The notes under the pieces: model-generated
What the model saw: the letters and a program-made list of their open reading frames with translations, nothing else
Told to the model about the DNA's origin: nothing
Database searches by the model: none
Origin: Spirochaetia bacterium
Lineage (GTDB): Bacteria; Spirochaetota; Spirochaetia; UBA9216
Assembly (NCBI GenBank): GCA_963675665.1
Contig: OY776510.1
Span: 139,840 to 203,839, forward strand
Reading direction: 5' to 3'
Length of the DNA stretch: 64,000 nt
Position numbers and translations under genes: made by a program
Part shown: piece after piece, positions 1 through 64,000 of the stretch
How the letters are laid out: each line of letters begins with the position of its first letter
Position numbering within the stretch: position 1 is the stretch's first letter

Positions 1-46
1 GAAGTTCCGGGTTTTGGGAAAGTCCCGGAAACTTCAATCTTCACTA

Positions 47-1210
47 TTAAATAACCGGCCCAAGGCAGTAAAAGTCCATGGACTTTGTATATCTGATGGC
101 CTCGCCCTTGTTGGTTTCTCCGGAAGCAATCCTGAGAAGCAGTTCAAAGGTTTCCTCGCCTACTTCCTCTATGGATTTTTCACCTGTAACAATTCGTCCG
201 GCATTTATATCCATATCACCCTGCATACGCTCGTAGGTAACAGGATTGCCGCAGATTTTAACAACCGGTACTACAGGAAATCCCTGGGGGGCGCCGCGGC
301 CTGTTGAAAAAAGAATTACCTGGGCCCCGCCGACGGCCATTCCGGAAAGAAGCTCTATTTCACGGCCCGGCGAATCCTTTATCCAGAGGCCTTTTCCTGA
401 GGGCTGCTGCGTATAATCAATCACACCTTCAATTGTTTTTGAGCCTGATTTCACGATTGCACCAAGTGATTTTTCCTCGATTGTACTGAGCCCGCCTTCT
501 ATATTTCCCGGTGTAGGCTGGCCTTTACGCATGTCGACACCAATCGCTTTTGCACGGGCTTCCATTTCGTCTACAATCCGCTTGATTTCCGAAGAGACAA
601 AATCGTTTTTTGCCCGTCTCTGCAGAATATGTTCCGCTCCTATGAATTCCGTAGTCTCACCGAATATTACGGTTCCGCCCAGATCTACAACCTTGTCCGC
701 AACATATCCGATAACCGGGTTTGAAGCCACACCGGAGGTTGTATCGGAAGCGCCGCATTTTATACCCATAACGAAGGTCGACATGTCAACCTCAGTTCTC
801 TGCTGACCGGAAATCTGCATTACAAGTTTCTGGGCCTTATCAATCCCTTCCTTGATTGCAATACTTGTTCCGCCGAGTTCCTGGATATTTATTCTCTCTA
901 CAGGTTTGCCAGTGGCCCTGAGTTCGGCTTCAAGCCTGTCGGTATCAACTCCTTCACAGCCGAGACTGACAATCAGGGATGCGCCGACATTGGGGTTTTT
1001 ACCTATGCCTATCAGACACTCGGTAATCCTTTCAAGATCAGGAGGCGTCTGGCAGCATCCCTGATGGTGAATAATCCCCTGGGTCATAACTGTATTCGCC
1101 ACAATGCTTTCAACTACCTCATTCGCACATACGACCGAAGGTATTACCGCAACATGGTTCCGACTGCCTACAGAGCCGTCTTTTCTGATATATCCTGTAT
1201 AGGTAATCAT
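47..1210 (-). CDS. uxaA: UxaA-family altronate/galactarate dehydratase, large catalytic subunit (C-terminal part of a split UxaA)
   Basis: The 387-aa product starts with MITYTGYIRKDGSVGSRNHVAVIPSVVCANE, typical of the region that follows the SAF domain in UxaA/GarD hydro-lyases. Together with the upstream 105-aa SAF ORF it makes about 492 aa, close to single-chain UxaA length. The two ORFs overlap by 4 nt (ATGA). Confidence 0.8.
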   Translation of the reverse strand: MITYTGYIRKDGSVGSRNHVAVIPSVVCANEVVESIVANTVMTQGIIHHQGCCQTPPDLERITECLIGIGKNPNVGASLIVSLGCEGVDTDRLEAELRATGKPVERINIQELGGTSIAIKEGIDKAQKLVMQISGQQRTEVDMSTFVMGIKCGASDTTSGVASNPVIGYVADKVVDLGGTVIFGETTEFIGAEHILQRRAKNDFVSSEIKRIVDEMEARAKAIGVDMRKGQPTPGNIEGGLSTIEEKSLGAIVKSGSKTIEGVIDYTQQPSGKGLWIKDSPGREIELLSGMAVGGAQVILFSTGRGAPQGFPVVPVVKICGNPVTYERMQGDMDINAGRIVTGEKSIEEVGEETFELLLRIASGETNKGEAIRYTKSMDFYCLGPVI

Positions 1211-1524
1211 TCTGCTGCTCCCTCTTTTTCCCAGTCTCCGCGTCCGCGGATACTGTCGATGTTTTGAATGTGCACATGCTCTCCGGGTTTAATAGGCTTT
1301 GTTGCGATTCCTATTTCTTCACCGTATTTTGTAACCTGCTCTTTTATCCCTATTTCTTTCAGGGCAATTTTATGCCCATAGGGAATATCATTGAGTACTT
1401 TAACCTCAAAACTGTTTCCGTTCTTTTCCATTACGGTCACAGCGCTTCCTGCCGAAGCAGTACCGAACAGGGTTGCAACATTGTCATCATCATGATTTTT
1501 TATTGCTTTTACCATTTCCTGCAT
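1207..1524 (-). CDS. SAF-domain small subunit of UxaA-family dehydratase
   Basis: 105 aa, MQEMVKAIKNHDDDNVATLF...HVHIQNI, resembling the SAF/N-terminal domain of altronate dehydratase. It is translationally coupled to the large subunit through an ATGA overlap. Confidence 0.75.
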   Translation of the reverse strand: MQEMVKAIKNHDDDNVATLFGTASAGSAVTVMEKNGNSFEVKVLNDIPYGHKIALKEIGIKEQVTKYGEEIGIATKPIKPGEHVHIQNIDSIRGRGDWEKEGAAE

Positions 1525-1526
1525 TA

Positions 1527-2801
1527 CTATGCTCTCCTTACTATTACGCCGACACCGTCGGGGATAACCGTTATTCCAGCATCTTCGCCCTTTAAACTGC
1601 GTGCTGTACTTAAAGCATCCTCTATGGAATCAGCGTAGATAAAATTCATCTGTTCAACTGTTTTTTTGTCCAGACCATCCGAAACAAGAATTATCGTGTA
1701 TCTGCAAAGAGCATCTGAAAATCTCTGTGCACACCATTGTTCCGATATTGTCTTCTCAGGCGGGATCAAAAGAATTCGCTCCAGCAACTCCTGCGGCGGC
1801 GCCGACAGCATTAATTCACCGAAATTTTCGCCGCCTAGCCCCTCTGAACATTCGGCGGCCAGTATTATTACAGCATTCTCATTGGCACAGGCCAGCGCCG
1901 CATCAAGACCTTTCGGACATTGATAAAGGTTTTGATCAAGCGGATAGCCTCCGTTTGAAGTAACGACAATATCGGCCTTAACGGCATCTACCCCGCACCG
2001 GTCCATAAGGCTTGCACAGCCTGCCTTATGGGCTTCCCCGACATCGCCGCAGTAGGCTTCGATAATTTTCTTTTCATCATCAAGAAGAACGTTGCATATA
2101 AAAGCCAGATTCGCCATGCGCGCCGCTCTTATCATGTCCTCGTGAATCGGATTACCGTCCAGAACTCCTGTTGCCGCACCCGAATGTTTTATCGCATCCG
2201 CGCTGTGATTGATATTTACACAGTCCTGAGAGGCAATCCCCGGCAGCACACTTTTTCTGCCGCCGGAGTATCCTGCAAAAAAATGAGGTTCTATGAAACC
2301 TTCAGCTACAAGCAGATCAGCCTCTATGGCAATTTTGTTTATCTCGCATTTGCTGCCCGACGGCAGAGTTCCAAGGTTTATGAAACTGCTTTTATCGAAC
2401 GCATTATGATTAAGAATCTTCTCATTCTCAAAGATCTCGTCGCTGAAACGTTCCCTCATTTCTTCTTCAGTCATTCCCCGGTGCAGACCGGTTGCTACAA
2501 GAATTGAAATGTCGGCATCCGGGTTGCCTTTTCTTATTTCATCCAGCAACAGGGGCATTGTTATTCTGCTTGGAACAGCCCTTGTATGGTCGCTGGTAAT
2601 AATCACAATCTTTTTTTTACCTGCCGCCAGGGTATGGAGAGGTTCCGTTCCGATCGGATTCGCCAGAGCTTCAAGAACAATCCCACTTTCGGATAAATCC
2701 GAAGGCACTGCCTCTCCGCCTGTTAATACCGCTTTCAGATACCGCTTCTCGAGTTCACATTTAATTGTTCCCCGACCGTATACAAGATTTATTTGTTCCA
2801 T
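1527..2801 (-). CDS. LarA-family nickel-pincer-nucleotide-dependent 2-hydroxyacid racemase/epimerase homolog
   Basis: The 424-aa product is collinear with Lactobacillus plantarum LarA as I recall it: SDHTRAVPS (His108 region), HFFAGYSGGRKSVLPGIAS (the cofactor-tethering Lys184 motif), NINHS (His200 region) and SNGGYPLDQNLYQ. Its stop lies 3 nt from the start of the SAF subunit gene. Confidence 0.8.
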   Translation of the reverse strand: MEQINLVYGRGTIKCELEKRYLKAVLTGGEAVPSDLSESGIVLEALANPIGTEPLHTLAAGKKKIVIITSDHTRAVPSRITMPLLLDEIRKGNPDADISILVATGLHRGMTEEEMRERFSDEIFENEKILNHNAFDKSSFINLGTLPSGSKCEINKIAIEADLLVAEGFIEPHFFAGYSGGRKSVLPGIASQDCVNINHSADAIKHSGAATGVLDGNPIHEDMIRAARMANLAFICNVLLDDEKKIIEAYCGDVGEAHKAGCASLMDRCGVDAVKADIVVTSNGGYPLDQNLYQCPKGLDAALACANENAVIILAAECSEGLGGENFGELMLSAPPQELLERILLIPPEKTISEQWCAQRFSDALCRYTIILVSDGLDKKTVEQMNFIYADSIEDALSTARSLKGEDAGITVIPDGVGVIVRRA

Positions 2802-2903
2802 ATATCAATGTTCCATGTGTTATGCATCATGTATACATTATACCTGAAAAATAAATCCTGTCAAATTCTTTAGTCATTCAAACCGAAAACTCTATCCTGA
2901 ATT

Positions 2904-3578
2904 TTACTTAAGAAGGGAATTATTTTTAATATTGCGAAGTATTTCTTCTCTGGCAAGGGTCAGATGATTATCGCATGACGCAACAGCGGCGGCTTTATCC
3001 TTTTTCAGCAGATTGTCGATAATATCGGTATGCTCCCTGATGGAGTCATAAAACCGGTTCTGTTTTGACAAAGCAAGAACCCTGAACGGACTCACCATCA
3101 TGGAAACCTTATCAAGGGCTTCTTTTATTACCTTGTTACCGGAAATCTCAACAAGATACTCGTGAAACTCAGCATCTGTCGCAAGGTATTCCTTCATATC
3201 AGAAATATCACCATGCTCAATAAAAGTTTTCCTGAATTTCTTAAGCCGGGATATAATGCTGTCGTCCAGTTTGTCAACTATCTTCTCAACAGCAAATTTT
3301 TCTATAATCAGCCTGAATTCATACGACTCATTAATGTCCCGTACCGTAAACTGTTTTACACAGACATATTTATTGGGAATACTCTGAAGAAAACCTTCCC
3401 CTACAAGCTGATTGATTGCATTTCGAACAGGAGACCTGCTTACTTCCAGTTTTTCGGCGATCTGGACTTCCTGAATACGTTCACCGGGCTTGAGCTCACC
3501 GTTGAGAATGCCCGCTTTAAGGACTTCATAAACCTGATCTTTAATTGTTGAAGCTATTTTTGTATTACCAATACCCAT
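2904..3578 (-). CDS. GntR-family transcriptional regulator (FCD-type C-terminal domain)
   Basis: The N-terminus has a winged HTH (VYEVLKAGILNGELKPGERIQEVQIAEKLEVSRSPVRNAINQL) followed by a helical effector domain. I chose the internal ATG (MGIGNT...) as the start because the HTH then sits at its typical position. The longest ORF would start at 3605. Confidence 0.7.
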   Translation of the reverse strand: MGIGNTKIASTIKDQVYEVLKAGILNGELKPGERIQEVQIAEKLEVSRSPVRNAINQLVGEGFLQSIPNKYVCVKQFTVRDINESYEFRLIIEKFAVEKIVDKLDDSIISRLKKFRKTFIEHGDISDMKEYLATDAEFHEYLVEISGNKVIKEALDKVSMMVSPFRVLALSKQNRFYDSIREHTDIIDNLLKKDKAAAVASCDNHLTLAREEILRNIKNNSLLK

Positions 3579-3620
3579 GAATAAACAATAAACAAAAAGA
3601 ACCATCTGGGCAAGATAAAA

Positions 3621-4910
3621 TTAATTATCGTCCTCTTCCTCAAAAACCATATCGTAAAGAGTATGATGCCGGTTAACCTGAAAGCCGATTACTGCCGCAA
3701 GACCGGCAGGAAGACTGTAATACATGCCGAACAATTCGATCGTCAACACACTTACAGCAATCGGCGTATTCATCGTACTTGAAAAAACTCCGGCAAACCC
3801 GGCAGCCAATAATGCAAAATAATTCGGGGTGCCGGCAGAAATGCCAAAGAATGATGCAAACGCAGCCCCGGCAAGAAGGCCTATGAGCATTGACGGGCCG
3901 GCAAATCCGGCGCTCATACCAGAGCCCACTGTCAGGGAATTAGCTGCCGCCTTCAGGATCATAAGCAGGATTATAACCAGGAAAAGAGGCGCCGAATTGC
4001 TTATATTACCGTAGAGAAGATTGAAATCGCCCTCAAACACCGCCCTGAAAATATCGGGGCTTGTTCCGGCCAGAGCGGGATTTAAAAAATATACTGCAAA
4101 GAAAGCTGCGGTTGAACCGATTACCGCACGGACGGCAACACCGCAATGGGAAAGCTTGTGATCACGGTGAAACATGCGTGAGACCAGCGCGTAAAGCAAT
4201 GTAAAGCCGCGCCCTGCAAAACCTGCCGCAACGCTGAGCAGCAGAATAATTCCAGCTATTCGAAGATCGATCAATCCCCCGACGGCGTTCAGTGAAAACA
4301 TGGGCTTAAAACCAAAAAACCTTGATGTATAAACACTTACCGTGCTGGCAAGAATCGCCGGAAAGAGCTGCCTGTAACGCATACTGGATTTCTGCATAAT
4401 TTCCACGGCAAAGATTCCTGCGCCTATCGGGCTGTGAACAAGCGCGCCGAATGCCGCGGCAAGCCCGCAGATTGGAAAAAGCGGTTTGTGTTCCGCTGAT
4501 ATTATTTTACCGGGAATAATCCTGTACAGTGCAGACATTATACCGGCGGAAACCCGCCCGCCGGGACCGAGGAATCCCCCGTTTCCGAATGTTCCGAGCG
4601 TCAATAGCGCTGCCCAAAATTTAAAAAATGTTTCCGAGACGGACATTTCGCCGCCTCTTTCCCTCAGGCTTATAATATACGAAGGCATTCCTTCGCCCTT
4701 TGCCCGCGGTTCTATCCTGTAGATTAGCAGGCTGACTACTGCAGCTCCGGCCACCGGCCATATAAAAACCGGAACCGCGTTTACCGATCTTAAAAAACCC
4801 GACAGACAGCCGTAAAAAGCAAGAAATATATGAATAGTGATACTTCCTGTAATGCCGGCTATACACGCGATGATCAGCCATTGAAACAGAAAAATATATG
4901 ATTTTTTCAT
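3621..4910 (-). CDS. ClC-family chloride channel / H+-Cl- exchanger
   Basis: 429 aa with about 10 TM segments. It carries ClC-like selectivity motifs (KGEGMP, GGFLGPGG, GxFAP-like) and repeated G-rich helices. Confidence 0.65.
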   Translation of the reverse strand: MKKSYIFLFQWLIIACIAGITGSITIHIFLAFYGCLSGFLRSVNAVPVFIWPVAGAAVVSLLIYRIEPRAKGEGMPSYIISLRERGGEMSVSETFFKFWAALLTLGTFGNGGFLGPGGRVSAGIMSALYRIIPGKIISAEHKPLFPICGLAAAFGALVHSPIGAGIFAVEIMQKSSMRYRQLFPAILASTVSVYTSRFFGFKPMFSLNAVGGLIDLRIAGIILLLSVAAGFAGRGFTLLYALVSRMFHRDHKLSHCGVAVRAVIGSTAAFFAVYFLNPALAGTSPDIFRAVFEGDFNLLYGNISNSAPLFLVIILLMILKAAANSLTVGSGMSAGFAGPSMLIGLLAGAAFASFFGISAGTPNYFALLAAGFAGVFSSTMNTPIAVSVLTIELFGMYYSLPAGLAAVIGFQVNRHHTLYDMVFEEEDDN

Positions 4911-4935
4911 TCAGCTGTGCAATTCCTGATTCATT

Positions 4936-7101
4936 TCAGAATTTAAGCTTGCTTCCAAGCGTACTTTTTAATGTCTCCGCGGCATCTTCCGCGGCCTTTT
5001 CAACCTCATCGGGGACCGCATCCTGAAGCAATTTTTCCGCCTGTTTTGCGATATTGTCCTTTACCGACTGTTCAATTTCAGCAATTTTGTCATCAGCCAT
5101 CGATCTGTATTTATCGAGTTCCTGTTCATAATTTCTGATTTTATCAGCATAGGACTCAAACTGCTCCCTTGCCGAATCGAACTCCCGGAGCGGTTCTGCG
5201 AGCTCAGCGTCCAGATAATCCTTCAGCATCTGTAACCCCTCATCAGCGCCCTCTTTCAGCATGGCTGAAGCAGCATTGCCGAGGCTGTCATCCAGTTCGG
5301 TTTCAACCGAAATATCAAAACCGGTGCTATCGTTCCAGGTAAAACTGCCGATCGCCGTCAGGGGTTTTACCGATTCAAGGCTGGTGTTGACAAGCCTGTA
5401 TAAAAGTCCCTCCGGTTTTTCTGACTCGAGATTAAGCTCAACTGCTTCCAGACCGAAATCACCGGCAAATCCGTCTTCGTTCCACCCAAGGCCACTGTCA
5501 AGCGACAGCGAACCGGAAAATACGGAAATATCAAGCGCCGACAGGCTGCCGCCCAAATCAAACGGCACGGAAGGCACATCAAGCGTAAGGCTGCTCTCGG
5601 TAATCAGGGCTTCCGCGGCTCCTGTCGCCGGGGTATCTATCCCGATTTCGAGGCTGGTTTCGTTTTCCCATTTGTCCGGTTCGCTTACCAGATCATTTAA
5701 AGACAGGTTATAACTCAACCCTGGCTCTTCACCGGAAGCAAAAGCATGAACCAGAACAAAGCCCGGCGGGGCGTCTGCCGGAGGGGGAAGACTTCTGCCG
5801 GGCCTTCTTTTCTCCGGAGACTTTTCCTTTTTAAGATCTGAAAGACGTTTAAAACGTCCGTACCACTCAAGGCCGCGATCCAGGTACGACAGGTATTTCT
5901 GAAGCGGTGCGGACAGCTTTTCTTCAAGAATTGAAGCCGCCCAGTCAACCTTCTCACCGGCCGGCAATGTAACAAGACCTTCAATATAGTCATAATCGTT
6001 CGAGATTGCAGTCTTTATTGCATCAATCATTGATGAGGCTTCATTAATCCCGGCTTCAACGGCAGCCAAATCGTTTGCTGCGGATGAGTAATCCTGTTCC
6101 GCATCATTATATATCTTTTCAAGCTTTGAGATTGTGGACTGTGCGCTTTCAAGGGTCTGAAAGGAACCGGCGTTTACCGTTTTGATGTAATTAACGGAAG
6201 TCTCCCAGCCGTCAATCCTTGATTCCCATTCCCCGGCCTTGCCCTCCCACTGCCCTGCGTAGCCTTCAACTTTCATCTTTGAATCTTCAAGAACTGTAAA
6301 ACTTTCAAGGTTTTCCTTCTGCTGCGCAAGAATCTCTTCAACGTCGATTTCCCCGGCAATGGCCCCAAGCTGGTTGACAACATCCGTAATGGAATCCTTT
6401 CCGGCAGACACCAGTTTCCCGGCGGCCCCCTGCTTCTGATTTCCGGAAGACGCCTTGTCCGAATCTTCCGGTACAGCATCTCCGTCTTTGTCCGCAGGCG
6501 CTCCCGTTTCGGGAGCAGGAAGCAGCCCTGATTCGGCTCTTTCAGTGCCCCGCTTCAGTCCTGAAAACCCAAGCTCCTCTATAAGAACCCGGCCCTGAAG
6601 AAGTTCCGCCGTATCAAGATCAGCAGTAACCGATGAACATTCAAAAAGATTTTTCATAGGGTTCTGCGCGTCCGCTACAGCAAAGTATTCGAGCGAAAAT
6701 TCACCCTTGAAGATTGAAAGCTCAACGCCGTCCGTATCAACCTGTGCGAGAAATATCTTTTCAAGTTGAGTTTCCAGCAATCTCTGAACAAGCATATTCT
6801 TCAGATAGAATTCAAAGAAGACTATACCGCCTGCAACAATCACCAAGATAAAGATGAGTATGAAATTAAGACGCTTCCTGTTCTGTTTTATCGCTTTTCC
6901 GAGGGCTTTCAGTCGTTTCAGATCTTTTTTGGACAAACCCTCTGCATTCACCCTTACCATGCCGTTTTCTTCAACCAGCAGCGATTCAAGAAATTTCCGG
7001 TCCTCCGGCAGGTAAATTTTCTTTATATACTTTTTTTCCCATTTCTTCTTATCAACAGCCTTTGAAAATATTCCGGGCGCTTTCCTTTTTTTATCAGCCA
7101 T
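4936..7101 (-). CDS. Large membrane-anchored coiled-coil protein of unknown function
   Basis: 721 aa. It has a Lys-rich N-terminus, a single TM segment (LNFILIFILVIVAGGIVFF), then long acidic coiled-coil regions. It lies immediately downstream of the DUF2062 gene. Confidence 0.5.
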   Translation of the reverse strand: MADKKRKAPGIFSKAVDKKKWEKKYIKKIYLPEDRKFLESLLVEENGMVRVNAEGLSKKDLKRLKALGKAIKQNRKRLNFILIFILVIVAGGIVFFEFYLKNMLVQRLLETQLEKIFLAQVDTDGVELSIFKGEFSLEYFAVADAQNPMKNLFECSSVTADLDTAELLQGRVLIEELGFSGLKRGTERAESGLLPAPETGAPADKDGDAVPEDSDKASSGNQKQGAAGKLVSAGKDSITDVVNQLGAIAGEIDVEEILAQQKENLESFTVLEDSKMKVEGYAGQWEGKAGEWESRIDGWETSVNYIKTVNAGSFQTLESAQSTISKLEKIYNDAEQDYSSAANDLAAVEAGINEASSMIDAIKTAISNDYDYIEGLVTLPAGEKVDWAASILEEKLSAPLQKYLSYLDRGLEWYGRFKRLSDLKKEKSPEKRRPGRSLPPPADAPPGFVLVHAFASGEEPGLSYNLSLNDLVSEPDKWENETSLEIGIDTPATGAAEALITESSLTLDVPSVPFDLGGSLSALDISVFSGSLSLDSGLGWNEDGFAGDFGLEAVELNLESEKPEGLLYRLVNTSLESVKPLTAIGSFTWNDSTGFDISVETELDDSLGNAASAMLKEGADEGLQMLKDYLDAELAEPLREFDSAREQFESYADKIRNYEQELDKYRSMADDKIAEIEQSVKDNIAKQAEKLLQDAVPDEVEKAAEDAAETLKSTLGSKLKF

Positions 7102-7110
7102 TAAGTCCTC

Positions 7111-7641
7111 CTAGTACACTTCGCTGAACTGCCTGACCGCGGCAATCAGCTTTCCGAGAACAGGGGCTTTCTTTAAGGCGTTTATGAATTTTGATTTTGC
7201 TATCCTGGGCGAAATCTTCTCCCGGAAAAGTACAATTATCAGCCTTGCAAGAAAAAATAAAGGCAGCCACGCCGCAACGCCCGCTATAAGCCCGCCGACC
7301 ATCAGCGAATCATTCAACCCCAGGTATATCAGCCCGGGAATATCATTAATTCTGTATACGAAGGCGGATACAGTCTCCGATTGAAGTATTCTCCAGCCCA
7401 CAGGTTCGGTAAAAGTATCAATTAAAGGGACAATCCACTTAAAAAGCGCTATAAAAACAATCTCAAAGCCCCAGTTAAGCCTGGCAATGAGACTTATTAT
7501 AAACAGAACCGGCCAGAGCAGGTTTATTGAAGGAACAAGCGCCAGTAAAAAGGCAACAGCAACAGCGGCCGCTACAGCCCCCGGTTTTGAGTTCGAATTA
7601 AGCGCCGCAATCAATTTTGCAACAGGTCTGATAAAAAACAT
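7111..7641 (-). CDS. DUF2062-like small membrane protein
   Basis: 176 aa with SKPGAVAAAVAVAFLLALVP followed by a second hydrophobic hairpin, resembling DUF2062/TIGR03546-type proteins. There is a 9-nt gap to the downstream large gene. Confidence 0.5.
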   Translation of the reverse strand: MFFIRPVAKLIAALNSNSKPGAVAAAVAVAFLLALVPSINLLWPVLFIISLIARLNWGFEIVFIALFKWIVPLIDTFTEPVGWRILQSETVSAFVYRINDIPGLIYLGLNDSLMVGGLIAGVAAWLPLFFLARLIIVLFREKISPRIAKSKFINALKKAPVLGKLIAAVRQFSEVY

Positions 7642-7690
7642 TTTAAAACCTCACTTTATGTGATTATACCCCGGGCGGCAGCAGCCCGGC

Positions 7691-7731
7691 AAATAAAAAA
7701 GCTGTCTTAAATCCTGCGGGACAAAGACAGC
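7691..7731 (-). terminator. Rho-independent terminator downstream of the 7753..8124 gene
   Basis: On the minus strand, the hairpin gctgtctt / aagacagc (8 bp, 15-nt loop) is followed by a U-rich tract (the reverse complement of aaataaaaaa). Confidence 0.55.
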
Positions 7732-7752
7732 CTGGATTTCACTCAGCTAAAA

Positions 7753-8124
7753 TCAGCTTTTAAAAGGTAAATCTGTCTTGTAGTTTTCTCCCCATTCGGT
7801 ATCAATCGTCATTTCAAGATCAAGGTTTGTAGGGGGTTTCAGAAATTCGTAGTCCCTTCCGCTTTCTGCACATGAGAATTTAAGTGTGATCCCGTCCAGG
7901 GCTACTGAGACCTTAAAATTGGTAATGGTTTTCCCGCGAAAATCATAGTAAACACCGCCGTCGGCATCAAGAATTCTTATATTGTTTGAGCTGAATTCCC
8001 AGTAGGCATCATAGTTCTCATCCACCCATTTACCGAGAGGAAACTCGCCAAGTTCAATCCCCTGGGCAAAAGCCCCGACAGAAACAGCAATCAGTACCAT
8101 AGAAATAATTAAAATCTTTTTCAT
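7753..8124 (-). CDS. Small secreted protein (signal peptide), unknown function
   Basis: 123 aa. MKKILIISMVLIAVSVGAFAQG is a classical Sec signal. Confidence 0.5.
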   Translation of the reverse strand: MKKILIISMVLIAVSVGAFAQGIELGEFPLGKWVDENYDAYWEFSSNNIRILDADGGVYYDFRGKTITNFKVSVALDGITLKFSCAESGRDYEFLKPPTNLDLEMTIDTEWGENYKTDLPFKS

Positions 8125-8229
8125 AATTTGCCCCTTCCTTAAACAGTTTCATTAATTATAAAACACTTGATGAGGTATTTCTATTTCTTTTTCTACCATA
8201 TATTTCAATTTATGGAGAAAATATAACAC

Positions 8230-9234
8230 TCAGCCGAGAATATCCGATTCCACCGTCTTCAGCATCCGTGAAACTTCGTCGCGGTCGGCGGAATAATAGA
8301 TCCTTTTGCGTTCTCCCCGCTGGTAGCCTACCAGGTTCAGATTACTCAGCTTGCTCATATGATATGATACCGTAGCCGAAGTAAGATCAAGTTCATCGGC
8401 CAGTTCCCTGATAAACCACGGTTTCCGGCACAGCATGCGCAGAATAGTCCGCCTGCTTTCATCTGCAAGAAGACTGTAAATTTGATCCAGCGGAAGAGAA
8501 AATTCCCGAACAAGATCTTTCCGCCGCCGTCCGTAAACAATTGCCTGGGGGTTATCCAACTGGATAATGTCCGTTTCATCGTAGTAACTGATATAAATTT
8601 CCTGCCCTGCATCATCTTCAGAATAATTAATATGAAATACTTCCGAATAGAATGCAGCCGGATCCTGCTCAAACAGCAGTTGCTCCTCTGAAAGTTCCTT
8701 CTTCATCAGATCAAGCACTGCCTTTTCATACGGCGCTATTGCCGCGCTGTAAAAATCCTCCATAATTATAACCAGTCTTTGCCGGATGACATCCGGCCTG
8801 TGATAAAAGTCAAGAAAAAACTCAGGTTCATTCGCCCTGGTTGTCCCGCCTGCTTTTTGGATAGCATTTATAATTTTTTCAGGCTCATCCTTTACCGAGT
8901 TGAAATCTATATCGGTTTTATATGAATTAAAAAGTCTTTCAGGCAGACCGGCGGAAGGTAATTCTTTGAATGTTTTTATCAATTCAGCCGGTGAATTTAT
9001 TTCATTTTGTAAGGCTGTCTCGACAGGCAGGAACAAGAGTCCCAGAAAATTAGTGACGAGATATCGAATATCATTGTCGAGCAGACCCGGCAGATTCGAC
9101 TTTGCTGTTCTGTACCACTTCTCAAGTTCGGAACTGACACGGTATCCGGGAATATTAACCGCAAATTCATCCCAGTGTGCATACTGAAGCAATGCACAGC
9201 ACAGATCCACTGCCGGATTATATCTTATCTTCAT
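8230..9234 (-). CDS. ArsR-family transcriptional regulator with a long uncharacterised N-terminal domain
   Basis: The C-terminus (RRTILRMLCRKPWFIRELADELDLTSATVSYHMSKLSNLNLV) is an ArsR/SmtB-type winged HTH. The roughly 240 aa upstream have no recognisable motif. The gene overlaps the MFS gene by 17 nt. Confidence 0.65.
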   Translation of the reverse strand: MKIRYNPAVDLCCALLQYAHWDEFAVNIPGYRVSSELEKWYRTAKSNLPGLLDNDIRYLVTNFLGLLFLPVETALQNEINSPAELIKTFKELPSAGLPERLFNSYKTDIDFNSVKDEPEKIINAIQKAGGTTRANEPEFFLDFYHRPDVIRQRLVIIMEDFYSAAIAPYEKAVLDLMKKELSEEQLLFEQDPAAFYSEVFHINYSEDDAGQEIYISYYDETDIIQLDNPQAIVYGRRRKDLVREFSLPLDQIYSLLADESRRTILRMLCRKPWFIRELADELDLTSATVSYHMSKLSNLNLVGYQRGERKRIYYSADRDEVSRMLKTVESDILG

Positions 9235-10444
9235 TCGCAGGCTCCCTGATTAAGAGATAGGCGAAGGCTGATAATGCAAGCAGCCCTCCCGATAACATCC
9301 ATGCCGCCGGAATATTTGCCTTAAGCGCAATCTGACCGGCAACAACAGCGCCCGCAGCACCTCCGGCCTGAAGGAAAAGGGAATTGAGCGACAGCAGGCT
9401 GGAACGTTTGTCCGACGGAATATTCCGGTTAAAAACAGTCATTTCCGGCGATTCTGTAATGCCGTGTGTAAAGAAAAGTATAAAGTATATGGGCGCAAAA
9501 CTGCCTGTTGTGGATGTAAAAGAAAGTAGAATATAAAATACTCCCATTAATAACCTGAAAGACACCATTACCGGCACATATCTGTTTCCGGTCAGCTTCA
9601 GGATTCTGGAAGAAATCGCATTGCCCGCCGCCGCCGAAACAAAATACCCGGCGGCAAGCAGACCAAGGATCCAGGTGCCGGTCTCCGGCGAAATATTTCT
9701 GACATGCGGTTGCCACAGCTGTTCAAGACCCGAAAGACCGATACCCAACGCGCCTGTTGCCATCAGAACTGCAAAAACATTGCGCTGCCGTATACCGAAT
9801 TTCATTGCGGAGCCGAGCACATGAGGGAAGTTCTGAAACCCGGCGGCAATGTTTTTTGAAAAGCCGTCCCTGCTTTCCTTTATGACGACCACCGTCAGAA
9901 AAATTTGAATAATATAAAGCAGAATAAGAACAACAATATTTGTACGAATGGTACCGGATATATCGGGAATAATACCGCCGGCCAAAGTCCCCGCCCCCAA
10001 GGCCGCAGGGATTACAACACCGGCCGCGGCAAGATCTTTCTGCAGTTGCCGGTCGTCGCCGCCCAGGCGCTTGTGTTCATCCACAAACCAGGCATCAATC
10101 GAACCGGACGACAGCGCGCGTCCGGTACCTGCAAGAATTACTGCAGCAAGCAGAATAATAAAAGTACCGGCGGCAAGTATCAGCGAATATCCGGCTATAT
10201 AAAAGACAACTGCAATGATATAAACCCGTTTTCTACCGAGAGTATCTGATAATCCTCCGGTAGGCAGTTCCAGCACCAGAACTGTAGTTCCCATCACTGC
10301 CATGGCGATTCCTACCTGCCCGATATTAAATCCCAAATCCATCAGAGCAAGAATCATCACGGGGATAACAATACCCATTGAAAACCAGTGCATCCCCTGG
10401 TTTATGCTGTAACGAATTAACAGTTCTTTATGCGAACGGACCAT
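9218..10444 (-). CDS. MFS transporter
   Basis: 408 aa with 12 predicted TM segments and an MFS signature-like GRKRVY motif after TM2. Confidence 0.7.
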   Translation of the reverse strand: MVRSHKELLIRYSINQGMHWFSMGIVIPVMILALMDLGFNIGQVGIAMAVMGTTVLVLELPTGGLSDTLGRKRVYIIAVVFYIAGYSLILAAGTFIILLAAVILAGTGRALSSGSIDAWFVDEHKRLGGDDRQLQKDLAAAGVVIPAALGAGTLAGGIIPDISGTIRTNIVVLILLYIIQIFLTVVVIKESRDGFSKNIAAGFQNFPHVLGSAMKFGIRQRNVFAVLMATGALGIGLSGLEQLWQPHVRNISPETGTWILGLLAAGYFVSAAAGNAISSRILKLTGNRYVPVMVSFRLLMGVFYILLSFTSTTGSFAPIYFILFFTHGITESPEMTVFNRNIPSDKRSSLLSLNSLFLQAGGAAGAVVAGQIALKANIPAAWMLSGGLLALSAFAYLLIREPANEDKI

Positions 10445-10477
10445 AAAAACCCCATTTCAGGATTAAAACAAAATACT

Positions 10478-10491
10478 TATCATGATAGATA
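10478..10491. promoter_or_regulatory. Perfect 10-bp palindrome TATCATGATA, candidate operator
   Basis: It lies about 35 nt upstream of the MFS/ArsR operon start and next to the -35 box of the divergent amidohydrolase promoter. A half-site (CTATCAT) repeats 20 nt away. Confidence 0.35.
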
Positions 10492-10539
10492 TTTATTATA
10501 TTAGACTATCATCTAATATAATATATTCAAACTTACCGT

Positions 10540-10567
10540 TTGTCAATTAAGTTATCTGCGCTATAAT
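10540..10567 (+). promoter_or_regulatory. Sigma70-like promoter for the adenosine-deaminase-like gene
   Basis: TTGTCA, a 16-nt spacer, then TATAAT. The GAGGT Shine-Dalgarno sits 5 nt before the ATG at 10584. Confidence 0.55.
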
Positions 10568-10583
10568 ATTTTATGAGGTCAGT

Positions 10584-11552
10584 ATGAAAAAAACAGAAAG
10601 CAGCAATTTTAAAACCTCTCTTGAAACAGGCAACAGGCTGTTAATGAAAAGCGTTCCCAGGGCGGACGTGCATAATCATGCGGGGCTGGGAGGCAGCTTT
10701 GAAGAATGGAGAAAAAAGGAAGGGCTGAATATTGAAGACAACTCCCACAACTTCCCCGATTTCACCGATTTCCAGAGGTTTGTAGACAAAATATACTTCT
10801 ACCCCAACAAGAATCCGACTAATGAACAAAACCGCGCAAGAATCCTCAGTCTTTATGAAGCAACTTATGATCTCGCCGTTTCCGACGGCGTAACCTATAT
10901 AGAGCCCGGAGTAGACGCATTAATTCTCGACTACTTTGAAGGCGATATTGAAAAAATGGTTTCGGCCCTGCAGAACCAGATATCCCGGTATTCAGGAAGA
11001 CTGATTATAAAACCGGACGTTGGAATGGTCAGGGTGTTCAGTCAGAAAGAAATAGAAAGGACTATCTACCCATGCATCGAATCCGGGTTTTTCAGTGCCC
11101 TGGACGTTTTTGCTGATGAGAGGCATGGTCCTCCCGAACAATTCAGGCAGATTTACCGTGATGCAAAAAAGGCCGGGATGAAACTGAAAGCCCATGCCGG
11201 AGAGCTTCTTGACGCCGACTTTGTTCGAAAAAGCGTTGAAATACTTGAACTGGACGAGGTCCAGCACGGCATAGCCGCGGCAACATCTTCTGAAGTGATG
11301 CGTTTTCTGGCGGACAACAGCATAAGGCTGAATATATGCCCGTCCAGCAATATTCAGCTATGCCAGGTAGAATCGTTTAAAACACACCCGATGCGGGTCC
11401 TGATGGATAACGGCGTGAAAGTCAGCCTGAATACCGATGACGCCATAATATTCGGGCAAAAATCTTCGGATGAGTTCTTTAACATGTATGAAACAGGACT
11501 CTACACGACTGAAGAACTTGACAAAGTGCGTTTAGACGGCTTCCCGGATTGA
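10584..11552 (+). CDS. Adenosine/adenine deaminase-family amidohydrolase
   Basis: It has DVHNHAG (HxH metal ligands), HAGE and SLNTDD motifs of the adenosine deaminase family. The product is 322 aa. Confidence 0.7.
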   Translation: MKKTESSNFKTSLETGNRLLMKSVPRADVHNHAGLGGSFEEWRKKEGLNIEDNSHNFPDFTDFQRFVDKIYFYPNKNPTNEQNRARILSLYEATYDLAVSDGVTYIEPGVDALILDYFEGDIEKMVSALQNQISRYSGRLIIKPDVGMVRVFSQKEIERTIYPCIESGFFSALDVFADERHGPPEQFRQIYRDAKKAGMKLKAHAGELLDADFVRKSVEILELDEVQHGIAAATSSEVMRFLADNSIRLNICPSSNIQLCQVESFKTHPMRVLMDNGVKVSLNTDDAIIFGQKSSDEFFNMYETGLYTTEELDKVRLDGFPD

Positions 11553-12232
11553 AAGTCTCACGGCTTCTGCAGCATGAAGCTCCATAGTGTTGAAAACAGG
11601 GATATCAACATCTTTCTGTTTTATCAGCAGCGGGATTTCCGTACAGCCCAGAACAACCCCTCGGCGCCGGCCTTTTCCAATTCGGAGATTATATTACGAA
11701 AAAGATCTCTTGACTTGTCCTTTAACTCGCCGAGGCAGAGTTCATTATATATCACGCTGTGAACAATATCCATCTCGCTGCTTTCAGGAATAATTACATC
11801 TATACCGTGCCGGTCTTTTAACCTTCCCCTGTAGAAATCCTGCTCCATGGTGAACCTGGTGCCGAGAAGCCCTACGGTATGAAATCCGCGACGTTTTATT
11901 TCTTCGGCTGCGGCATCGGCAATATGAAGCAAAGGTATACCAATGTTTTTCTGCACGTCATCAGCCATTTTATGCATCGTATTTGTACATATCATAAGCA
12001 TATCCGCACCCGCATTCTCCAGCATGATCGCAACCTCAGTCATCTGCCTGCTGAGTTCACCCCAGTCTTCTTTATGCTGGAGGGCTTCAATTTCTTCAAA
12101 ATCAACAGAATACATCAAAGTCTTTGCCGAATGAAGTCCGCCGAGCGCTGATTTGACCCCGGTATTCAGCAGCCGGTAGTATTCAAGAGAAGACTCCCAG
12201 CTCATTCCGCCTATCATTCCTATTGTTTTCAT
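11532..12232 (-). pseudogene. Asp/Glu/hydantoin-racemase-family amino-acid racemase (YgeA/RacX-like), interrupted by a -1 frameshift in a poly-G run
   Basis: The ORF 11624..12232 encodes MKTIGMIGGMSWESSLEYYR...AEG, then leaves the family pattern (LFWAVRKSRC*). Inserting one G into the cccc run at 11657..11660 (gggg on the coding strand) restores GVVLGCTEIPLLIKQKDVDIPVFNTMELHAAEAVRLSIREAV*, which matches the conserved C-terminus of E. coli YgeA (GVIFGCTEIGLL...LPVFDTAAIHAEDAV) as I recall it. The restored frame ends at 11532. Confidence 0.7.
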
Positions 12233-12409
12233 ATGCCCTCCTGATTCCGGTATCAGTACATCTTCTTACAATACAGTCCTTTTTTCAAGCAGAAATACCG
12301 GTTTTAAAGTGAGGCCTCCATATTGGACAGTAACATCTCTGCCGGCTACAGGGTTATATAACAGGAAATGTGTGCTTTTCCAATCGCAATGTGATAACAT
12401 TACGGCTGA

Positions 12410-13351
12410 ATGCAGAACAATGAATATTTCTCACAGTTATTATATCTTCTTGTCTATTCCAGCGCGCTTATCTGTGTCGCAGCAGTAGTCGTATTCAGGA
12501 CAAGACTGAAAACCGAACCAGGCGTGCATCTGAACAGGTTTATACTTTCGCTTGCATTCACCGGGTCACTGGTTTCAATTCAGGTCTTTCTGAATGCGGT
12601 AGGAATCCTTGACCGGTTGAACGAATCAAGCACTTCAAGACTAATTATAATAATGAATATGCTCATAATAGCTGCAATTTCTTTGATTGTTCATTCGGCC
12701 GTTTCAATTTCTCTGTTAACAAGGCCTTCCGGATTCAACCGCAGGATTATTTTTACCGTATCAGTCGTTATTACTGCAATGCTTATAAATACCGCCGCGC
12801 TTCAGATCCTGACTCTTGTTTCTCACTCAACTGCTGCCTCGGCACTTCTGGAGATAGTAATGTCGGCGGGGATCATCCTGTATGCCGCAGGCATAACCTT
12901 CTCGGCGATCCGGCTGTTTATACCTCTCAGGATGAAAGACGACCCCGTGATTCTACCGGCAATCAGACTGAATCTGCTGTTCATTTTGATTCTGCCGGCG
13001 TTTTATATAATTTCTGACAGTTTAATAGGCGCCCTCCTTGCGCCCGCGGGGTTTATCGCAATTAATATCCTCAGCCTCAGAATTCTGTACTTGAGATTAA
13101 ATACTCATCCGAAGGACCACGCAAAAAAGGATGAACCGGAAACAGCAGCAACCTGCAGGGAACTGGGCCTTTCGGGAAGGGAAACCGATGTTGCGCTTCT
13201 GCTTGCAGAGGGAAGATCGTATAAAGAGATCGCAGCCGACTTGTGTATATCAATGTCTACTACCCAGACGCATGTCGGCAGGATATATACGAAACTGGGA
13301 ATAAACAGTAAAACTGAACTGGCAAACCTTTTATTCTACAAAAAAACCTGA
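12410..13351 (+). CDS. Membrane-integral LuxR/GerE-family transcriptional regulator (about 7 TM + C-terminal HTH)
   Basis: The first roughly 240 aa are seven hydrophobic helices. The C-terminal 65 aa (LSGRETDVALLLAEGRSYKEIAADLCISMSTTQTHVGRIYTKLGINSKTELANL) are a canonical LuxR-type HTH. Confidence 0.7.
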   Translation: MQNNEYFSQLLYLLVYSSALICVAAVVVFRTRLKTEPGVHLNRFILSLAFTGSLVSIQVFLNAVGILDRLNESSTSRLIIIMNMLIIAAISLIVHSAVSISLLTRPSGFNRRIIFTVSVVITAMLINTAALQILTLVSHSTAASALLEIVMSAGIILYAAGITFSAIRLFIPLRMKDDPVILPAIRLNLLFILILPAFYIISDSLIGALLAPAGFIAINILSLRILYLRLNTHPKDHAKKDEPETAATCRELGLSGRETDVALLLAEGRSYKEIAADLCISMSTTQTHVGRIYTKLGINSKTELANLLFYKKT

Positions 13352-13442
13352 TTATACGACAAAAATCATACAAACATACGACTGTTTAGCAACCGATAAC
13401 AAGCCTATATTAAATGCAGACAACTGATAAGGAGTATTCAGA

Positions 13443-14582
13443 ATGAAAAAGATGATATTGATTTTACTTGCAGTTCTGCTTTCACCAACAGGAGTGTTTG
13501 CAGCCTCTTTCAATATCAATGAAAATAAAAATGAGGATCTGGCGGATATCAGAAAAATAGTTTTTGATTTGAAGTCGCCGAATTGTGCAATCTGCATAAG
13601 TACAGGCCGTCAGTCGTACAGCTTTACCGGCGGAGGCAGGCCGGGGATTCTTTCGCTTTCACTTGAAGGAGATTTAAAATCAAACAATAAAAAGGCCGTG
13701 CCCTCAATTATCACCAGCAGGGAAGGAGATATCCTCTATATAAGGCTTTTCGGCAACAACAATCTTTTCTTCGGCCTTGTTCAAAGCGGGTCTGTTCATA
13801 TGCACGCAGAATTTCCTGATTACTTTAACGGCGATATCACTATAAAAACCTCATCCGGGAATTCAACTGTTGCTGATCTGAATCTGAAGTCCTTTATGCT
13901 TGATTCCAGCTCCGGAGATAATGAACTCAGAGACATTGAGGCTGAAAAGATCGGAATCGAACTGAGCTCGGGAAATGTAACTGCTGAAAATCTTGCATCG
14001 GTCGGTGGAATCAGCATCAAATCATCTTCGGGAGACCTGAACCTCGATGAGCTGCTGTCGGAATCGGCGGAAATCAGGGCCAGCTCGGGACGAATTAATA
14101 TACAAAGACTCAGATGCACCGGCAATCTTGATATCCATGCAAGCTCCGGCAGAATTTCCGCCGGATATCTTGAAGGAGGCGCAGTAGCGGTAGATGCAAC
14201 CTCGGGCAGCATAACCATAAAAGAGCTGCAGGGCAAGAATGTACAGATAGAAGCCTCGTCGGGTGACATTACCCTGGGAGCCCTTGCTGCCGAATCATCC
14301 GCATTTGAAGCCTCGTCAGGAAACACGGTAATAGGTGTAGAACCTTTTAACGGTGATATTTCCGTAAAAAGCAGCTCAGGGGATGTAACTATTGAACTGC
14401 CGGCTGATGCTTCATTTACAGCAGACCTTAATGCTTCCTCAGGCAAAATAAGAAGCGATTTCCCTCTGCTTGCTGAAATAACCGGCGACAGAAAGAACGA
14501 AATAAAAGGCGAAGCCAACGGAGGCGGCTATTCAGTCAGAGTTAAAGCTTCAAGCGGAAACATAACTATCAAGGAAAGATAA
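13443..14582 (+). CDS. Secreted DUF4097 (LiaF-like) beta-helix repeat protein
   Basis: It has a signal peptide (MKKMILILLAVLLSPTGVFA). It then carries at least nine tandem repeats of about 20 aa built on (S/T)SG(D/N/R)(I/V)x(I/L) (SSGDLNL, SSGRINI, SSGRISA, TSGSITI, SSGDITL, SSGNTVI, SSGDVTI, SSGKIRS, SSGNITI), typical of DUF4097 putative adhesin domains. Confidence 0.7.
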   Translation: MKKMILILLAVLLSPTGVFAASFNINENKNEDLADIRKIVFDLKSPNCAICISTGRQSYSFTGGGRPGILSLSLEGDLKSNNKKAVPSIITSREGDILYIRLFGNNNLFFGLVQSGSVHMHAEFPDYFNGDITIKTSSGNSTVADLNLKSFMLDSSSGDNELRDIEAEKIGIELSSGNVTAENLASVGGISIKSSSGDLNLDELLSESAEIRASSGRINIQRLRCTGNLDIHASSGRISAGYLEGGAVAVDATSGSITIKELQGKNVQIEASSGDITLGALAAESSAFEASSGNTVIGVEPFNGDISVKSSSGDVTIELPADASFTADLNASSGKIRSDFPLLAEITGDRKNEIKGEANGGGYSVRVKASSGNITIKER

Positions 14583-14614
14583 AACCGGCTGAATTTTATC
14601 GGTAACAGTTTGTC

Positions 14615-14649
14615 CGGCAGCCGAAAAACGGCTGCCGTTATGTTTTTTT
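14615..14649 (+). terminator. Rho-independent terminator after the DUF4097 gene
   Basis: The hairpin cggcagccg-aaaaa-cggctgccg is followed by TTATGTTTTTTT. Confidence 0.7.
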
Positions 14650-14659
14650 GCCGTACGAA

Positions 14660-15544
14660 TTACACAGCTTTCCAGTACATCCTGTTGTCGCGGAATTTGT
14701 ATTCCGCCTTTCCGTTATTATAAAGATAAGATAAAAAAGATTTCACAGTGCTGCCGACAAGGACGTACTGCCCGTGATTCAGGGTTATTTTTCTTTCGTC
14801 ACAGAAAAACTTCAATAAATCTTCAAAAATAATTTCATCACAAATCAAACGCAGTATGTCGCGAACGGCTTCTGCAACCGTATTCAGATTAAGCGCGGCT
14901 ATTTTAGAAACATCATTTACCAAATCGCCGTGGCAGGGCACATAATAATCCGCTTTTACTGCCATAATCTTCTCTATGCTTCCGATAAAGGCTTCAACAT
15001 CGTAGATAAACGGAAGCCCGTATTTTTTTATTATATCCTCGCCGAAAAGACTGTCTCCCAGGAAAAACACGCCGTCGTCGGTAAGAATTCCGTACTGATT
15101 AAAAAAATGTCCCGGAAGCCCGATAAAATTCAATCCTTCAATCTTCGAATCTTCGGAGATAATCCGGTCAACATGAGAAGCTTTCGCTTCAAAAAACTTG
15201 GAACGCAGTTCCTTAAAAGGAAAGCCTCCCCATAAAAAACTCGGCTCAAGAAGCGGGGTTTCGGTAAATGAGGCTTCTGTTTGAGATGTCCAGATTTCAC
15301 ATCCGGCATTATTCTGAAGATAAGCATTGCCTCCGATATGGTCCGCATTTGAATGGGTATTTATTACAGCCTTGATCTTTCGGCCGCTCTCCCTGACTAC
15401 CTTGTACAGTTTTCGTCCGGCGTCCTTGTCGCCTCCGCTGTCTATCAGGTAAACTCCGTCGCTGCCTTCAATAATACCTATATTGACCGCTCCCCTTGAT
15501 ATGAACGTACTTCCTTTCAATTGCTCAAAAAACCCTTCTGACAT
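14660..15544 (-). CDS. MBL-fold metallo-hydrolase
   Basis: It has the HxHxDH motif (INTHSNADHIGG) and downstream His/Asp ligands. The product is 294 aa. Confidence 0.7.
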   Translation of the reverse strand: MSEGFFEQLKGSTFISRGAVNIGIIEGSDGVYLIDSGGDKDAGRKLYKVVRESGRKIKAVINTHSNADHIGGNAYLQNNAGCEIWTSQTEASFTETPLLEPSFLWGGFPFKELRSKFFEAKASHVDRIISEDSKIEGLNFIGLPGHFFNQYGILTDDGVFFLGDSLFGEDIIKKYGLPFIYDVEAFIGSIEKIMAVKADYYVPCHGDLVNDVSKIAALNLNTVAEAVRDILRLICDEIIFEDLLKFFCDERKITLNHGQYVLVGSTVKSFLSYLYNNGKAEYKFRDNRMYWKAV

Positions 15545-15660
15545 TATTCTGTTATTCTCCGTATTCTATTCCTCTTCCTTTTTTAGAATACCTTTTTTTT
15601 TAAAACTGCGCAATTTATTGATTTGACATCCGGTTGAAATAGATTATAGTTAATAAAAAG

Positions 15661-18630
15661 ATGAAAAACAGTATAACTAAAGTATCAAAAATACACCTTA
15701 GATTTCAGATAAGCCTGCTTTTTTTGATTCTGGTTATGCTGATCATTTTAACATTTTCAATTCTTTTCGCAGTACTGTCGGTCAATAAAAATATCAGCAG
15801 GCAAAGAGCTGAGCAGTTATTCAGCAAAACAGGGCAGTCAATAATACTAAAACTTGATTCACAGCTTGAAAAGGCTATTCAGTTTGCCGGCCTGATGACG
15901 CATCTGCAGCAGTTTTCAGCAGAAATTGAAAACAACGGCCAGTCCCATCCGGGACTTCCTTTCATGTTCGAGGCGCTTAAACACAACAGCTATTTTTATT
16001 CTGTTTATGCAGGCTTTGAAAACGGAGATTTTATCCAACTTATCAACACCTTGGGAAGCCCATTAATCATCAATGCCCACTCGGCCCCGGACGAGACCGC
16101 TTTTATCCTGAGAGCCATCAACAGCTCAGAAGGCAACCGCACGGAATACTGGACGTTTTTCGATTCCTCATATAGAACCCTGGGTTCGGCGATTAACAAC
16201 TCTCCTGATTATTTTCCTTCAGAGAGGCCATGGTATATATCAGCCGACCAAAACAGAGGAGAGGTAATTCTTACCGAACCCTATGTTTATAATTCGTTGA
16301 AGCAACCCGGAATAACAGCCGCCTCATCTGTTTCCGGACTCTCTGTCGCCGGAATTGATATTACCCTTTCAGGTCTGAATACGTTTCTCGACAGCATGTT
16401 TATTTCACCGGGCACCGGCATTATTGTTCTTACCGGCGAGAACAGGGTTCTGGCATCCAGTCGGCAAATGAGCGAAAAACTTGGAATATCGGGAACTGAA
16501 CTTTCAAAAACGGACCCGATTCAGCACGAGAGGAATCAAATGCTTTGGGAAAATCCATGGACCACTCCCGGCGGGCAGAATTACAGACTTGTCATTACAG
16601 CACCCGCATCGGACTTCCTTCAGCATCAGTATATAATTCAGAGACAAATAATATTGATTTCCATAATTATTTTTGTCCTTTTTCTTCCGGCAATAATAGT
16701 CTCAAGCAAATATCTGAGCCGTTTTCTGGAAAATCTTGCCGATGACGCTGAAAAAATTCAGAATCTGGTTTTCGACGAAAAGGATGAGGAACATTCATTT
16801 ATTATTGAGTTTGACAAGCTTGCAGAAGCCTTCAGGGTTATGAAAAAGGCAATTGCCGCCAAAACTAAAGCGCTTCAGGATGCGAAAACAAAGCTTGAGC
16901 GAATAATCAACCTCGGCATTGCCATGACAGTAGAGGAAGATACCGATAAGCTTATTGAGATGATTCTTACCGGAGCAAAAGAGATTTCTCATGCGGACGG
17001 AGGAAGCCTGTATCTGAAAGGTGATAAGGACGAACTTGATTTCAGGATTGTTTTTAACGACAGTCTTGGTTTTATCCAGGGAGGAACCAGTAAAAACCGG
17101 ATTACAATGCCGCCTGTATGTCTGTATGATGAAGACGGTACACCCAACTTTCATAATGTTGTTTCCTGTGCTTTTCATAAGGGAAAAACAATCGTAATAG
17201 AGGATGCTTACAAAGATCCCGACTTTGATTTTTCGGGAACAAGAAAATTCGACGAACTTAACAATTACCGATCAAAATCCTTTATCACAGTACCACTCAA
17301 GCTTGAAGGAAGCGAAATCCTCGGCGCGCTTCAGCTTATAAATTGTATGCCTGACAAAACCGGCGGAATTGTCCCTTTCAATAGTGAGATCCGCAGCTTT
17401 GTAGAAGCCCTGAGCGCGCTTGCTGCAGTTATTCTGTACAACAGAAGCCTGATGGAATCACAGGAAGCACTGTTTGAAGCCCTGATACGCCTGATTGCAA
17501 GCGCCATAGACACAAAAAGTCCGTACACGGGAGGCCACTGCGAACGTGTTCCAGTTCTGGCGACAATGCTTGCCGATGCGGCAGAAAAAGCAGAGACAGG
17601 GTCTCTCGGTAATTTTCGGTTTCAATCACAGGAAGACAGAAAAGCTTTTATTATCGGGGCATGGCTTCATGATGCCGGCAAAATGACAACTCCGGAATTT
17701 GTTGTCGATAAAGCTGTCAAACTTGAAACAATATACAACAGAATACATGAGATAAGAACAAGGTTTGAAATACTTCTGCGAGATGAACTTCTAAAACAGA
17801 AAGAAGCTCTTCTGGCCGGCAGGAACCCCGAAGCGGCAACAGCAGAACTTGAAGCTGCAGTTGCCAGGCTGCATGATGATTTTAATTTTATCGCCAGCTG
17901 CAATACCGGAGAAAATCCTGTAGCGGAAGAATGTGAAAAACGGATAACAGAATTAAGCCGTATAACATGGACAAGCCATTTTGATCATACAATCGGCTTG
18001 TCGCGGGAAGAAGCAGAAAAAACCGAAACACCGTTTGTAATGGGAAAAACAATTGAAGAACCTCTGATAGCGGACAAACCGGCACATATTATCGCAGACA
18101 GGGGGAAAACCAAAGCCCTGTATGAAAGTTACGGTTTTGCACTTCCAAAACCGTCATATCTTTACAACAGAGGTGAAATCCATAACCTGATGATATGGAA
18201 AGGAACACTCACTGATGAAGAACGCTTCAAGGTAAATGAACATATAATGCAGACCATAGTCATGCTGGATCAGCTCCCGTTTCCGAAAGGCCTTCACAAA
18301 ATTCCGGAATATGTAGGAACACATCATGAAACATTATCGGGTAAAGGTTATCCGCGGGGCCTGGATGCTTCAAAACTTTCCATACCGTCAAGGATAATGG
18401 CAATTGCAGATATTTTTGAAGCCTTGACTGCCGCTGATCGGCCGTATAAAAATGCTTATAAATTGTCAAAAGCAATCGCGATACTGCATGAACTTGCAGT
18501 TTCAAGGCATATTGATTCTGATCTTTTCGAACTGTTTCTGACGTCAGGTATTTACCGGAAATATGCGGAACAGTACCTGCCTCCTGAAATGATTGATGAA
18601 GTAGATATAAATAAATATCTGGGTCAATAA
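15661..18630 (+). CDS. Membrane sensor HD-GYP c-di-GMP phosphodiesterase (periplasmic Cache-like domain - TM - HAMP - GAF - HD-GYP)
   Basis: Two TM segments flank a roughly 280-aa extracytoplasmic region. A HAMP-like linker and a GAF-like region follow. The C-terminus has HD (WLHDAGK) and HHETLSGKGYPRGL, the HD-GYP hallmark. Confidence 0.75.
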   Translation: MKNSITKVSKIHLRFQISLLFLILVMLIILTFSILFAVLSVNKNISRQRAEQLFSKTGQSIILKLDSQLEKAIQFAGLMTHLQQFSAEIENNGQSHPGLPFMFEALKHNSYFYSVYAGFENGDFIQLINTLGSPLIINAHSAPDETAFILRAINSSEGNRTEYWTFFDSSYRTLGSAINNSPDYFPSERPWYISADQNRGEVILTEPYVYNSLKQPGITAASSVSGLSVAGIDITLSGLNTFLDSMFISPGTGIIVLTGENRVLASSRQMSEKLGISGTELSKTDPIQHERNQMLWENPWTTPGGQNYRLVITAPASDFLQHQYIIQRQIILISIIIFVLFLPAIIVSSKYLSRFLENLADDAEKIQNLVFDEKDEEHSFIIEFDKLAEAFRVMKKAIAAKTKALQDAKTKLERIINLGIAMTVEEDTDKLIEMILTGAKEISHADGGSLYLKGDKDELDFRIVFNDSLGFIQGGTSKNRITMPPVCLYDEDGTPNFHNVVSCAFHKGKTIVIEDAYKDPDFDFSGTRKFDELNNYRSKSFITVPLKLEGSEILGALQLINCMPDKTGGIVPFNSEIRSFVEALSALAAVILYNRSLMESQEALFEALIRLIASAIDTKSPYTGGHCERVPVLATMLADAAEKAETGSLGNFRFQSQEDRKAFIIGAWLHDAGKMTTPEFVVDKAVKLETIYNRIHEIRTRFEILLRDELLKQKEALLAGRNPEAATAELEAAVARLHDDFNFIASCNTGENPVAEECEKRITELSRITWTSHFDHTIGLSREEAEKTETPFVMGKTIEEPLIADKPAHIIADRGKTKALYESYGFALPKPSYLYNRGEIHNLMIWKGTLTDEERFKVNEHIMQTIVMLDQLPFPKGLHKIPEYVGTHHETLSGKGYPRGLDASKLSIPSRIMAIADIFEALTAADRPYKNAYKLSKAIAILHELAVSRHIDSDLFELFLTSGIYRKYAEQYLPPEMIDEVDINKYLGQ

Positions 18631-18647
18631 ATCAGGATCGTCTGAAC

Positions 18648-19364
18648 CTATTCAACTATAATTTTTATAGCTTCAATCATTTCTGCAGCACTATCTATTC
18701 CGGTTAAATCCGTATAAAGCCCTGGATTTTCATCCAGAGAACCTCCGTGACCGACCAGCGAAAGAGAAACCGATTGCCCTTTTTCAATACAGCTGATATC
18801 AGCAGAATATATAATTGACGGTTGCCCTGCCCAATCATTATTGTCCTCTGTATATACAGCGTTTACATCATCCGATTTGTTCAGTTCTGCAAAAACTCTG
18901 GTTGCAGACGGAAGTTCATCTGTTGAAGTTTCAAGAGAAAAATCCGCCATGGGTGTTGCGGACGTCAAAGTATCAGGATACGGATATTCCCTGCACGGCA
19001 GCCGGCTTCCGGAGTTTTTGAGTTTAAAACTCCAGAACGGCAGGCATTCAGAATAAAAGGCCTCTCCGTCTTCATTCTTTGCGGAATGATTTACCTCAGT
19101 AAAATCCGCTCCGGTTACATAAAGGGTCTGAACAAGCTCACCTTCCGCATTCTCAAGCCAGACAGCCATTTGTGGAAGTACATTAAAGATGAACGGTCCT
19201 ATATGCATTTGACTGCTCCACTCATCTCCGGTATCTGTATCGATAGTCAGAAGACGCTCTGCAGAATCGTCCAGTTGTATTACGGTATAAGAGGTATCCA
19301 GTTTATTCATTACACAACCTGAAAAAGTCAAAGTTGCAGCAACAACAATCAGTATTATTTTATT
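18648..19364 (-). CDS. Lipoprotein, unknown function
   Basis: MNKIILIVVAATLTFSGC has a lipobox (LTFSGC). I prefer the internal ATG at 19364 over the longest ORF start at 19379. Confidence 0.5.
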   Translation of the reverse strand, partial: NKIILIVVAATLTFSGCVMNKLDTSYTVIQLDDSAERLLTIDTDTGDEWSSQMHIGPFIFNVLPQMAVWLENAEGELVQTLYVTGADFTEVNHSAKNEDGEAFYSECLPFWSFKLKNSGSRLPCREYPYPDTLTSATPMADFSLETSTDELPSATRVFAELNKSDDVNAVYTEDNNDWAGQPSIIYSADISCIEKGQSVSLSLVGHGGSLDENPGLYTDLTGIDSAAEMIEAIKIIVE

Positions 19365-19450
19365 CATTTCTGCTCCCAAATATATTGCTTCAGTATTATT
19401 TCAACTGAATATTACAACAATTGAAGCAGTTAAAAATGTTACCTTATTTT

Positions 19451-19852
19451 TCAGGAATTGCTTTTTTCCTCTTCCTTAATCATTTTTTCGATTCTCTGAA
19501 CTCTTTTACCTACATCGTTTACCCGGTATTCAATTGTATTGAGAATCCAGAAAATGAAGTGGTTGTATTTATGCTGGGAATGGATCATCCAGACAATCTT
19601 TATTGACACAAGCAGCACAGAGATCTCCAGGGAAATAAAAGCCGGAAGCCAGTGGGTTGTGGTTTCCAGAATAAACATCAGGAGAATCAGTCCCAGAAAA
19701 ACCAGGTTTATTATATTATCCCGGTTGGAATAGCTTTTACCGCCGATATTGCCGATGAGAGCCTTTATCTCTTCCTTTTCCTTATTGAATTCGGCTATTT
19801 CGGCTTCCAGCTGCGCCTTGTTCTGTTCCCATTCAGAATGATCGATACTCAT
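19451..19852 (-). CDS. Small 2-TM membrane protein with N-terminal coiled coil
   Basis: The longest ORF (to 19933) would overlap the upstream HAD gene by 60 nt. I prefer the internal start MSIDHSEWEQNK. Confidence 0.4.
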   Translation of the reverse strand: MSIDHSEWEQNKAQLEAEIAEFNKEKEEIKALIGNIGGKSYSNRDNIINLVFLGLILLMFILETTTHWLPAFISLEISVLLVSIKIVWMIHSQHKYNHFIFWILNTIEYRVNDVGKRVQRIEKMIKEEEKSNS

Positions 19853-19872
19853 AAATTGCCTCCACCGAATTA

Positions 19873-20661
19873 TTACATAATTGGAATCTCTAACAGCTTT
19901 TCTGAAATTTCCACAAAACCCTTTCCGCCGCATAACGACGCAACATAAGCAGGTTCGTTTTCAAGTATATCAGCAAAATCCAGAATATTGGCAACAGCAA
20001 ATGAATTGGGCAGTAATCCAAACAGGGGTTCGTCATTCGGCGAATCACCGCAAAACACAGCTTCTGCCTTGAACTCATCTTCATCTAATCCGTAACGCTC
20101 TTTCATAAACAGAATCGCCATATCGCGCTTGCTGTAATTTCCAAACCAGGTATTAACGTGAATTGAACTTACTTTGGCCTCCGCGCCGAAGCTTTCACAG
20201 ATTTCTTTAATACGCACGGCTGTCTCGTACCCCAGGCGCGGCGGGTCTTCGTTAAAATCAATGGCCAGATCATATATTCTTGCAAACTGGTCTCTTGCTT
20301 TTCTTACAAGCGGAATCTCGGTTTTTACAGCCCGATAAACCTGCTCAAGCTTTTTTATACTTTCACCGTCGGCAACAGAAGGATGGATAAAACTTTTAAG
20401 CTGCAAATTATCGAAGAAATAAACAAAAGCGCCGTTCTCGCCGATAACTGCATCAACCGGCCACTGGCGTATTATCATGTCGCACCATCCGGCCGGTCTG
20501 CCGGTTACCGGGATGATCTTCATTCCTGCATTTTGAAGCTGCCACAACGCTTTATATGCTTCAGCGCTCAGCTTGCCGTTGTCCGTAAGAGTGTCGTCTA
20601 TATCCGTAAGTATAAAACGTACACCGTTTGCCGGCGGTAAAAACTCCTTAAGAGGCTTCAT
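19873..20661 (-). CDS. HAD-IIB (Cof-type) phosphatase
   Basis: It has motif I DIDDTLT, GDSPNDEPLF (motif IV), and a cap insert typical of HAD-IIB. Its start overlaps the upstream CDP-alcohol phosphatidyltransferase gene by 14 nt. Confidence 0.7.
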   Translation of the reverse strand: MKPLKEFLPPANGVRFILTDIDDTLTDNGKLSAEAYKALWQLQNAGMKIIPVTGRPAGWCDMIIRQWPVDAVIGENGAFVYFFDNLQLKSFIHPSVADGESIKKLEQVYRAVKTEIPLVRKARDQFARIYDLAIDFNEDPPRLGYETAVRIKEICESFGAEAKVSSIHVNTWFGNYSKRDMAILFMKERYGLDEDEFKAEAVFCGDSPNDEPLFGLLPNSFAVANILDFADILENEPAYVASLCGGKGFVEISEKLLEIPIM

Positions 20662-21238
20662 CGCTTTTAAAAATCTTTCTTACGGCAACAATATAGGTGA
20701 TGAATGATAAAAGTGAAGCAAGCGCTGAAAGAATGAAAAACAGCGTTACAATCGCTTCAAATATTCCGATGCCGCTGAAACTGAGTTCCAGGCGATAAAC
20801 CGAAATCAGTAAAATGCCGAGAGCGCTTGATACCGTATAGGTTACAGCCTTGGCCTTGCCCCATATGCTGGCTGCCATTGCAGTGCCGCGTCCCATCATC
20901 ATCATTCTGACAAATGTTATTCCAAGTTCACGATAAATTATTACAAGCAGGGCCCACAACGGCATAATTCCCGTAAAGGCAAAACAGATAAAAAATGTAA
21001 CCCTGCTGATTACGTCCGAAAAAGGGTCCAGAATCTTTCCCAGATCGGTCACCATATTGTATTTTCTCGCTATATAGCCGTCGAGAACGTCCGAGAGTTC
21101 CATCACAATCAGCATGGGTATCATTATAAATACCGAAGCAGCAGCAAAACTGCCGGTCCATTCCGGAATGAAATATACAAGGAAAAATACAGGAGCAAGA
21201 ATAATCCTGAAAACAGTTATTTTTGTCGGTAGATTCAT
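20648..21238 (-). CDS. CDP-alcohol phosphatidyltransferase (PgsA-like)
   Basis: It has D-G-x2-A-R-x8-G-x3-D-x3-D (DVLDGYIARKYNMVTDLGKILDPFSDVISR). The product is 196 aa with about 5 TM segments. Confidence 0.75.
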   Translation of the reverse strand: MNLPTKITVFRIILAPVFFLVYFIPEWTGSFAAASVFIMIPMLIVMELSDVLDGYIARKYNMVTDLGKILDPFSDVISRVTFFICFAFTGIMPLWALLVIIYRELGITFVRMMMMGRGTAMAASIWGKAKAVTYTVSSALGILLISVYRLELSFSGIGIFEAIVTLFFILSALASLLSFITYIVAVRKIFKSDEAS

Positions 21239-21458
21239 AATCTGAGGTTATGATTTAAACCGGATTATGTCAATGTAGGCCTAATTAAATCAACCCATGG
21301 CTGCCTTTGAACCATAAATCACAGCCGGAATCATCGCCAGCCGAAAACTACTGTCGAAAGACTCCAGATGTTTTCAGCCGTCGATGCTGCCGGCAGTTAT
21401 ACCTGGGAAATTGCAGCCTTAGGTTCAATTAATCTATTTATCTGAAATATTACAAGAA

Positions 21459-21749
21459 TCAGGCATGTTTCCGGGAGGCTTCTTTGAACATTTCCTGATA
21501 TCTTGTTTTTTTTGCGTAGGAATAAAGAACCTTATAACCCTTTTCGGTACGTTCCCTGAATATTTCACGCAGTTTGTCATCCATTTCACGTCTTGTTTTA
21601 AAAGTATAGACCTTTTCACGACCGGAGCCCTGATCCATTCCGTATATGGTACTGAATGAATATTTTGAAAAAAGATGCGACTGCCTGTCATGAATTGAGT
21701 AGTAGCGGATGCTTGAATCATTCATAGTCTTGAAAAAGGTAATCATCAT
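21459..21749 (-). CDS. Small hypothetical protein, weak WGR-domain-like C-terminus
   Basis: 96 aa. The ...KLREIFRERTEKGYKVLY ending resembles the end of WGR domains. The assignment is tentative. Confidence 0.3.
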   Translation of the reverse strand: MMITFFKTMNDSSIRYYSIHDRQSHLFSKYSFSTIYGMDQGSGREKVYTFKTRREMDDKLREIFRERTEKGYKVLYSYAKKTRYQEMFKEASRKHA

Positions 21750-21785
21750 ACATTTTGAGTATCGACCGGTTTGCCTATAAACTAT

Positions 21786-22514
21786 TCACTCGATATGACG
21801 AATTATTACAGGTTTATTCATTTTATCAAAGCGAATGCGGTATTCAATGCTTGGTGTAATTGCGGCGGCTTCAGCCATTCCTGAAGAAACAGAAAACCCC
21901 GGCAAAGACAATAATCTTTTTAGAAGGAAACTTCCGGCGGCATCCTGCGGATCAGTCTCCGACTGGCTGAAACCCTCAAACCGGTATACAGAGCCGGATC
22001 CGGTAATAAAAAAATAATCCGGAAACTCTATAAGAACCAGCTGAGGATAAACCGTTTTGCTTTCTATACTGTCGATTCCGGTCCGGCCGTCCGGTGTTTC
22101 AAACTGAATCCGGGTAAAATCACTTCCTTCCGAAATGGTACGGTAAGTACAGACCTCGGCTCCCGGCACAACGCACAGCCAACCGTAAAGAGAATACCAG
22201 GTACCGCTTATAAACAGCACAAGAATAAACAGCAGCGGAAGTCCTGCTGCTTTCCAGAACAGAACTCCAAGGTACCCTGCAGCCGTACTTCCCGCCAGCC
22301 AGTACAGCATAAAAGAAAGCGCCGTAAAATCAAAACCGGCGACAAACATCGCAGCCAGAACAGATAAAATTGCCAGGCTTAACAGAACTGATGCCGCAGG
22401 AGCGCTGCGTCTTTTCCGCGGAGACAGAACAAAACTAAGACCGCCTCCGAGCAGCAACCCGCCGAGGGTCAGCCAAAGATAAGTGTTTCCGGGATCAATT
22501 ACCCCGCAATTCAT
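21786..22514 (-). CDS. Integral membrane protein, unknown function
   Basis: 242 aa with 4-5 TM helices in the N-terminal half. It overlaps the upstream M32 gene by 20 nt. Confidence 0.45.
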   Translation of the reverse strand: MNCGVIDPGNTYLWLTLGGLLLGGGLSFVLSPRKRRSAPAASVLLSLAILSVLAAMFVAGFDFTALSFMLYWLAGSTAAGYLGVLFWKAAGLPLLFILVLFISGTWYSLYGWLCVVPGAEVCTYRTISEGSDFTRIQFETPDGRTGIDSIESKTVYPQLVLIEFPDYFFITGSGSVYRFEGFSQSETDPQDAAGSFLLKRLLSLPGFSVSSGMAEAAAITPSIEYRIRFDKMNKPVIIRHIE

Positions 22515-24018
22515 AGATTCCGCCGTATTTGTTTTCCAGGTAATCGCTGAAATAGCGGGGGTTCAGGCTTTCCCCTGTTACCCTTCGGCAAAGCTCGTCC
22601 GCCGGATAAACCATTCCGTACTGATGAATGTTTTCCCTCAGCCAGCCCAGGATTTTATCGAATTCTCCGCGCCGGACCAAAGCATCTAGATCATTAAATT
22701 CATTCATCATTGAATTTCTGAACTGTGCGGCATACAGATTGCCGAGCGCGTAAGTGGGGAAGTACCCTATAAGGCCCGCAGACCAGTGAACATCCTGCAG
22801 GACCCCTTCTGAATCGGTTTTTGGTTTAATACCCAGAAGCTCTTTCATTCGCCGGTTCCACTCATCCGGAAGCGACGATACTGCAAGCTCGCCCGAAAGC
22901 ATCGCTTTTTCAATCTCAAAACGCAGGATTACATGCAGACTGTATGTAACCTCGTCGGCTTCCACACGGATAAACGAAGGAGAAACCCTGTTTACAGCCC
23001 GGTAAAAATCATTAATTTCTACGCCTTCAGTCTGACTTCCGAATATTTTCTGAAATTCCGGAAAAAACAGTTCCCAGAAAGCAAGACTTCGGCCTACCAT
23101 ATTTTCCCAAAACCTGGACTGCGATTCATGAATACCCAGAGAAACTCCTGTTGCAAGAATTGTCCCTGCAATATTTTTACCCGTTCCAAGCTCATACAAC
23201 GCATGTCCGCATTCATGAATATTACTGAACAGCCCGCTGGTAACCAGCTTTTCGTCGTAACGGGTTGTAATTCGTACATCGTTTGTTCCCAAGGTTGTAG
23301 TAAAAGGATGGGCTGATATATCAAGACGGCCCCTGTCCATCGGGAATCCTATTTTGTCTATTACGCTTCGTCCGAACCGGTCCTGCAGATCAGCCGGGTA
23401 ATTCTTTCTAAGAAATGAAGTGTCGACCTGCTTCGATTTTGCAATTCTCGCCGTCAGATCCGCAAGTTCTCTGCCGAGAGGTCCGAAAACATCCTGGACC
23501 TGCGAGGACGTCATCCATGGTTCATATTCGTCAAGCAGCGCATCGTACGGGTGTTCCCTGTAGCCGATTTTCTCCGCTTTTTCACGGTTCAGCTCAATTA
23601 TCCTTGTAAGACTGTCCTCAAAAATTGTGAAATCGGCATTTTCCCTGGCGTTCACCCAGAAGGTATGTGCAAGACCCGTCTGCCTGGCCATCTCGGTAAC
23701 AAGAGATTCAGGCAAACGTGAAGCACGCCTGTAGTTGCGGTACATTTCGCGAATAAAGGCTTTATCCTCCGCAGGAAAGTCGCCCTTGCCTTCGGGTTTA
23801 TCGTCATCCGCGCCCAGCACCGATAACAGGCGGCCGATTTCAGGAGAGGTGAGTTTCTGATGCATTATACCCTCAAGAAGCGCAAGCTGATCGGCACGTT
23901 CTTCATTACCCGCATCGGGCATATTGGTTTCCTGGTCCCAGGAGACAATTGCCTGAGTATGCTCAAGCAGATAGAGATCACGCGCAGATTTCTTCAGATT
24001 AACAAGGCTGTCTTTCAT
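22495..24018 (-). CDS. M32-family carboxypeptidase (carboxypeptidase Taq-like)
   Basis: It has the HEXXH motif HECGHALYE plus IHESQSRFWEN, characteristic of M32 metallocarboxypeptidases. The product is 507 aa. Confidence 0.8.
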   Translation of the reverse strand: MKDSLVNLKKSARDLYLLEHTQAIVSWDQETNMPDAGNEERADQLALLEGIMHQKLTSPEIGRLLSVLGADDDKPEGKGDFPAEDKAFIREMYRNYRRASRLPESLVTEMARQTGLAHTFWVNARENADFTIFEDSLTRIIELNREKAEKIGYREHPYDALLDEYEPWMTSSQVQDVFGPLGRELADLTARIAKSKQVDTSFLRKNYPADLQDRFGRSVIDKIGFPMDRGRLDISAHPFTTTLGTNDVRITTRYDEKLVTSGLFSNIHECGHALYELGTGKNIAGTILATGVSLGIHESQSRFWENMVGRSLAFWELFFPEFQKIFGSQTEGVEINDFYRAVNRVSPSFIRVEADEVTYSLHVILRFEIEKAMLSGELAVSSLPDEWNRRMKELLGIKPKTDSEGVLQDVHWSAGLIGYFPTYALGNLYAAQFRNSMMNEFNDLDALVRRGEFDKILGWLRENIHQYGMVYPADELCRRVTGESLNPRYFSDYLENKYGGIYELRGN

Positions 24019-24163
24019 TCTTCCCCCTATTCCAATTCGATTACATTTTACCGAATTCCCTGTAAATTCGATGTTGTCTATTTACCGAAGCGTATGTATA
24101 TTCTACAGATAATTTATGCAAAATTCAAACAATAGATTATTTTTCTGTTATATTGGAGATTAT

Positions 24164-24889
24164 ATGAATAAAAGCCAGGTTACAAATTTGGCAGCTGCGG
24201 GCATTATTGCCGCCGGATACATTGTATCTATTTATGCCAGCCCTGCAATCGGTTCACATATTAAAACGGTCGGTTATTTTGCTCTTTCGGGAGCAATAAC
24301 AAACTGGCTTGCAGTCTATATGCTGTTCGACAAGGTTCCCGGGCTTTACGGTTCCGGCGTTATTCCGGCGCATTTTGAGGAAATCAAGGGATGGATTCGC
24401 GGAATGGTCATGGAACAGTTCTTTACCAGGGAAAATCTTGATCGTTATTTTGCCGAGGGACAGACGCTGCTGCTTGAATCCTTCGACTTTGAAAAAGCTG
24501 TCGACAAGCTTGATTATGACCGGATATACGACACAGTAAAGGGCGAGATCCTGTCCAGCACCCTCGGAGGAATGCTGGGAATGTTCGGCGGATCAGGCCT
24601 GTTCGAAAAATACCGCGATCCGTTTAAAATCAAAATCCGCGAATACATTCTTATCGAAATTACATCTCCACAGTTCTTTGAAACCATTACCGCCTCGGGA
24701 AACCTGGATATTACATCGATTGTAATGGAAAAGGTAACCGAAATAGTTCAGGCAAGGCTTGATGAGCTGACTCCGGTGATGATAAAGGAAATCGTTCAGG
24801 AAATGATCAGAGTTCATCTGGGATGGCTTGTAGTATGGGGCGGCGTTTTCGGCGGGGTAATAGGCCTTGCAATGAGCTTTGTAAGCTGA
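24164..24889 (+). CDS. DUF445-family membrane protein
   Basis: GAITNWLAVYMLFDKVPG near the N-terminus and a C-terminal HLGWLVVWGGVFGGVIG are both typical of DUF445. I chose the internal ATG at 24164 because GGAGAT sits 5 nt upstream. Confidence 0.6.
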   Translation: MNKSQVTNLAAAGIIAAGYIVSIYASPAIGSHIKTVGYFALSGAITNWLAVYMLFDKVPGLYGSGVIPAHFEEIKGWIRGMVMEQFFTRENLDRYFAEGQTLLLESFDFEKAVDKLDYDRIYDTVKGEILSSTLGGMLGMFGGSGLFEKYRDPFKIKIREYILIEITSPQFFETITASGNLDITSIVMEKVTEIVQARLDELTPVMIKEIVQEMIRVHLGWLVVWGGVFGGVIGLAMSFVS

Positions 24890-25456
24890 ATGAATTCTGC
24901 ACTGATTCTTGCCGGAGGTAATAGCTCGCGTTTCGGGAGTAACAAAGCCATTGCCGGATTGAATGGAAAACCAGTGATTGCACATATTCTATCTCAGCTT
25001 GAACCGCTTTTTTCAGAAATAATCATATCAGCAAAAGATTCAGAAGAATATTCTGGACTGGGCCTTCCTGTCTGTACCGATATTTTGCAAGGATTCGGCC
25101 CGCTTGCAGGAATACACGCAGGGCTTAAAGCAGCCTCATCTGAACATGTTTTTGTTACCGCCTGCGATATGCCGTTTATATCTAAGAAACTTATCCACCG
25201 AATGAAGAAACAGATATACAGATCAAAACCGGCAGCAGTCGTTTCCAGTCGTGGAGATTTCATAGAGCCCTTTCACGGGTTCTATTCAAAAAGCCTTGTT
25301 CCTGTAATTGAAGAAACAGCAAAGACAGGTCACTGTGGAATATTCTCATTCCTGAAAAAAATATATCCGGCGGTAATAGAATCTTCGGATGAATATATTT
25401 TTTATAATGTAAACCGGCCTGAAGATCTTGAAAAGCTTACTATTACCACCCTGTAA
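24890..25456 (+). CDS. mobA: Molybdenum cofactor guanylyltransferase MobA
   Basis: It has the LILAGGNSSRFGSNKA motif. The product is 188 aa. Its ATG overlaps the TGA of the upstream gene. Confidence 0.7.
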   Translation: MNSALILAGGNSSRFGSNKAIAGLNGKPVIAHILSQLEPLFSEIIISAKDSEEYSGLGLPVCTDILQGFGPLAGIHAGLKAASSEHVFVTACDMPFISKKLIHRMKKQIYRSKPAAVVSSRGDFIEPFHGFYSKSLVPVIEETAKTGHCGIFSFLKKIYPAVIESSDEYIFYNVNRPEDLEKLTITTL

Positions 25457-25558
25457 TTCTTTAAACATAACCATCTGGACCACTTAAATGGTTATTATAG
25501 AAGTCTTCTTAAGAACTTTCGCACGATTTATATTTTTTTCACTGTTGTCCATATGGGA

Positions 25559-26491
25559 CTATAAAGCACCGATTTTAATTTTTACTCCGCAGTCTCTGCC
25601 GATATCAACAAGGTACTGCAGATCTTCCTTCTTTACAGGCTGCAAATCATGCAGTTTGTATTTCCTTCCAAGGCCTTTGTATTTCATGTTGCCGAGCCTG
25701 TGATACGGAAGGATCTCTATCCAAAGCAAATTCTTCAATTTCGAAGCCCATTCGAAAATTTCGCGCTGAATATCCGGCTGATCATTAATTCCGGGAATGG
25801 AAGGAACCCGTATAATCATTTTCTTATTGAACCCGTCCAGTTTAATGATATTTTTAAGAATTTGATCATTATTGACGCCGGTATACTTTTTATGAAGAAC
25901 GCTGTCACTGTGCTTAATATCAACATAGATCAAATCAGCGTCCCGTAAAATGTGTAACGAGCTGTCTTCGTTAGTGTAGAGACATGTTTCAACTGCAACA
26001 TGAAAATGATAGTCTTTGCAGGCTTTAATCAGCTCTGCTAAAAACTTTGACTGAAGAAGAGGTTCTCCCCCGGAAAAAGTAACACCCCCTCCTGATTCTA
26101 TATAAAAGTCCCGGTCTTTTAAAACTTCCGCCATAACCTCGTTTACGGACATTTCCCTGCCTGTAAACTCGCGCGCACCGTAATAACATGCGCTTACACA
26201 CTCGCCGCATAATACGCATTTTGAAAAATCTGTATAAATTCCGTATTTATCATCGTACCGAACAGCCCCGACCGGACATTTTTCAACACACCGACCGCAT
26301 AGACTGCATTTATTGGGAAAGTATATAATCTGCGGTTTTTTTATCTGAGATTCGGGATTTGCGCACCAGTCGCATCTTAACGGACAGCCCTTCATAAAAA
26401 CAACCGTCCTTATTCCCGGGCCGTCTTCAAGACCATAACGTTCAATATTAAAAATTATACCCTTCATCTGCCCCATCCTGCTTTCAGGCAT
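25559..26491 (-). CDS. Glycyl-radical enzyme activating enzyme (radical SAM, with two extra ferredoxin-like clusters)
   Basis: It has GCPLRCDWCANPES (CxxxCxxC) plus CSLCGRCVEKCP and CVLCGECVSACYYG. It overlaps the 3' end of the GRE gene by 8 nt. Confidence 0.85.
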   Translation of the reverse strand: MPESRMGQMKGIIFNIERYGLEDGPGIRTVVFMKGCPLRCDWCANPESQIKKPQIIYFPNKCSLCGRCVEKCPVGAVRYDDKYGIYTDFSKCVLCGECVSACYYGAREFTGREMSVNEVMAEVLKDRDFYIESGGGVTFSGGEPLLQSKFLAELIKACKDYHFHVAVETCLYTNEDSSLHILRDADLIYVDIKHSDSVLHKKYTGVNNDQILKNIIKLDGFNKKMIIRVPSIPGINDQPDIQREIFEWASKLKNLLWIEILPYHRLGNMKYKGLGRKYKLHDLQPVKKEDLQYLVDIGRDCGVKIKIGAL

Positions 26492-28895
26492 TTACCTCCG
26501 CCCTTCCGATAAGATCGTCCTGGCAGGCGCTGTCCAGCAGGGTGAACAGACAGCTGTATCCGGAAACCCTGACCATCAGGTCTCTGTACATATCCGGATT
26601 GGCTTTTGCGGCCTTCAGGGTTGAATTGTCAACAACATTGAACTGGATCTGCTGGCCGTATTTATCAAAAAACACCTTTATCAGCGCGGCAATCCGCTTC
26701 CGCCCTTCAAGCGATTTCAAAATACCGTTTGCAAGCCTCATATTCAGTATGGCGCCCTTCTGGAACCATTCCGTCGGCATTTTACTGACGGAAAGCACTG
26801 TGGCAGTTGCACCCATTTTCTCCGCCCCGTTGCACGGTGAAATACCGTTGTTGACCGGCTGACCGGCTTTTCTTCCGTCGGGAGTTGCTCCGATTAACTT
26901 GCCGAACGCAACATTTCCGGTAACGGGGCTGATATTGGTTGAGAAACACCCGGGAACCGGTCCTTTGCCGTACCTTGAATTCCTGAAATCCTTGTGAAAA
27001 CTGCTGCCTATAAAGTCGGCGATTCTTACAGACCATTTATCAACTGAATCTTCATCGTTTCCGAATTTAGGAGCCTTGTTTATCAGAAGCTGCCTTATTT
27101 CCTCACCGGTTGGAGATGTTGTCGTATCCTCGAAATTTGAGGACAGGGCATGCATCAACTGCTCTGAGGTTACCAGATTTTTATCAAATACAGCGTATTC
27201 GATTGCCCCGAGAGAATCTCCGGCTGTATTTATTCCGGCTGTCGGCCCTCCGTCTGCGGAATAAACGGAACCTCCTTCAATCAGTGAAAGCCCCCGCTCT
27301 ACGCAGTCTGCTATCAGCGATGATGAAAACGCGTTTATGTCCCGTTCCCTGTGCAGGTCGTCGCTGATATGTTCCATGATAACAATCAAACTCATGTAAT
27401 AATTCAGCTGCTTTTTAAACGACTCGAATAATTCTTCAGTACTTTTCAGTTCAGTCAGATCTCCGTCGCCGGGCAGCAGGGTTATTCCTTTAGCAGGGTC
27501 CGTCCCGTTATTCAGGGTTATTTCGAGGACCTTTGCGATATTTAAGCCGCCGCCTTTTGCCGCAAAATCCCATTTTCCCGGAATAGAAGCTTCAATGCAT
27601 CCTACCGGGGCCCAGTTTACGGCATCTTCACGGCTAACCCCCATACCTGTAAGGGTTCGTATGAAAGCCTTGTCATTATAGAATGCAGGCATACCGCCTT
27701 TATGCTTCTGTACAGCCTCCAGAGCCCTTGTTATAAAACCGTCATCGGTACCTTCAAACCACTTAACGGAAAGTGATGACGTAAAAAGCTTTACATCCTC
27801 ATAGGCTTCGATACAGAGCCAGGAAAGATCATTAACAGCGTCCTTTCCGTCAACGGTCTGTCCTCCGATGGAAAGATTTATTGCCATATGGTAATTCGGC
27901 ATCATCTGGGTTTCATCCCAGCAGCGCAGTTTATTCAGCGAATTCATTTTTATAACGAACAGTTCAATTAATACAAGCGCTTCCTCTCTGCTCAAAGAAC
28001 CGTCTTCAATGTCCGCTGAATACAGCGGATACAGGTACTGATCAAATCTACCGACAGAATTTGAATGACCGTTGGACTCAATATAATACATCAGAAGTAT
28101 GAACCAAACGCTCTGAACACCTTCCCTGAAATTCCGCGCGGGATTTTCCGGGACGTTCGCACAGCTTTCCGCCATTCGCATCAGTTCCGCTTTTCTTTCA
28201 GGATCCTTTTCCTGTTTCGCTTCTTTCAGACATAACTCTGAATAGCGATTTGCAAACCGGATAACAGCTTCATTTGAGATAACAACGGCATTTAAAAACC
28301 AGTGTTTTTTTATTGCATCCGGCTGCGTCAAATCGAGTTCTTCAAGCTTCTTTTTTGCATGATTGATAACATATCTCAATCCCTTCCTGACGACCAGCTC
28401 AAAATCAGGAAGCATATTCCCCAGAGCTGCAACTATAACCCAGGTATTGTCTATTACGCCCATCTCCCAGGCCTGAGTGCATTCAGGCGGCAGCCGTTTT
28501 TTATAGCTTTCAAAAAGGGTCTTTCCTTCCCAGTATTGTATTATTTCCAGCAATTCAGCCCTTACTTCGTCGCTGCAGATGAACCTGTCGGCAGGTCTCC
28601 GGTCCAGCGGATAGGGGATCCCGTTAAGATCATTTTTAAGCCATTCGGTTGAATATTCAGGGTAGATAGGTGCAGCCCAGGGCCTGCTTGTCTGATTGCC
28701 GACAATAAGTTCGCCTTCCGATACAAAAAGCGACATATTATCAAGTACATTTGCAAATGCCTTTGCTCTTCTTACCGCTATATTTTCGCCCTCGGTCTGC
28801 TTCATTGACTGTGTAAAAAACCTGGCCCTTTCGCTGCAGATTTCGGGTACTGTTTCAAAAAAACGGCTTCGTAAACTTTCGATTCTTGTATCCAT
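26484..28895 (-). CDS. Glycyl radical enzyme, eliminase/dehydratase class (PFL2/glycerol-dehydratase-like), substrate unknown
   Basis: 803 aa. The C-terminus has RVSGYS (Gly radical). There is a single-Cys loop VGCIEASIPG (Cys-x-Glu rather than the Cys-Cys of PFL). The N-terminus, RIESLRSRFFETVPEICSERARFF, is like GRE dehydratases. Confidence 0.85.
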   Translation of the reverse strand: MDTRIESLRSRFFETVPEICSERARFFTQSMKQTEGENIAVRRAKAFANVLDNMSLFVSEGELIVGNQTSRPWAAPIYPEYSTEWLKNDLNGIPYPLDRRPADRFICSDEVRAELLEIIQYWEGKTLFESYKKRLPPECTQAWEMGVIDNTWVIVAALGNMLPDFELVVRKGLRYVINHAKKKLEELDLTQPDAIKKHWFLNAVVISNEAVIRFANRYSELCLKEAKQEKDPERKAELMRMAESCANVPENPARNFREGVQSVWFILLMYYIESNGHSNSVGRFDQYLYPLYSADIEDGSLSREEALVLIELFVIKMNSLNKLRCWDETQMMPNYHMAINLSIGGQTVDGKDAVNDLSWLCIEAYEDVKLFTSSLSVKWFEGTDDGFITRALEAVQKHKGGMPAFYNDKAFIRTLTGMGVSREDAVNWAPVGCIEASIPGKWDFAAKGGGLNIAKVLEITLNNGTDPAKGITLLPGDGDLTELKSTEELFESFKKQLNYYMSLIVIMEHISDDLHRERDINAFSSSLIADCVERGLSLIEGGSVYSADGGPTAGINTAGDSLGAIEYAVFDKNLVTSEQLMHALSSNFEDTTTSPTGEEIRQLLINKAPKFGNDEDSVDKWSVRIADFIGSSFHKDFRNSRYGKGPVPGCFSTNISPVTGNVAFGKLIGATPDGRKAGQPVNNGISPCNGAEKMGATATVLSVSKMPTEWFQKGAILNMRLANGILKSLEGRKRIAALIKVFFDKYGQQIQFNVVDNSTLKAAKANPDMYRDLMVRVSGYSCLFTLLDSACQDDLIGRAEVNA

Positions 28896-28910
28896 ATAAC
28901 CCCCCTCTCC

Positions 28911-30437
28911 TCAGGCTCCGCAGGCAGCTAATTCTTCGCTTACCATTGGCGTAAGCAGATCTGTCTTACACAGGAACCTCTCACTGTTATCAAATTCATG
29001 AACAACTTTACCTTTTTTCAGGACAAGTATCCTGTCTGAGAGGCTTAAAATTTCTTCAAGTTCATCTGATATGAATATTATGGATGTTCCTTCTTTTGCC
29101 AGGGAATCGATAAGACTATATATCTCTTCCTTGGCACCGACATCAACACCCCTGGTCGGCTGATCCAGTATTATCACTCTTGAACCGATGGAAAGCCACT
29201 TTCCGATTACTACTTTCTGCTGGTTTCCGCCGCTTAAAAAACGGACTTCCTGTTCTTCCGAATGACATTTTATGCAAAGGAAATCTATCATTCTGCGGAT
29301 CGATTTCCGCATCGCCCCGTAATTTATAACACCATATTTCGTGCTTTTTTTCAGGGATGCAAGCGAGATATTATCCCTGATTGTTCTTTTCAAAACAAGC
29401 CCTTCTGTTTTCCGGTCTTCAGGTATAAATGCCAGTTTGGCCGACACCGCCTTTGCGGGGGAACTAACATTTATCTTTTTACCGTCGAGGATTATTTCTC
29501 CGGAGGCGGTCTCTTCAGCTCCAAAAATCATCCGCGCCAGTTCCGTTCTGCCGGAGCCGACAACTCCCGCTATTCCCAGAACTTCTCCCTTTCTCAGGTT
29601 AAAAGACACATCCTTTACGATTCCGTTCTTCTGGGTCAACTCCTTTACCTGAAGAACGGAATCTTCCGACAGGTTGTCCCGGATATATTTTTTCTCGGAG
29701 TCCGAACAGTGACCTATCATGCATTCAACAATCTGCTTTTTTGTAAAGTCTTCGATATTCCGGGTTGTTACATTCTTTCCGTCACGAAGCACCGTCACCC
29801 TGTCCGCCACAGTAAAGATCTCTTCAAGAAAATGTGAAATATAAATAACAGATATACCTTGATTACTAAGATCTTTTATTACTGAAAATAATTTTTCCGT
29901 TTCGCTGATTGAAAGCGACGAAGTAGGCTCATCCATTACCACAACACTTGATTGAATTGCCACAATTCGTGCAATAAGAACAAGCTGCTGCATTGCCGGA
30001 GATAACGATTCTACTTTCCGGTTAGCGTCAATTGGAAAACCGAGGGAATCCAGCAGCGCCTGAGCTTCCTTTCTCATCGAGGGTCTGTCGATTACAGGAA
30101 TGTTTTGCCCTTTTTTTTCCCTGCCTAAAAATATATTCTCGCTTACATCGAGATTTGTTACTAAATCCAGTTCCTGATGAATCATGGTTATGCCGTGGTT
30201 AAGTGCATCAATGGGATCATTAAAATTCAATATTTCATTTTTTAAAACAATTTCTCCAGTATAATTAACATAGATACCGTTCAGTATTTTCATCAAGGTT
30301 GACTTTCCAGCGCCGTTTGCTCCTACAATCGCATGGACTTCCCCTCGTTTAACATCAAGATTGACGCTGTCAAGCACCCGCACTTTATCAAATTCTTTTG
30401 TGATATTTTTCATCTGAAGAACATAACTGTCATTCAT
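28911..30437 (-). CDS. Sugar ABC transporter ATP-binding protein with two nucleotide-binding domains (RbsA/MglA-like)
   Basis: It has two Walker A motifs (GANGAGKST, GVVGSGRTE) and two LSGG signatures. I chose the MNDSYVLQMKNITKEF start because GAAGG sits 9 nt upstream. The longest ORF start at 30494 would overlap the permease gene. Confidence 0.8.
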   Translation of the reverse strand: MNDSYVLQMKNITKEFDKVRVLDSVNLDVKRGEVHAIVGANGAGKSTLMKILNGIYVNYTGEIVLKNEILNFNDPIDALNHGITMIHQELDLVTNLDVSENIFLGREKKGQNIPVIDRPSMRKEAQALLDSLGFPIDANRKVESLSPAMQQLVLIARIVAIQSSVVVMDEPTSSLSISETEKLFSVIKDLSNQGISVIYISHFLEEIFTVADRVTVLRDGKNVTTRNIEDFTKKQIVECMIGHCSDSEKKYIRDNLSEDSVLQVKELTQKNGIVKDVSFNLRKGEVLGIAGVVGSGRTELARMIFGAEETASGEIILDGKKINVSSPAKAVSAKLAFIPEDRKTEGLVLKRTIRDNISLASLKKSTKYGVINYGAMRKSIRRMIDFLCIKCHSEEQEVRFLSGGNQQKVVIGKWLSIGSRVIILDQPTRGVDVGAKEEIYSLIDSLAKEGTSIIFISDELEEILSLSDRILVLKKGKVVHEFDNSERFLCKTDLLTPMVSEELAACGA

Positions 30438-30450
30438 TCCAAACCTTCTT

Positions 30451-31440
30451 TTAATCTCTCTTTGTATTGGATAAACTGTCAATACCGACTGCACCGAGAA
30501 TTATCATTCCGGTAATTGCTGACTGCCAGAAGGGATTAACCCCGAGCAGCTGAATAAGATTGAGTATCAGCCCCAGAATTATAGTTCCTATAACGGAACC
30601 CAGGATATTTCCGCGACCTCCTTCCAGCGAAATTCCCCCGACGATACACCCGGCTATTGCAGTAAGCTCATACCCCTGACATGCGTCCGCAGTCGCCATC
30701 AATACCCTTAAATTTAATAAAACCCCTCCGAGAGACGCTAACATTCCACAGTACATAAACGCCAGAATTCTCAGTTTTTGAGTCTTCACCCCGGAAAGCC
30801 ATGATGCGTTTTCATTTCCGCCTATTGCATACAGATACTGACCGAAGGTGGTGTATCTCAGGACAAAGAACAGAACAACAGCAAGAACAATCCATATTGA
30901 CGCTGAAATTGGAAAAGGTCCTATTTTTCCGAGACCAATCACGCCGTATGCCCTTGGAACCCCCATTACAGGAAAACCGTTGGTTACAATATAAATAATA
31001 CCCCTTCCGATAGTCATTGTTCCCAGAGTCGTTACAAAATAGTTGATTTTAGCTTTGGTTATTAATAGACCGTTTACAAGACCCATAATGCAGCCTACCG
31101 ACAGGCCGCCTGCAACACCAATAACAAATCCGAACTCACGGAAAAGGTGTGTTGAAACTATTGCCGTCAGCGCTGCCGTTGAGCTGACTGATAAATCAAT
31201 CGCTCCAGTTATAAGAACAAAAGACATTCCCAGAGCAATGGTTCCATATACTGCATTATGGTTAAAAATATTAAAAATGTTTTCAATAGAACGAAATGTA
31301 GGTGAAATTATTCCGCTTACAATAAACATACCTATTAAAACGAAGAACATGGTATTTTCTCTTTTCTTCAACACCCTGCCGAGTCCAAGAGCGTTTTGCT
31401 TTATAAAACTACCCTCAACTCCGTTTATGATTTCTGACAC
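30451..31440 (-). CDS. Sugar ABC transporter permease (RbsC/AraH-like)
   Basis: 329 aa with about 9-10 TM segments. It has a GTG start with AGGAG 9 nt upstream. Confidence 0.75.
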   Translation of the reverse strand: MSEIINGVEGSFIKQNALGLGRVLKKRENTMFFVLIGMFIVSGIISPTFRSIENIFNIFNHNAVYGTIALGMSFVLITGAIDLSVSSTAALTAIVSTHLFREFGFVIGVAGGLSVGCIMGLVNGLLITKAKINYFVTTLGTMTIGRGIIYIVTNGFPVMGVPRAYGVIGLGKIGPFPISASIWIVLAVVLFFVLRYTTFGQYLYAIGGNENASWLSGVKTQKLRILAFMYCGMLASLGGVLLNLRVLMATADACQGYELTAIAGCIVGGISLEGGRGNILGSVIGTIILGLILNLIQLLGVNPFWQSAITGMIILGAVGIDSLSNTKRD

Positions 31441-31497
31441 TTTAGCATCTCCTTATCTCAACCGGAAAACCGGCTTTTCCTTCATTATGCATCTAAC

Positions 31498-31530
31498 GGG
31501 AACCTCAGAACAAAGTGCTCTGAGGTTCCC
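31498..31530 (-). other. Intercistronic stem-loop between the SBP and permease genes (12-bp perfect stem)
   Basis: The 12-bp perfect stem gggaacctcaga-acaaagtgc-tctgaggttccc is not followed by a U-run. Two smaller hairpins flank it (31464..31480 and 31541..31559) within the 145-nt spacer. Confidence 0.5.
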
Positions 31531-31585
31531 TCATTAGAAGCCGGTTTTTCTGAAACCGGCCCGTTAATATACAATCTTTTGATCT

Positions 31586-32557
31586 CTACCAGGCTGCTCC
31601 ATAATTCCCGATATTATCAACAGTTACTTTCGGCAAATCAGTCCAGGTCTGTTTTTCTATGTTCCTGTCTCCGTTTAGGTAGCGAACAGCCACCTCTATA
31701 CCGAGATTACCCTGTTCCTGTGGATCCTGAAGAACCGTACCGTAGATTTCTCCTTCATGGATTGAATCAACAACTTCCTGAGGCAGATCAAAACATACAA
31801 TTTTACCAAGAAGTTCATCTCTTCCTGAAGACTTTACCGCTTCAACAGCGCCAAGGGCTTCGTAAGGCCCCTGCAATACGATTGCGTCAATTTCTCCCTT
31901 TTTATACTTTAAAAGGAAATTCTCAACTACAACTATTGTTTTAGCCTTATCCCAGTCTTCCGGCTGTTTTGCAAGGATATTGATACCCGGAGCATTTTTG
32001 GAAATATAATCCTCAAGCCCCTGTTCCCTCATTACCTGAGGCGAACTTCCGAGGGAGCCCTGACAGAGGACGATATTTCCATTACCAGCCAGCAATTCAT
32101 CAAGGATTTCCCCCTGAATAGAGCCTCCGGTACGGTCATCACATCCTACATATGTTACTATATCAGGACCTTCTCCGAGCTGACGGTTTACTGTTACTAT
32201 AGGAATACCCGCCGCGATGCATTTATCAGCTACAGGAACCAGTGCATCAAGCTGCGCTGCGACAATGATAACAAGATCTTTCTTCTGAATGATAAAAGTT
32301 TCAATCTGGCTCATCTGAACATTCGGATCTGATTTTCCGTCCTGAATATCAAGATTTGCGCCCAACCTGTCTGCAGCACCTTCCATACCCTTCATCATAC
32401 GAACAAAAAAGGGAATTTTGAAATCGGCCATAGCAACGCCGATGTTATACCCCTGACTGGATGTTCCTGTATCTTCCTGTGATCCGTTTGCAAAACTAAC
32501 CCCGCATACCAGCAGCATTGCAGTTGCCATCACGATTACCAGCATCTTTCTTTTCAT
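31586..32557 (-). CDS. Periplasmic sugar-binding lipoprotein (RbsB-like, CUT2 family)
   Basis: It has a lipobox (LLVCG) followed by a periplasmic binding protein type I fold with sequence resembling ribose-/monosaccharide-binding proteins. AAGGAGG sits 8 nt before the ATG. Confidence 0.75.
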   Translation of the reverse strand: MKRKMLVIVMATAMLLVCGVSFANGSQEDTGTSSQGYNIGVAMADFKIPFFVRMMKGMEGAADRLGANLDIQDGKSDPNVQMSQIETFIIQKKDLVIIVAAQLDALVPVADKCIAAGIPIVTVNRQLGEGPDIVTYVGCDDRTGGSIQGEILDELLAGNGNIVLCQGSLGSSPQVMREQGLEDYISKNAPGINILAKQPEDWDKAKTIVVVENFLLKYKKGEIDAIVLQGPYEALGAVEAVKSSGRDELLGKIVCFDLPQEVVDSIHEGEIYGTVLQDPQEQGNLGIEVAVRYLNGDRNIEKQTWTDLPKVTVDNIGNYGAAW

Positions 32558-32664
32558 GCTAATCCTCCTTAAAATAATTACCCTGCCCTGATTTTCCAGG
32601 ACTTAATACTTTACGATTACCACGTCATTTCCGGAAATAATTTCTCATGGTTGATGTATTATAG

Positions 32665-32720
32665 ATTACGTTTACATATAAGTAAAATAAATATATTTAA
32701 TGTTTACTATGCATTAAACT
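32665..32720. promoter_or_regulatory. Candidate LysR-type operator sites in a divergent AT-rich intergenic region
   Basis: The GTTTAC motif occurs twice, about 32 bp apart. The second copy lies within the dyad GTTTA-N8-TAAAC (32702..32719). Confidence 0.3.
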
Positions 32721-32737
32721 TATACTATAATAATTAT

Positions 32738-33622
32738 ATGAACCTGGATTGGTACAGAGTATTTTTTCAATTAGCTAAAAGCGGCAGTTTTTCAAAAGCC
32801 TCAAAGGAACTGTTTGTAACCCAGCCTGCCGTCAGTAGAACAATCGCACAACTGGAAGACTTTTTAGGGTGTGAATTATTTTACAGATCGCGTCAGGGTG
32901 TAACTTTAACAGAACAGGGAAAGGTCTTGTATGAGAACCTAGAAAATGCATTCGATTCAATCTCAGCTGCGGAAAAAGCTATTGAAGAAATACAAACCCT
33001 GAAAAAAGGGGAAATAAAATTCGGAGCAAGCGATATTTTATTTAGAAACTATCTTGTTGAGATTCTAAAACTGTTTAAATCGGAGTATCCTAATATAAAA
33101 ATAAAAATTGTCTCACATAGTACTTCAAATATTATAAACCTGCTAAAAAGAGGAGAAATCGATTTCGGCATAGTAAATTTACCGGTTGCTACTGACAAGA
33201 AACTAGCATTTAAACCCATCATAACAGTACAGGACTGCTTTATAGTGGGCGAAAAATATAAACATCTGGTTGAAAAAAGAATTCATCTTAATGAATTAGT
33301 TGATTATCCTTTTATACTATTGAATAATTCAACAAATACCAGAAAACATATAAACCAGCATTTTAAAAATAATTCCATCTCGATTATTCCTGATTTTGAA
33401 TTTGGAAATACTGATTTGCTTGTAGAATTTGCAAAAAATGATTTTGGTATTGCTTATGTCTGCAAAAATTTTGTTAAACAAAATCTTGAATCAGGCCAGG
33501 TTTATGAAATAAATCTTTATGAAGAGATACCTCCACGAGAAATCAGTGTTGCCTGGTTAAACAGCATACCTCTTTCGGTAGTGTCAAAAGCCTTTATTGA
33601 GATGCTGGATAAACCTGTATAA
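32738..33622 (+). CDS. LysR-family transcriptional regulator
   Basis: It has an N-terminal HTH (MNLDWYRVFFQLAKSGSFSKASKELFVTQPAVSRTIAQLE) followed by a LysR substrate-binding domain. I chose the internal ATG at 32738 because the longer ORF adds a non-homologous N-terminal extension. Confidence 0.75.
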   Translation: MNLDWYRVFFQLAKSGSFSKASKELFVTQPAVSRTIAQLEDFLGCELFYRSRQGVTLTEQGKVLYENLENAFDSISAAEKAIEEIQTLKKGEIKFGASDILFRNYLVEILKLFKSEYPNIKIKIVSHSTSNIINLLKRGEIDFGIVNLPVATDKKLAFKPIITVQDCFIVGEKYKHLVEKRIHLNELVDYPFILLNNSTNTRKHINQHFKNNSISIIPDFEFGNTDLLVEFAKNDFGIAYVCKNFVKQNLESGQVYEINLYEEIPPREISVAWLNSIPLSVVSKAFIEMLDKPV

Positions 33623-33668
33623 AAACCAGGTGTGAATTATTAACAGTCCAATAAATATCTGTATCTCT

Positions 33669-34283
33669 CTAGAAATTTAAATCAAATATATCCTGCGGTT
33701 GTTTAAAAATATATTCTGCATTAATATCTGTAATTGTTTTAGCACCCCAGGATGCCAAACCGAAATCTATTTCCGCATTTATGGCACAAAGGCTGTCATA
33801 CAGAGTATCTCCAATATAGATCACGGAAGACGGATCAGCTCCTGATAATTCCAAATATTTCAATAATGGAGCCGGCTGCGGTTTATGGTTTAGAGTGTCA
33901 TCCACACAAACGGTATATTTAAAATATTTTTTTAAATCAAGATTATCAAATAATTTATCCAGAGCATTTCTCGTTCTGGAGGTTACAATTCCCATAGTGA
34001 TGTCTTTATTATATAAGGCGTCAAGCATGTTTCTTATACCGTTAAATAAAACAAGCGATTTACTTTCATGTCTTAAATAAAAATCCCATTCCTCCTTGGC
34101 CTGTTTAATATTCTTAATTCCCAATAGTCTCAAAGCCTCTACGCCGGGAATACCTAATACAAAAGACAATTCTTTATTTTCTTTTTTTATTCCATATTTT
34201 TCGACAACTTTACTCAATGTTGAGATAATTACATTTTCAGAATCAATCAATGTACCGTCTACATCGAAAACAAAATTTAGATA
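33669..34283 (-). CDS. HAD-IA family hydrolase (phosphatase / beta-phosphoglucomutase-like)
   Basis: Motif I MYLNFVFDVDGTLIDSE lies at the N-terminus after trimming to the internal ATG. GDTLYD matches motif IV. Confidence 0.65.
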   Translation of the reverse strand, partial: YLNFVFDVDGTLIDSENVIISTLSKVVEKYGIKKENKELSFVLGIPGVEALRLLGIKNIKQAKEEWDFYLRHESKSLVLFNGIRNMLDALYNKDITMGIVTSRTRNALDKLFDNLDLKKYFKYTVCVDDTLNHKPQPAPLLKYLELSGADPSSVIYIGDTLYDSLCAINAEIDFGLASWGAKTITDINAEYIFKQPQDIFDLNF

Positions 34284-34383
34284 CATAAAAACATCCTTAT
34301 ACAACAATAAACAATTGCTATAAACATATACAGGGAGTATCCGGGCGATCATAAATGATATATCCAATCAGGTATGAAGCTTT

Positions 34384-35325
34384 TCATTGGCCGCTGCCGC
34401 CAACACTTACCATAAACCCAAAATCCGTGAGAATATTTGCTGTTTTTGTAATCTCTTCAAGGCTTATCCCCTGCTGGTTTTTAAAACTGTAATCCTTATC
34501 CAACCCTTCCCATTTTGTCTCTCCGGCCTGATGGAAAGGCATCAGATGTATTTCCTCAATTCCCGCAGCTTTACAAAAGTTCCCCATAGTCTCAATTTCC
34601 CGTGTCGAATTGTTTACACCGGGAATTAAGGGATATCTTACAATAATCTTTTTCCCCTTGTCCACGGCATCACGTAAATTTTGCCGGATCAGCTTGTCAT
34701 CAACTCCTGTATATTCTCTGTGCATATCTGCATTCGGGTGTTTAATATCAAAGAGTATTAAATCAGCGGGAAGGATAACACGACGAAAATTTTCAGTTGA
34801 AGCATACCCACAGGTCTCTATTGTGATATGGATATCGTCTTCTTTCAGAGAAATTATAAGCTGTTCCGCGAAAATACTTTGTAAGGTTACCTCCCCGCCG
34901 GACAGCGTAACACCGCCGCCGCTGTTCATATAGAAAACAAGATCGCGACTGACAATTTCTCTGAGCTCATCAACCGTATAAAATTTCCCTATCAGCCTCC
35001 GCGCCTCCGACGGACATACTTTTGCGCACTCACCACAGTCGGTACATTTTAAACGATCAGTTATCAGTTTTTCATCACTGATGTATATTGCGTCAGATTT
35101 ACAGACTTCGGCACACTTTCCACAACCGATACAGGCATCCTGATCATAAATTATTTCAGGCATCATTCTGAACGTTTCAGGATTATGACACCATTTACAC
35201 CTAAGAGGACACCCCTTGAAAAAAACTGTGGTCCGGAGCCCCGGACCGTCATGGACACAGTATCTCTGAATATCCGAAATTACAGCAATGGTGCCGGATT
35301 TTATTCTATCTTGCTCCCTCATCAT
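34384..35325 (-). CDS. Glycyl-radical enzyme activating enzyme (second copy)
   Basis: It has GCPLRCKWCHNPET plus CIGCGKCAEVCKSDAI and CTDCGECAKVCPSEA. It overlaps the GRE2 stop by 4 nt. Confidence 0.85.
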   Translation of the reverse strand: MMREQDRIKSGTIAVISDIQRYCVHDGPGLRTTVFFKGCPLRCKWCHNPETFRMMPEIIYDQDACIGCGKCAEVCKSDAIYISDEKLITDRLKCTDCGECAKVCPSEARRLIGKFYTVDELREIVSRDLVFYMNSGGGVTLSGGEVTLQSIFAEQLIISLKEDDIHITIETCGYASTENFRRVILPADLILFDIKHPNADMHREYTGVDDKLIRQNLRDAVDKGKKIIVRYPLIPGVNNSTREIETMGNFCKAAGIEEIHLMPFHQAGETKWEGLDKDYSFKNQQGISLEEITKTANILTDFGFMVSVGGSGQ

Positions 35326-37598
35326 ATACCATGCTTTACCCTTTTTATCATAATATCCTGATGCATCTTCGGCAGTGCGACAAAATACCCCGAATACCCC
35401 CCTATGCGCACTCTGAGCCCCTTATAAGCCTCCGGTTGTTTCTGGGCATTACGCATCATTTCCTCACTGACTCCGGTAACAGTCAAGATGTTTCCTCCCA
35501 ACTCCATAAAGGAGCGGATAATTCCTGTTAGCCTTTGTATCCCTTCATCACCAGCTGCCTCATTTGCATTAATTTGTATATCCAGCGGGCAACCGCCGAA
35601 ATACGGCAGAAGATCCGGCTTGGTGCATGATAAAATAGCTGCTGTCGGACCGTTTGTATCACAACCGACTGACGGAGAATAATTACTGGATATTGTGGTT
35701 TCTGCACTGCGTCCGTCCGGAGAAGCCCCGCAGCGACCTCCCAATTTTGCGTAATGCTCAAATGTGCCCAACGCGAGAGGAAGCATCATCTTCGGGTCTT
35801 CCGCCTGTAAATCCTTCACATAAGCAGCTAAATCACCCAATATACGTATCATCAGCTCATCCGCATAATTATCATCGTTTCCGAATTTTAAGCCCCTTGA
35901 TGCAAGTGTTTCACGAAGAACCTCATAACCTTTAAAATTTTCACTGGTAGCATTTATTATCTGCTTCATAGTGAATTTATTTTCCTCAAAAACAAATTTC
36001 CTGATTGCGGCAAGAGAATCGACGGTATTTGCCATTCCGGAGATTATAGGCGGATACATCATATACCTGGCCCCGCCGTTCGTAATATCCAGACCGTTTT
36101 CAATACAGTCGTCAATAAATATCGACAGCATCGGGTCCGGTGCGATTGTGCTGTGCACCCCGTAGATATTTCTTCTTGTTCTGATTCCATCGCTTATCGC
36201 TTTCTTCATATGGGAAAGATAAGCATCATACAGCTGCTCAAAAGCCGTAAATTCTTTCGCATCCCCGGTATCGAGCTCACATTCTCTTGTCTTCCGAACC
36301 AGGCTGCAGCCGTTATGAAGCGTATATTCCAGCTGTAGAAGGGATTCAATATCAACATGGTTGTGATCAGTACATCCGGGGATAAGCGTTTCCCAGCACC
36401 CGTCATTTGAATAATCGCGCGCATCCTCCAGCGGCACGCCCTTTTCGGTAAATCCCGGTATTATTTTTTCATCATTATAAATGGCAGGTTCGCCGCTTCC
36501 CGAACGCAGTATTCGTGCACATTCCTCATATAAACGCGGTGGAGATCCTTTAAAAAACCGGACTGACATCACTGGAGCTATCAGTTCAAGCTTATTCCAT
36601 AACCGCAAGATCATATAAGTCAGCTCGTTTGTCGCATCGTTGCCATCCCTTTTCTGACCGCCGATTATTGCATTCATAAACCAGGAATTTGCTCCGATTC
36701 CGTAGTTCCCGGTTCCGGGCGCAGTAAAATACGGAGGGACCTTTTCTGAAAGATCGATAGCCTTTCCGCCCGGGGCAAAATCCGTTACCTCTGCATGGCT
36801 TTCCCAGGAATCCGGACTTGTCTGGATGCGTTCACTGAATTTTGCAAGCCAGGAGGCTAAAAGCTCTTCCGCATATTCCTGTGATATCAAACCGCTTTCA
36901 GTGTCCTCTTTATAGAAAGGATAGAAGTACTGGTCGCAGCGCCCGACAGGAATCAAATCCATTGTGGATTGGAGGGCAATATAAACAATCCAGAAACACT
37001 GTAATGCTTCATGAAGCGTCTCCGGCGCATTTTCCGGTGTTTTTTCAAGGATCCTTGCGATTTCCAGAAGTTCATTGCGCCTGGCTGCATCGGATTCATT
37101 CAACGATTCAAACTGCGCGATTTTAGCGTAACGTTGAGCGAAACGTTTCAGGGCATCCAGAGATATAAACATCGCTTCATATTCAGATATCTTTCTTTCA
37201 TCACTTTCAAGCTTTAATTTTTCTAAAATCTTTTCACGATAACCATGCAATCCAAGCTTTAGAAGCTTCTCAAAATTTATAGGCAGATGAGCCCATACAG
37301 AGTTTACCCCGACCCCTTTTTTTGCTGCCTCCTCTTTTTCTTCAGGGGTGGCATATTCAGGGAATTCACGTCCCAGTTCGCTGCTGGCCATTCCGGCGAT
37401 GCCGACAATCAATTCGTAAGGTCTGATATATGCCGGCATGTTATTTATCATTAAATCTATTGCCATTGCCTTGCGTATAACAATCGGCAAAGATCCGGCC
37501 TTTTCGTCCGTCAATACAGTGAGCTCACTGCCCCACCATTCTTTTTTTTCTTTGAAACCGTCAAACATGCTTTTTTTTATTTTTTCTATTCTGGTCAT
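35322..37598 (-). CDS. Glycyl radical enzyme, eliminase-class, with non-canonical radical loop (second copy, 758 aa)
   Basis: It is collinear with GRE1 (Cys loop DGCWETLIPG aligned to GCIEASIPG). The C-terminus reads LRVRIGGYSGYF rather than the canonical RVSGY. Confidence 0.75.
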   Translation of the reverse strand: MTRIEKIKKSMFDGFKEKKEWWGSELTVLTDEKAGSLPIVIRKAMAIDLMINNMPAYIRPYELIVGIAGMASSELGREFPEYATPEEKEEAAKKGVGVNSVWAHLPINFEKLLKLGLHGYREKILEKLKLESDERKISEYEAMFISLDALKRFAQRYAKIAQFESLNESDAARRNELLEIARILEKTPENAPETLHEALQCFWIVYIALQSTMDLIPVGRCDQYFYPFYKEDTESGLISQEYAEELLASWLAKFSERIQTSPDSWESHAEVTDFAPGGKAIDLSEKVPPYFTAPGTGNYGIGANSWFMNAIIGGQKRDGNDATNELTYMILRLWNKLELIAPVMSVRFFKGSPPRLYEECARILRSGSGEPAIYNDEKIIPGFTEKGVPLEDARDYSNDGCWETLIPGCTDHNHVDIESLLQLEYTLHNGCSLVRKTRECELDTGDAKEFTAFEQLYDAYLSHMKKAISDGIRTRRNIYGVHSTIAPDPMLSIFIDDCIENGLDITNGGARYMMYPPIISGMANTVDSLAAIRKFVFEENKFTMKQIINATSENFKGYEVLRETLASRGLKFGNDDNYADELMIRILGDLAAYVKDLQAEDPKMMLPLALGTFEHYAKLGGRCGASPDGRSAETTISSNYSPSVGCDTNGPTAAILSCTKPDLLPYFGGCPLDIQINANEAAGDEGIQRLTGIIRSFMELGGNILTVTGVSEEMMRNAQKQPEAYKGLRVRIGGYSGYFVALPKMHQDIMIKRVKHGI

Positions 37599-37635
37599 AT
37601 TGCTCTCCTGATGTTTAGTTTCATGCCTGCTAAGA

Positions 37636-39531
37636 TTACTGCTGACTTATATACTCCCCGACCCAGTCAAGATTTAAGGACATCAGGCGGGTTTTTGAAG
37701 GCTCACCTTTTTCTCCGACCCACCCCGCCATTTCGTAATACTGCTCTCTTGTTTCATTAAAATCGGCTTCATTAACGACCTTCCCTTCCGAAATACCATC
37801 CGCTAAAGGAGTCGACAGTTTAAGCGGTAATTTATCGTCATCCTTATCAAATCCTTCGCGGATATTGAATGCGCGCATCATCTGCAAACCGCGCTCTCCA
37901 ACCATCAGCATCTCGTAAAGATTTGTTTCCCACCCTGTCGCAAAGTTGATAGCGTCCACCAGTTCATCAAAGCTGTACGCTCCGCCGAAACCGAATATCA
38001 TAATGCATACCGATGCTGTATCAACCAGAGCGTATGCTCTTTGAGTCCGCCAGAACAATTTCGCTTTTTCGGAGTTAAGCTCATCAGGAGCTTCAATCCT
38101 GTCGAATCCAAAACTTTTCAGCCTATTCGACAGAGGATAGGTCCCAAGGCTCGGATCCATTTCCACTGAAACATGATCCGAGCCGAAAGATACCAATGCA
38201 TATGACAACCCTAAAACGGCTTTAGTCTGCGGCATATGCGCAGGAAACTCTTTCTTTTTAACCGTGATTAAAAGCTTACTGCTGTTATTTCCGAAAATTC
38301 CGGAAAGCCTCTCCGAGCCGAGAGCGATAAGCTTGCCGAATCCAGTTCCAGTACCAGTCATTTCAGCCAACCGGATTACTGATTCGGAATTACCGAAATG
38401 GCAGTCGAATCCTTCCGTATCTTCCGCAGTGATAATTCCCTTCTCAAAACATTCCATGATAAAGCCCATTGTTGCACCGAACGAGACTGTATCCATTGCA
38501 TACATGGCGCAAATCTCATTGATTTTACAGATAGCGAGCTTATCGGATATCCCGAGATTGGAACCGCACATTCCGATTGTTTCATATTCAGGTCCACCGT
38601 ACTTTGCATCTATCCGGTCGGTCTTGCTTTTGTCCACATGACGCTTGCAGCTTTGTGCACAGGCATAACACGTGCCCGGTTTGATTATTTCTTCATTCCA
38701 GGCTTCCGGCATCAGTTTATCAACATTTTCGAATGTTCCTGATGTCCAGTTTCTGGTCGGCAATCCCCCCAGGGCGGAATTTTCCACAACACAGCCTATT
38801 GTTCCGTTCTGTTTGAAACTCTGAAGACCGACGCTTTCACGTATTCTGTTAATTCCCTTCCGGGCAAAGATTTTCATACCTTCCGGATCAAAAAAATCCG
38901 GTTTCTGCGTTCCGCGAACGGCAATGGCTCTTAAATTCTTGGAACCCATCACCGCACCGAGCCCCCCCCTGCCGTTAAAATGCGCAAGTTCATTTACAAT
39001 ATTAGCGTATCTACACAATGTTTCGCCCGCGCAGCCTATTTGTGCTACTCTGATTTTTTGATCTTCATGATAATTTCTGATATGTGCTTGCGCTTCTCCT
39101 GTTGTTTTTCCCCATATTTCCGCTGCATCAAGCAGTGAATATTCTCCGTCACAGATCCACAGATACGAAGGAGTTTCCGCTTTTCCGGTCAGAACTATCG
39201 CATCAAAACCGGCTTTTTTCATCTCAGGCGCAAAGTAACCGCCGCCCTCACTTGTCGCAATCCCGCCGGTAAGCGGAGATTTGGCTGTTACGGAATGCCT
39301 GGAAGCACCGGAAATATTTGATCCTGTAAGCGGACCGACTGTAAAAGCAATAACATTGTCCGGCGATAATGGATCAACACCCTGTTCTGTTCCCTGCATT
39401 ACATAGTAAACACCCATACAGCTGCCGCCGACATACTTACGATAGAAATCTTCATTTGGTCTTTCTATTTCAAATTTCTGTTCAGTTAAATTAATATGCA
39501 GTATTTTACCGTTGTATCCTTTCATCCTCAC
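37636..39531 (-). CDS. Tungsten-type aldehyde:ferredoxin oxidoreductase (AOR family)
   Basis: 631 aa. The N-terminus MKGYNGKILHINLTEQKFEIERPNEDFYRKYVGGSCMG is typical of AOR. It carries multiple Cys for the 4Fe-4S cluster. Confidence 0.8.
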   Translation of the reverse strand: MRMKGYNGKILHINLTEQKFEIERPNEDFYRKYVGGSCMGVYYVMQGTEQGVDPLSPDNVIAFTVGPLTGSNISGASRHSVTAKSPLTGGIATSEGGGYFAPEMKKAGFDAIVLTGKAETPSYLWICDGEYSLLDAAEIWGKTTGEAQAHIRNYHEDQKIRVAQIGCAGETLCRYANIVNELAHFNGRGGLGAVMGSKNLRAIAVRGTQKPDFFDPEGMKIFARKGINRIRESVGLQSFKQNGTIGCVVENSALGGLPTRNWTSGTFENVDKLMPEAWNEEIIKPGTCYACAQSCKRHVDKSKTDRIDAKYGGPEYETIGMCGSNLGISDKLAICKINEICAMYAMDTVSFGATMGFIMECFEKGIITAEDTEGFDCHFGNSESVIRLAEMTGTGTGFGKLIALGSERLSGIFGNNSSKLLITVKKKEFPAHMPQTKAVLGLSYALVSFGSDHVSVEMDPSLGTYPLSNRLKSFGFDRIEAPDELNSEKAKLFWRTQRAYALVDTASVCIMIFGFGGAYSFDELVDAINFATGWETNLYEMLMVGERGLQMMRAFNIREGFDKDDDKLPLKLSTPLADGISEGKVVNEADFNETREQYYEMAGWVGEKGEPSKTRLMSLNLDWVGEYISQQ

Positions 39532-39546
39532 CTCAATTCTTTAGAA

Positions 39547-39807
39547 TCAGCCGCCTGATAAAAAAGGTATTATCATAAAAGAATCCCCTTCTTTTACCGT
39601 AATATCTTCCTTAATCGCTCTAGCCAAAGGAATCCCTCTGATCATCATGGTATACGGGGTCTCGATTCCGTAATTTGTATCCAAAAAACTCGAAACATAT
39701 TGTGAAGCATTTCTGATTTCATCATCAACATAAAGCGTTTCGAATTTTACACCTGTTATATTTTTATATTCACCAATATATTCAATCGTGATTTTGACAC
39801 CTTTCAT
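39547..39807 (-). CDS. MoaD/ThiS-like small sulfur-carrier-fold protein (C-terminal GG)
   Basis: 86 aa ending ...PFLSGG. It is the first gene of the AOR-GRE2 operon. Confidence 0.55.
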   Translation of the reverse strand: MKGVKITIEYIGEYKNITGVKFETLYVDDEIRNASQYVSSFLDTNYGIETPYTMMIRGIPLARAIKEDITVKEGDSFMIIPFLSGG

Positions 39808-40111
39808 ATGGCCTTTGTATGAAATTCCTTTTATATCAATAATCTGCTTTGTATTATATTTCAGAATTATATATAAGTAAAATGCATATTTTTTATAATA
39901 TATATAATTATTATTTATATATCAGGATATATAAAACAATAATCAATTTCAAATTTGCAAACAGAATTTTATCATGTGCATACATTGATACTGCTAACAA
40001 AGCCCAACTATGGAAGAAGTTAATAGTAGTATTCATATTGAAGTGTTTTCAATAAAAATCAGTAACACTAAAAAAATTACAGCATGACACCGGGCCCCGA
40101 AAATAAATAAC
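39808..40111 (-). promoter_or_regulatory. About 300-bp strongly AT-rich promoter/regulatory region upstream of the moaD-like/AOR/GRE2 operon
   Basis: It is about 80% AT against roughly 50% for the window and is full of TATA-like repeats. I would not call a specific -10/-35. Confidence 0.4.
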
Positions 40112-41242
40112 TTAGTAACTTCCCCTGTCGGCGCTGTAGGCATCTTTCTTCAGCTCTTTCGCCTCGTCTTTGTGCAGTGTAAACCCGTCCCCCTGGTAAC
40201 AGGCTTTGTAGGCGGCGATTGCCTCCTGACGGCGGCCGGTAATATCAAGCAATTTGCCCATCTCAAGGTTGATTTCCGAAGCAGTATAACCGCTTATTTC
40301 ATCAAAACTCAGCGACTCCCGGTAAAGCTCCACCGCACTGTTATAATCTCCCAGGGCATTACACAGGTTGCCCGTCATCTGGATATACCTTGGAAGCCAC
40401 TTGCCGGCAAGCTCTCCGCTACCCGGAGCCGTCTCATAAAAGGACAGCAGTTTTTCAGCTTCGGAAAGCCTGCCGGTGCGCAGCAGAAGATCGATATAAA
40501 AAAAGCGTACAGACAGGTTTCCCGGGAACTCCCCTAAAAACGACTCCGCAGTCCTGATGGCGGAATCGTAATCTTTTTCTATGTAGATACAGGAACTGAT
40601 ATACATCAGATTTGCCTCGTACCGGGTCAAACCGCCTTCTTTTGCCGCCCGTGCAATACCGGCAAGGCCTTCCGCCTGATCAGGTGAAAAATTGAGCCCC
40701 TTGAGCAGGGGTTTCAGATAATCCGGGGCCAGTGAAGTTGTGTAATCCTGTTCGCCCAGAATAAAATACATTTCGGGCGGAAAATTCCCCCTCTCCAGGA
40801 GTTCCACTGAAAGTTTTCGGGCCTCCACAGCAGAGGCTGCAGTATGTATCCATCGCTCACTGAGAGCATAACTCTTCATGCGGTAATAACAGAGAAAACA
40901 GGCGGCAAACGTCCCGTCAACGCCGCCGGAGTTATCCGTTTCATCGACTTTGTCTTCGGCAGTCTTCAGATCGCTGAAGATTCTGTTGAAATTTTCATCT
41001 CCGGGATCCTGCTTGACTTTCAGAAAATCATAGACAACCTGTCCGAGATCTCCCCACACATCCGCCGGATTCTCACTTCTATACTCCGCCAGAACCTCTT
41101 CAGCCTGATCAAACTTAAGATTGTAAGCCAGCTGAATAGCGTCATCGACCCGAATCGGCGCGGAAAAGGCCGATATACCCGTCAAAACCATAAAAAGAGA
41201 CAGTAACAGCCCTGTATTTTTTTTTATTTTGTGGAATTCCAT
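40112..41242 (-). CDS. Secreted TPR-repeat protein
   Basis: It has a signal peptide (LLLSLFMVLTGISAFSAP). Alternating Ala/Tyr/Leu-rich helix pairs are consistent with TPR-like repeats. Confidence 0.5.
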   Translation of the reverse strand: MEFHKIKKNTGLLLSLFMVLTGISAFSAPIRVDDAIQLAYNLKFDQAEEVLAEYRSENPADVWGDLGQVVYDFLKVKQDPGDENFNRIFSDLKTAEDKVDETDNSGGVDGTFAACFLCYYRMKSYALSERWIHTAASAVEARKLSVELLERGNFPPEMYFILGEQDYTTSLAPDYLKPLLKGLNFSPDQAEGLAGIARAAKEGGLTRYEANLMYISSCIYIEKDYDSAIRTAESFLGEFPGNLSVRFFYIDLLLRTGRLSEAEKLLSFYETAPGSGELAGKWLPRYIQMTGNLCNALGDYNSAVELYRESLSFDEISGYTASEINLEMGKLLDITGRRQEAIAAYKACYQGDGFTLHKDEAKELKKDAYSADRGSY

Positions 41243-41340
41243 TATTAGAATTATAATGACAGGAATAAGTACCTGTAAATGATTTTCTTCTTTGCCTTAT
41301 ACTTGAACTATGGGAACATTTAAAAGCTGAAGGATGAGAA

Positions 41341-44300
41341 ATGGAAAAAATGATGGAAAGTCACGGCCCCTTTTATGTCGGCTTCGATGTAGGCTCTGAT
41401 ACAATTCATACGGCAGTGGTTGACTCGCAGGGCCGCCTGGTCTGGAGCCCCGACTCTCTAATGCACTTCGGTAACCCTGTGGACGCACTGAAAGAAGCAT
41501 ACGAGGGAATTCAAGAATATTTTGAAAAAGACAGCATTGCATCATATTCGTTTACCGGCACGGCCGGGAAGCTGATTGCAGAGGTTTCAGAATCTCCCTT
41601 TTATTATGATACCATAGCCATCTCGGAGGGCGCCCGCGTTATAGCTCCCGAGTCGGAATACATCATCCATGTCGGGTCAAAGGACCCGTATTTTTTTGAA
41701 AGGGAAACCGATACGGTGATCACCGGCAAATCCTTCATATCGGACCATGGAACAGGAACCAAATGCGGCGGCGGCAGCGGCATTCTGATAAACAAACAGG
41801 TCCGCAGGTTCTTTGCAGAAGATTGTCCCGTGGAACTGGAAGACCCGCAGGCTCAGGGCAGCGATGGCGCAGCGTACCAGGCCAGGATGCGAAACAGGCG
41901 CAAGCTGCAGAAGCAGGTGGAAGAAATTCACGAAAAAGCCATTGAGACCATTAATGCCTCCAACAAGGATCTTGATGTGGGCGGACGCTGCGGCGTTATC
42001 ATTCAGTCCGATATGATACACATGCAGAATTCCGGCGAACAGATAAAAAATATCCTGAAAGGGATGTATGTACGTATAGCACGCAACTACCGAAGCGACG
42101 TTCTCGGCACGCGCACAATAGATCCGTCAAAACGGGCGGTAGCTACAGGAGGAATATTCCTTAACGGCAACCTCGCCGAGATGTTCAGCAGCGAACTAGG
42201 CATCAATCTGGAACGGCCCGACGAGCTTGAAAAGATAGGGGCAGCAGGAGCAGCCTTAAAAGCGCTTGATGATAAAAAGGAATCCGGTTTCACCATTGAA
42301 TCCCTGGACAAACTAATCGAAGCCCAGATGCGTGAAATAAAATTCGCCCCCGCCCTGAAATCAGTCCTTCATAAAGTTAAAAGTTATGATGAAGAAGATG
42401 CGGTATTCAAGTCATCCGGGGGGCTTGTAATTTTCAAGGAGCTTTCCGGAACCACAGAGGTCGTAATCGGTATTGACGGCGGGTCAACCACAACCAAAGC
42501 CCTGATAGCCGGAGCGGATGACCTGGACATTATTGCCGAAATCTGTCTTGACACCGACGGAAAGCCCCTTGAAACGGCCCAGCGGCTTTTCGCAGAAATT
42601 CGCACTTATCTGGGGAAAAAAATAAATATTCGGGGAATAGCCTATACCGGATCTTCCGGGCAGTTTTACCACCGCCTTTTTACCGACTTTTCCCTGCCGG
42701 CGGCAGACTGTGAAACCGATATTGTAAAAGACGAAATCACCTGCCATGCACAGGGCGTCAGGCACTTCAACGACAAGGTTGATACAATATTCGAGTGCGG
42801 CGGACAGGATGCAAAATTTACCGTATTCAACAAAGACGGCACGGTAAAAAAAGCCAAAATGAACCTGTCATGCATGGCAGGAACCGGGCAATCGATGAAG
42901 AACATGCTGGACATGCTCGGATATGACTTTAAAACATTCAAAGAGTACGCCCTTGCTGCAGAAAGAACTCCAATTACGGATGAAATGTGCGCCATATTCA
43001 CCGAAGCAGGGGTACTGAAACTTCTGGCATTGAACTTTCCAAAAGAAGAGATTGCCGCCGCCATAGCCCACGGCTTCATGGGCGGTTACGCAAATAAATT
43101 TGTCGGCAGCGAAACCTTCGGAGAATTTGCGTCAGCACAGGGCGGGCCCTTTAAGGGCCTGGACTGCCTGGCGGCGCTGGCGCTTCATACAGGAATTGAA
43201 ATCCACGCCTTTCCCCACCGGCAGCTTTTCGGCGCCATGGGCGCGGCCATAGTTGTCTATAATGAGATCAGACAGGCGGCCGCCGACGGGAAGAAAGCCG
43301 GTTCCAGGTTCCGCGGACTCGACCTGGCCGATGCTGCTTTTGAGAAGCGGGTTGAGAACTGTTCATCAATGATTGAAGATTCCTGCGGAACCCGCGACTG
43401 CAAGCTTCAGGTTTACAAAATCGGCGATGACGAGATTTTTTCCGGCGGGCTCTGCCCCAAGGGAAATACCGAATCTTCAACCAGGCGGAGCCCCGATTAC
43501 GTCAACCTCTACAAGAAGTTAATGAACCGTGAGCTTGAAAAATACTCGACAAGCCCCGATAACATCCTTGAAAGCGACGGAACACGTATTCTGATTCCCA
43601 GAACCCTGCACTTCCTTAACCAGCGGGGAATCTTTTTCACCTCTCTTTTTAAAGAACTTGGATTCAAAGTTATAGTCAGCCCCGAATCTAACGATGAAAT
43701 AGCCAACCTCGGGCTGGCGACATCTCATTCCGAGGCATGCTTTCCGTCAAAACTGCAGCACGGGCATGTAGCCTATCTTAAAAATTTCCTCCGACCGGGA
43801 ATCGATAAAATGTTTCTGGTTAACTACCTCGGACAGGGAGAGAAGGGCGCCCCGCAGGACCAGTCAAAGACCTGCCCCTTCATCTCGGGAGCCGGATATT
43901 CCGCAAAAGAAGCTATAAAAATAGCTACCGAAGATGCGCTGCTGCCTTTGATTCTCTTCGATGATCCTATCTACAAGCTTGAGGAAGACATCTGGCAGGA
44001 TTTCAAGCGGGCGTTCCGCAACACCCCGACACCGGGAAAAATAACGAAAAAGATAGTAAAAAAGGCTGTTATAAAGGCCATGAACAACCAGAACAGCTTT
44101 AACCGATCCGTATGGGACCAGGGGGCAAAAATAGTCGAGGGACTCAAAGCAAAGGGCCATAAAATATTTATAGGAATCGGCCGCGGTTATACCCTTTTCG
44201 ACGACAAGGCGAACTCAAAGGTCCATGAGCTGTTCGTTTCAAACGGCCTGCATTTCATTCCCGCCTTTTTTCTTGAACAGCCGGATATTGATTTTTCGGA

Positions 44301-45891
44301 TATCGTTCATCATATGTACTGGTTCCAGGGAAGGGAAATGACACGTTATAACCTGATGGTGGCCCTGGATCCCCAGCTTTACGGCGTCCGGGAAACCAAT
44401 TTCAACTGCGGTCCCGACGCAATGCTCAGTTACCATGAAACGGAAATATTCAACCGTGCCGACAAGCCGTATCTTACCCTGCAGACCGACGGCCATAATT
44501 CCAATGCCCAGTTCGGCACCCGCACCATGGCCAACTGGGAGGTTGTAAAAAACCATTGCCCCGGAAACGTCACGCTTGAAGATCTTAAAACAGCCGGTTC
44601 CGGCGAAGGAGAACTGCTCAAAAGAGTAATGGGCGTTCCGAATATGGGGCTCCAGAGTTCACAGGCCCTGGCGGCTGTCTTCCGTTCGGTCGGCGTGGAA
44701 TCAGAAGTCATGCCCACAAAAAATACCGAGACCGAATATTACAGCCGGAAATACCTGATCACCAACAACTGCCTGCCCATGCATATCCTGTTCGGGGACT
44801 GTATGGCCTGGATTCACAACAAGGTAAAAGAAGGCTATGATGCCAATAAGGACCTGGCCCTGTTTATTCCGATGGCAGGAGGCCCCTGCAGACTGGGCCA
44901 GTACCATATTATTACAAGGTATTTCCTGGACCAGAACGGTTATGGCGGGGTGCTGATTGTTAACCCGGCAGCCTACCTTGACTGGGAAAACATCCCGGTC
45001 CCGGCAAAAGAGAGAGGGATGATCCGGAAAGGTCTTGCAAAAGCAACTATAGCCAACGACATTCTCTACAATGCAAGGCTTCGCACCCGCCCATACGAGC
45101 TTAACCCCGGCGAGACCGACCGGGTAATGGATGAAATCGGCAGAGAGTTTATCGGTATAGTCAGCAACGGAAGTGATTTTGCAGACATGAAGGCCCTGAT
45201 GAACAAGGCTGCCGGGGCCGTTCAGAGAATCCCCGTAAGCAATGAGCGTTATCCGAAGGTAGGTATGTTCGGCGAAATCTTTGTCCGTTCCCACGACGGT
45301 TCAAACGAGGAATCTATCCGCAAACTTGAATCTCACAAACTTGAAGTGGCGCCCAGGCTTACCGCCGACATGCTTGAGTATAACAACAAAATGCAGCGGG
45401 CCGCATATATCAAGGAACGCAGGTTCGGTCACTGGTTTGTCTCCTACATAAAAGGCGTGTACATGCATAACGCGGAAACGGCATTCATGAAACCCTTTGA
45501 AGAGTACCTGGCGGACCGCAAACAGAAACGCCCCATTGAGATATACGACCTTTTAAGGAAATTCAATATTTTCGATATCAGGATCAAGGGAGAAGCCGGA
45601 ATATCAATAGGAACATCCTATATGTTTATGACGGACAATCCTGAAGATCTCTGCGGGGTTTATCATCTTGAGCCCTTCGGCTGTATGCAGGAATGTGTCG
45701 CCACATCCAAGATTCAAAGCCTGATAGACGTTCAGCGCGGAAAGGAAACAGATGTTTCACGGAAGGTAATCCCGTACCTGGTCGGAGTTTTCGGCGATTC
45801 GGAATTGCCCAACCTGGAAGCGGAAATGGCCATGTTTGCCGAGAAATGCTACGCCAGGCGGGAACTGATTCAGTCAAGGAGGGGAGAATGA
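41341..45891 (+). CDS. Giant fusion protein: two BadF/BadG/BcrA/BcrD-type (HgdC-like activase) ATPase domains + DUF2229-like + 2-hydroxyacyl-CoA dehydratase D-component (HgdB)-like domain
   Basis: 1516 aa. The second ATPase domain has VVIGIDGGSTTTKALI (phosphate-1), ITCHAQGV (cluster Cys) and FECGGQDAKF. The first ATPase domain (FYVGFDVGSDTIHTAVV...) lacks the Cys. The C-terminal third is HgdB-like with conserved Cys (CPKGNTE, GGPCRLGQY). AAGGA lies 6 nt before the ATG. Confidence 0.7.
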   Translation: MEKMMESHGPFYVGFDVGSDTIHTAVVDSQGRLVWSPDSLMHFGNPVDALKEAYEGIQEYFEKDSIASYSFTGTAGKLIAEVSESPFYYDTIAISEGARVIAPESEYIIHVGSKDPYFFERETDTVITGKSFISDHGTGTKCGGGSGILINKQVRRFFAEDCPVELEDPQAQGSDGAAYQARMRNRRKLQKQVEEIHEKAIETINASNKDLDVGGRCGVIIQSDMIHMQNSGEQIKNILKGMYVRIARNYRSDVLGTRTIDPSKRAVATGGIFLNGNLAEMFSSELGINLERPDELEKIGAAGAALKALDDKKESGFTIESLDKLIEAQMREIKFAPALKSVLHKVKSYDEEDAVFKSSGGLVIFKELSGTTEVVIGIDGGSTTTKALIAGADDLDIIAEICLDTDGKPLETAQRLFAEIRTYLGKKINIRGIAYTGSSGQFYHRLFTDFSLPAADCETDIVKDEITCHAQGVRHFNDKVDTIFECGGQDAKFTVFNKDGTVKKAKMNLSCMAGTGQSMKNMLDMLGYDFKTFKEYALAAERTPITDEMCAIFTEAGVLKLLALNFPKEEIAAAIAHGFMGGYANKFVGSETFGEFASAQGGPFKGLDCLAALALHTGIEIHAFPHRQLFGAMGAAIVVYNEIRQAAADGKKAGSRFRGLDLADAAFEKRVENCSSMIEDSCGTRDCKLQVYKIGDDEIFSGGLCPKGNTESSTRRSPDYVNLYKKLMNRELEKYSTSPDNILESDGTRILIPRTLHFLNQRGIFFTSLFKELGFKVIVSPESNDEIANLGLATSHSEACFPSKLQHGHVAYLKNFLRPGIDKMFLVNYLGQGEKGAPQDQSKTCPFISGAGYSAKEAIKIATEDALLPLILFDDPIYKLEEDIWQDFKRAFRNTPTPGKITKKIVKKAVIKAMNNQNSFNRSVWDQGAKIVEGLKAKGHKIFIGIGRGYTLFDDKANSKVHELFVSNGLHFIPAFFLEQPDIDFSDIVHHMYWFQGREMTRYNLMVALDPQLYGVRETNFNCGPDAMLSYHETEIFNRADKPYLTLQTDGHNSNAQFGTRTMANWEVVKNHCPGNVTLEDLKTAGSGEGELLKRVMGVPNMGLQSSQALAAVFRSVGVESEVMPTKNTETEYYSRKYLITNNCLPMHILFGDCMAWIHNKVKEGYDANKDLALFIPMAGGPCRLGQYHIITRYFLDQNGYGGVLIVNPAAYLDWENIPVPAKERGMIRKGLAKATIANDILYNARLRTRPYELNPGETDRVMDEIGREFIGIVSNGSDFADMKALMNKAAGAVQRIPVSNERYPKVGMFGEIFVRSHDGSNEESIRKLESHKLEVAPRLTADMLEYNNKMQRAAYIKERRFGHWFVSYIKGVYMHNAETAFMKPFEEYLADRKQKRPIEIYDLLRKFNIFDIRIKGEAGISIGTSYMFMTDNPEDLCGVYHLEPFGCMQECVATSKIQSLIDVQRGKETDVSRKVIPYLVGVFGDSELPNLEAEMAMFAEKCYARRELIQSRRGE

Positions 45892-46232
45892 GTCTGAAAG
45901 GAGCGCTTTTACTGCTTGCTACGGTTTCCTTCACAGTCACCGGGCAAATTCTGATGAAGAAAGGAGTAACCGCCGCAGGCAATCTTACAGCAAAAACAGC
46001 CCTTGCGTCCCCGTTTATGATCATAGGCATATTATGCTATATTTCCGGGTTTCTGGTCTGGATTAATGTTCTCAGCATACTGCCGCTTTCGATAGCCTAC
46101 CCGTCCTCCAGTATTTCGTACGTGCTTGTTATCTTTGCATCTGCAATTGTGCTGGGAGAACCGTTGAATATCTTTAAGGCAATCGGCATAGCTTTTATTC
46201 TTGCAGGGGTTTTCTTTATAAGCCGCAGCTGA
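45888..46232 (+). CDS. Small 4-TM DMT-superfamily (EamA/ArnE-like) membrane protein, translationally coupled to the giant ATPase/HgdB fusion
   Basis: Its ATG overlaps the TGA of the giant gene, and AGGAGG sits 6 nt upstream. The 114 aa have 4 hydrophobic helices and no TM1 Glu, so it is not EmrE-like. The longer 45693 start is a spurious upstream extension. Confidence 0.6.
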   Translation: MSLKGALLLLATVSFTVTGQILMKKGVTAAGNLTAKTALASPFMIIGILCYISGFLVWINVLSILPLSIAYPSSSISYVLVIFASAIVLGEPLNIFKAIGIAFILAGVFFISRS

Positions 46233-46247
46233 ACCGGACTTCGGGAC

Positions 46248-46850
46248 TCAGCTCTTCCTTCCGGTGAGCCTCGAAAACAGCGACTGCCGCTTTCCCCCTT
46301 CGGAAGCTCCGCTTTTCCCGGAAAGTTCCGAATCGGAAGATATGGCTGAAGATGTGTCCCTGTCGCCTTCTGCGGGAAGCGTGTTATCCGCCCAACCGGT
46401 GCCTACCGCAGGCACAATTCGCCTGATGAAGGGCACTGTTCCGTCAAGGCTTCTTCCCGCCTCCTGCTCACATTCCTGAAGCACTATATGCCAGGCAGGA
46501 GCAAACCCCGGGGCTCTTACCGACATTTTTTCTATTGCCGACTGGTAAACCTGAAGCTGAAGCTTCTCTCTTCTGCCCGGTTTCGCCGAAAGGTTCTGCA
46601 GCGATGTCTTAAGGTTCGAGTTCCTGTTTTTCAGGTCGTCCATTTCTTTCTTCATACCGTTGATTGACGCAGCCTCCAGGTCAATACGGTTGACAAGACT
46701 GTTTCGAAGTTCACGAACTTCTCGCTTATTCCTGGATTTAAGCACCAGGATTCTGATCCCGAAAATAAGCCATGCTATTAAAAACCCGGCTGCAAAAGCA
46801 TATACTACATTCTGATCAACCGGTCCGATTTCAAATACTGGTACTGCCAC
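46248..46850 (-). CDS. Single-pass membrane protein with coiled-coil (LapA-like topology), unknown function
   Basis: It has an N-terminal TM (VVYAFAAGFLIAWLIFGI) followed by a Lys/Arg/Glu-rich coiled coil. Confidence 0.4.
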   Translation of the reverse strand: MAVPVFEIGPVDQNVVYAFAAGFLIAWLIFGIRILVLKSRNKREVRELRNSLVNRIDLEAASINGMKKEMDDLKNRNSNLKTSLQNLSAKPGRREKLQLQVYQSAIEKMSVRAPGFAPAWHIVLQECEQEAGRSLDGTVPFIRRIVPAVGTGWADNTLPAEGDRDTSSAISSDSELSGKSGASEGGKRQSLFSRLTGRKS

Positions 46851-46935
46851 CCATCGCTCTCCTTTAATAAAAATATATCATTTAAAACAGATTTATCACA
46901 GTAGATCAAAAACGGTAAAAGAGCTGACCCGACAA

Positions 46936-49900
46936 TTAAAAGAGACCGATCCGGGCTCCGACGCTTGGAAGAAGCACTACTTCCGGGCTGACATCCGAGG
47001 AGATCAACCAAAGCTGCCCTTCCCAAAAAACCGAAATGTATTTTAAAAAACGCCTATCTTTAAAACTTATTTTGGGCAATTCAAATTGCCCGACAACTCC
47101 AGCAAGAACAACCCCCCAGCTGTCTTCCGAATCAACGGAATTACTGCTGAAATATGAAAAATTTGCGCCCAGCGCAGCTGTTGCGGACAATGCGGAAAAC
47201 TCGGGTCCGAAAAGCCAGGAAAATGGAACCTGCGCAAGGTTTGCAAGAAGCTTGGCCCCAAATACATTACCTCCAAAACGGGAGGCACGTTCATACCCCG
47301 TATCAGGATCAATCACGGTTTCTGGCGCATAACCGTACTGCATCTGAAGTTTTACGTTGTCATCCATAAAGGTCAGACCGAGCCCGGCTGTAAAATATGT
47401 AGCGCCAAGCGCCGAGGCGTCAAAGTACATGCCCTGAATAAAACTCGGCGTACTGTAATTATCCTTGTCACCATCACGAAGATTCAGCCATACGCCTGTT
47501 AATCCGCCGTCATCTGATGCGCTTCCTGATAAAAGCAAATTCCCGAACTGCCGGGAATTTTCCTCGGGGCTTAACAGATATAAATTCGGAGCTTTTGTAT
47601 CCATAACTACGCTGCATCGCGAGTATACCATGCTGTCTTCACCGGAAATTCTAACCGCCAGATTTAACTCTCCGTCGGGTACTTCTTCGCTGTATAAAGT
47701 GAATTCCCATTTCCCGTCTTTTATTCTCAATTTTCTGAAGGTTATGCCTCCGTCAAGGCTGAATTCCAGTTTGCCCGGCTGCAGTTTTTCAGGATCCTCC
47801 GGATCAGATTCAGCCTGTTCATAACCGGCGCTTCCTTCAATTGTAAAACGGTCGGTCACATACTGCTTTTCTGACAGATTGTCAAATGTTACCCACAGGC
47901 CGGTATCGGAATAATCAAGTTCGATACTTTCACTTTCAACTTCACTGCCATACTCGTCCGTCATAAGAGATAATCTGCCCCAACCTGCAGTATAATCATC
48001 ATCCTGCAGGACGTCACAGCGAAAAAATCCGGAGGAATCTACCTCAACCGTTTTAAACAGCCTGTCGTTTAATTTAAGATGTACCCTGGAAGCCTTGTCG
48101 GGCAAAAACCCCTGAACAGAAAATCTCGGCCCGACTGATTCCCCGGGCAGGGGCGCCAGAAGTTCAGGCGGCCTGATTCCCTCAGGCAACACTTCTATTA
48201 CCCTGCTTACAGTACCGGTATTATCTGCTGAATCTACAGCCTCCGCCCTGAAGCTGTAGAATCCGGGGGACAAACCATTAATATCAAGAGTCTCCCGGAT
48301 TGTCCCCCTTGAAGAAATATCTTTTACCGTTTCCATGCCGCTTTCTTTATCATCAAGGGGCGTCAGAATTGCGGTAAGGCTTTTTAAGCTGCTGTTGTCG
48401 AACACCCTTCCGCTCAGCTCAAGGCTGCCCCTGACAGCCTCGCCGTCGGAAGGTTTTGAAAAGGTTATTTCCGGAGAAGTATTGTCGGTGTTTATAAGAG
48501 TTGTAATCATGCTGCTTACCCCGGCATTATCTACAGCCCTGATAAGGATGGATGTTATTCCGTCGGACAGAAGGCTGGTATCCAGCGGATATGTCCACAG
48601 TTCAGTCCCCTCCGCCTTCTGGAAAGTGTTGCCGTTATCATGAGATATTAAAATCGCGGCAATCCCGTTTACATCGGAGGATACTCCTTCGAGTAATACG
48701 GAACCTTTTACAACCGAATCAAGATCCGGTTTGTTTATTTGTATGAAAGGGGGATCAAGAGATACGATAAATTTTCTTTCAACTTCTTCACTCTCAAGAC
48801 CGTTAAGATCAACAGCTTTGACCCTTACCGTATTAATATCATCTTGCAGTTCGGAAAGCTTCAACGGAACCGTGAAAAGGTTGCCGCTGCCGGCTTCAAG
48901 GTAAGCGCCGTCATTAAGACTGTAACTGACGGAAGCAACACCCTCCTGATCCAGTATCAAACCGGACAGCTCAAACCCTGTTTCCGTCGCACTCATTTCT
49001 TCGGGAACCTGAATGTCCACAACCGGCATACCCGCAGAAAAATCCAAATCAAGAAGAAGAGGCTGCTCAACTTTATTTCCTGCATTATCAACAGCTGAAA
49101 CAAGGACCTGCTCCGGATTAAACCCGAGAGAAGTAAGGTTGACATCAAGATAAAAAACATTTCCATCCTGTACTGCATCAAAAATAACAGGATCGGTTTC
49201 CTGTTTTATAAAGCTTATTTCTATCTTTGAACAGGAATCAATATCGTCCACTTTGCCTGATACGGTTATCTGTTCGGCCCCTTTACTGAACGACGATGTA
49301 ATAAAAGATAACGAAGGCGCTTTTGTATCCTTCAACAGCGGAATAGAAACAATTTCGGTATTACCAAAAATATCCCCGGCTTCAAGTATTACCGTAACTT
49401 CACCATCCTCTTGATGTAGTACCGAAACCTCAACCGGATCGCTGCCTGATAAATCGGTATAAGTTTTTCCCCCGTCGACAGAAAATTTCAGGAAACCGAG
49501 AGCGGTGTTATCTGAAGCTGCCGTATCAAGCAGAAAATGTTCGCCTATTATGCTGCCGGGAGACGGCTGAGTTATTTCTATAACCGGAGAAGTTCTGTCG
49601 GAAGCTATATTCATCGGTTTGGATATCAATTCTTTTCCGTTTTCAAGAGTTGCTGTCAAAATGATGTCTTCAGCTGCGCCTTCTTCGGAAGCTGTTATCC
49701 TGAACCCGTTTCCTGAAAAGGATACATCCAGAAATTCGCCGCCCGACAGATTCATACTTTTTATCCCGCCGCCGCCCGTCCATCCGCCTAAATAATCCCC
49801 TTCGCCCAATACAATATAATCGGACGCAGCAGATTCGGGATATACAAAATACAACCCTTCCGGATCAGACAGAGAGTTGTAATAAAAGGTTGTTTGCGCG

Positions 49901-51579
49901 CTGAATTTCGTTCCGGATCCGTCCTGTCCGGTAACGGAAATATCAATCCTGTCTTCACCGGCATATCTGGGAAGTTTGATATCAAAATACGCTTCGTCAG
50001 GATTATCACCGCTTTTTGGTACAAGCTTTTTTGGAGCGCTATTGTTGAAACTCCATTCCAGACCGGAAATTCCGGCGCCCCGGACAGTTCCTGCAAGTTT
50101 CGCCTGAATTTCTGAATCAATAACCATACCGGGAAACCATTTTTCATCCTGCTCGTCAATTGTCAACGAATCAAAGATGATTTCAGGAACCGGATATGCC
50201 GTTCTGATATTCCGGCGTATTGTTTCTCCGACCATGCCGAAACTGTCCACCGCACGAATTTCTATCCGGTTATCTCCGGCGACAACCTGGTCAAGCTGCA
50301 AACTCCATGGGCCTGAAACATCAACAGATTTCCAGTCCCCACCGTTAAGTGAGTACTCAATCTTTCCGGTAGAACCGTCGTCGTCTTTCATCATGCCGGT
50401 CAAAACCGGCATGATGCCGTATATCATTTCATCAACGCTATCGGACACGCCCGGGACAGGAAGGTCCGCTTCAAGATTCAGCGGGATTCGGAATTTCCCG
50501 GATATAACATTGCCGACAATATCAGTCAACAGCATATTGATCCGGGCTTCTTTCTTTTCTCCCGTTCCGTAATCGAGCGGAAGGACCCATACCGGGTTTC
50601 CCGGGCTTAACGAAATCTCGCCTGCAGTCCCGTTGTCAGCCTCGTAGCTTAGAGAAGATATTCCTACTTCATCATATGCCCGGCCTATTAGAACAATTCT
50701 GCCGTTTACAGATTTTTCAGCTTCCGGATAAATAAGCGTCAATTCCGGCGGCCGATTGTCTATATAAAAAAGAAACGACTGTTTTGAGCGTGAACCCAAA
50801 CCGTCTACTGCTTCCAGCCAGAAAACAAATGAACCGTCCTGATGCAACCGGGTGTCTATCTTCCTGGAAAATGTCCACTGCCCGTCCGTTGTCCCTTTGG
50901 AAAGTTTTATTTCATTATACGTCTTCCCGCCGTCTTCAGAGCATGATAATTTCTCAATACCGTTTAAATCTGTAACGGTTCCTTCCAGAGCTATCTTTCC
51001 TGTTACATAACTTCCGCCGGTATGGGAAATTATATCTATCACAGGTTTAACCGTATCTTTAAAAAAGGAAACACTTACAGACTCGCTCTCGTTTTGATCC
51101 TCATCCCAGGCCCTGGCTTTTATCGTATGTTCTCCATCGTCCCACGCGGAGCAGTCTATATTCATTCTCCAGAACGAAGTTCCTTCAGCAGGGCTGAATT
51201 CCCCCTCGTCCACCGCAATTTCCACGCGCTCGATTAGTTTATCATCTACGGCCGTGCCGAGAACATTAAGTGAATTTCCTGCCCGGCTCCCCCGGGAAGG
51301 CGTTGAAATTGAAACTTTGGGAATCTGAACAGAGGGATCAATATAAATATTATACGGCCCGCCCGAACCGGAGTTTCCGGCCTTATCAACTGCATGCAGC
51401 AGAATATTATACTCTCCCGGCGGAAGATCCGAAATATCAATACTGTGCTCCCAGTTATCAAGGCCCGAAACCGGTTGCGTTTCAGAATCATCAGCCTTCC
51501 CCATTGCCCACAGGCTGATTGAAAAGAATATAAATATTATTAAAAAACCCAGTCTGCTCCTGTAGTAATTAATCATCAA
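46936..51579 (-). CDS. Giant secreted surface protein with at least 7 Ig-like repeat domains and a C-terminal beta-barrel-like domain
   Basis: 1547 aa with a signal peptide (FFSISLWAMG). There are recurring modules of about 90 aa: P(P/S)x(I/L)x(I/F)xxPxxGxxVxGxxxLxGxxxD..GIxx(I/V)xxSxDxGxT(F/Y). The C-terminal roughly 250 aa alternate hydrophobic and polar residues and end ...GARIGLF. Confidence 0.6.
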   Translation of the reverse strand: MMINYYRSRLGFLIIFIFFSISLWAMGKADDSETQPVSGLDNWEHSIDISDLPPGEYNILLHAVDKAGNSGSGGPYNIYIDPSVQIPKVSISTPSRGSRAGNSLNVLGTAVDDKLIERVEIAVDEGEFSPAEGTSFWRMNIDCSAWDDGEHTIKARAWDEDQNESESVSVSFFKDTVKPVIDIISHTGGSYVTGKIALEGTVTDLNGIEKLSCSEDGGKTYNEIKLSKGTTDGQWTFSRKIDTRLHQDGSFVFWLEAVDGLGSRSKQSFLFYIDNRPPELTLIYPEAEKSVNGRIVLIGRAYDEVGISSLSYEADNGTAGEISLSPGNPVWVLPLDYGTGEKKEARINMLLTDIVGNVISGKFRIPLNLEADLPVPGVSDSVDEMIYGIMPVLTGMMKDDDGSTGKIEYSLNGGDWKSVDVSGPWSLQLDQVVAGDNRIEIRAVDSFGMVGETIRRNIRTAYPVPEIIFDSLTIDEQDEKWFPGMVIDSEIQAKLAGTVRGAGISGLEWSFNNSAPKKLVPKSGDNPDEAYFDIKLPRYAGEDRIDISVTGQDGSGTKFSAQTTFYYNSLSDPEGLYFVYPESAASDYIVLGEGDYLGGWTGGGGIKSMNLSGGEFLDVSFSGNGFRITASEEGAAEDIILTATLENGKELISKPMNIASDRTSPVIEITQPSPGSIIGEHFLLDTAASDNTALGFLKFSVDGGKTYTDLSGSDPVEVSVLHQEDGEVTVILEAGDIFGNTEIVSIPLLKDTKAPSLSFITSSFSKGAEQITVSGKVDDIDSCSKIEISFIKQETDPVIFDAVQDGNVFYLDVNLTSLGFNPEQVLVSAVDNAGNKVEQPLLLDLDFSAGMPVVDIQVPEEMSATETGFELSGLILDQEGVASVSYSLNDGAYLEAGSGNLFTVPLKLSELQDDINTVRVKAVDLNGLESEEVERKFIVSLDPPFIQINKPDLDSVVKGSVLLEGVSSDVNGIAAILISHDNGNTFQKAEGTELWTYPLDTSLLSDGITSILIRAVDNAGVSSMITTLINTDNTSPEITFSKPSDGEAVRGSLELSGRVFDNSSLKSLTAILTPLDDKESGMETVKDISSRGTIRETLDINGLSPGFYSFRAEAVDSADNTGTVSRVIEVLPEGIRPPELLAPLPGESVGPRFSVQGFLPDKASRVHLKLNDRLFKTVEVDSSGFFRCDVLQDDDYTAGWGRLSLMTDEYGSEVESESIELDYSDTGLWVTFDNLSEKQYVTDRFTIEGSAGYEQAESDPEDPEKLQPGKLEFSLDGGITFRKLRIKDGKWEFTLYSEEVPDGELNLAVRISGEDSMVYSRCSVVMDTKAPNLYLLSPEENSRQFGNLLLSGSASDDGGLTGVWLNLRDGDKDNYSTPSFIQGMYFDASALGATYFTAGLGLTFMDDNVKLQMQYGYAPETVIDPDTGYERASRFGGNVFGAKLLANLAQVPFSWLFGPEFSALSATAALGANFSYFSSNSVDSEDSWGVVLAGVVGQFELPKISFKDRRFLKYISVFWEGQLWLISSDVSPEVVLLPSVGARIGLF

Positions 51580-51591
51580 GATGTACTCCTT

Positions 51592-54500
51592 CTAATCGGT
51601 CAACTCATCAAGCAGCCTTACATACTCCAGTCCGTCGGCAGTATAGCCTACAACCGGCAGACCGGCGGAATCTACTCCCATATTAAATCTGTTTGAATCC
51701 GTATCCTGAATAAGGTTCGGAACAGTCTGAATCTCCCAGTTCCCTGTAAAAACATCAGACGTCACGCCGGGGCCTTCAGCGCCTGTATTCCAGGCCACCC
51801 TGGCGCTGTTGCCCAAACCTTTGTAAGCTATATAGGGAACTCCGGCTGAACTGACATCGATTGTAAGTTTTGAGCCTACAATCAGATAACTGTCGATAGT
51901 ATATACATCTACATCTGCGGCGGCACTGTTGTATGCCGGAATATACGCATATTTCACATCACCGTTATAACTGTCGTAATATGCAAGATGAATATGGTTG
52001 CTGCTGTCCACCTTAAGATCAATATATTCAGCATTAATAAAACTCTCTATGGTTATCGGGATCGACCAGGTACCGCTGTTGTCCGGGGTTTCATTATAGC
52101 TGAATACCAGCTGACCACTGCCGGTGGTATCCAGATAAGCCAGAACGGCTGTTGAACCGTCCGAAGTAGCCCCGACCGCTGAAAAACTTCCGGAAGAAGA
52201 TGATACATACTGTGCCCCCGGCGGCGTTGCCCCTGGCTGGGCGGATCCGGCGCTTGCGAAACGATTGTCGCCGCTATAATCCGGCCAGGCTCCTCCCCGA
52301 TCCTGCTGTTCGACATTGGTATAGAGTTCGGTGGAGCTGCCGGTATCATTCAGCATCCCTCCGGATGAATCGTCGATGGCATCTGATGTTCCGACAAGAA
52401 AATGCCTGAATATCAGCCGTTGCTCAAGATTGTCATAGACAGAATAGAAAACATCGGTAGATGCCGAATTACCGCTGACGGCAAGATCCGGGTACAGATA
52501 ACGGTTCAGCACTGCAGACGTTACAGGCACTGTTGTATCAACAAGATTCTCAAGCCATAGTCCGTTATCAATAAAATCATATGTAAAATCCGAATTACTG
52601 AGATCAGTATACGGCGGGGCTGTTGAATCATAAAAGAAATTTGTAAATATACCGCCGTAATTACCGGCATTGCTGTCTCCGAAATTACCATTAACTACGT
52701 TTACATCAACAAGGGCAGCGTGCTCTCCGTCGGTATTCAAATCAACCGCTGTAAAGGTGAAAAGGTCCCAGTTTGTCACTACATAATTATTTTCCGTATC
52801 ATCCAGGTAAAACGCCTGCCCGAAACCTTCCGAATTATTGACATATACAAAATGCGGGTCATCTCCGTCCATAACCATAGACGGGTAAACAGCATGATCA
52901 GCCGGAGTTATTGTCCGCCAAGGCCTTGTAATATTCCAGACGCTGATATACCTGTCATCAGAGAGAGCCTGATGCACATCCGAATCTTCCTTGTTATAGA
53001 CCTCATCATTATCATTTATATTATTGCCGGACGGGACACCGTCCACAATTACGGTAAGATTACCTGAACCGGCGGCATCAAGCTCAACGAGGAGTTGTTG
53101 ATCATTATCGCCCGCATCGCTATGAGCCAGAAGAGTCCCCGTCTGCGTAATACCGTCCTCATTCAGGGCATCGGGATCAACACTCAGCCGCACGGACGTC
53201 GAGCCGGCTGCGGAAGAATCGATATTCCATCCGTGAACCACAAGGGTTTCAAATGTCGACTGCGAACTTTCGGTTAATACCGGATATTTCCCTGATGCTG
53301 ATCGGGCAAAAGTATCTGAAAATGCAGACGACAGCATTGTCTCGATCTTTGAAATATAAGGCACAACATCATATGTACGGGTAACGGAGTCGGTTCTTCC
53401 GGCTGAATCGGTTACAATAAACTCAACCGTTGTTCCCAACCCGGTCGGCAGCGCGGAAGAATCCCAGTTGTAGATCCAGTTCGCCCGGTGAAGTATAACA
53501 CCGGAATCTTCAACAAACCCCGATCCGCTTTCAAGCGGTGTATTGTCGGCGGTATATTCCAGCCTGTCGTCAACCTCATCCCATTGGGCAAAGACAACAG
53601 CTGCCGTTCCATTAATACTGACGGCCAGCGATTCTATCTGTTGATTATCTTCCGCCTGCCCCGAGAAAGGGGCCGTTCCACTGATAGATATACTTCCGCC
53701 CATTTCAATGTGTCCCTCACCGGAAGTTTTTACATTAATAGCATCAGCTGAAGTTAATTCGTAAAAATCCATATCCGGGTCTGCAATATCAGTATTTTCA
53801 ACGGTAACAGTCAGAGTGAGAGTCTCTTCATACCCCTTGGGATCGGTTACGGAAAACTCAATCTCATAATCGCCGTCTCCGTCGGCAAAAACATCTGTTG
53901 ATGAAGTATCCAGGGTACCTGTTGAAGAGACTGAACCCAAATCAGTCCAGCTGCCGGCGGGAAGGGGCCGGATCCGTATACCGTATGTTTCAGCTCCGTT
54001 TGCCCCGTCATATACAATATTAAACTGATAATCAAGGTCACCGAAAACAGTGTTGTTTTCGGTGCTGTCCGTTCCGTATGTTCTGATTTCTCCCGCTTCG
54101 ATATAAGAGTCATGATCATAATCCCAGCCGGCTTCAACAGAGGTTATTTCAGGCGCATGATTCTTGATATTGCCGCCTGTTACAGTTTCCGTGAAAGAAT
54201 TCCCTGAGTTATCGAAGATCCCGTAAAGAACTTCAAGTGTTCCGTCATCAAATGATGTCGAATCAAATTTCGCCCACCATGTCCAGGTAGAACCGGAAAT
54301 TGCCATTGATTCGTTAAATCCGTCGTCGTCACCATTGCTTGAACCATCATTGCCGACTTCGGTGCGGGAATCGATAACAATCGGAGTTCGTATCCCTTTG
54401 GAATTAAGCGGGTTTACAGGGGTTCCGTCAAGTTCAAATGTAACTTCTATGCGATCAATTCCGGAAACAGTCCCGGTATCAACTGCAGTCCCCTGTACAA

Positions 54501-57021
54501 GAGCCGTTCCTGAAAGGTCGGTCACCCCGGCAGTATATGTCCCTGAAGGCAAAAGATTGTCTATATTAAGATTAATTCCCGTAAGCGTTTTGTAATCGGC
54601 GGTATCGAGAGCTTCAAGTCTTAAATAAAGTATCCCCGAACTGCCGATAATATCATCGGAATCAATTGAATGAGAAAAATAATATGTCGCTCCAAGGTTG
54701 TTTCCGATAGTAGTCCAGTCAACTCCGCCGTTATAACTTATCCTCAGTCTTTTAACTGAATCATCGTCGTTGACATATCCGGTAAGATTAAAGGTCCCTT
54801 TTTCGTAATCTCCCGACGCATGACTTAAATCGCTGAAATATGGAACTGTATCATCAAAAGTAACCTGTACGGTTTCAATATTCCCGGCGAGATCAGGCAC
54901 TCCGTCTTTCTGGTCTACTGCCCGCACATCAATTTTTACTGTTCCGTTATGATCTATACCGTTCGGATAAAATTCTCCGTCCGCATTCAGTTCAACCTGC
55001 CAGGTTCCTGTTCCGCTTATCTCATACCACGAATCGTCGCCGTATACATCATCAAGACCGAGCAATGCGTCAAGCTCAAAAAGTTCGGTAAAAACACTTC
55101 CTCCGGCAGAGTCCTCTCCTTTCCAGATTCTAAGTTCAATATGATCCAGCGCCTCGTCCAACTCGTTTTTGTCATCCCAGGCACTTCCCGAAAGCATTAC
55201 AGAACCGGCAAGAATTGCTCCATCCGATGGTGATGCAATATTTATTCCGGGACGGTCAAGACTGTTGTCTATATAAATTCGGTGTTCCGCAAGTGTAATA
55301 TTATCCGCCTTGTCTGTTGCTTCCGCCCAGATCTTCAGCTCCCAGATACCTGTGCCTGATTCAGGCAATCCCGAACCGTTCACCTCTACGGCCATACTGG
55401 TGTTCTCATAATCAGAACTGACTATACTCCGCTGCCAACTGTAAAATTCCGAAGGCGAAAGAACTTCTGCTGCCGCGGGTGCCCAGGCCAGGCCGCCTAT
55501 CTGAAGTTTTACCTGCTTAAGAGACCAGTTATCTGAAGAAACTCCCTGAAGAGTTGTTGTTCCGTTTATAAAAAGATCCGCTGCAGGCGAAAGGAATTCA
55601 ACCGAGGGAGCTGAAATATCTACAAAAACCTGCATACTGTAATGAGAGGTTTTCCCTGAATTGTCAATTGCATCAACTCTGATATCTACAGCTCCGGCTG
55701 CAGCATCTTCCACGTCATGGCTCCAGCTTATACTCTCTCCGGGAACAATGGAAACTTCTTCATATTCATTGTTATTAATGCTGATTTCAATGCTTTGAAT
55801 AGCTCCGCCTGTATCCTCGGCAGTTCCGGTAATCGTAAAATTGCCTGAAGAAAGATAAGCGCCCTGAGCCGGCGAATCAACATTTACAGACGGAGCCGTT
55901 TTATCGATTGTAAACGGGACCACTGAGGAATAGCCGGTAAGCGAAGCATCCCCCGCTGATTTGCCGGTATCTGCAGCTTTTACCTGTAAAGCATAAATTC
56001 CGTTATCAAGAGAAGAAAGATCATAACTCCAGCGGACAAAACCGCCGCTTCCGTTAAGCTGTTCTCCGCTTAGAGACTGCCAGGAACTTCCGCCGTCCGT
56101 GCTCAACTCAACCGAATCAACATCCACTTCATCATCATCTTCTATATAACCTACCGCTACCGAAGTACCGCCCATGATATTGTCTTCCGCACTTCCGCCC
56201 TCTTCAGGATTGCTGATTACGACCCTTGGTTCATCAAGACTCAGATCAACTTCAACTTCCTGCTCAGTCATCCTTAAAGGAGCCAGGTTCTGGGTTCCCA
56301 GTTTGCCGCTGAGCTCTGCAGCCGCAATGTCTTCAATCTTTGCATCAGAGGTAAAATCCGAGGAATGATAAAGCCAGCTGTTTGAATTTCCGGCCGAGTC
56401 ATAAGCTTTAATCCTTACAGAGTAGGTTCCGGTGCCGATGGTATTAAGAACAAAGCTCCATCCGTTTGTACCCTGAAAGGATGAAACTGTTGCAGAACCG
56501 GTGACTACTGTTGCTTCAAGATGATCTATACGGCTGAAAAGATAATCATATGCTTCACCCCGGATTACCGGAGAATTCGTTGAAGCGCCCGAGGTAATAC
56601 CCTCGCTGCTTGTAACCAAAACAGTAGGCGGCGTATTATCAAAATAAAGCAGAAGTCTTTTTTCGGTTTCACGTCCTGAGGAGTCGGTTATATACAGGAT
56701 TATTGTATATTCTCCGTCATCGTATAATGACGTATCCAGGGCCAGCGACCAAAGGGTTATTTCTCCCTGCAGCAGTTCTGCATCGAAAACCTCTGTTCCA
56801 AGCACCATTCGAACAGATTCAATTTTAACATCATCAGTTGAAGTTCCGTTAAGAACAATTTTTCCGCGTACGTAATCACCGTTTTCATAGGTATCAATTA
56901 CACCGGTCGGGTTTTCTATATCGGCGGCAGGGCCAAGACCCAAAATTGGATTTTTACATCCTGAAGTAAAAACTGCCGTAATTAGTAACGTTAAAACAAG
57001 TAAATATATTATTTTTTTCAT
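51592..57021 (-). CDS. Giant surface lipoprotein with multiple Ig-like repeat domains and a C-terminal beta-propeller-like repeat region
   Basis: 1809 aa with a lipobox (AVFTSGC). It repeats the same Ig-like module as the downstream gene (e.g. KTAPSVNVDSPAQGAYLSSGNFTITGTAEDTGG..., ISAPSVEFLSPAADLFINGTTTLQGVSSD...). The C-terminal blades read NHIHLAYYD / VPYIAYKGLG / LPVVGYTADG. Confidence 0.6.
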   Translation of the reverse strand: MKKIIYLLVLTLLITAVFTSGCKNPILGLGPAADIENPTGVIDTYENGDYVRGKIVLNGTSTDDVKIESVRMVLGTEVFDAELLQGEITLWSLALDTSLYDDGEYTIILYITDSSGRETEKRLLLYFDNTPPTVLVTSSEGITSGASTNSPVIRGEAYDYLFSRIDHLEATVVTGSATVSSFQGTNGWSFVLNTIGTGTYSVRIKAYDSAGNSNSWLYHSSDFTSDAKIEDIAAAELSGKLGTQNLAPLRMTEQEVEVDLSLDEPRVVISNPEEGGSAEDNIMGGTSVAVGYIEDDDEVDVDSVELSTDGGSSWQSLSGEQLNGSGGFVRWSYDLSSLDNGIYALQVKAADTGKSAGDASLTGYSSVVPFTIDKTAPSVNVDSPAQGAYLSSGNFTITGTAEDTGGAIQSIEISINNNEYEEVSIVPGESISWSHDVEDAAAGAVDIRVDAIDNSGKTSHYSMQVFVDISAPSVEFLSPAADLFINGTTTLQGVSSDNWSLKQVKLQIGGLAWAPAAAEVLSPSEFYSWQRSIVSSDYENTSMAVEVNGSGLPESGTGIWELKIWAEATDKADNITLAEHRIYIDNSLDRPGINIASPSDGAILAGSVMLSGSAWDDKNELDEALDHIELRIWKGEDSAGGSVFTELFELDALLGLDDVYGDDSWYEISGTGTWQVELNADGEFYPNGIDHNGTVKIDVRAVDQKDGVPDLAGNIETVQVTFDDTVPYFSDLSHASGDYEKGTFNLTGYVNDDDSVKRLRISYNGGVDWTTIGNNLGATYYFSHSIDSDDIIGSSGILYLRLEALDTADYKTLTGINLNIDNLLPSGTYTAGVTDLSGTALVQGTAVDTGTVSGIDRIEVTFELDGTPVNPLNSKGIRTPIVIDSRTEVGNDGSSNGDDDGFNESMAISGSTWTWWAKFDSTSFDDGTLEVLYGIFDNSGNSFTETVTGGNIKNHAPEITSVEAGWDYDHDSYIEAGEIRTYGTDSTENNTVFGDLDYQFNIVYDGANGAETYGIRIRPLPAGSWTDLGSVSSTGTLDTSSTDVFADGDGDYEIEFSVTDPKGYEETLTLTVTVENTDIADPDMDFYELTSADAINVKTSGEGHIEMGGSISISGTAPFSGQAEDNQQIESLAVSINGTAAVVFAQWDEVDDRLEYTADNTPLESGSGFVEDSGVILHRANWIYNWDSSALPTGLGTTVEFIVTDSAGRTDSVTRTYDVVPYISKIETMLSSAFSDTFARSASGKYPVLTESSQSTFETLVVHGWNIDSSAAGSTSVRLSVDPDALNEDGITQTGTLLAHSDAGDNDQQLLVELDAAGSGNLTVIVDGVPSGNNINDNDEVYNKEDSDVHQALSDDRYISVWNITRPWRTITPADHAVYPSMVMDGDDPHFVYVNNSEGFGQAFYLDDTENNYVVTNWDLFTFTAVDLNTDGEHAALVDVNVVNGNFGDSNAGNYGGIFTNFFYDSTAPPYTDLSNSDFTYDFIDNGLWLENLVDTTVPVTSAVLNRYLYPDLAVSGNSASTDVFYSVYDNLEQRLIFRHFLVGTSDAIDDSSGGMLNDTGSSTELYTNVEQQDRGGAWPDYSGDNRFASAGSAQPGATPPGAQYVSSSSGSFSAVGATSDGSTAVLAYLDTTGSGQLVFSYNETPDNSGTWSIPITIESFINAEYIDLKVDSSNHIHLAYYDSYNGDVKYAYIPAYNSAAADVDVYTIDSYLIVGSKLTIDVSSAGVPYIAYKGLGNSARVAWNTGAEGPGVTSDVFTGNWEIQTVPNLIQDTDSNRFNMGVDSAGLPVVGYTADGLEYVRLLDELTD

Positions 57022-57118
57022 AAACCAGGTTTCCTGCTTAAGATTACATATAATTTATCTCATTAAAATATAAATTCATTAATCTTTTAATTTTCGGCAT
57101 GATTTTTGTTATGGATTA

Positions 57119-57151
57119 GAAAAAAAGCCGACTTCTCAATAGCAGTCGGCT
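57119..57151 (-). terminator. Rho-independent terminator of thrS
   Basis: On the minus strand, the hairpin agccgact / agtcggct (8 bp, 10-nt loop) is followed by a 6-7 U tract (the reverse complement of the A-run at 57120..57126). It lies about 50 nt downstream of the thrS stop. Confidence 0.65.
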
Positions 57152-57203
57152 GAGTAAAAAAGAATATATTTTTGTAAAAACGAAACAATTACTTTTATCG
57201 GTT

Positions 57204-58949
57204 CTATTCCTTGTTCTCTATCTTCTCATTTATCATTGACAGAAAATCGGCAAAAGGTACGCCGTTTGTCTGTTTCCCGGTGCGCAGCCTGACGGAAACA
57301 GCTCCTTCCAGTTCTTCCTTTTCGCCGATAATCAGCATATACGGAATCTTCTGGTTCTGGGCGTTTCGTATCTTTGCATTCATCCTTGAATCGGAAAGGT
57401 CCGCATCAACCCTGATTCCTTCAGCCTTAAGGTCCGCCGCCACTTTTTTGGCATAGTCGTCAAAGGCTGAGGCAACCGGGATCACACTGACCTGTACCGG
57501 CGAGAGCCAGACAGGAAAGGCGCCGCCGAAATGCTCGATAAGAACACCGAAAAACCTTTCTATTGAACCCAGCAGGGCACGATGAACCACGTACGGCTGC
57601 TTTTCCTTTCCGTCGTGATCAACAAAAGTCATTTTAAACCGCTCGGGCAGGTTAAAATCAAACTGTATTGTCGAAAGCTGCCAGTCGCGGCCCATGGCGT
57701 CTTTAACCTTGAGATCAATCTTGGGACCGTAGAACGCCCCGCCGCCCTCGTCAACATCGTAATCGAGCCCCTGTGCCTCAATGGCCTTTCGCAGCGATTC
57801 GGTTGCCGCATCCCACTTTTCCGGAGCGCCCACGCTCTTGTCTCCCAGCGGCATTGTAGAGAGATATGCCTTGAATTCGGAAAAACCGAATGATCGCAGC
57901 ATAAACAGCGAAAACCGAAGGGTCTCGGCAATTTCGTTCTCCATTTGCTCCGGAGTACATATTATATGCGCATCATCCTGGGTGAATCCCCGGACACGCA
58001 TAAGCCCGTGAAGAACTCCGGATTTTTCATAGCGGTAAACCGTTCCCAGCTCGGCCCACCGGCATGGAAGCTCGCGATATGAACGCTTTGAGTTGTTGTA
58101 AATCATAATATGAAAAGGACAGTTCATCGGCTTTGCGTAATAGTCGCTGGCATCCATTTCCATCGAGTTGAACATTCCTTCCTTGTAAAAATCAAGGTGT
58201 CCGGAAGTTTCCCACAGCCAGGACTTGCCGACATGGGGTGTATAAACCATCTCGTAACCGTTTTTGTAGTGTTCTTTTCTCCAGAAATCCTCGATGGCAA
58301 GTCTTATTCTGGCGCCTTTTGGGTGCCAGTAAACAAGCCCCGGACCGGCATCTTCATGCAAGCTGAACAGATCAAGCTCTCTGCCCAGTTTGCGGTGATC
58401 GCGCTTTTCCATTTCTTCAAGGTGCTGCAAATGCATACGCAGGTCTTTGGGATTGGTCCAGGCGGTTCCGTAAATTCGTTGCAGCATAGGGCGGCTCTCG
58501 TCGCCGCGCCAGTACGCGCCTGCAATACTCAACAGTTTAAATGACTGCGGGTTAAGCTTTCCCGTATTTTCCACATGCGGGCCTCGGCAGAGATCGGTAA
58601 ACCCGCCCTGGTTATAGGTTGTGATAACCTCGTTTTCGGGCAGTTCATTGATGAGCTCAATCTTATAAGGCTGATCCTTGAACATTTCAAGGGCCTCGGT
58701 TTTGGTAACCTCTTTTCTGATGAAATCCTTGCCGGCTTTCATGATCCCGCGCATACCGTCGCTGATTTCTTCCAGATCTTCCGGCGTCAATGATCTGGGC
58801 AGTTCAAAGTCATAGTAAAAACCGTTTTCAATCGAAGGCCCGATTGCAATCTTTGCCTCCGGGAATTTCTCAAGAACAGCCTCCGCCATGATATGCGCGG
58901 TAGAATGCCTGATCAAATCAAGTTTTCCCTGTTTCTCGTCGTTTTTCAT
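57204..58949 (-). CDS. thrS: Threonyl-tRNA synthetase (short form lacking the N-terminal TGS domain)
   Basis: 581 aa. It is collinear with E. coli ThrRS from the N2 editing domain onward (LIRHSTAHIMAEAV..., MNCPFH, RVRGFTQDDAHI, anticodon-binding C-terminus). It starts right after the region where the TGS domain would be. Confidence 0.85.
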   Translation of the reverse strand: MKNDEKQGKLDLIRHSTAHIMAEAVLEKFPEAKIAIGPSIENGFYYDFELPRSLTPEDLEEISDGMRGIMKAGKDFIRKEVTKTEALEMFKDQPYKIELINELPENEVITTYNQGGFTDLCRGPHVENTGKLNPQSFKLLSIAGAYWRGDESRPMLQRIYGTAWTNPKDLRMHLQHLEEMEKRDHRKLGRELDLFSLHEDAGPGLVYWHPKGARIRLAIEDFWRKEHYKNGYEMVYTPHVGKSWLWETSGHLDFYKEGMFNSMEMDASDYYAKPMNCPFHIMIYNNSKRSYRELPCRWAELGTVYRYEKSGVLHGLMRVRGFTQDDAHIICTPEQMENEIAETLRFSLFMLRSFGFSEFKAYLSTMPLGDKSVGAPEKWDAATESLRKAIEAQGLDYDVDEGGGAFYGPKIDLKVKDAMGRDWQLSTIQFDFNLPERFKMTFVDHDGKEKQPYVVHRALLGSIERFFGVLIEHFGGAFPVWLSPVQVSVIPVASAFDDYAKKVAADLKAEGIRVDADLSDSRMNAKIRNAQNQKIPYMLIIGEKEELEGAVSVRLRTGKQTNGVPFADFLSMINEKIENKE

Positions 58950-59312
58950 ATTTATCTCCTACAGGCAGGATTACCCGGACATAAAAAAACCCTTATACCT
59001 GCCGTCCTTACATTATTGTAAGGACGAAAAGCATAAGAGCTCTAAAAAGCCCCGCTTTCCGCGGTCCCACCTTACTTCGAAAAACTAAAGTGAGGCGTAG
59101 CCGAACTTTAGTTTTCGCACTCTCAGAGTTTACGCCTTCAGGGCGGCCTGAATTACTGGAAACATTCGAAGGATGACAGCATCCTGAGAATGTCTCGTTC
59201 CGACAGGCAGCTCGGGAGTGGTTTTCACAGGGTATCGGTCCACATCTTCCAGCCGCAGGATGCGTTCTCTGTTCACCGGAAAGCCCTCTTACTCGTCTCC
59301 GTCAATGCTGTT
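58950..59312 (-). promoter_or_regulatory. T-box riboswitch-like leader of thrS
   Basis: On the minus strand, AAGGUGGGACCGCGG (the reverse complement of 59059..59073) matches the T-box consensus AGGGUGGNACCGCGG. A 13-bp hairpin precedes it. An antiterminator can be drawn as GUAAGG[UGGGACC]GCGGAAAG...CUUUUCGUCCUUAC. The competing downstream hairpin CGUCCUUACA-auaau-UGUAAGGACG uses the same 5' arm. AGAGA lies near the 5' end. A candidate ACC specifier sits in GAAAACCAC. Confidence 0.55.
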
Positions 59313-59315
59313 GTT

Positions 59316-59348
59316 TATAATATGCTCATTTGAAACAAATCTGTCAAG
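59316..59348 (-). promoter_or_regulatory. Sigma70-like promoter for the thrS leader
   Basis: On the minus strand, TTGACA is followed by a 17-19 nt spacer and CATATTATAA. Confidence 0.45.
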
Positions 59349-59407
59349 ATGATCTTCTTCAGCTTATATTCTTCAGCGAAGCCCCGCAAGACAACAGGGG
59401 TTGATTA

Positions 59408-60292
59408 TCAGTTGATTTCGGAAGTCAGTTCAACGGATATAAAATGTATATCAACAGGTTCTTCATTAAAATCCGTCCAGCTGTCGGTTAGTCTCTCGAC
59501 ACCCAGATACAATGCGGCCCTGCCTGTTTCTCCTGAAACGGCGATCCCTCCGCGCAGGCTGCAGTCGATTCCCAGGGGCGCCAGACCTGTTACCAAAGTG
59601 TCTTCCGTTCGTTGTGTAAGTGAAACGGAACCGTCGGCCAATACGGCCAGCTGCGGTTCCGATAAAAACTCGCCGCAAATCCTGAAAAATCCCGCGGCAT
59701 GCCGCAAATCCGGCTGGGGCGGAGCTTCCTGAAAAACCGCGGGCAGGTTGATTCCTCCCTCAACCGCCATGTTTGCGGTTAAAAGAAACCGTCCGGCATC
59801 AACAAGTTTAAAATCGTCCCCTGGTCTGACGGCAAGGAACAGGAGATCATGAATCTGCAGCCGGACGGAACGCCGGTCAACCTCATGTTTGCAGTCGTGC
59901 TGAAACCCGGATTCAATTAGTACAGGGTTCAGATTGATGTACATTAAAAGACGTAAATCGGAAATAATCGAGCCTGCATTGAATATCCATTCACTTAAAG
60001 GTTCGGGCGCCGCGGAGAAATGAAAAGTTTCTTCGGCAAGCCCTGAAACTGCAAAAAAACTGCTCGAGAATATGTTGATATTAACTCCGCATTTCCAGTC
60101 ATGGCCGAAATCCGGAACCTGCTGCTGATTAAGAACATGCCGGAAAGAAACCCAGCTGCCTGCTCCCGTCATTACCCCGGGGGTTTCGGAAAAAACAGGG
60201 GTATAAAAGATTTGAGGAGTTTTTACTACCTGGGCAAAGAGGGGGATAGCCATAAGCAGTAATAAAAATGATATGTATGTTTTCTTTCTCAT
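59408..60292 (-). CDS. Secreted/outer-membrane-associated protein, unknown function
   Basis: 294 aa with a signal peptide (FLLLLMAIPLFAQ). It has amphipathic beta-like segments and no recognisable catalytic motif. Confidence 0.4.
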   Translation of the reverse strand: MRKKTYISFLLLLMAIPLFAQVVKTPQIFYTPVFSETPGVMTGAGSWVSFRHVLNQQQVPDFGHDWKCGVNINIFSSSFFAVSGLAEETFHFSAAPEPLSEWIFNAGSIISDLRLLMYINLNPVLIESGFQHDCKHEVDRRSVRLQIHDLLFLAVRPGDDFKLVDAGRFLLTANMAVEGGINLPAVFQEAPPQPDLRHAAGFFRICGEFLSEPQLAVLADGSVSLTQRTEDTLVTGLAPLGIDCSLRGGIAVSGETGRAALYLGVERLTDSWTDFNEEPVDIHFISVELTSEIN

Positions 60293-60365
60293 TCTTTTAT
60301 CATATTATATCATATAAAATATCGGGAGCGACAATCTTCAACATTAGAGCGAGGTTCTATCAGCA

Positions 60366-61391
60366 ATGTACAGTTTTAAAAATGATTACTCCGACGGTGC
60401 ACATCCGGCAATACTGAAAGCGCTTGCCGAATCAAACGATGTTCAAACGGAAGGCTACGGCGAAGACAGGTTCAGCCTTGAAGCGACAAACCTGTTAAAG
60501 CGTAAAATCGGCAGGAAAGATGTTGATGTTCATTTTATAACCGGAGGGACTCTTACAAACCAGGTCGCAATATCAGCTTTTCTGAAGCCGCATGAGGCGG
60601 TGATTTCAGCAAAATCAGGGCACATCTACGTTCATGAAACCGGAGCAATTGAAACAACCGGGCACAAGGTTATCCCGGTAGAGTCTTCGGACGGCAAGCT
60701 TTATCCAAAACAGATTGTGGATGTAGTTACGGAACATCATTTTGAGCATATGGTTAAACCCAGGCTTGTATATATTTCACAGCCCACGGAAACAGGAACC
60801 CTTTACTCCAGGACGGAACTTGAAGAACTTTGGAAATTATGCGGCAAACTCAACCTTCTGTTATACATCGACGGTGCAAGACTGGCTTCGGCAATTGCTT
60901 CCCGAAAAAGCGATACAACCTTACCCGATTATGCAAATCTGTGCGACTCTTTTTACATCGGAGGAACAAAAAACGGAGCCCTTTTCGGAGAGGCTCTTGT
61001 AATATGCAACGATCATCTTAAAAAAGATTTCAGATATCACCTGAAACAGAAGGGGGCTCTCTCGGCAAAAGGAAGGGTTCTGGGAATCCAGTTTCTGACG
61101 CTTTTCACTGATGATCTATATCTGAAGCTTGCAGCCCATTCAAATAAAATGGCCGAAAAACTGCAAAGCGGGATAGAATCGGCGGGTTTTAAAATGCTGT
61201 TTCATTCATATACCAATCAGATTTTTCCAATCATGCCGGAAGAGGTTATTGCCGGGCTTGAAAAGAAATATCTTTTTTACCGCTGGGAAAAAACAGCAGA
61301 CGGCAGCCCGACTATCAGGCTTGTATGCTCATGGTCTACGGAAGAAAAATACATAGACGACTTTATCAAATCCTGTTCGGAATTCTCATAA
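60366..61391 (+). CDS. ltaE: Low-specificity threonine aldolase (PLP, beta-eliminating lyase fold)
   Basis: The N-terminus FKNDYSDGAHPAILKAL, together with the HETGAIE and YIGGTKNG(A) regions, matches threonine aldolase/Beta_elim_lyase. The product is 341 aa. Confidence 0.75.
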   Translation: MYSFKNDYSDGAHPAILKALAESNDVQTEGYGEDRFSLEATNLLKRKIGRKDVDVHFITGGTLTNQVAISAFLKPHEAVISAKSGHIYVHETGAIETTGHKVIPVESSDGKLYPKQIVDVVTEHHFEHMVKPRLVYISQPTETGTLYSRTELEELWKLCGKLNLLLYIDGARLASAIASRKSDTTLPDYANLCDSFYIGGTKNGALFGEALVICNDHLKKDFRYHLKQKGALSAKGRVLGIQFLTLFTDDLYLKLAAHSNKMAEKLQSGIESAGFKMLFHSYTNQIFPIMPEEVIAGLEKKYLFYRWEKTADGSPTIRLVCSWSTEEKYIDDFIKSCSEFS

Positions 61392-61469
61392 CAGGAGAAG
61401 CGCAGACCACGCTTCTCCTCCGGCTGTTTATACCTTTTCAAGCATTTTTATTTGCATCCAGGTTAATAT

Positions 61470-62300
61470 TTACTTCATTACATCACAGTCTGCGGTAAAC
61501 TCCTGATTGACCCCGTATTCCCAGGGTTTATTGGGAGTTTCAGTTACATCGAAATATTTGAAACCTTCTTCATAATCGATGAGCTTTACATCCATGCCTT
61601 CATCTTCCGCTTTTTCCATAAAACTGCTTATTGAACTTTTAATGTTGTCTTCAAGCCCCTTTCCGGGTTTAACTACAAGCATCGAAGTATCCTTTCGTAG
61701 TTCATCATTCCAGGGCATCGTACCATAAAGAAAAACACCTGTATTCAGACAGTCCGAAAACGGGCAATCCTCGCCGATGAAGGCCCTCAAAACATCAGGG
61801 CAGCACCCGCAATAGCCGACCATTCCAAGATTATCAGCTTGTATACAGAGTTCGTCAGTTCTGTTGACGAGATCGGTTATAAGCAGCTCCAGATCTTTGT
61901 CCGGATACGTAGGGTCATAGGTTACGGCAATCATTCCGTGTGCAGCAACAAGCGCCCCCCAGTCAATATGCCTGCCTGTATTCTTGGCTTTCAACCCGGC
62001 AAATCCATTATAAATCACAACTGCCGGAAGCTTGCTGTCAAACGAGAAACCTGGCGGATAATAAATATCCATAAATTTATCCTGTGCATAACGGTCATTA
62101 ACTTTAACCTGCACAAGATCCATCTGCGGTACCGTGTAAACTGTGCTTGCAACATTCAGCAACAGCTCCTTCTCTTTCTGGCTTCGCCTTTTTGCTCCCG
62201 AAATTAAAGCTGTACCCGAATCGTCCCCGCTGCAGGCCTGTAAAACAAGTATTGATATCATAACCAGGCCAAACAGTTTTTCTTTTTTCAAGATTTTCAT
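61470..62300 (-). CDS. Lipoprotein, unknown function
   Basis: It has a lipobox (LVLQACSG). The product is 276 aa with no clear catalytic motif. Confidence 0.45.
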   Translation of the reverse strand: MKILKKEKLFGLVMISILVLQACSGDDSGTALISGAKRRSQKEKELLLNVASTVYTVPQMDLVQVKVNDRYAQDKFMDIYYPPGFSFDSKLPAVVIYNGFAGLKAKNTGRHIDWGALVAAHGMIAVTYDPTYPDKDLELLITDLVNRTDELCIQADNLGMVGYCGCCPDVLRAFIGEDCPFSDCLNTGVFLYGTMPWNDELRKDTSMLVVKPGKGLEDNIKSSISSFMEKAEDEGMDVKLIDYEEGFKYFDVTETPNKPWEYGVNQEFTADCDVMK

Positions 62301-62504
62301 GCTTTCCTCCTCATGAATTGTGTTATTTTACATTCCGGGCGCACCACAAGCATAACACTGAACGTACCCGTAAGCATATCCAGCAATTCTAATTATTAGC
62401 TTCGGAAGCGTTTGAATAATTATAGAATCTCTGAAAGATTATTAAAATTCTCTTTTCCTAGCATTTATTAGTACAAAATCACGCTTCCGGGCAGTCAGTA
62501 TTAC

Positions 62505-62640
62505 TCAATATGGCTGCAGCTGTGTGCCGCAGCTGGGGGCCCCTGTGCTGACGGAAAACATAGCAGGCTTCTGCTCAAGTTTTTCGTCAGTGCAGGGGTC
62601 AGTAAGGGCTGTGTATTCATTTGATCGCAAGCCATATTGA
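62505..62640 (+). repeat. About 135-bp intergenic element with nested inverted repeats (structured RNA or MITE-like)
   Basis: The outer 12-bp perfect inverted repeat is ctcaatatggct ... agccatattgag. The inner roughly 20-bp inverted repeat (cccctgtgctgacggaaaac / gttttcgtcagtgcagggg) has mismatches that become G-U pairs only on the + strand. Further hairpins include cagctg-N7-cagctg and agcag-N5-ctgct. Confidence 0.4.
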
Positions 62641-62763
62641 GAATTGCTGAAGAATATCAATATGAATTGTAAAAATTTTGGTTTCCATTTATAATTTTAG
62701 TACGGAAACCTCTAATAACTGCAGTTTTTAGAATTTCCCATATATAAAAGAGGAAATTTTATT

Positions 62764-64000
62764 GTGAAGGATATTTATATCCGGTGCATGGGTTGCCCTT
62801 CCCTTCAGATAAACGGAACCCCGATCAGCTTTCATAGAAGCAAAGCTTTCGTATTGATAGCCTATCTTCATATCACCAGCCGGGCATACAGCAGGGACGA
62901 GCTTGGCGCCTTTTTCTGGCCCGATCTGGACTCCAAAAAAGCAAAAGCCAACCTGAGGAATATATTATCCGAATGCAGGACAATTCTCGGCCCGGAAGTT
63001 CTGAAGACGGACAACCGGACGGTTTCTCCCGGATCATTTGAGATAAAAAGCGATTATTCGGATTTCTTGCGTCTTGCAGAATCCAGGGATCTGGAGGATC
63101 TGCAAAGAGCTTCAGAAATCTACCGGGAAGGATTTCTCAAAGGTATTGAGATCAGCAAGGCTCCGCAGTTTGACGACTGGCAGTTTGAAATCCAGCAACA
63201 ACTTGAAGTCAGATATATTAACCTGCTGGAAAAACTTGTATCCGAAGCTCATAAATGTAAAAATATTTCGTTGGAAATTTCCTGGTTAAGGAAACTTATC
63301 CATACCAACCCGCTTTATGAAGAATACCACAGGTTACTTATTCAACGCTTTTCCGAATCAGGAGACTATAATTCGGCTGTTCATCAGTATGAAATACTGA
63401 AAAAATACCTGAAAGAAGACGGCAGCGGGCCGCCTGAATCCGAAACAATGAAATTGATTCAAATAATCAGAAAGGGGAAAAAGCAGAAAAACAGAACACA
63501 GGCAGATTCTCCGGATATAGAGAAAAATCCTAAAAAAAGGAATTCAATACCCGGAAAAAGGACATATATCGGAATTGCTTCTATCTGCATTCTTATAATC
63601 TCCATATTTCTCCTGTTAGTGATTCATCCATGGTTACCATCTCCACAGCAAAAAATTTCAATCGCTGTTTTACCCTTTGATTTTCTTTGTGATGATGACA
63701 ATGCTCAAAAATTCGCAGAAAACTTCACTATAGAAATGATTAACAGCCTGGCAAAAGAAACTTATATATCGATAACTCCTGCACAATCAGTTGTTAAATA
63801 CAAAGAATCGATACTAAGTGTTAAACAGATAGCCGATGAGCTGGATGTTGAGTATATCATCGACGGTTCAGCTATGAGCTTTGCAGAATGTGTAAGATTT
63901 TCTGTTCAATTGATTGATATATCCACCGACGAATGCATCTGGACCGGTTCATATAACTGTGATATGGACAACAGTCTTAAAACCCAACTTGAGGTGATAC
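62764..64000 (+). CDS. Membrane-bound SARP/BTAD-type winged-helix transcriptional activator with periplasmic TolB-N-like domain (ToxR/CadC topology), 3' end outside window
   Basis: The GTG start at 62764 has AAGAGGA 10 nt upstream. The frame is open after TAG 62698 and runs at least 412 codons to the window edge. The N-terminus is winged-helix (IRCMGCPSLQINGTPISF...KAFVLIAYL). A BTAD-like helical region follows (YEEYHRLLIQRFSESGDYNSAVHQYEILKKYL). Then come a TM segment (YIGIASICILIISIFLLLVI) and a periplasmic VLPFDF...FAENFTIEMINSLAK...VEYIIDGS domain. Confidence 0.65.
   Translation, partial: MKDIYIRCMGCPSLQINGTPISFHRSKAFVLIAYLHITSRAYSRDELGAFFWPDLDSKKAKANLRNILSECRTILGPEVLKTDNRTVSPGSFEIKSDYSDFLRLAESRDLEDLQRASEIYREGFLKGIEISKAPQFDDWQFEIQQQLEVRYINLLEKLVSEAHKCKNISLEISWLRKLIHTNPLYEEYHRLLIQRFSESGDYNSAVHQYEILKKYLKEDGSGPPESETMKLIQIIRKGKKQKNRTQADSPDIEKNPKKRNSIPGKRTYIGIASICILIISIFLLLVIHPWLPSPQQKISIAVLPFDFLCDDDNAQKFAENFTIEMINSLAKETYISITPAQSVVKYKESILSVKQIADELDVEYIIDGSAMSFAECVRFSVQLIDISTDECIWTGSYNCDMDNSLKTQLEVI

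Follow-up and report, generated by a model that had tools for sequence, protein, structure and literature searches.

The locus raises the question of which substrate would be handled by a LarA-family enzyme encoded directly before a split dehydratase and behind a regulator. Four genes on the minus strand of the window (the whole stretch of DNA analyzed, 64,000 nucleotides) are concerned, all found where the earlier note had placed them: a GntR/FCD-family transcriptional regulator (2904..3605; Pfam GntR 6.5e-16, FCD 1.5e-21), a LarA-family nickel-pincer-cofactor 2-hydroxyacid racemase/epimerase of 424 aa (1527..2801), and the SAF-domain small subunit (1207..1524; 105 aa) and large catalytic subunit (47..1210; 387 aa) of a split UxaA/GarD-type dehydratase. 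The regulator is given as its longest ORF, 233 aa, and a downstream Met may be the real start. The LarA stop is followed after 2 nt by the SAF start codon (TAG-TA-ATG), not after 3 nt as had been claimed, and the SAF and large-subunit genes share a 4-nt ATGA overlap. Positions 1..46 of the same strand are, by comparison with the 99%-identical strain L001, the first part of a 72-nt spacer toward a GntP-family permease gene outside the window. A LarA homologue of the LarAH42 type beside a split dehydratase points to a small self-contained hydroxy-acid pathway, and not to lactate or a six-carbon sugar acid. We consider that these genes probably form a compact catabolic module, in which a small 2-hydroxy carboxylic acid bearing a C3 leaving group is imported, inverted at C2 and subjected to elimination.

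The LarA-SAF-UxaA triad was present in nine of nine independent contexts from Spirochaetota, Synergistota and Bacillota, and its juxtaposition is not due to chance. The following contexts were examined: the window with L001, L002, Crassaminicella profunda (L005), Dethiosulfovibrio (L006), Treponema sp. OMZ 840 (L007), L009/L010 (reached via the LarA homologue P0238), Tissierellaceae (L011/L012), and Enterocloster asparagiformis and E. lavalensis (L003/L004). For 42 of the 120 best LarA homologues, the contig is equal in size to one bearing a listed UxaA homologue. An FCD regulator stands beside the triad in seven of the nine contexts, and in L001, L002, L005, L006 and L007 the gene after the large subunit encodes a GntP permease; in L001 the window-edge sequence runs on into a permease of 458 aa, which scores 309 bits on TIGR00791 (cutoff 292.75). 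Synteny across three phyla, translational coupling and a conserved, operator-like palindrome at the promoter thus support the earlier proposal of a functional link between the LarA paralogue and the split dehydratase under the control of the GntR/FCD regulator. Conserved adjacency is not in itself proof that the two enzymes share one substrate. The peripheral genes vary: Enterocloster has TctA, PrpD-like, ADSL-like and enolase-superfamily genes, and L009 has a TRAP transporter and an enolase-superfamily gene, so the substrate there could arise intracellularly from something larger. Across the nine contexts, no 2-keto-3-deoxy-sugar-acid kinase, aldolase or dehydrogenase consistently adjoins the triad, as would be expected if the product is itself a central 2-oxo acid.

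The LarA homologue matches Pfam Lar_N (1.3e-67) and LarA_C (1.6e-50) and aligns end to end with the solved LarA structures 2yjg (2e-129) and 5huq (2e-116). All catalytic and cofactor residues are retained (D72, R75, H108, H174, K184, H200, Y294, Q295 and K298), and the motifs quoted in the earlier note were found as SDHTR (R74), GLHR (H107), EPHFFAGYSGGRKS (H173, K183) and NHS (H199). Since it scores 556 bits on the nickel-dependent lactate racemase model NF033504 (cutoff 460), lactate racemases are its closest solved structures and homologues are called lactate racemase in public records, it might be an ordinary lactate racemase whose adjacency to the dehydratase is functionally meaningless; slow lactate racemization by its characterized relative LarAH42 also favors this. 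We regard this as highly improbable, because the protein belongs to a separate clade. Although it shares fold, cofactor-binding and catalytic residues with the LarA proteins of Lactiplantibacillus plantarum (5HUQ) and Thermoanaerobacterium thermosaccharolyticum (2YJG), matches them at 393-435 bits and retains their F175, F176 and W358, these racemases form a sister clade, from which it differs by V297P, D356E, T359C, F107L, I196V, M197N and I293L. Within the lactate-racemase branch it falls into its own subclade, monophyletic with LarAH42 (bootstrap 100% and 95%), with the signature L107/P297/E356/C359 in LarA1 numbering, of which the pocket residues P297/E356/C359 are exclusive to the clade. 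Furthermore, the triad is kept in three phyla with translational coupling, and the lactate permease, lactate dehydrogenase/ETF and larBCE genes of group 1 contexts are not found nearby. With regard to clustering with characterized LarA homologues, the protein does group with the lactate-racemase branch, but as the separate LarAH42 subclade, which is encoded beside a dehydratase; this supports the view that the protein is something other than an ordinary lactate racemase.

LarAH42 of Enterocloster asparagiformis, which we recognized by the published primers, the C-terminus MITKPVS and Cys357, is a LarA-superfamily enzyme of the lactate-racemase branch (Urdiain-Arraiza et al., J Biol Chem 2024; PMC11770544). 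It racemizes only C3-C4 acids, and weakly: 2-hydroxybutyrate at 6e2, lactate at 2e2, glycerate at 12 and 2,3-dihydroxybutanoates at 3 M-1 s-1, its lactate efficiency being about 500 times below that of LarA1 (PMC11770544). These low rates may be underestimates, since in vitro cofactor loading was unmeasured in that study. The weak activity pattern suggests that the native substrate lies outside the tested set; genomic context was not taken into account there and the physiological role was left open (PMC11770544). LarAH42 shares with the window protein the clade, the pocket signature including Cys357, the length and the SAF and UxaA genes directly downstream, whose small subunit is 50% identical to that of the window. 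However, the two LarA proteins are only 50% identical, and the substrate profile may therefore not transfer. The Enterocloster triad also differs in coming after the variable genes mentioned above instead of a GntR regulator, and in having no GntP permease downstream.

The earlier note had proposed hexonate or hexarate 2-epimerase chemistry (allonate/altronate, galactonate/talonate) feeding an altronate-/galactarate-type dehydratase, with kinase and aldolase encoded elsewhere. The best-known members of the UxaA/GarD superfamily use C5-C6 sugar acids, the transporter is from the gluconate-permease family, Enterocloster and L009 carry homologues of enolase-superfamily sugar-acid dehydratases close to the triad, and gluconate and mannonate are the sole hexonates assayed on LarAH42. 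The analogy was with the D-gluconate 2-epimerases GntE1/GntE2 (LarAH19/20), which likewise belong to the superfamily, invert C2 of a 2-hydroxy acid and stand in a sugar-acid context. At the four specificity positions, however, gluconate 2-epimerases have E, V, A and H, whereas the window protein has F, F, W and C, the lactate-racemase-like pattern (PMC11770544); the pocket predicted from these residues is small and hydrophobic, of the lactate-racemase type. GntE1/GntE2 also lie on another branch of the tree, and the window protein reaches 33.6 bits on the related hexonate-epimerase NCBIfam model (cutoff 500). The activities listed for LarAH42 include neither gluconate/mannonate nor dicarboxylates nor acids larger than C4 (PMC11770544), and a kinase or aldolase is not consistently beside the triad. 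Hexonate chemistry is therefore quite unlikely, and we do not retain this part of the proposal.

The dehydratase argues in the same direction. The SAF subunit (Pfam SAF 4.5e-4) corresponds to positions 2-78 of the GarD model and the large subunit (GD_AH_second 1.7e-33, GD_AH_C 2.3e-87) to positions 106-486. Together they have the three domains of E. coli GarD (6U7L)/UxaA, and the large subunit aligns with 6u7l at 1.2e-55 and 35% identity over the catalytic part, including four conserved Cys (C28, C52, C84 and C151). In contrast to GarD, the enzyme consists of two polypeptides split at the SAF boundary, and the large subunit scores 224 bits on the GarD equivalog model (cutoff 730), showing that it is no GarD orthologue; its substrate is presumably much smaller. 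Its counterparts next to other LarA members of the clade are 65-80% identical to it.

A two-subunit architecture of SAF and catalytic parts is also that of the (R)-sulfolactate sulfo-lyase SuyAB. The LarA homologue might accordingly racemize (S)- and (R)-3-sulfolactate for a SuyAB-type lyase yielding pyruvate and sulfite: the homologue P0059 is labelled (2R)-sulfolactate sulfo-lyase subunit beta in an NCBI record of a metagenome-assembled genome, sulfolactate was not in the LarAH42 substrate panel, and known organisms racemize this compound with two dehydrogenases (PMC11193023). The four Cys mark the superfamily members other than SuyAB, since SuyB has lost three of them (PMC6336799). As the large subunit retains all four, as in true dehydratases, SuyAB was excluded as the identity of the pair; the large subunit shares about 30% identity with SuyB (117 bits) and 34-36% with the SuyB-like proteins, which also lack three of the four Cys. 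Genuine SuyAB (50% identical, 332 bits) is found in Desulfitobacteriaceae clusters with LarAH5/Mar1-type racemases, TctABC and a GntR/FCD regulator. These clusters resemble the window locus in combining a LarA-family racemase, such a regulator and an organic-acid transporter, but their racemase, which is 30% identical and has His-Lys at the specificity positions, belongs to another LarA lineage, and their transporter is of the TTT type. With neither sulfite exporter nor sulfite reductase in any of the nine contexts, the sulfolactate route is very unlikely. As the Mar1/LarAH5 clusters show, the arrangement in which a racemase supplies a stereospecific lyase of this superfamily is a recurring one. 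The statement that such a route had not been described holds for the clade of the window LarA in the literature searched, but Table S1 of Desguin 2020 already lists, without comment, a LarAH-COG2721 association for a different LarAH group.

The module that we favor starts from what was observed here, namely the order and coupling of the genes, their families, the intact active site, the LarAH42 clade, the synteny, and the promoter with its palindrome. The acid would be imported by the GntP-family permease encoded just beyond the window edge, and the LarA homologue would invert its C2 configuration via the nickel-pincer nucleotide cofactor, so that both stereoisomers could reach the stereospecific, iron-dependent two-subunit dehydratase; we infer this order of the two reactions. 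The dehydratase would eliminate the substituent at C3 together with the proton at C2 to give a 2-oxo acid (pyruvate from a C3 substrate), which could join central metabolism with no extra dedicated enzymes. The module may have spread horizontally. The predicted substrate is a small and neutral C3-C4 acid, either X-CH2-CHOH-COO- itself or something closely related.

No 2,3-dihydroxy acid is simpler than glycerate, and if the LarA homologue racemized L- and D-glycerate, the split dehydratase could turn one enantiomer directly into pyruvate, which requires no more enzymes. Glycerate is racemized by enzymes of the lactate-racemase branch, and a literature search gave no dedicated glycerate dehydratase, its main match being a directed-evolution screening study on D-glycerate dehydratase activity. 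This route is nevertheless unlikely. The nearest outgroup representative, P0364, has Gln at position 359 and adjoins not a dehydratase gene but one of the DUF4147/MOFRL family of glycerate kinases. In the clade a polar residue is replaced by Cys, and 2-hydroxybutyrate is preferred. LarAH43, also from E. asparagiformis and with Gln at position 359, reaches 1.1e5 M-1 s-1 on glycerate, far above LarAH42 (PMC11770544). The poor activity of LarAH42 on glycerate and 2,3-dihydroxybutanoates, both obvious candidates with a 3-hydroxyl group, also counts against the proposed module.

The earlier note had stated that larB, larC and larE are missing from the window, and Pfam scans of its 42 largest non-overlapping ORFs of at least 100 aa, 7 of them without any Pfam match, gave no LarB, LarC or LarE domain. 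This too counts against the proposal.

Upstream of the LarA gene, a sigma-70-type promoter of the larAH-saf-uxaA operon (2837..2864, minus strand; TTGACA, 16 nt, TATAAT) matches the consensus at 12 of 12 positions and is the best site in 1..5000. L001, L002, L007, L009 and L011 have TTGACA-type promoters in the equivalent place ahead of the LarA homologue. Directly 3' of the -10 box lies the palindrome ATGTATACAT (2829..2838), without a second exact copy in the 64-kb window. At the equivalent position, TGTATACA is found in L001, L002, L005, L007 and L011 and TGCATACA in L009, i.e., in loci of Spirochaetota and Bacillota. Judged by this conservation alone, the palindrome is likely the operator of the GntR/FCD regulator, which, bound to TGTATACA overlapping the promoter, would repress the operon as long as neither the substrate nor a derivative is available.

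Four genes on the minus strand make up the module. A GntR/FCD regulator gene (3605..2904; Pfam GntR and FCD) is followed by genes for a LarA-family protein of 424 aa (2801..1527; Pfam Lar_N and LarA_C), a SAF-domain protein of 105 aa (1524..1207; found by Pfam and aligned with positions 2-78 of the NCBIfam galactarate dehydratase model) and a large subunit of 387 aa (1210..47; model positions 106-486), to which Pfam assigns the second and the C-terminal domain of galactarate/altronate dehydratases. Between the LarA stop and the start of the SAF gene lie 2 nt, and the SAF gene shares 4 nt (ATGA) with the large-subunit gene. The window ends 46 nt past the large subunit; in the sister strain L001, whose context was read via P0002, a protein 99% identical to the window large subunit, the spacer continues into a 458-aa GntP-family permease. 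Since both the N-terminal GntR winged helix and the C-terminal FCD domain were found by Pfam, the regulator belongs to the FadR/FCD subfamily. The 102-nt spacer between the regulator and LarA genes contains a perfect TTGACA-16-TATAAT promoter (2864..2837), directly followed by the palindrome ATGTATACAT, the exact sequence of which occurs once in the window. A TGTATACA box was found right after the -10 element in L001, in a second spirochaete genome (L002) and in the loci of Crassaminicella profunda (L005), Treponema sp. OMZ 840 (L007) and a Tissierellaceae genome (L011), and the locus L009, retrieved via P0238, has TGCATACA at the equivalent position. The conserved TGTATACA palindrome fits a putative operator of the FCD regulator.

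The LarA homologue is directly followed by the SAF gene and the UxaA-type large-subunit gene in all nine independent contexts: the window with its sister strain, L002, C. profunda, Dethiosulfovibrio (L006), Treponema sp. OMZ 840, the carrier of P0238 (a LarA homologue for which the collection indexes 356 blocks), the Tissierellaceae genome, Enterocloster asparagiformis and E. lavalensis. A GntR/FCD regulator adjoins this triad in seven of the nine, and an intact GntP permease lies 3' of the large subunit in five loci (L001, L002, L005, L006 and L007). Among the best 120 LarA homologues, 42 are on contigs exactly equal in size to one carrying a best-120 large-subunit homologue. Because the triad is present in all nine independent contexts, the pairing of LarA with the dehydratase is meaningful, and the linkage of both with the regulator, as described in the earlier note, is borne out.

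Some of these neighbourhoods contain further genes. In Enterocloster (L003 2353-7780, L004 5849-7984), four genes lie ahead of the triad, encoding TctA, an MmgE/PrpD-family protein, a protein resembling adenylosuccinate lyase and a homologue of enolase-superfamily sugar-acid dehydratases, and a larger pathway may feed the triad there. The lyase-like protein was considered as an XcbD-related clue and dropped, since its 489 bits on the coenzyme M XcbD model (cutoff 600) are nearly equalled by 475 bits on an adenylosuccinate lyase subfamily model, both scores being below cutoff. In C. profunda, a second LarA homologue (L005 14805-16094), 3.6 kb from the module and beside an amino-acid ABC transporter, scores 529 bits on the LarAH10 family model, just under the cutoff of 540.

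Membership of the window protein in the LarA superfamily is evident from full-length matches to Lar_N (1.3e-67) and LarA_C (1.6e-50) and from end-to-end alignment with 2yjg and 5huq. In LarA, Lys184 tethers the cofactor, His200 is a nickel ligand, and His108 and His174 are catalytic. All cofactor and catalytic residues (D72, R75, H108, H174, K184, H200, Y294, Q295 and K298 in LarA1 numbering, which is also used for the positions below) are kept, and the equivalents K183, H199, H107, H173, R74, Y293, Q294 and K297 of the window protein are invariant or nearly so, being present in 122-123 of 123 members of its clade. This clade was obtained by neighbour-joining: the UxaA-linked LarA proteins formed one group with 100% bootstrap in a tree with LarA1 and Thermoanaerobacterium LarA, and the group was kept at 95% when 24 more proteins representing the lactate-racemase branch, taken from a search across 1.84 billion sequences, were added. 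The clustering with characterised LarA homologues proposed in the earlier note thus placed the window protein in a clade separate from the lactate racemases. An ordinary lactate racemase, unlinked to the dehydratase, would be the literal reading of the score on NF033504, the nickel-dependent lactate racemase equivalog (556.5 bits, cutoff 460). LarAH42 of E. asparagiformis, a poor lactate racemase, scores 576.7 bits on the same model, so the model is broader than its name; that name, which public records carry, is over-specific for the LarAH42 clade. Together with the tree and the conserved triad, this leaves the ordinary lactate racemase highly improbable.

Substrate specificity in this family has been predicted from positions 175, 176, 358 and 359, where F, F, W and E/Q (T in LarA1) are typical of lactate racemases and E, V, A and H of gluconate epimerases, while malate racemases have Lys at position 359 (Urdiain-Arraiza et al., PMC11770544). 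The window protein has F, F, W and C, and departs both from the strict LarA1-type pattern and from the E, V, A, H of the gluconate/hexonate 2-epimerases (GntE, LarAH18-20). All 123 clade members carry Cys or Ser at position 359 (among the best 120 homologues, Ser in four and Cys in the others), and none of the 24 further representatives outside the clade carries either. Other substitutions of the clade are V297P, D356E, F107L, I196V, M197N and I293L, and the P297/E356/C359 signature is confined to the clade in the tree set including the 24 added representatives. The earlier note had proposed for this LarA-UxaA pair a C2-epimerase of hexonates or hexarates; this chemistry loses its ground with the F, F, W, C pocket and with 33.6 bits on NF052594, the putative hexonate-epimerase model (cutoff 500), and hexonates are accordingly a quite unlikely substrate.

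One clade member has been assayed. LarAH42, with Cys357 at the specificity position, has kcat/KM values of 6e2 M-1 s-1 for 2-hydroxybutyrate, 2e2 for lactate (1e5 for LarA1) and 12 for glycerate, and no activity is listed on longer acids, dicarboxylic acids or gluconate/mannonate (PMC11770544). We located its gene in the type-strain genome through the published cloning primer (L003 931-2211); it encodes the C-terminus MITKPVS and Cys at residue 357. LarAH42 is 50% identical to the window protein and falls within the same clade in both trees. Downstream of its gene come those for a SAF protein of 96 aa and for a large subunit in which the four cysteines are kept, a context unmentioned in Urdiain-Arraiza et al. 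(PMC11770544). The best known substrates of LarAH42 look like side activities.

The partner carries the SAF, GD_AH_second and GD_AH_C domains of COG2721 on two polypeptides, and since the small subunit spans positions 2-78 of the GarD model and the large subunit 106-486, they correspond to one UxaA/GarD-type enzyme cut at the SAF boundary. Four cysteines, the proposed iron ligands Cys134/173/208/276 of C785_RS13685, are conserved across the UxaA/GarD superfamily except in SuyAB, which was the only characterised two-subunit member at the time of that study (Watanabe et al., PMC6336799). The window pair resembles SuyAB in having two subunits and differs in that SuyB lacks three of the four cysteines, whereas the window large subunit keeps all of them (C28, C52, C84 and C151, aligned with those of GarD). 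Scores on TIGR03248, the GarD equivalog, are 224 bits for the large and 36.8 bits for the small subunit, well below the cutoff of 730.85. The large subunit is 35% identical to GarD, 65-80% to the partners of other clade members, and about 30% (117 bits) to Paracoccus pantotrophus SuyB, this value being an approximate lower bound because the SuyA and SuyB sequences were machine-read (OCR) from a figure with visible errors. With the four cysteines and this pattern of identities, the large subunit represents a distinct subfamily of dehydratase type, separate from SuyAB and not orthologous to GarD.

A parallel system exists in another LarA lineage. COG2721 "altronate dehydratase" is the most frequent neighbour of LarAH group 5 (Desguin et al. 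2020, Table S1), which includes the weak malate racemase Mar1 of Desulfitobacterium hafniense. Two group-5 contexts, in Dehalobacterium formicoaceticum (L013 6521-13975) and Desulfosporosinus shakirovi (L014 5216-12503), were retrieved, and both contain a GntR/FCD regulator, a SAF gene, a large subunit, a LarAH5-type gene and TctCAB, with the LarAH gene between the SuyAB-type genes and TctCAB. Their large subunits are approximately 50% identical (332 bits) to the machine-read SuyB, lack the same three cysteines as SuyB, and are 34-36% identical to the window protein. The LarAH5-type racemase has His-Lys at positions 358/359, a pocket which, judged from these residues, would suit a negatively charged side chain, for example the sulfonate group of sulfolactate. 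Sulfolactate is isosteric with malate, and these LarAH5-type (Mar1-type) racemases are probably single-enzyme 3-sulfolactate racemases; no sulfolactate racemase was found in the literature searched. In Dehalobacterium, the SAF/SuyB-like pair is present twice (L013 6521-7961 and 9317-10757), flanking the LarAH5-type gene, and the 100% identity of the two large subunits suggests a recent duplication or an assembly artefact.

Two LarA lineages are therefore each paired with a two-subunit lyase of the UxaA superfamily, which supports the general idea that a racemase supplies a stereospecific lyase. The Mar1/LarAH5 lineage is of anion-binding type and accompanies genuine SuyAB, whereas the window lineage has a hydrophobic, Cys-containing pocket and accompanies a cysteine-rich dehydratase. 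This contrast makes sulfolactate very unlikely as substrate of the window pair, although the latter shares the two-subunit form of SuyAB. A SuyAB-like sulfolactate lyase with a sulfolactate racemase had been considered and was rejected on three results, namely the cysteine criterion of Watanabe 2019 (PMC6336799), the low identity to SuyB and the pairing of genuine SuyAB with a different LarA lineage.

In the mechanism judged most likely, the GntP permease would import a small 2-hydroxy acid, the nickel-pincer enzyme would invert its C2, and the dehydratase would remove the C3 substituent from one stereoisomer. The product would be a 2-oxo acid needing no further dedicated enzymes, which would account for the lack of any kinase, aldolase or dehydrogenase as a consistent neighbour. 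A racemase is of most use for a substrate whose sole stereocentre is C2, and this favours C3 acids of the type X-CH2-CHOH-COO-. LarAH42 prefers 2-hydroxybutyrate over glycerate about 50-fold and so, by analogy with this one homologue of 50% identity, X may be less polar than a hydroxyl. We tentatively propose, as a possible function, a four-gene route from both enantiomers of a 3-substituted lactate to pyruvate, where X would stand for an uncharged leaving group, for example a hydroxyl, thiol, alkylthio or halide group. Glycerate would be the hydroxyl case of this route, but it is marked down to an unlikely substrate by the LarAH42 kinetics and by the glycerate-kinase context of the Gln-type outgroup. 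The latter is P0364, the nearest representative outside the clade and our negative control, which adjoins a DUF4147/MOFRL gene and has no dehydratase beside it. P0364 (L015 4742-7287) has Gln at position 359, like the glycerate-preferring LarAH43, and its gene is located directly after the DUF4147/MOFRL gene, near ethanolamine-utilisation genes. We take DUF4147/MOFRL to be the glycerate kinase family, and the arrangement suggests a pair of glycerate racemase and kinase.

If the 3-substituted lactate route is correct, the split UxaA-type enzyme would be a dedicated C3 beta-eliminating lyase, either a glycerate dehydratase of natural origin or a lyase new for carbon-sulfur or carbon-halogen bonds, and the LarAH42 clade would provide the nickel-pincer racemase dedicated to it. 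Taken with the Mar1-SuyAB clusters, this would amount to a general strategy by which anaerobes handle chiral C3 acids, combining a nickel racemase with a lyase of the UxaA superfamily. Should glycerate or another C3 acid like it be the substrate, the dehydratase could serve in cell-free pyruvate-forming cascades.

Every part of the module falls into a known family, assays exist for one member of the clade, and the LarAH-COG2721 association is on record for another group; no relevant report on LarA with the UxaA family or altronate dehydratase was found in the literature searched. What appears new is the recognition that the clade stands apart, with a signature of its own and a dehydratase as obligate partner, together with the regulatory box and the contrast with the Mar1-SuyAB system. 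The fixed two-subunit partner narrows the substrate search for LarAH42 to 2-hydroxy acids with a beta leaving group, so that the native-substrate question for LarAH42-type enzymes becomes a short, well-defined screen. The present annotation of the clade as "nickel-dependent lactate racemase" plus "altronate dehydratase large subunit" is probably incorrect in its details. Pairs of a nickel-pincer racemase and a stereospecific UxaA/SuyAB-superfamily lyase have evolved at least twice, and the second instance suggests that sulfite-reducing Firmicutes racemise sulfolactate with a single enzyme.

In agreement with the earlier note, which had seen no larB, larC or larE in the window, Pfam gave no LarB, LarC or LarE domain in the 42 largest non-overlapping ORFs (at least 100 aa) across the window, seven of which had no match at all, and a six-frame search with LarB, LarC and LarE motifs gave no match. 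Downstream of the triad in L009 (10821-13114), there are a 597-aa ORF without family match and a 169-aa LarC2-type nickel-insertion fragment, the latter being the only cofactor-biosynthesis gene beside any clade member examined.

Several other genes were seen in the window. An Asp/Glu-type amino acid racemase of 202 aa (11624-12232) gives a weak, sub-threshold match to CuyB, cysteate racemase (77 bits, cutoff 190). Two pairs of glycyl-radical enzyme (803 and 758 aa) and activase (310 and 313 aa) are located at 25559-28895 and 34384-39531, the second being followed by an aldehyde:ferredoxin oxidoreductase, and both glycyl-radical enzymes are under every NCBIfam equivalog cutoff (hydroxyproline dehydratase, sulfopropanediol dehydratase and choline lyase). 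A 1516-aa ORF (41341-45891) with a BcrAD/BadFG-type ATPase domain and DUF2229 has the architecture of fused activators of 2-hydroxyacyl-CoA dehydratase-like enzymes. Two adjacent giant ORFs of 1547 and 1809 aa (46936-57021), carrying the bacterial Ig-like domains Big_7, Big_13 and Big_3_3, are probably surface proteins.

Follow-up and report, generated by a model that had tools for sequence, protein, structure and literature searches.

A seven-helix LuxR-type membrane protein and a predicted exported Toastrack protein: a probable regulator-target cassette in Spirochaetes

The DNA-binding domains of the ToxR-ToxS, TcpP-TcpH, CadC and BcrR systems are anchored in the inner membrane and act without any phosphotransfer step. 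In this class the HTH is N-terminal and of the OmpR or XRE type and is combined with one to four TM helices and a sensor domain in the periplasm; in ToxRS and TcpPH the gene of a periplasmic partner follows that of the regulator. In Lia and Psp envelope-stress responses, Toastrack (DUF4097, DUF2154, DUF2807) proteins are widespread partners, and a surface-exposed protein, LiaX, modulates LiaFSR. LuxR-type activators that reside in the membrane have been described from Eggerthella lenta, where DadR, HcdR and CadR, with 10-12 TM helices, were genetically proven to activate neighbouring genes (Dong et al. 2022, PMC9734109). Toastrack genes were further found in neighbourhoods with PadR-HAAS, GntR, sigma, LytTR and DUF2089 factors, which were proposed as membrane-proximal signalling units; LuxR/GerE partners have 0 occurrences in the main text of that study (Ravi et al. 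2024, PMC11237479). For the response regulator LiaR, the base-contacting residues K174, K177 and T178 (PMC4482077) and the Bacillus subtilis LiaR box ATAcGACtcccgGTCtTAT with its half-site ATACGAC (PMC7191749) are known.

Here we describe two adjacent genes, A and B, in a stretch of 64 kb that was analysed as a whole (the window). The pair probably constitutes a self-contained regulator-target cassette, with A as a membrane one-component activator and the exported Toastrack protein B as its main local target. The cassette is found in Spirochaetes, and the closest named relatives are Spirochaetales MAGs.

Architecture of the two proteins

The reading frames of A and B given in the preliminary description were returned exactly by an ORF check of the window (Table 1). 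A had been described there as a protein of about seven TM helices with a GerE HTH and no receiver, and this is correct. Seven hydrophobic segments (10-28, 44-62, 78-96, 113-131, 149-167, 180-198, 205-223) fill the N-terminal domain, and GerE (PF00196), with 51 bits vs a cut-off of 23.5 and E 1.1e-13, is the sole Pfam match. Response_reg gave no Pfam match; a phospho-acceptor receiver domain is thus absent, residues 1-231 being taken up by the helices. Response-regulator models of NCBIfam align with A only by their C-terminal 55-60 positions, far under the cut-offs. The AlphaFold2 model of A (mean pLDDT 81) consists of seven helices and, in residues 245-309, four to five helices of the C-terminal HTH; within the linker, residues 235-243 have a pLDDT below 50. 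Lys and Arg residues inside vs outside number 10 vs 2 in A and 149 vs 29 summed over 16 homologues. From this charge distribution the N terminus is predicted outside and the HTH in the cytoplasm, as the preliminary description had supposed.

Table 1. Positions of the features of the A-B locus in the window.
Feature	Position	Strand	Description
Extended -10 of A (putative)	12392-12400	+	TGATAACAT; hexamer TAACAT 12395-12400
Gene A	12410-13351	+	313 aa; membrane-integrated LuxR-type one-component regulator (predicted)
A, 7-TM domain	12410-13102		residues 1-231
A, linker			about residues 232-245; disordered
A, GerE HTH	13169-13327		residues 254-306
Putative operator	13354-13384	+	direct ATAC repeats
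Operator, upstream copy	13354-13360		ATACGAC
Operator, A tract	13361-13367
Operator, middle part	13368-13375		ATACAAAC
Operator, downstream copy	13376-13384		ATACGAC-TG
Operator, core 16-mer	13369-13384		TACAAACATACGACTG
B promoter -10 (putative)	13406-13411	+	TATATT, 21 nt after operator core
B Shine-Dalgarno	13429-13434	+	AAGGAG, 8 nt before ATG
Gene B	13443-14582	+	379 aa; predicted exported Toastrack (DUF4097) beta-helix
B, signal peptide (predicted)	13443-13502		residues 1-20; VFA/AS end
B, rungs			12 SSG between residues 137 and 370
Intrinsic terminator after B	14615-14647	+	common to convergent MBL-fold gene
Terminator stem	14615-14637
Metallo-beta-lactamase (MBL)-fold gene	14660-15544	-	frequent neighbour

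The seven-helix domain represents an uncharacterised family of very small size; its profile retrieved 14 clusters among 1.84 billion representatives. No Pfam family, including 7TMR-DISM and MASE type sensors, was matched by the TM domain of the window protein at E up to 1, and the 14 TM domains of the family gave scattered single matches at E ≥0.07, among them DUF2157 on one of the 14 (E 0.46, not significant). A search of this domain and of B with NCBIfam, PADLOC and Pfam revealed no sensor family and no link to defence systems, the matches being weak and confined to the HTH or to motifs. In Foldseek comparisons with seven-helix receptors the model, which was built from 16 sequences, reached E ≥0.015 and TM-scores ≤0.57, neither significant, and microbial rhodopsins scored like GPCR folds. 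The seven-helix likeness is a resemblance of predicted folds and not evidence of homology. Invariant polar residues of the domain are Q9, Y12, Y16, S56, Q58, N83, Q132 and N219; most of them lie in the outer, periplasm-facing half of the bundle, and the periplasmic loops are short throughout.

The nearest solved structures of the HTH are the LiaR proteins of E. faecalis and E. faecium and VraR of S. aureus. The match to LiaR 4WT0 (E 4.8e-9, 22/56 identical) is followed by 5HEV and VraR, in comparison to E 1.8e-4 for NarL. At the LiaR contact positions A has S, Q and T, so two of the three differ from K174, K177 and T178. The recognition helix STTQTHVGRIY is almost invariant among loci, and the mean identity among them amounts to 75% for the HTH and 33% for the TM domain.

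Gene B follows after a spacer of 91 nt and encodes a signal-peptide Toastrack protein, as noted before. Its N terminus, MKKMILILLAVLLSPTGVFA/AS, is Sec signal peptide-like, and the pattern MKK-hydrophobic-AxA/AS recurs in at least 20 of 24 aligned members of the B family; a conserved CxxC (C48, C51) is located in the N-terminal region. DUF4097 'Toastrack' (PF13349) is the sole Pfam match (E 4.6e-38, 131 bits vs a cut-off of 22.9). Where at least nine repeats had been estimated, we counted 12 [ST]SG rungs with a period of 19-20 residues. The all-beta model (pLDDT 89) is matched best in the PDB by the Toastrack structures 4QRK, 3LJY and 4OPW, with a Foldseek probability of 1.00. LiaG (NF049997) is the best NCBIfam match, with 150.6 bits below the equivalog cut-off of 285 and mainly over the C-terminal half of the model. 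With a single N-terminal signal-type segment, B should be an exported, soluble-type periplasmic protein and not a four-TM membrane inhibitor. DUF4097 had been regarded in the preliminary description as the hallmark of LiaF; this has to be revised, since LiaF has DUF2154 and LiaI-LiaF-TM and it is LiaG that has DUF4097 (PMC11237479).

Conservation of the pair and of the spacer element

The expected pairing of homologues could be confirmed: a Toastrack gene is present in 13/13 A-family loci where one could be sought, and at least five different kinds of flank surround it. B comes after A in the window as well as in L001, L002, L029/L030, L031, L032, L033, L034, L035, L036, L037 and L038; the B gene of L036 had been missed by the gene caller and was recovered by tblastn. 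In L003, an M23 peptidase gene is inserted between A and the Toastrack gene. This locus matched the A profile via the HTH alone and was recognized on inspection as a distant A-family member with a linker expanded into a proline-rich repeat. L064, from a distant A subfamily, has neither B nor the spacer element. A profile search of genome contigs with the A alignment gave a full-length match in 2/28 loci and an HTH match only in 25. B is more conserved than A, with a mean pairwise identity of 50% vs 40% over 11 loci, and the identity matrices of both proteins are correlated (r = 0.84, Mantel p = 2e-4). The pairing goes far beyond what chance would give. Two B homologues of 33-35% identity (L039, L040) stand without a GerE neighbour.

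No HisKA/HATPase gene was found within about 4 kb upstream or downstream of the window pair, and no histidine kinase is conserved beside the pair across loci, HWE kinases being seen only in L037 and L038. Together with the missing receiver, this supports the earlier proposal that kinase and receiver are replaced by membrane integration. LiaF (DUF2154 + LiaI-LiaF-TM), PspA-like LiaH and LiaI were likewise not found near the pair. An orthologue of the MBL-fold gene adjoins the pair in L002, L031, L036 and L035 (partial) and is absent from L001, L033, L034, L037 and L038. In L029, where the remaining context differs, it has changed sides and is oriented divergently from A; its moving with the pair there is suggestive of linkage, and its status as a third member of the module is uncertain. 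The strong terminator that had been proposed to close the pair was recovered with a stem of 9 bp (8 G-C pairs) before a T run, a dG of -18.8 kcal/mol and a z of -4.9; 0/200 shuffles fold as well. Between A and B no terminator was found.

Upstream of A, the extended -10 ends 9 nt ahead of the ATG and a Shine-Dalgarno sequence is missing. The pattern TGnTAnnnT ends 5-9 nt before the A start codon in 10/12 homologous loci. Since the -10 lies so near to the ATG and no Shine-Dalgarno sequence is present, the A mRNA is probably leaderless or nearly so. B is preceded by GGAG-type sites in most homologous loci.

The spacer contains a candidate operator with the near-invariant consensus aAAAATca-TACAAAyATACGACTG. 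Its core 16-mer varies at no more than two positions across 12 loci, the A proteins of which are 34-54% identical to that of the window. One copy is present per pair locus, always within ~25 nt of the A stop codon, and 0 in 28 other loci. The element is single-copy in the 64-kb window at up to three mismatches. In 13 loci, a search at up to four mismatches gave no convincing second copy, whether ahead of A, beside the MBL-fold gene or in other places, so that autoregulation of A via this motif is not indicated. Of the two ATACGAC copies, the upstream one can be recognized clearly in no more than about half of the loci. A degenerate form in L003 retains 12/16 core positions and the same AAATCA ahead, with TATCCT 20 nt after it; downstream of it lie the genes of two envelope proteins, the M23 peptidase and a Toastrack lipoprotein.

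The distance of exactly 21 nt between core and TATATT is kept in 10/12 loci, and no -35 consensus occurs at the proper distance from TATATT. With this spacing the core would cover about -49 to -34 of the putative promoter, a position that would suit a LuxR-type activator site. A putative promoter of B's own with a conserved activator-type site had not been noted in the preliminary description; it is the most informative feature of the locus. An RNA element in the spacer was considered and rejected, with no Rfam match at E up to 1 and no consensus structure (0 predicted pairs).

For the pattern of an operator 15-mer and the -10 (21 specified positions), a collection of metagenome contigs that left out the known pair loci gave 23 matches, none with A or B. 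A single promoter from human-gut and related metagenomes, in identical or slightly varied form, accounts for about 20 of them, and the others are singletons. For a collection of this size, such a yield agrees with chance occurrence. The genome was scanned over 64 kb, and the regulon of the operator may be larger.

The LiaR box is an inverted repeat, ATAcGAC-N5-GTCtTAT, fitting T(X)4C(X)4G(X)4A, whereas the spacer element has ATACGAC twice in direct orientation and no inverted partner of it conserved across loci. Because two of the three LiaR contact residues differ in A, the shared ATACGAC may be a coincidence; the chance of one common 7-mer in two short sites is roughly estimated at ~0.02. 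The Lia analogy suggested earlier gains some unexpected support from the closeness of the HTH to LiaR and VraR and from the ATACGAC half-site. A LiaF-like role of B is not indicated by the exported, soluble-type anatomy of the protein.

Proposed mechanism and rival explanations

B has a predicted promoter of its own with an activator-type site and is for this reason regarded first of all as the regulated output of A. According to the activator-target explanation, A would be synthesized at a low, probably constitutive level from the extended -10 promoter on a leaderless mRNA. With its N terminus in the periplasm, the seven-helix bundle would hold the LiaR/VraR-like HTH at the inner membrane face by a short linker and would sense a signal in the membrane or periplasm, which is probably envelope-related. 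Dimers of A may then bind the direct ATAC repeats and recruit RNA polymerase to a promoter without -35, turning B on. B would be exported by Sec and act as a periplasmic Toastrack scaffold, and feedback of B on A is possible. The location of the operator at the 3' end of A's own gene would let membrane-tethered A reach its site and would explain why the genes are never separated. The anatomy, the predicted topology and the conservation of the pair and of the element are direct results; binding of the element by A, activation by A, the nature of the signal and the role of B are inferred. The pair may have the envelope-stress role suggested previously.

Some of the observations would also fit a B that acts mainly as co-sensor or inhibitor, holding A inactive from the periplasmic side until stress releases it, akin to LiaF holding LiaS or LiaX modulating LiaFSR. 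We consider this a tentative possibility, which can coexist as a feedback loop with the activator-target explanation. It is favoured by the strict co-inheritance of A and B and by the higher conservation of B, and since A has only short periplasmic loops, and its invariant polar residues belong to the outer bundle half, it may need a partner. Toastrack domains have also been proposed as protein-docking platforms in Lia/Psp-type signalling (PMC11237479). B, however, lacks LiaI-LiaF-TM and DUF2154, its matches being DUF4097 alone in Pfam and LiaG as the best in NCBIfam, and it has a signal peptide, whereas the Toastrack domain of LiaF is held to be cytoplasmic (PMC11237479). Further, a regulated-looking promoter of its own suits an output better than a stoichiometric partner. 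A site overlapping the -35 position could also repress, with A leaving the element on a signal and B owing its transcription to a weak promoter or to read-through, for which the lack of a terminator between the genes leaves room. Such a repressor is unlikely: there is no -35 consensus to occlude, which is typical of activator-dependent promoters, and the characterised TM-LuxR proteins as well as LiaR and VraR are activators.

The element could be bound by a factor other than A, for instance an unlinked regulator or alternative sigma factor; A would then act elsewhere and the adjacency would reflect a common theme. The base-contact residues of A, which differ from those of LiaR, would agree with this. 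We nevertheless regard it as quite unlikely, as the element occurs in every A-B locus within ~25 nt of the A stop, even in L003 and whatever flanks the pair; it is also not known to resemble ECF-type or sigma-54 promoter elements. The disordered linker, with its pLDDT below 50 at residues 235-243 and its expanded, proline-rich form in L003, would permit proteolysis on a signal that frees a soluble HTH, the membrane domain being only anchor and sensor. This appears improbable, since a conserved protease gene is missing around the loci, the target promoter lies beside the gene of the regulator itself, as would suit tethered action, and DadR-type proteins are described as transmembrane activators. 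Mere synteny of two unrelated genes could be proposed from the adenosine deaminase, racemase and MBL-fold flanks that are common to several loci. It is very unlikely, because the pair persists with different flanks in L001, L029, L034, L037, L038 and L003 and encloses a near-invariant element.

Beyond the activator-target explanation, A may be a receptor of seven helices whose polar pocket faces the periplasm and which is fused to a LiaR-type head. As a one-component descendant or analogue of Lia, it would read an envelope signal without phosphorelay and induce a LiaG-like periplasmic Toastrack that docks on the receptor and tunes it. This extension is doubtful. If it were true, the docking and tuning would close a sensing loop of two genes in a diderm, and B would be the first Toastrack that is both the output and an extracytoplasmic ligand of its own regulator. 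The Lia kinship, if true, would mean that a two-component output module was rewired into a one-component system.

Comparison with known systems

Among relatives of the Lia envelope-stress circuit, the pair can be viewed as a rare one that lacks a kinase. The principle is not new, as membrane LuxR activators (DadR) are known; new are the pair conserved under at least five flanks, the spacer element and the seven-helix sensor domain. The architecture had been called uncommon in the preliminary description. This holds for the family and not for the principle, given the 10-12-TM LuxR activators of Eggerthella (PMC9734109). With a membrane sensor as transcription factor, a sharply defined candidate operator and a single exported Toastrack product, the cassette narrows the problem of Toastrack function down to a pair of genes with a single control region of 50 bp.

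Similar to DadR, HcdR and CadR of the Coriobacteriia, A combines an N-terminal polytopic domain with a C-terminal LuxR/GerE HTH and has neither receiver nor kinase. It differs from them in having seven instead of 10-12 helices and a TM domain without detectable similarity, Coriobacteriia loci matching residues 234-308 of A only. The DadR type controls reductases, cytoplasmic or respiratory, that respond to small-molecule inducers, whereas the presumed target of A is an exported Toastrack protein. In addition, the DadR type occurs in another phylum with dozens of paralogues per genome, in contrast to the single copy of A in the 64-kb window and its very few family members. Membrane-integrated LuxR regulators are thereby extended beyond the Coriobacteriia, to a new seven-helix sensor domain and a new phylum. 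GPCR and rhodopsin folds and the bacterial 7TMR-DISM receptors leave no sequence signal in A (Pfam 7TM families, E up to 1).

In comparison to the ToxR class, the HTH of A is C-terminal and LuxR-type and stands behind a seven-helix bundle with almost no periplasmic mass. As in the neighbourhoods reported by Ravi et al. 2024, the Toastrack gene adjoins a dedicated transcription factor in a PspA-free context. Toastrack is argued to be intracellular in that study, whereas B has a conserved signal peptide and is predicted to be periplasmic, which would make it a counter-example to the view that these domains are always intracellular. As to LiaFSR and VraTSR of the Firmicutes, LiaR and VraR are the nearest solved structures to the HTH of A, and the candidate operator has the ATACGAC heptamer of the LiaR-box half-site and an adjoining A tract that recalls the one beside LiaR boxes. 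Like LiaFSR, it encodes a Toastrack protein in the presumably regulated locus, LiaG being the best named match of B. Unlike LiaFSR, the pair comes without histidine kinase, receiver and LiaF, its site consists of direct repeats, two of three contact residues differ, and the host is a diderm.

The regulator and its exported partner

The first gene of the pair, A, encodes a membrane-integrated LuxR-type regulator and the second, B, an exported Toastrack (DUF4097) protein; both reading frames were recovered exactly where the preliminary description had placed them. The sole Pfam match in A is the GerE/LuxR HTH at residues 254–306 (E 1.1e-13), with no Pfam match to a receiver domain. Seven hydrophobic segments are present, and in the AlphaFold2 model (16 homologues, mean pLDDT 81) seven long helices lead through a disordered linker (residues 235–243) to a helical HTH (residues 245–309). 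The earlier picture of a receiver-less GerE/LuxR protein with about seven TM segments is thereby borne out. Lysine and arginine are concentrated in loops 1, 3, 5 and the tail (10 vs 2 in A of the window, 149 vs 29 summed over 16 homologues), so that the topology prediction suggested as a check places the HTH in the cytoplasm and the N terminus outside.

With a profile of the sensor domain (A residues 1–236, E up to 1e-3) only 14 clusters were matched among 1.84 billion representatives. Ten of these are 307–335 aa long and fit the 7-TM plus HTH architecture, GerE being confirmed for several; two are shorter and look truncated or frameshifted, and an 877-aa protein matches in short stretches only. 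No Pfam family was matched by this domain, even at E up to 1. Combining alignment, model helices and topology, 16 of the 17 invariant residues (Q9, Y12, Y16, S56, Q58, N83, Q132, N219 and others) were located in the outer periplasm-facing part or the middle of the bundle, where they may form a periplasm-facing pocket or docking site. A distant high-GC subfamily (proteins P0152, P0154, P0157, P0158) shares the 7-TM LuxR architecture and retains the helix 2 motif SLQV(I/L)L(N/D)A.

B is matched in Pfam by DUF4097 'Toastrack' only (E 4.6e-38). Its N terminus, MKKMILILLAVLLSPTGVFA/AS, is by sequence a Sec-type signal peptide whose AxA/AS end is kept across the family, and a lipobox cysteine is absent there. 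Twelve SSG rungs with a period of 19–20 residues were counted, where a signal-peptide protein with at least nine repeats had been described. The model is all-beta (pLDDT 89), its best matches being the Toastrack crystal structures 4QRK, 3LJY, 3LYC and 4OPW. The N-terminal region of the mature protein contains a CxxC (PNCAIC, residues 48–51), kept in 20 of 24 family members, which may serve as a periplasmic disulfide or as a redox or metal site. An antisense ORF of 232 aa within gene B arises from the codon pattern of the SSG repeats.

Features of the A-B pair and its surroundings (window positions unless another locus is named)
Feature	Position	Strand	Remark
ArsR-type HTH protein and MFS transporter genes	8230-10444	-	334-aa HTH protein; 17-nt overlap
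Asp/Glu racemase gene	11559-12232	-	divergent from A; apparent frameshift near 11655
Extended -10 of A, TGATAACAT	12392-12400		ends 9 nt before ATG
Gene A	12410-13351	+	313 aa
Element core	13369-13384		
TATATT, candidate -10 of B	13406-13411		
Gene B	13443-14582	+	379 aa
CxxC codons of B	13584-13595		
Antisense ORF in B	13820-14518	-	232 aa
Intrinsic terminator	14615-14637		dG -18.8 kcal/mol, z -4.9
MBL-fold gene	14660-15544	-	
GAF/HD-GYP-type gene	15661-18630	+	989 aa
Variant cassette, locus L003	4956-8008		high-GC Spirochaetes MAG
Antisense shadow ORF, locus L036	6444-7037	-	public gene call
Region of the high-GC A subfamily, locus L064	97-1452		P0154

Conservation of the pair and its neighbours

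Full-length homologues of A form 16 clusters with 34–54% identity, those with names being Spirochaetales MAGs. In every inspectable locus (L001, L002, L029/L030, L031–L036; L032 ends at a contig edge) B lies immediately 3' of A on the same strand at a distance of 66–98 nt, the pairing that the preliminary description had left to be checked; in the window the spacer is 91 nt (90 nt had been reported). For L036 the public annotation contains the shadow ORF in place of the Toastrack gene, which is intact according to tblastn. Searching from B homologues yielded two further pairs, L037 and L038, with an A only 35% identical to that of the window. The identity matrices of A and B are correlated (r = 0.84, Mantel p = 2e-4); mean identity is higher for B (50%) than for A (40%), and within A much higher for the HTH (75%) than for the TM domain (33%). 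The B homologues in L039 and L040 (33–35% identity) have no GerE neighbour. In L064 the gene downstream of the distant A encodes an unrelated 138-aa protein without Pfam match, and neither a Toastrack gene nor an ATACGAC element was found in this one locus seen of the high-GC subfamily.

Deaminase-racemase and MBL-fold genes adjoin several loci, and other neighbours occur in L001, L029, L034, L037 and L038. The cytoplasmic metallo-beta-lactamase (MBL)-fold gene is found with the pair in six loci (window, L002, L031, L035, L036 and L029, there on the other side, divergent from A and with all remaining neighbours changed). It is absent in L001, L033, L034, L037 and L038, carries no operator copy and may be loosely linked to the pair as a third gene. 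In the racemase gene the alignment with homologues (230–234 aa) runs over residues 1–194 in one frame and 192–225 in another, the listed ORF ending at 202 aa; it is either a pseudogene or affected by a sequencing error. L032, L033, L035 and L038 also have, close to the pair, the two-gene unit of an MFS transporter and a protein with a C-terminal ArsR-type HTH behind a long, unassigned N-terminal region. The membrane protein with GAF and HD-GYP-type (HD_5) domains is likely a c-di-GMP phosphodiesterase; an orthologue directly follows B in L034 (61% identity) and another begins in L033.

Transcription signals and the element between A and B

Alignment of the spacers revealed a near-invariant element, aAAAATca-TACAAAyATACGACTG, which the preliminary description had overlooked. 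In 10 of 12 loci TATATT stands downstream of it at a distance of exactly 21 nt, ahead of a ribosome-binding site of the GGAG type and of the B start codon. With TATATT as the -10, the core would extend from about -49 to about -34. At 16–18 nt from this candidate there is no hexamer resembling a -35. Activator-dependent promoters show such a layout, for instance with the lux box, and by this analogy the region appears to be laid out like one. The element consists of direct ATAC repeats, ATACAAAC and then ATACGAC, and an additional ATACGAC is found 22 nt 5' of the second repeat in about half of the loci, sometimes within the last codons of A. The core occurs once per pair locus and not at all in 28 other loci; in the window it is single at up to three mismatches. 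Neither the region 5' of A nor that around the MBL-fold gene holds a secondary copy. As an RNA element it was rejected, having neither an Rfam match nor conserved pairing. An unrelated, widespread promoter of gut bacteria, TTGAATAA-TACAAACATACGACTT-N21-TATAAT, precedes a gene starting MPSIDLDDEF in metagenome contigs, mostly human gut (L041, L043–L052, L054–L060, L062, L063), and matches the 15-mer and spacing by chance; the motif by itself is thus not diagnostic.

The variant cassette L003 stems from a distant relative. In its 7-TM LuxR protein, helices 1–3 align with the family TM profile, and the linker is a proline-rich repeat (SPPLTG four times). A degenerate element, TAAATCATACGATCATCCGACAG, agrees with the core at 12 of 16 positions and likewise has AAATCA in front, with TATCCT following after 20 nt. 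Downstream are genes for a membrane-anchored M23 peptidase (three TM segments) and then a Toastrack lipoprotein with a lipobox-like LTASAC. Since L003 keeps the design, the element seems to travel with this HTH, its predicted targets encoding envelope proteins.

No Shine-Dalgarno sequence precedes A, and TGnTAnnnT ends 5–9 nt 5' of its start codon in 10 of 12 loci. The mRNA of A thus appears leaderless, its synthesis low and probably constitutive. In L064 a -10-like TATAGAAT stands immediately 5' of the start codon. Because no terminator separates A from B, partial read-through is possible; the strong terminator closing the pair was found as described.

Mode of action and relation to known systems

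The finding stands, and its limits are clear. Best supported is a membrane-integrated one-component activator, A, whose local and perhaps sole target is the adjacent exported-Toastrack gene. The 10–12-TM LuxR proteins DadR, HcdR and CadR, membrane-borne activators of genes beside their own (PMC9734109), provide a genetic precedent; release of the HTH by proteolysis is less likely. Repression by A is less likely, given the activator-like layout, and the occurrence of the element beside A-type HTHs makes use of the element by another factor less likely as well. With A as tethered activator, an operator at the 3' end of its own gene would be reached more easily, which could also account for the unbroken A-B linkage. 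The earlier LiaF-like idea that B may feed back on A is compatible with the data. Lia-like parts, an exported target and the M23 peptidase of L003 suggest, by analogy, an envelope-related signal.

Among all solved structures the HTH of A is by sequence nearest to the LiaR proteins of E. faecalis (4WT0, 4WSZ; E ~5e-9, 22/56 identical; entries identified in PMC4482077) and E. faecium (5HEV) and to VraR of S. aureus. Matches to NarL and GerE are weaker by some four orders of magnitude. In B. subtilis the LiaR box, ATAcGACtcccgGTCtTAT (PMC7191749), has the half-site ATACGAC, the heptamer repeated in the A-B element; sharing of such a 7-mer could be coincidence, with a probability roughly estimated at about 0.02. 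An A tract, noted beside the LiaR box as important for binding (PMC4447274), is also present. In contrast, the repeats are direct in the A-B element, and of the three LiaR contact residues K174 and K177 correspond to S and Q in A, T178 being kept as T. Among named families B matches LiaG best rather than LiaF, its 150.6 bits falling short of the cut-off of 285. To call DUF4097 the hallmark of LiaF was imprecise, since LiaF carries DUF2154 and a LiaI-LiaF-TM domain and LiaG carries DUF4097 (Ravi et al. 2024, PMC11237479). That study lists PadR, GntR, sigma, LytTR and DUF2089 as Toastrack partners, LuxR and GerE not occurring in its main text, and argues for an intracellular Toastrack, to which B is a predicted exception. 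For a known type of regulator the pair is new in three respects: sensor domain, phylum and target class.

Follow-up and report, generated by a model that had tools for sequence, protein, structure and literature searches.

Neighbouring glycyl radical enzyme operons of a Spirochaetia bacterium point to anaerobic carbohydrate breakdown routes absent from the searched literature

Two neighbouring operons, each built around a glycyl radical enzyme (GRE), an oxygen-sensitive kind of radical enzyme, point to anaerobic routes of carbohydrate breakdown that are absent from the literature searched. They lie in a stretch of 64 kb from a Spirochaetia bacterium, which is referred to here as the window. 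On balance, the sequence makes it somewhat probable that this region serves, without a microcompartment, as a catabolic island for the breakdown of an imported compound of carbohydrate-like nature, that it is probably controlled by LysR, and that its two GRE systems belong to different uncharacterised families. A first, sequence-only reading had proposed a GRE-based route of this kind and is supported in part. All eleven genes that it predicted were confirmed in strand, coordinates and domains, and its claim of a new route agrees with the GRE literature searched, a June 2026 review included, in which no such pathway is described. Its statement that the window lacks microcompartment genes also held, shell proteins of a related locus giving no match as tblastn queries against the 64 kb. 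Direct observation covers the genes present, their sequence motifs, the families to which they belong and the neighbourhoods that are conserved. Both enzymes, GRE1 (803 aa) and GRE2 (758 aa), are of the Cys-x-Glu (CxE) class as proposed, with PFL-like and Gly_radical domains and GCIE and GCWE loops, and each is accompanied by its own activase with a CX3CX2C motif and two CX2CX2CX3C ferredoxin-type motifs for the two extra clusters. Neither falls inside a characterised clade: both score below every curated NCBIfam equivalog cut-off, and identity reaches at most 38% for GRE1 (to glycerol dehydratase, GD, 1,2-propanediol dehydratase, PD, or YbiW) and at most 33% for GRE2 to any tested reference. 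GD and PD, B12-independent GREs of the 1,2-eliminase type, rank as the best solved matches of both enzymes, but identity to them is only 28-38%, and the window enzymes differ at GD positions His281/Ser282, Asp447 and Tyr640, which we take to line the GD substrate pocket, and GRE1 alone also at His164.

The first module, encoded on the minus strand, opens with a sugar importer. It consists of a periplasmic sugar-binding protein (SBP; 31586..32557; Peripla_BP_4), a permease (30451..31440; BPD_transp_2) and an ATPase with two nucleotide-binding domains (28911..30494; two ABC_tran stretches), a domain set that identifies the predicted system as a CUT2-type importer. The ATPase probably starts about 19 codons further downstream, its orthologue in the syntenic locus L001 having 508 aa. 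While the importer claimed earlier is thus borne out in all three components, the description of the SBP as a lipoprotein is uncertain because the lipobox of its signal peptide is non-canonical (LLVC). The transporter is not the ribose system: the SBP is RbsB-like but scores 136 bits against a cut-off of 337, with ribose-binding protein 2ioy as the nearest solved structure (148 bits), and the permease resembles AraH and RbsC and scores under both cut-offs. The SBPs of other GRE1-family operons resemble ribose- and allose-binding proteins, and the window SBP is only 22-29% identical to them. Upstream and divergent from this operon, as had been noted, is a LysR-type regulator (32738..33622, plus strand; HTH_1 and LysR_substrate), most likely starting at ATG 32738 to give 294 aa, which matches syntenic L001; its identity to the LysR at the head of a fused GRE2-GRE1 gene string at locus L086 is 63%. 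The control region between the LysR and SBP genes (32558..32737) contains paired promoter-like sites at 32686-32658 (minus strand) and 32703-32731 (plus strand) together with a perfect palindrome, ATTTCCGGAAAT, at 32627-32638.

The same operon closes with GRE1 (26484..28895) and its activating enzyme (25559..26491), a radical SAM protein with Radical_SAM, Fer4_12 and two Fer4 matches and the motifs CPLRCDWC, CSLCGRCVEKC and CVLCGECVSAC. GRE1 has its Cys loop at C433/E435 and an RVSGYS glycine motif, and is 37.8% identical to GD and 34.3% to YbiW. The sequence-only reading had placed it among the eliminases, most of which release aldehydes. The CxE class stands, but by sequence GRE1 looks at least as similar to the YbiW ring-opening isomerases as to the aldehyde-releasing dehydratases. 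YbiW and PflD, the GRE isomerases of 'anhydroglycolysis', are C-O lyases of 1,5-anhydroglucitol-6-phosphate and 1,5-anhydromannitol-6-phosphate. GRE1 resembles them in its CxE loop, its GKW-type Cys loop and its RYG(K/R)GP insertion, and a neighbour-joining tree clusters it with YbiW-like enzymes. In the alignment, Asn160 of GRE1 occupies the position of GD His164 and Lys447 that of GD Asp447. Its leaving-group chemistry is in doubt because the His that serves as general acid in both YbiW and GD/PD is missing.

The neighbourhoods of the GRE1 family, which is large and has members of about 803 aa, were compared at 78 loci with GREs 52-93% identical. An activase is found at 62 of these 78 loci, a permease at 46, an ATPase at 44, an SBP at 41, a LacI regulator at 40, a class II aldolase of the fuculose-phosphate-aldolase-like type at 33 and a rhamnulokinase-like kinase at 30; a CUT2 sugar importer, the LacI regulator, the kinase and the aldolase-like gene make up the usual setting. 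Isomerases and dehydrogenases are missing from the families that recur as neighbours at the 78 loci, which suggests that the GRE1-family enzyme makes the substrate of the neighbouring kinase. Neither the kinase nor the class II aldolase occurs in the 64 kb window. Furthermore, the window's GRE1 lineage departs from kinase- or aldolase-linked members at 18 positions where conservation among the latter is at least 90%, so this lineage may act on another substrate than the remaining family members do.

From these data we infer the chemistry and the substrate class. The first module (SBP, permease, ATPase, GRE1 and activase) would import an unphosphorylated ribose- or allose-like sugar, an anhydro-sugar or a polyol. 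The thiyl radical of GRE1 and the Glu of its CxE loop would then break a C-O bond beside a hydroxylated carbon, either in a ring-opening isomerisation as in YbiW/PflD or in a dehydration. The product in most other genomes would be a ketose-type compound, which passes to the rhamnulokinase-like kinase and on to the fuculose-phosphate-aldolase-like enzyme. A more specific version, which we regard as unlikely, is that GRE1 carries out anhydroglycolysis behind an ABC transporter, opening unphosphorylated 1,5-anhydroglucitol or 1,5-anhydromannitol to 1-deoxyfructose and replacing the PTS-dependent YbiW/PflD route. In addition to the insertion, the Cys loop and the tree position described above, it is favoured by the pyranose-type SBPs of GRE1 operons and by their downstream kinase and aldolase without an isomerase, the known pathway also proceeding from the PTS to an aldolase. 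Like those of YbiW/PflD, the GRE1 operons are sugar operons that continue to an aldolase step without microcompartments. In the E. coli loci, YbiW/PflD are followed by an FSA-type aldolase, whereas GRE1-family enzymes are partnered by an FGGY kinase and a class II aldolase, both lacking in the window. These partners resemble ketose 1-phosphate enzymes and count against 1-deoxyfructose as the product, since a 1-deoxy-ketose cannot form a 1-phosphate. The 34% identity to YbiW, the score against PRK09983 (466 bits, cut-off 1109), the Asn in place of the YbiW His, and an ABC importer with a predicted unphosphorylated substrate instead of a PTS also set GRE1 apart.

The second module is likewise on the minus strand and follows the order claimed for it, namely a MoaD-like gene, an aldehyde:ferredoxin oxidoreductase (AOR), GRE2, its activase and then a HAD phosphatase, each confirmed by coordinates and domains. 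Upstream of it lies an AT-rich, gene-free promoter region of about 300 bp (39808..40111), in which the best sigma-70-like match is TTTACT-17-TATAAT (10/12; 39881-39853, minus strand) and no riboswitch was found by Rfam match. The MoaD/ThiS-like small protein (39547..39807; 86 aa), which ends in IIPFLSGG, has no Pfam match and is assigned by its family profile and its position before the AOR: the profile matches the solved MoaD proteins 1vjk (E=1.5e-4), Ta0895 and MOCS2A, and ORFs that are 31-38% identical and end in SGG or TGG lie directly upstream of related AORs at L008, L010, L011, L012, L169 and L170. The AOR (37636..39525), of the tungsto/molybdopterin type and probably starting at ATG 39525, has the full-length AFOR_N and AFOR_C architecture and MoaD-like partner of the tungsten AOR family, but reaches only 191 bits against the NCBIfam AOR equivalog cut-off of 868. 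Its orthologues at L008 and L011 are accompanied by genes for tungstate uptake and cofactor synthesis (a tungstate-type SBP, MoeA and ThiF/MoeB).

GRE2 (35322..37598) has its GCWE loop at C401/E403 and an RIGGYS motif, and belongs to a large family with members of about 760 aa that keeps the Cys/Glu/His dehydratase triad, His104 aligning with the general acids GD His164 and PD His166. Its activating enzyme (34384..35325), a radical SAM protein with two extra ferredoxin-type cluster motifs, scores 339 bits against TIGR02494 (cut-off 174), carries the motifs CPLRCKWC, CIGCGKCAEVC and CTDCGECAKVC, and overlaps the GRE2 stop codon by 4 nt. For the HAD-superfamily phosphatase of subfamily IA (33669..34286; HAD_2 and Hydrolase), the most likely start is Met28 at about 34286, just ahead of its DVDGT motif, and a HAD gene also follows the GRE2 activase at L001, L166 and L086. 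In the proposed route, GRE2 would dehydrate a sugar-derived terminal vicinal diol to a deoxy-aldehyde, which the tungsten- or molybdenum-pterin AOR would oxidise to the free acid with reduction of ferredoxin; relatives have, in place of the AOR, a dedicated aldehyde dehydrogenase (ALDH) that is NAD(P)-dependent and non-acylating.

GRE2-family genes are flanked either by a non-acylating ALDH or by a MoaD-like gene and an AOR, and an aldehyde-oxidising gene is adjacent or nearby in 14 of the 20 distinct contexts compared. The AOR contexts are the window, L001, L168, L008, L010, L011, L012 and L016, and the ALDH contexts are L166, L167, L003/L004, L005, L006 and L015, of which L015 has the ALDH six ORFs away and L005 six genes upstream on the opposite strand. 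The two oxidisers are exchanged among relatives whose GRE2s are 74-93% identical. There is good support for an aldehyde product that would be oxidised to a free acid, because the window AOR is 62-65% identical to the AORs beside GRE2-family genes at L008, L010, L011 and L012, while the GRE2 relatives adjoining these are just 39-41% identical. The special wiring that the sequence-only reading saw here stands as a link, since GRE2 and an aldehyde oxidiser recur together in distant genomes, but not as a one-off, each GRE being a widespread family with its usual partners. Counting against the proposed route, the two closest AOR homologues chosen regardless of GREs lie beside a B12-type enzyme, with a B12-binding protein and a reactivase-like gene as neighbours and no GRE2 relative adjoining. 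No AOR paired with a GRE was found in the literature searched.

These contexts also bear on whether GRE2 is a divergent GD or PD, with the AOR substituting for a CoA-acylating ALDH, which is very improbable. GRE2 shares with those enzymes the conserved triad, an aldehyde as the predicted product and PD as its best solved match (342 bits), and shell genes of a microcompartment lie directly upstream in a relative whose GRE2 is 88% identical. However, that microcompartment is of the DeoC/RpiB sugar-phosphate type with its own distinct ALDH, and the GRE2-associated ALDHs, mutually 42-78% identical, are non-acylating and unlike it. GRE2 is only 28-31% identical to GD and PD, and has substitutions at GD His281/Ser282 and Asp447, presumably substrate-contacting residues. 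Where GD and PD have a CoA-acylating ALDH and shells, the GRE2 family has sugar importers and free-acid-forming oxidisers: recurring neighbours of its members are CUT2 importers, a split transketolase and PfkB kinases, genes for a ketose-bisphosphate aldolase of class II, a malonate-semialdehyde dehydrogenase and a protein like psicose-3-epimerase also occur nearby, and there are no pdu or dha genes. In Diplocloster agilis, genes for a PfkB kinase, a ketose-bisphosphate aldolase of class II and a bona fide MMSDH/IolA form a same-strand cluster with a 48%-identical GRE2 relative, an arrangement that recalls the lower myo-inositol pathway with its kinase IolC, aldolase IolJ and malonate-semialdehyde dehydrogenase IolA; unlike that pathway, the locus lacks IolG, IolE, IolD and IolB, none of which is in the window either. 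By this analogy we infer that GRE2 with an ALDH or AOR could make 5-dehydro-2-deoxy-hexonate from a ketohexose.

Any coupling between the two modules would follow from their adjacency. The suggestion that the two GREs act on successive intermediates has this as its one basis, and the adjacency is confined to one narrow lineage with GREs at least 75% identical; a GRE2 relative lies within 10 kb at just two of the 78 GRE1-family loci, L001 and L086, and the families are apart everywhere else. The adjacency could be inherited gene order instead of functional coupling. It is possible, although rather doubtful, that the operons are functionally independent and side by side only through shared ancestry, GRE1 serving the imported sugar and GRE2/AOR another diol or polyol, possibly a small one, that is made or acquired elsewhere. 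GRE1 is missing from most GRE2-family loci, GRE2 relatives usually have a CUT2 importer of their own, and the window operons have separate promoter regions with the LysR gene in between, all of which would fit independence. Against it, and in keeping with the catabolic island favoured here, the GRE2 operon of the window has no importer of its own, and L086 combines both GREs behind LysR with a single importer in one same-strand string (LysR-GRE2-activase-HAD-GRE1-activase-SBP-ATPase-permease). Less favourable to the island is that no AOR or ALDH was found at L086 within the 22 kb examined. The window is syntenic with L001 and L166, and the adjacency is kept in four contigs with GREs 75-93% identical and differing flanking genes.

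All eleven genes that the sequence-only reading placed in this region are present with the domains claimed for them; the start codons of the LysR, HAD and AOR genes need small shifts. On the minus strand, the GRE2 operon comprises a MoaD-like ORF of 86 aa (39807-39547), the aldehyde:ferredoxin oxidoreductase (AOR) gene (39525-37636), GRE2 (37598-35322), the GRE2 activase gene (35325-34384) and a HAD phosphatase gene (~34286-33669). The LysR regulator gene (32738-33622, plus strand) is divergent from the gene for a Peripla_BP_4 substrate-binding protein (SBP; 32557-31586, minus strand), which is followed on the same strand by genes for a BPD_transp_2 permease (31440-30451), a double-NBD ATPase (30494-28911), GRE1 (28895-26484) and the GRE1 activase (26491-25559). 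A promoter-like sequence precedes the MoaD-like gene, and two more, facing in opposite directions, lie in the LysR/SBP intergenic region. The divergent control region (180 bp) contains a perfect 12-bp palindrome, ATTTCCGGAAAT, at 32627-32638, which is a candidate regulator-binding site. An Rfam search of window positions 24000-42000 matched no riboswitch or other RNA family.

Both GREs match the PF02901 (PFL-like) and PF01228 (Gly_radical) profiles and carry a glycine-radical motif of the RVxG[FWY] type (RVSGYS in GRE1 and RIGGYS in GRE2). By sequence they belong to the glycyl radical enzyme superfamily, with the glycyl radical itself predicted. Each has a single Cys in its CxE loop (GCIE in GRE1 and GCWE in GRE2), as first read, and such a loop with a single catalytic Cys defines the 1,2-eliminase and isomerase classes of GREs (PMC13450708). 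Each GRE also has its own neighbouring radical-SAM activase, encoded by a gene that overlaps or abuts the GRE gene. The GRE2 activase scores 339 bits against TIGR02494 (cut-off 174 bits), the GRE1 activase contains Radical_SAM and Fer4 domains, and both show a CX3CX2C motif together with two ferredoxin-type CX2CX2CX3C motifs, in agreement with the two extra clusters ascribed to them.

Equivalog cut-offs and sequence identities place neither GRE inside a characterised clade. Both miss the TIGR01774 model of the PFL2-3 subfamily (640 and 420 bits for GRE1 and GRE2, respectively; cut-off 678), and they score 466 and 322 bits against the 1109-bit cut-off of PRK09983, which is taken here to represent PflD/YbiW-type anhydro-sugar-phosphate isomerases. 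Against the NCBIfam equivalogs for CutC, HypD, HpsG/HpfG, IslA-type and decarboxylase enzymes, both reach at most half of each cut-off. GRE1 is 37.8% identical to glycerol dehydratase (GD), 36.7% to propanediol dehydratase (PD) and 34.3% to YbiW. GRE2 does not exceed 33% identity with any reference tested, and the identities of the two GREs to GD and PD span 28-38%. Lying below all NCBIfam equivalog cut-offs, neither GRE1 nor GRE2 is a known enzyme as far as sequence comparison can tell. A simple neighbour-joining tree without support values places the GRE1 family beside YbiW-like enzymes and gives the GRE2 family a deep, separate branch. A June 2026 review of the GRE superfamily counts six C-O, one C-N and three C-S eliminases and three isomerases, and ties none of its enzymes to an ABC importer or an AOR. 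No description of either family was found in the GRE literature under links to AOR, rhamnulokinase, transketolase, anhydroglucitol or iol genes.

The sequence-only reading centred on an undescribed carbohydrate route built on a GRE, with the aldehyde passed to a ferredoxin-linked AOR; comparative genomics supports this proposal for the pairing of GRE2 with AOR. An aldehyde-oxidising gene is adjacent or near in 14 of the 20 distinct GRE2-family contexts compared. A MoaD-like gene and an AOR gene accompany the GRE in the window and in the relatives' loci L001 (GRE2 93% identical), L168 (51%) and L008, L010, L011 and L012 (39-41%), and L016 (37%) has a MoaD-like gene with a more distant AOR. An NAD(P)-type aldehyde dehydrogenase (ALDH) gene lies directly beside the GRE in L166 (88%), L167 (74%), L003/L004 (48%) and L006. 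It is more distant in L015, by six ORFs, and in L005, where it lies six genes upstream and on the other strand.

The window AOR covers positions 1-199 of 199 of the AFOR_N profile and 6-385 of 385 of AFOR_C; it is an AOR-family protein by architecture, for which tungsto-bispterin and [4Fe-4S] cofactors and aldehyde oxidation are predicted. It is 62-65% identical to the AORs of L008, L010, L011 and L012, although the neighbouring GREs share only 39-41% identity with GRE2. A small ORF ending in SGG precedes each of these AORs, and L008 and L011 add genes for a tungstate-type binding protein, two MoeA genes and a ThiF/MoeB gene. The 86-aa ORF of the window has a C-terminal SGG as well. As a single sequence it has no Pfam match; its family profile matches the MoaD structure 1vjk (E=1.5e-4), Ta0895 and MOCS2A, and size, C-terminal Gly-Gly and profile homology together bear out its designation as MoaD-like. 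The GRE2-linked ALDHs are of the non-acylating type with lactaldehyde dehydrogenase as best match, and are 42-78% identical among themselves and 21-25% identical to the microcompartment ALDH of L166. That close relatives have ALDH where others have AOR is an argument for a shared aldehyde substrate and a free-acid product. Whereas classical GRE microcompartments use an acyl-CoA route, a free-acid route is proposed for GRE2 with AOR or ALDH.

The two nearest AOR homologues (69% and 65% identical; loci L169 and L170) were chosen irrespective of GREs. In both, the AOR gene follows genes for a 586-aa B12-binding protein, a GlmL/hydantoinase-like putative reactivase of 640-650 aa and a MoaD-like protein 37-39% identical to that of the window (L169:5420-11887 and L170:5931-11887). 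IolB-like, aminotransferase and GFO/IDH sugar oxidoreductase genes are nearby, L169 also has a CobO adenosyltransferase gene, and in one of the two loci a YbiW-like GRE is encoded 5 kb from the AOR. Co-occurrence of AOR with a GRE recurs among GRE2 relatives, but the nearest AORs adjoin a B12-binding protein, so the AOR clade is not exclusive to GRE2. Members of this clade may work with various radical enzymes in gene clusters for sugars or cyclitols, and the L169/L170 arrangement may be the B12-dependent equivalent of GRE2 paired with AOR.

His104 of GRE2 is at the general-acid position (GD His164 and PD His166) and is invariant in the GRE2 family. The residues corresponding to GD His281/Ser282 and Asp447 are replaced, and GRE2 has an insertion of ~50 residues. 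Homologues of ~760 aa are numerous and occur in gut species including members of Diplocloster, Butyricicoccus and Oscillibacter and Ruminococcus sp. OA3. A genome scan with the GRE2 alignment assigned 12 of the 80 loci among the matches listed to the family, most of the others being unrelated GREs of ~30% identity. Carbohydrate genes around the GRE2 relatives encode CUT2 importers, a split transketolase, PfkB kinases, and zinc-ADH and GFO/IDH oxidoreductases. Two relatives 46-48% identical to GRE2 have more specific neighbours: in Diplocloster agilis (L003:3218-5061, 15712-17244) these are IolC-like, IolJ-like (class II ketose-bisphosphate aldolase) and true IolA/MMSDH genes, and in Ruminococcus sp. 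OA3 (L005:13369-14274) a psicose-3-epimerase-like gene. These neighbours hint at ketohexose-type intermediates. With low confidence, a ketohexose might be dehydrated at C5-C6, oxidised to 5-dehydro-2-deoxy-hexonate and passed to a lower pathway of the IolC/IolJ/IolA type. An inositol dehydratase was set aside as the main reading of GRE2; dehydration of a cyclitol gives a ketone, which would be no substrate for AOR or ALDH. A sulfonate lyase, suggested by the nearby transketolase and ALDH genes, was likewise set aside on HpsG and HpfG scores far below the cut-offs.

In residue-level alignments, GRE1 has Asn160 in place of the His general acid shared by GD, PD and YbiW, and Lys447 in place of GD Asp447; neither residue varies within the GRE1 family. 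Ser656 takes the place of GD Tyr640. An RYG(K/R)GP insertion absent from GD and PD is common to GRE1 and YbiW, whose Cys loops also resemble each other. YbiW/PflD enzymes receive a phosphorylated substrate supplied by a PTS, whereas the GRE1 operon encodes an ABC importer and lacks a PTS. An aldehyde-releasing dehydratase is a less likely model for GRE1 than the sugar GREs that open rings or cleave C-O bonds.

A protein search with GRE1 returned thousands of matches, the best 120 of which are 56-93% identical, nearly all 803 aa long, and derived from Vallitalea, Petroclostridium, spirochaetes and many metagenomes. To count neighbours, ORFs were clustered across 78 loci with a GRE1 homologue (52-93% identical). 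The activase is a neighbour in 62 of the 78, followed by the CUT2 permease (46), ATPase (44), SBP (41), a LacI regulator (40), a fuculose-phosphate-aldolase-like class II aldolase (33), a rhamnulokinase-like FGGY kinase (30) and a xylulokinase-like kinase (16). The commonest order is LacI (opposite strand), GRE, activase, kinase, ATPase, permease, SBP and aldolase. The recurrent neighbour families of these loci include no isomerase or dehydrogenase, so the GRE1-family enzyme most simply supplies the kinase substrate. The window lineage (the window, L001, L166 and L086) has neither kinase nor aldolase, and its SBP is non-orthologous to those of the other GRE1 operons (22-29% identity). Its GRE1 carries 18 lineage-specific changes at otherwise conserved positions, among them Ser278 at the position of GD Ser282, Gly450 near the Cys loop in sequence and Asn654 near the GD Tyr640 position. 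A role for GRE1 after the aldolase step, with lactaldehyde as one possible substrate, was rejected as the main reading on the grounds that the importer of the window feeds GRE1 without a kinase or aldolase.

Several observations concern the distribution of the GRE1 family. The human-gut metagenome contigs L111-L116, L120, L122 and L127 carry the canonical operon with identical flanking genes, which indicates that it belongs to a recurrent gut species. Vallitalea guaymasensis has three distinct 803-aa clusters (P0072, P0079 and P0081), each ~57% identical to GRE1, and V. pronyensis has one (P0082). The three clusters, which stem from contigs of unequal length, could represent paralogues within a single genome or variants between assemblies; in the first case they would point to a set of related substrates. 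In L166, a long-read contig, the GRE1 orthologue is split into ORFs of 471 and 303 aa (L166:18749-21072), either by a frameshift from sequencing error or as a pseudogene.

The importer has all CUT2 features, namely a Peripla_BP_4 SBP, a BPD_transp_2 permease and a fused double-NBD ATPase. It is not a defined ribose system, with scores and cut-offs of 136/337 bits for RbsB, 210/398 for RbsC and 489/745 for RbsA. The SBPs of GRE1-family operons resemble solved ribose- and allose-type binding proteins, and that of the window has a distant likeness to solved ribose-binding proteins. Clear likeness to the allose-binding protein (313 bits) is seen only for the SBP of L086, a non-orthologous protein. 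The description of the window SBP as a lipoprotein is weakened by a non-canonical lipobox.

The adjacency of GRE2 and GRE1 is kept in L001 (93% and 92% identical, respectively) and L166 (GRE2 88% identical and GRE1 frameshifted). In L086 (76% and 75%), one strand encodes LysR, GRE2, activase, HAD, GRE1, activase, SBP, ATPase and permease, with a single importer. A further contig has a partial AOR homologue (71% identical) and apparently also a partial GRE2 homologue (75%). The suggestion that the two GREs act on successive intermediates draws on this adjacency within the window lineage, but outside it the two families occur apart, which leaves their coupling plausible rather than demonstrated. 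A single pathway of GRE1, then GRE2, then AOR on one imported sugar is an improbable reading. In such a pathway, a ribose/allose-like sugar or anhydro-sugar would be taken up and then opened or dehydrated by GRE1 to a (deoxy)ketose. Loss of water from the terminal diol of this ketose, catalysed by GRE2, would give an aldehyde, which AOR would oxidise to an acid of the 5-keto-2-deoxy-aldonate type, with the electrons stored in ferredoxin. If true, the outcome would be a sugar fermentation that uses two radical enzymes and needs no kinase ahead of cleavage.

The claim that microcompartment genes are missing holds for the window and not for its whole lineage. No homologue of shell proteins (tblastn; BMC-H/T and BMC-P), class II aldolase or rhamnulokinase was found anywhere in the 64 kb of the window. 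In L166, a DeoC/RpiB-type microcompartment locus (L166:1175-8193) lies directly upstream of the ALDH, GRE2, activase and HAD genes. It comprises three BMC-domain, one CsoS1D-type and four EutN-type genes with ALDH, RpiB, DeoC and MOFRL glycerate-kinase-like genes, and DeoR and PfkB genes lie ahead of it. In the window, a TPR protein and a large activase-type gene occupy this position instead.

To our knowledge, GREs perform chemistry that anaerobes cannot otherwise do, and earlier new GRE substrates (choline, hydroxyproline, sulfonates and anhydro-sugars) exposed unsuspected anaerobic nutrient routes. The analysis delimits two large GRE families, for each of which the protein search gave hundreds to thousands of homologues, and each of which has a consistent sugar-pathway context and no assigned reaction. 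Their members occur in human-gut metagenome contigs, named gut species and genera such as Vallitalea and Petroclostridium. The repeated swap of NAD(P)-type ALDH and tungsten-type AOR beside one GRE family offers a concrete clue to the type of product, namely an aldehyde that is oxidised to the free acid, and the AOR variant shows how such fermentations could yield low-potential reduced ferredoxin. Both families have named cultivable carriers, Diplocloster agilis and Ruminococcus sp. OA3 for GRE2 and Petroclostridium and Vallitalea guaymasensis for GRE1.

Three further features of the window flank these operons. A MobA-like nucleotidyltransferase gene (NTP_transf_3; 24890-25456, plus strand) is convergent with the GRE1 activase gene and syntenic in L001. 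The gene at 41341-45891 (plus strand), 1.5 kb upstream of the GRE2 operon and on the opposite strand, encodes a 1516-aa protein with two BcrAD/BadFG ATPase stretches and a DUF2229 domain, the architecture of radical-enzyme activators of the 2-hydroxyacyl-CoA-dehydratase/benzoyl-CoA-reductase type. Two neighbouring giant ORFs of 1547 and 1809 aa (46936-57021, minus strand) contain Big_7, Big_13 and Big_3_3 Ig-like domains and probably encode surface or adhesin proteins.
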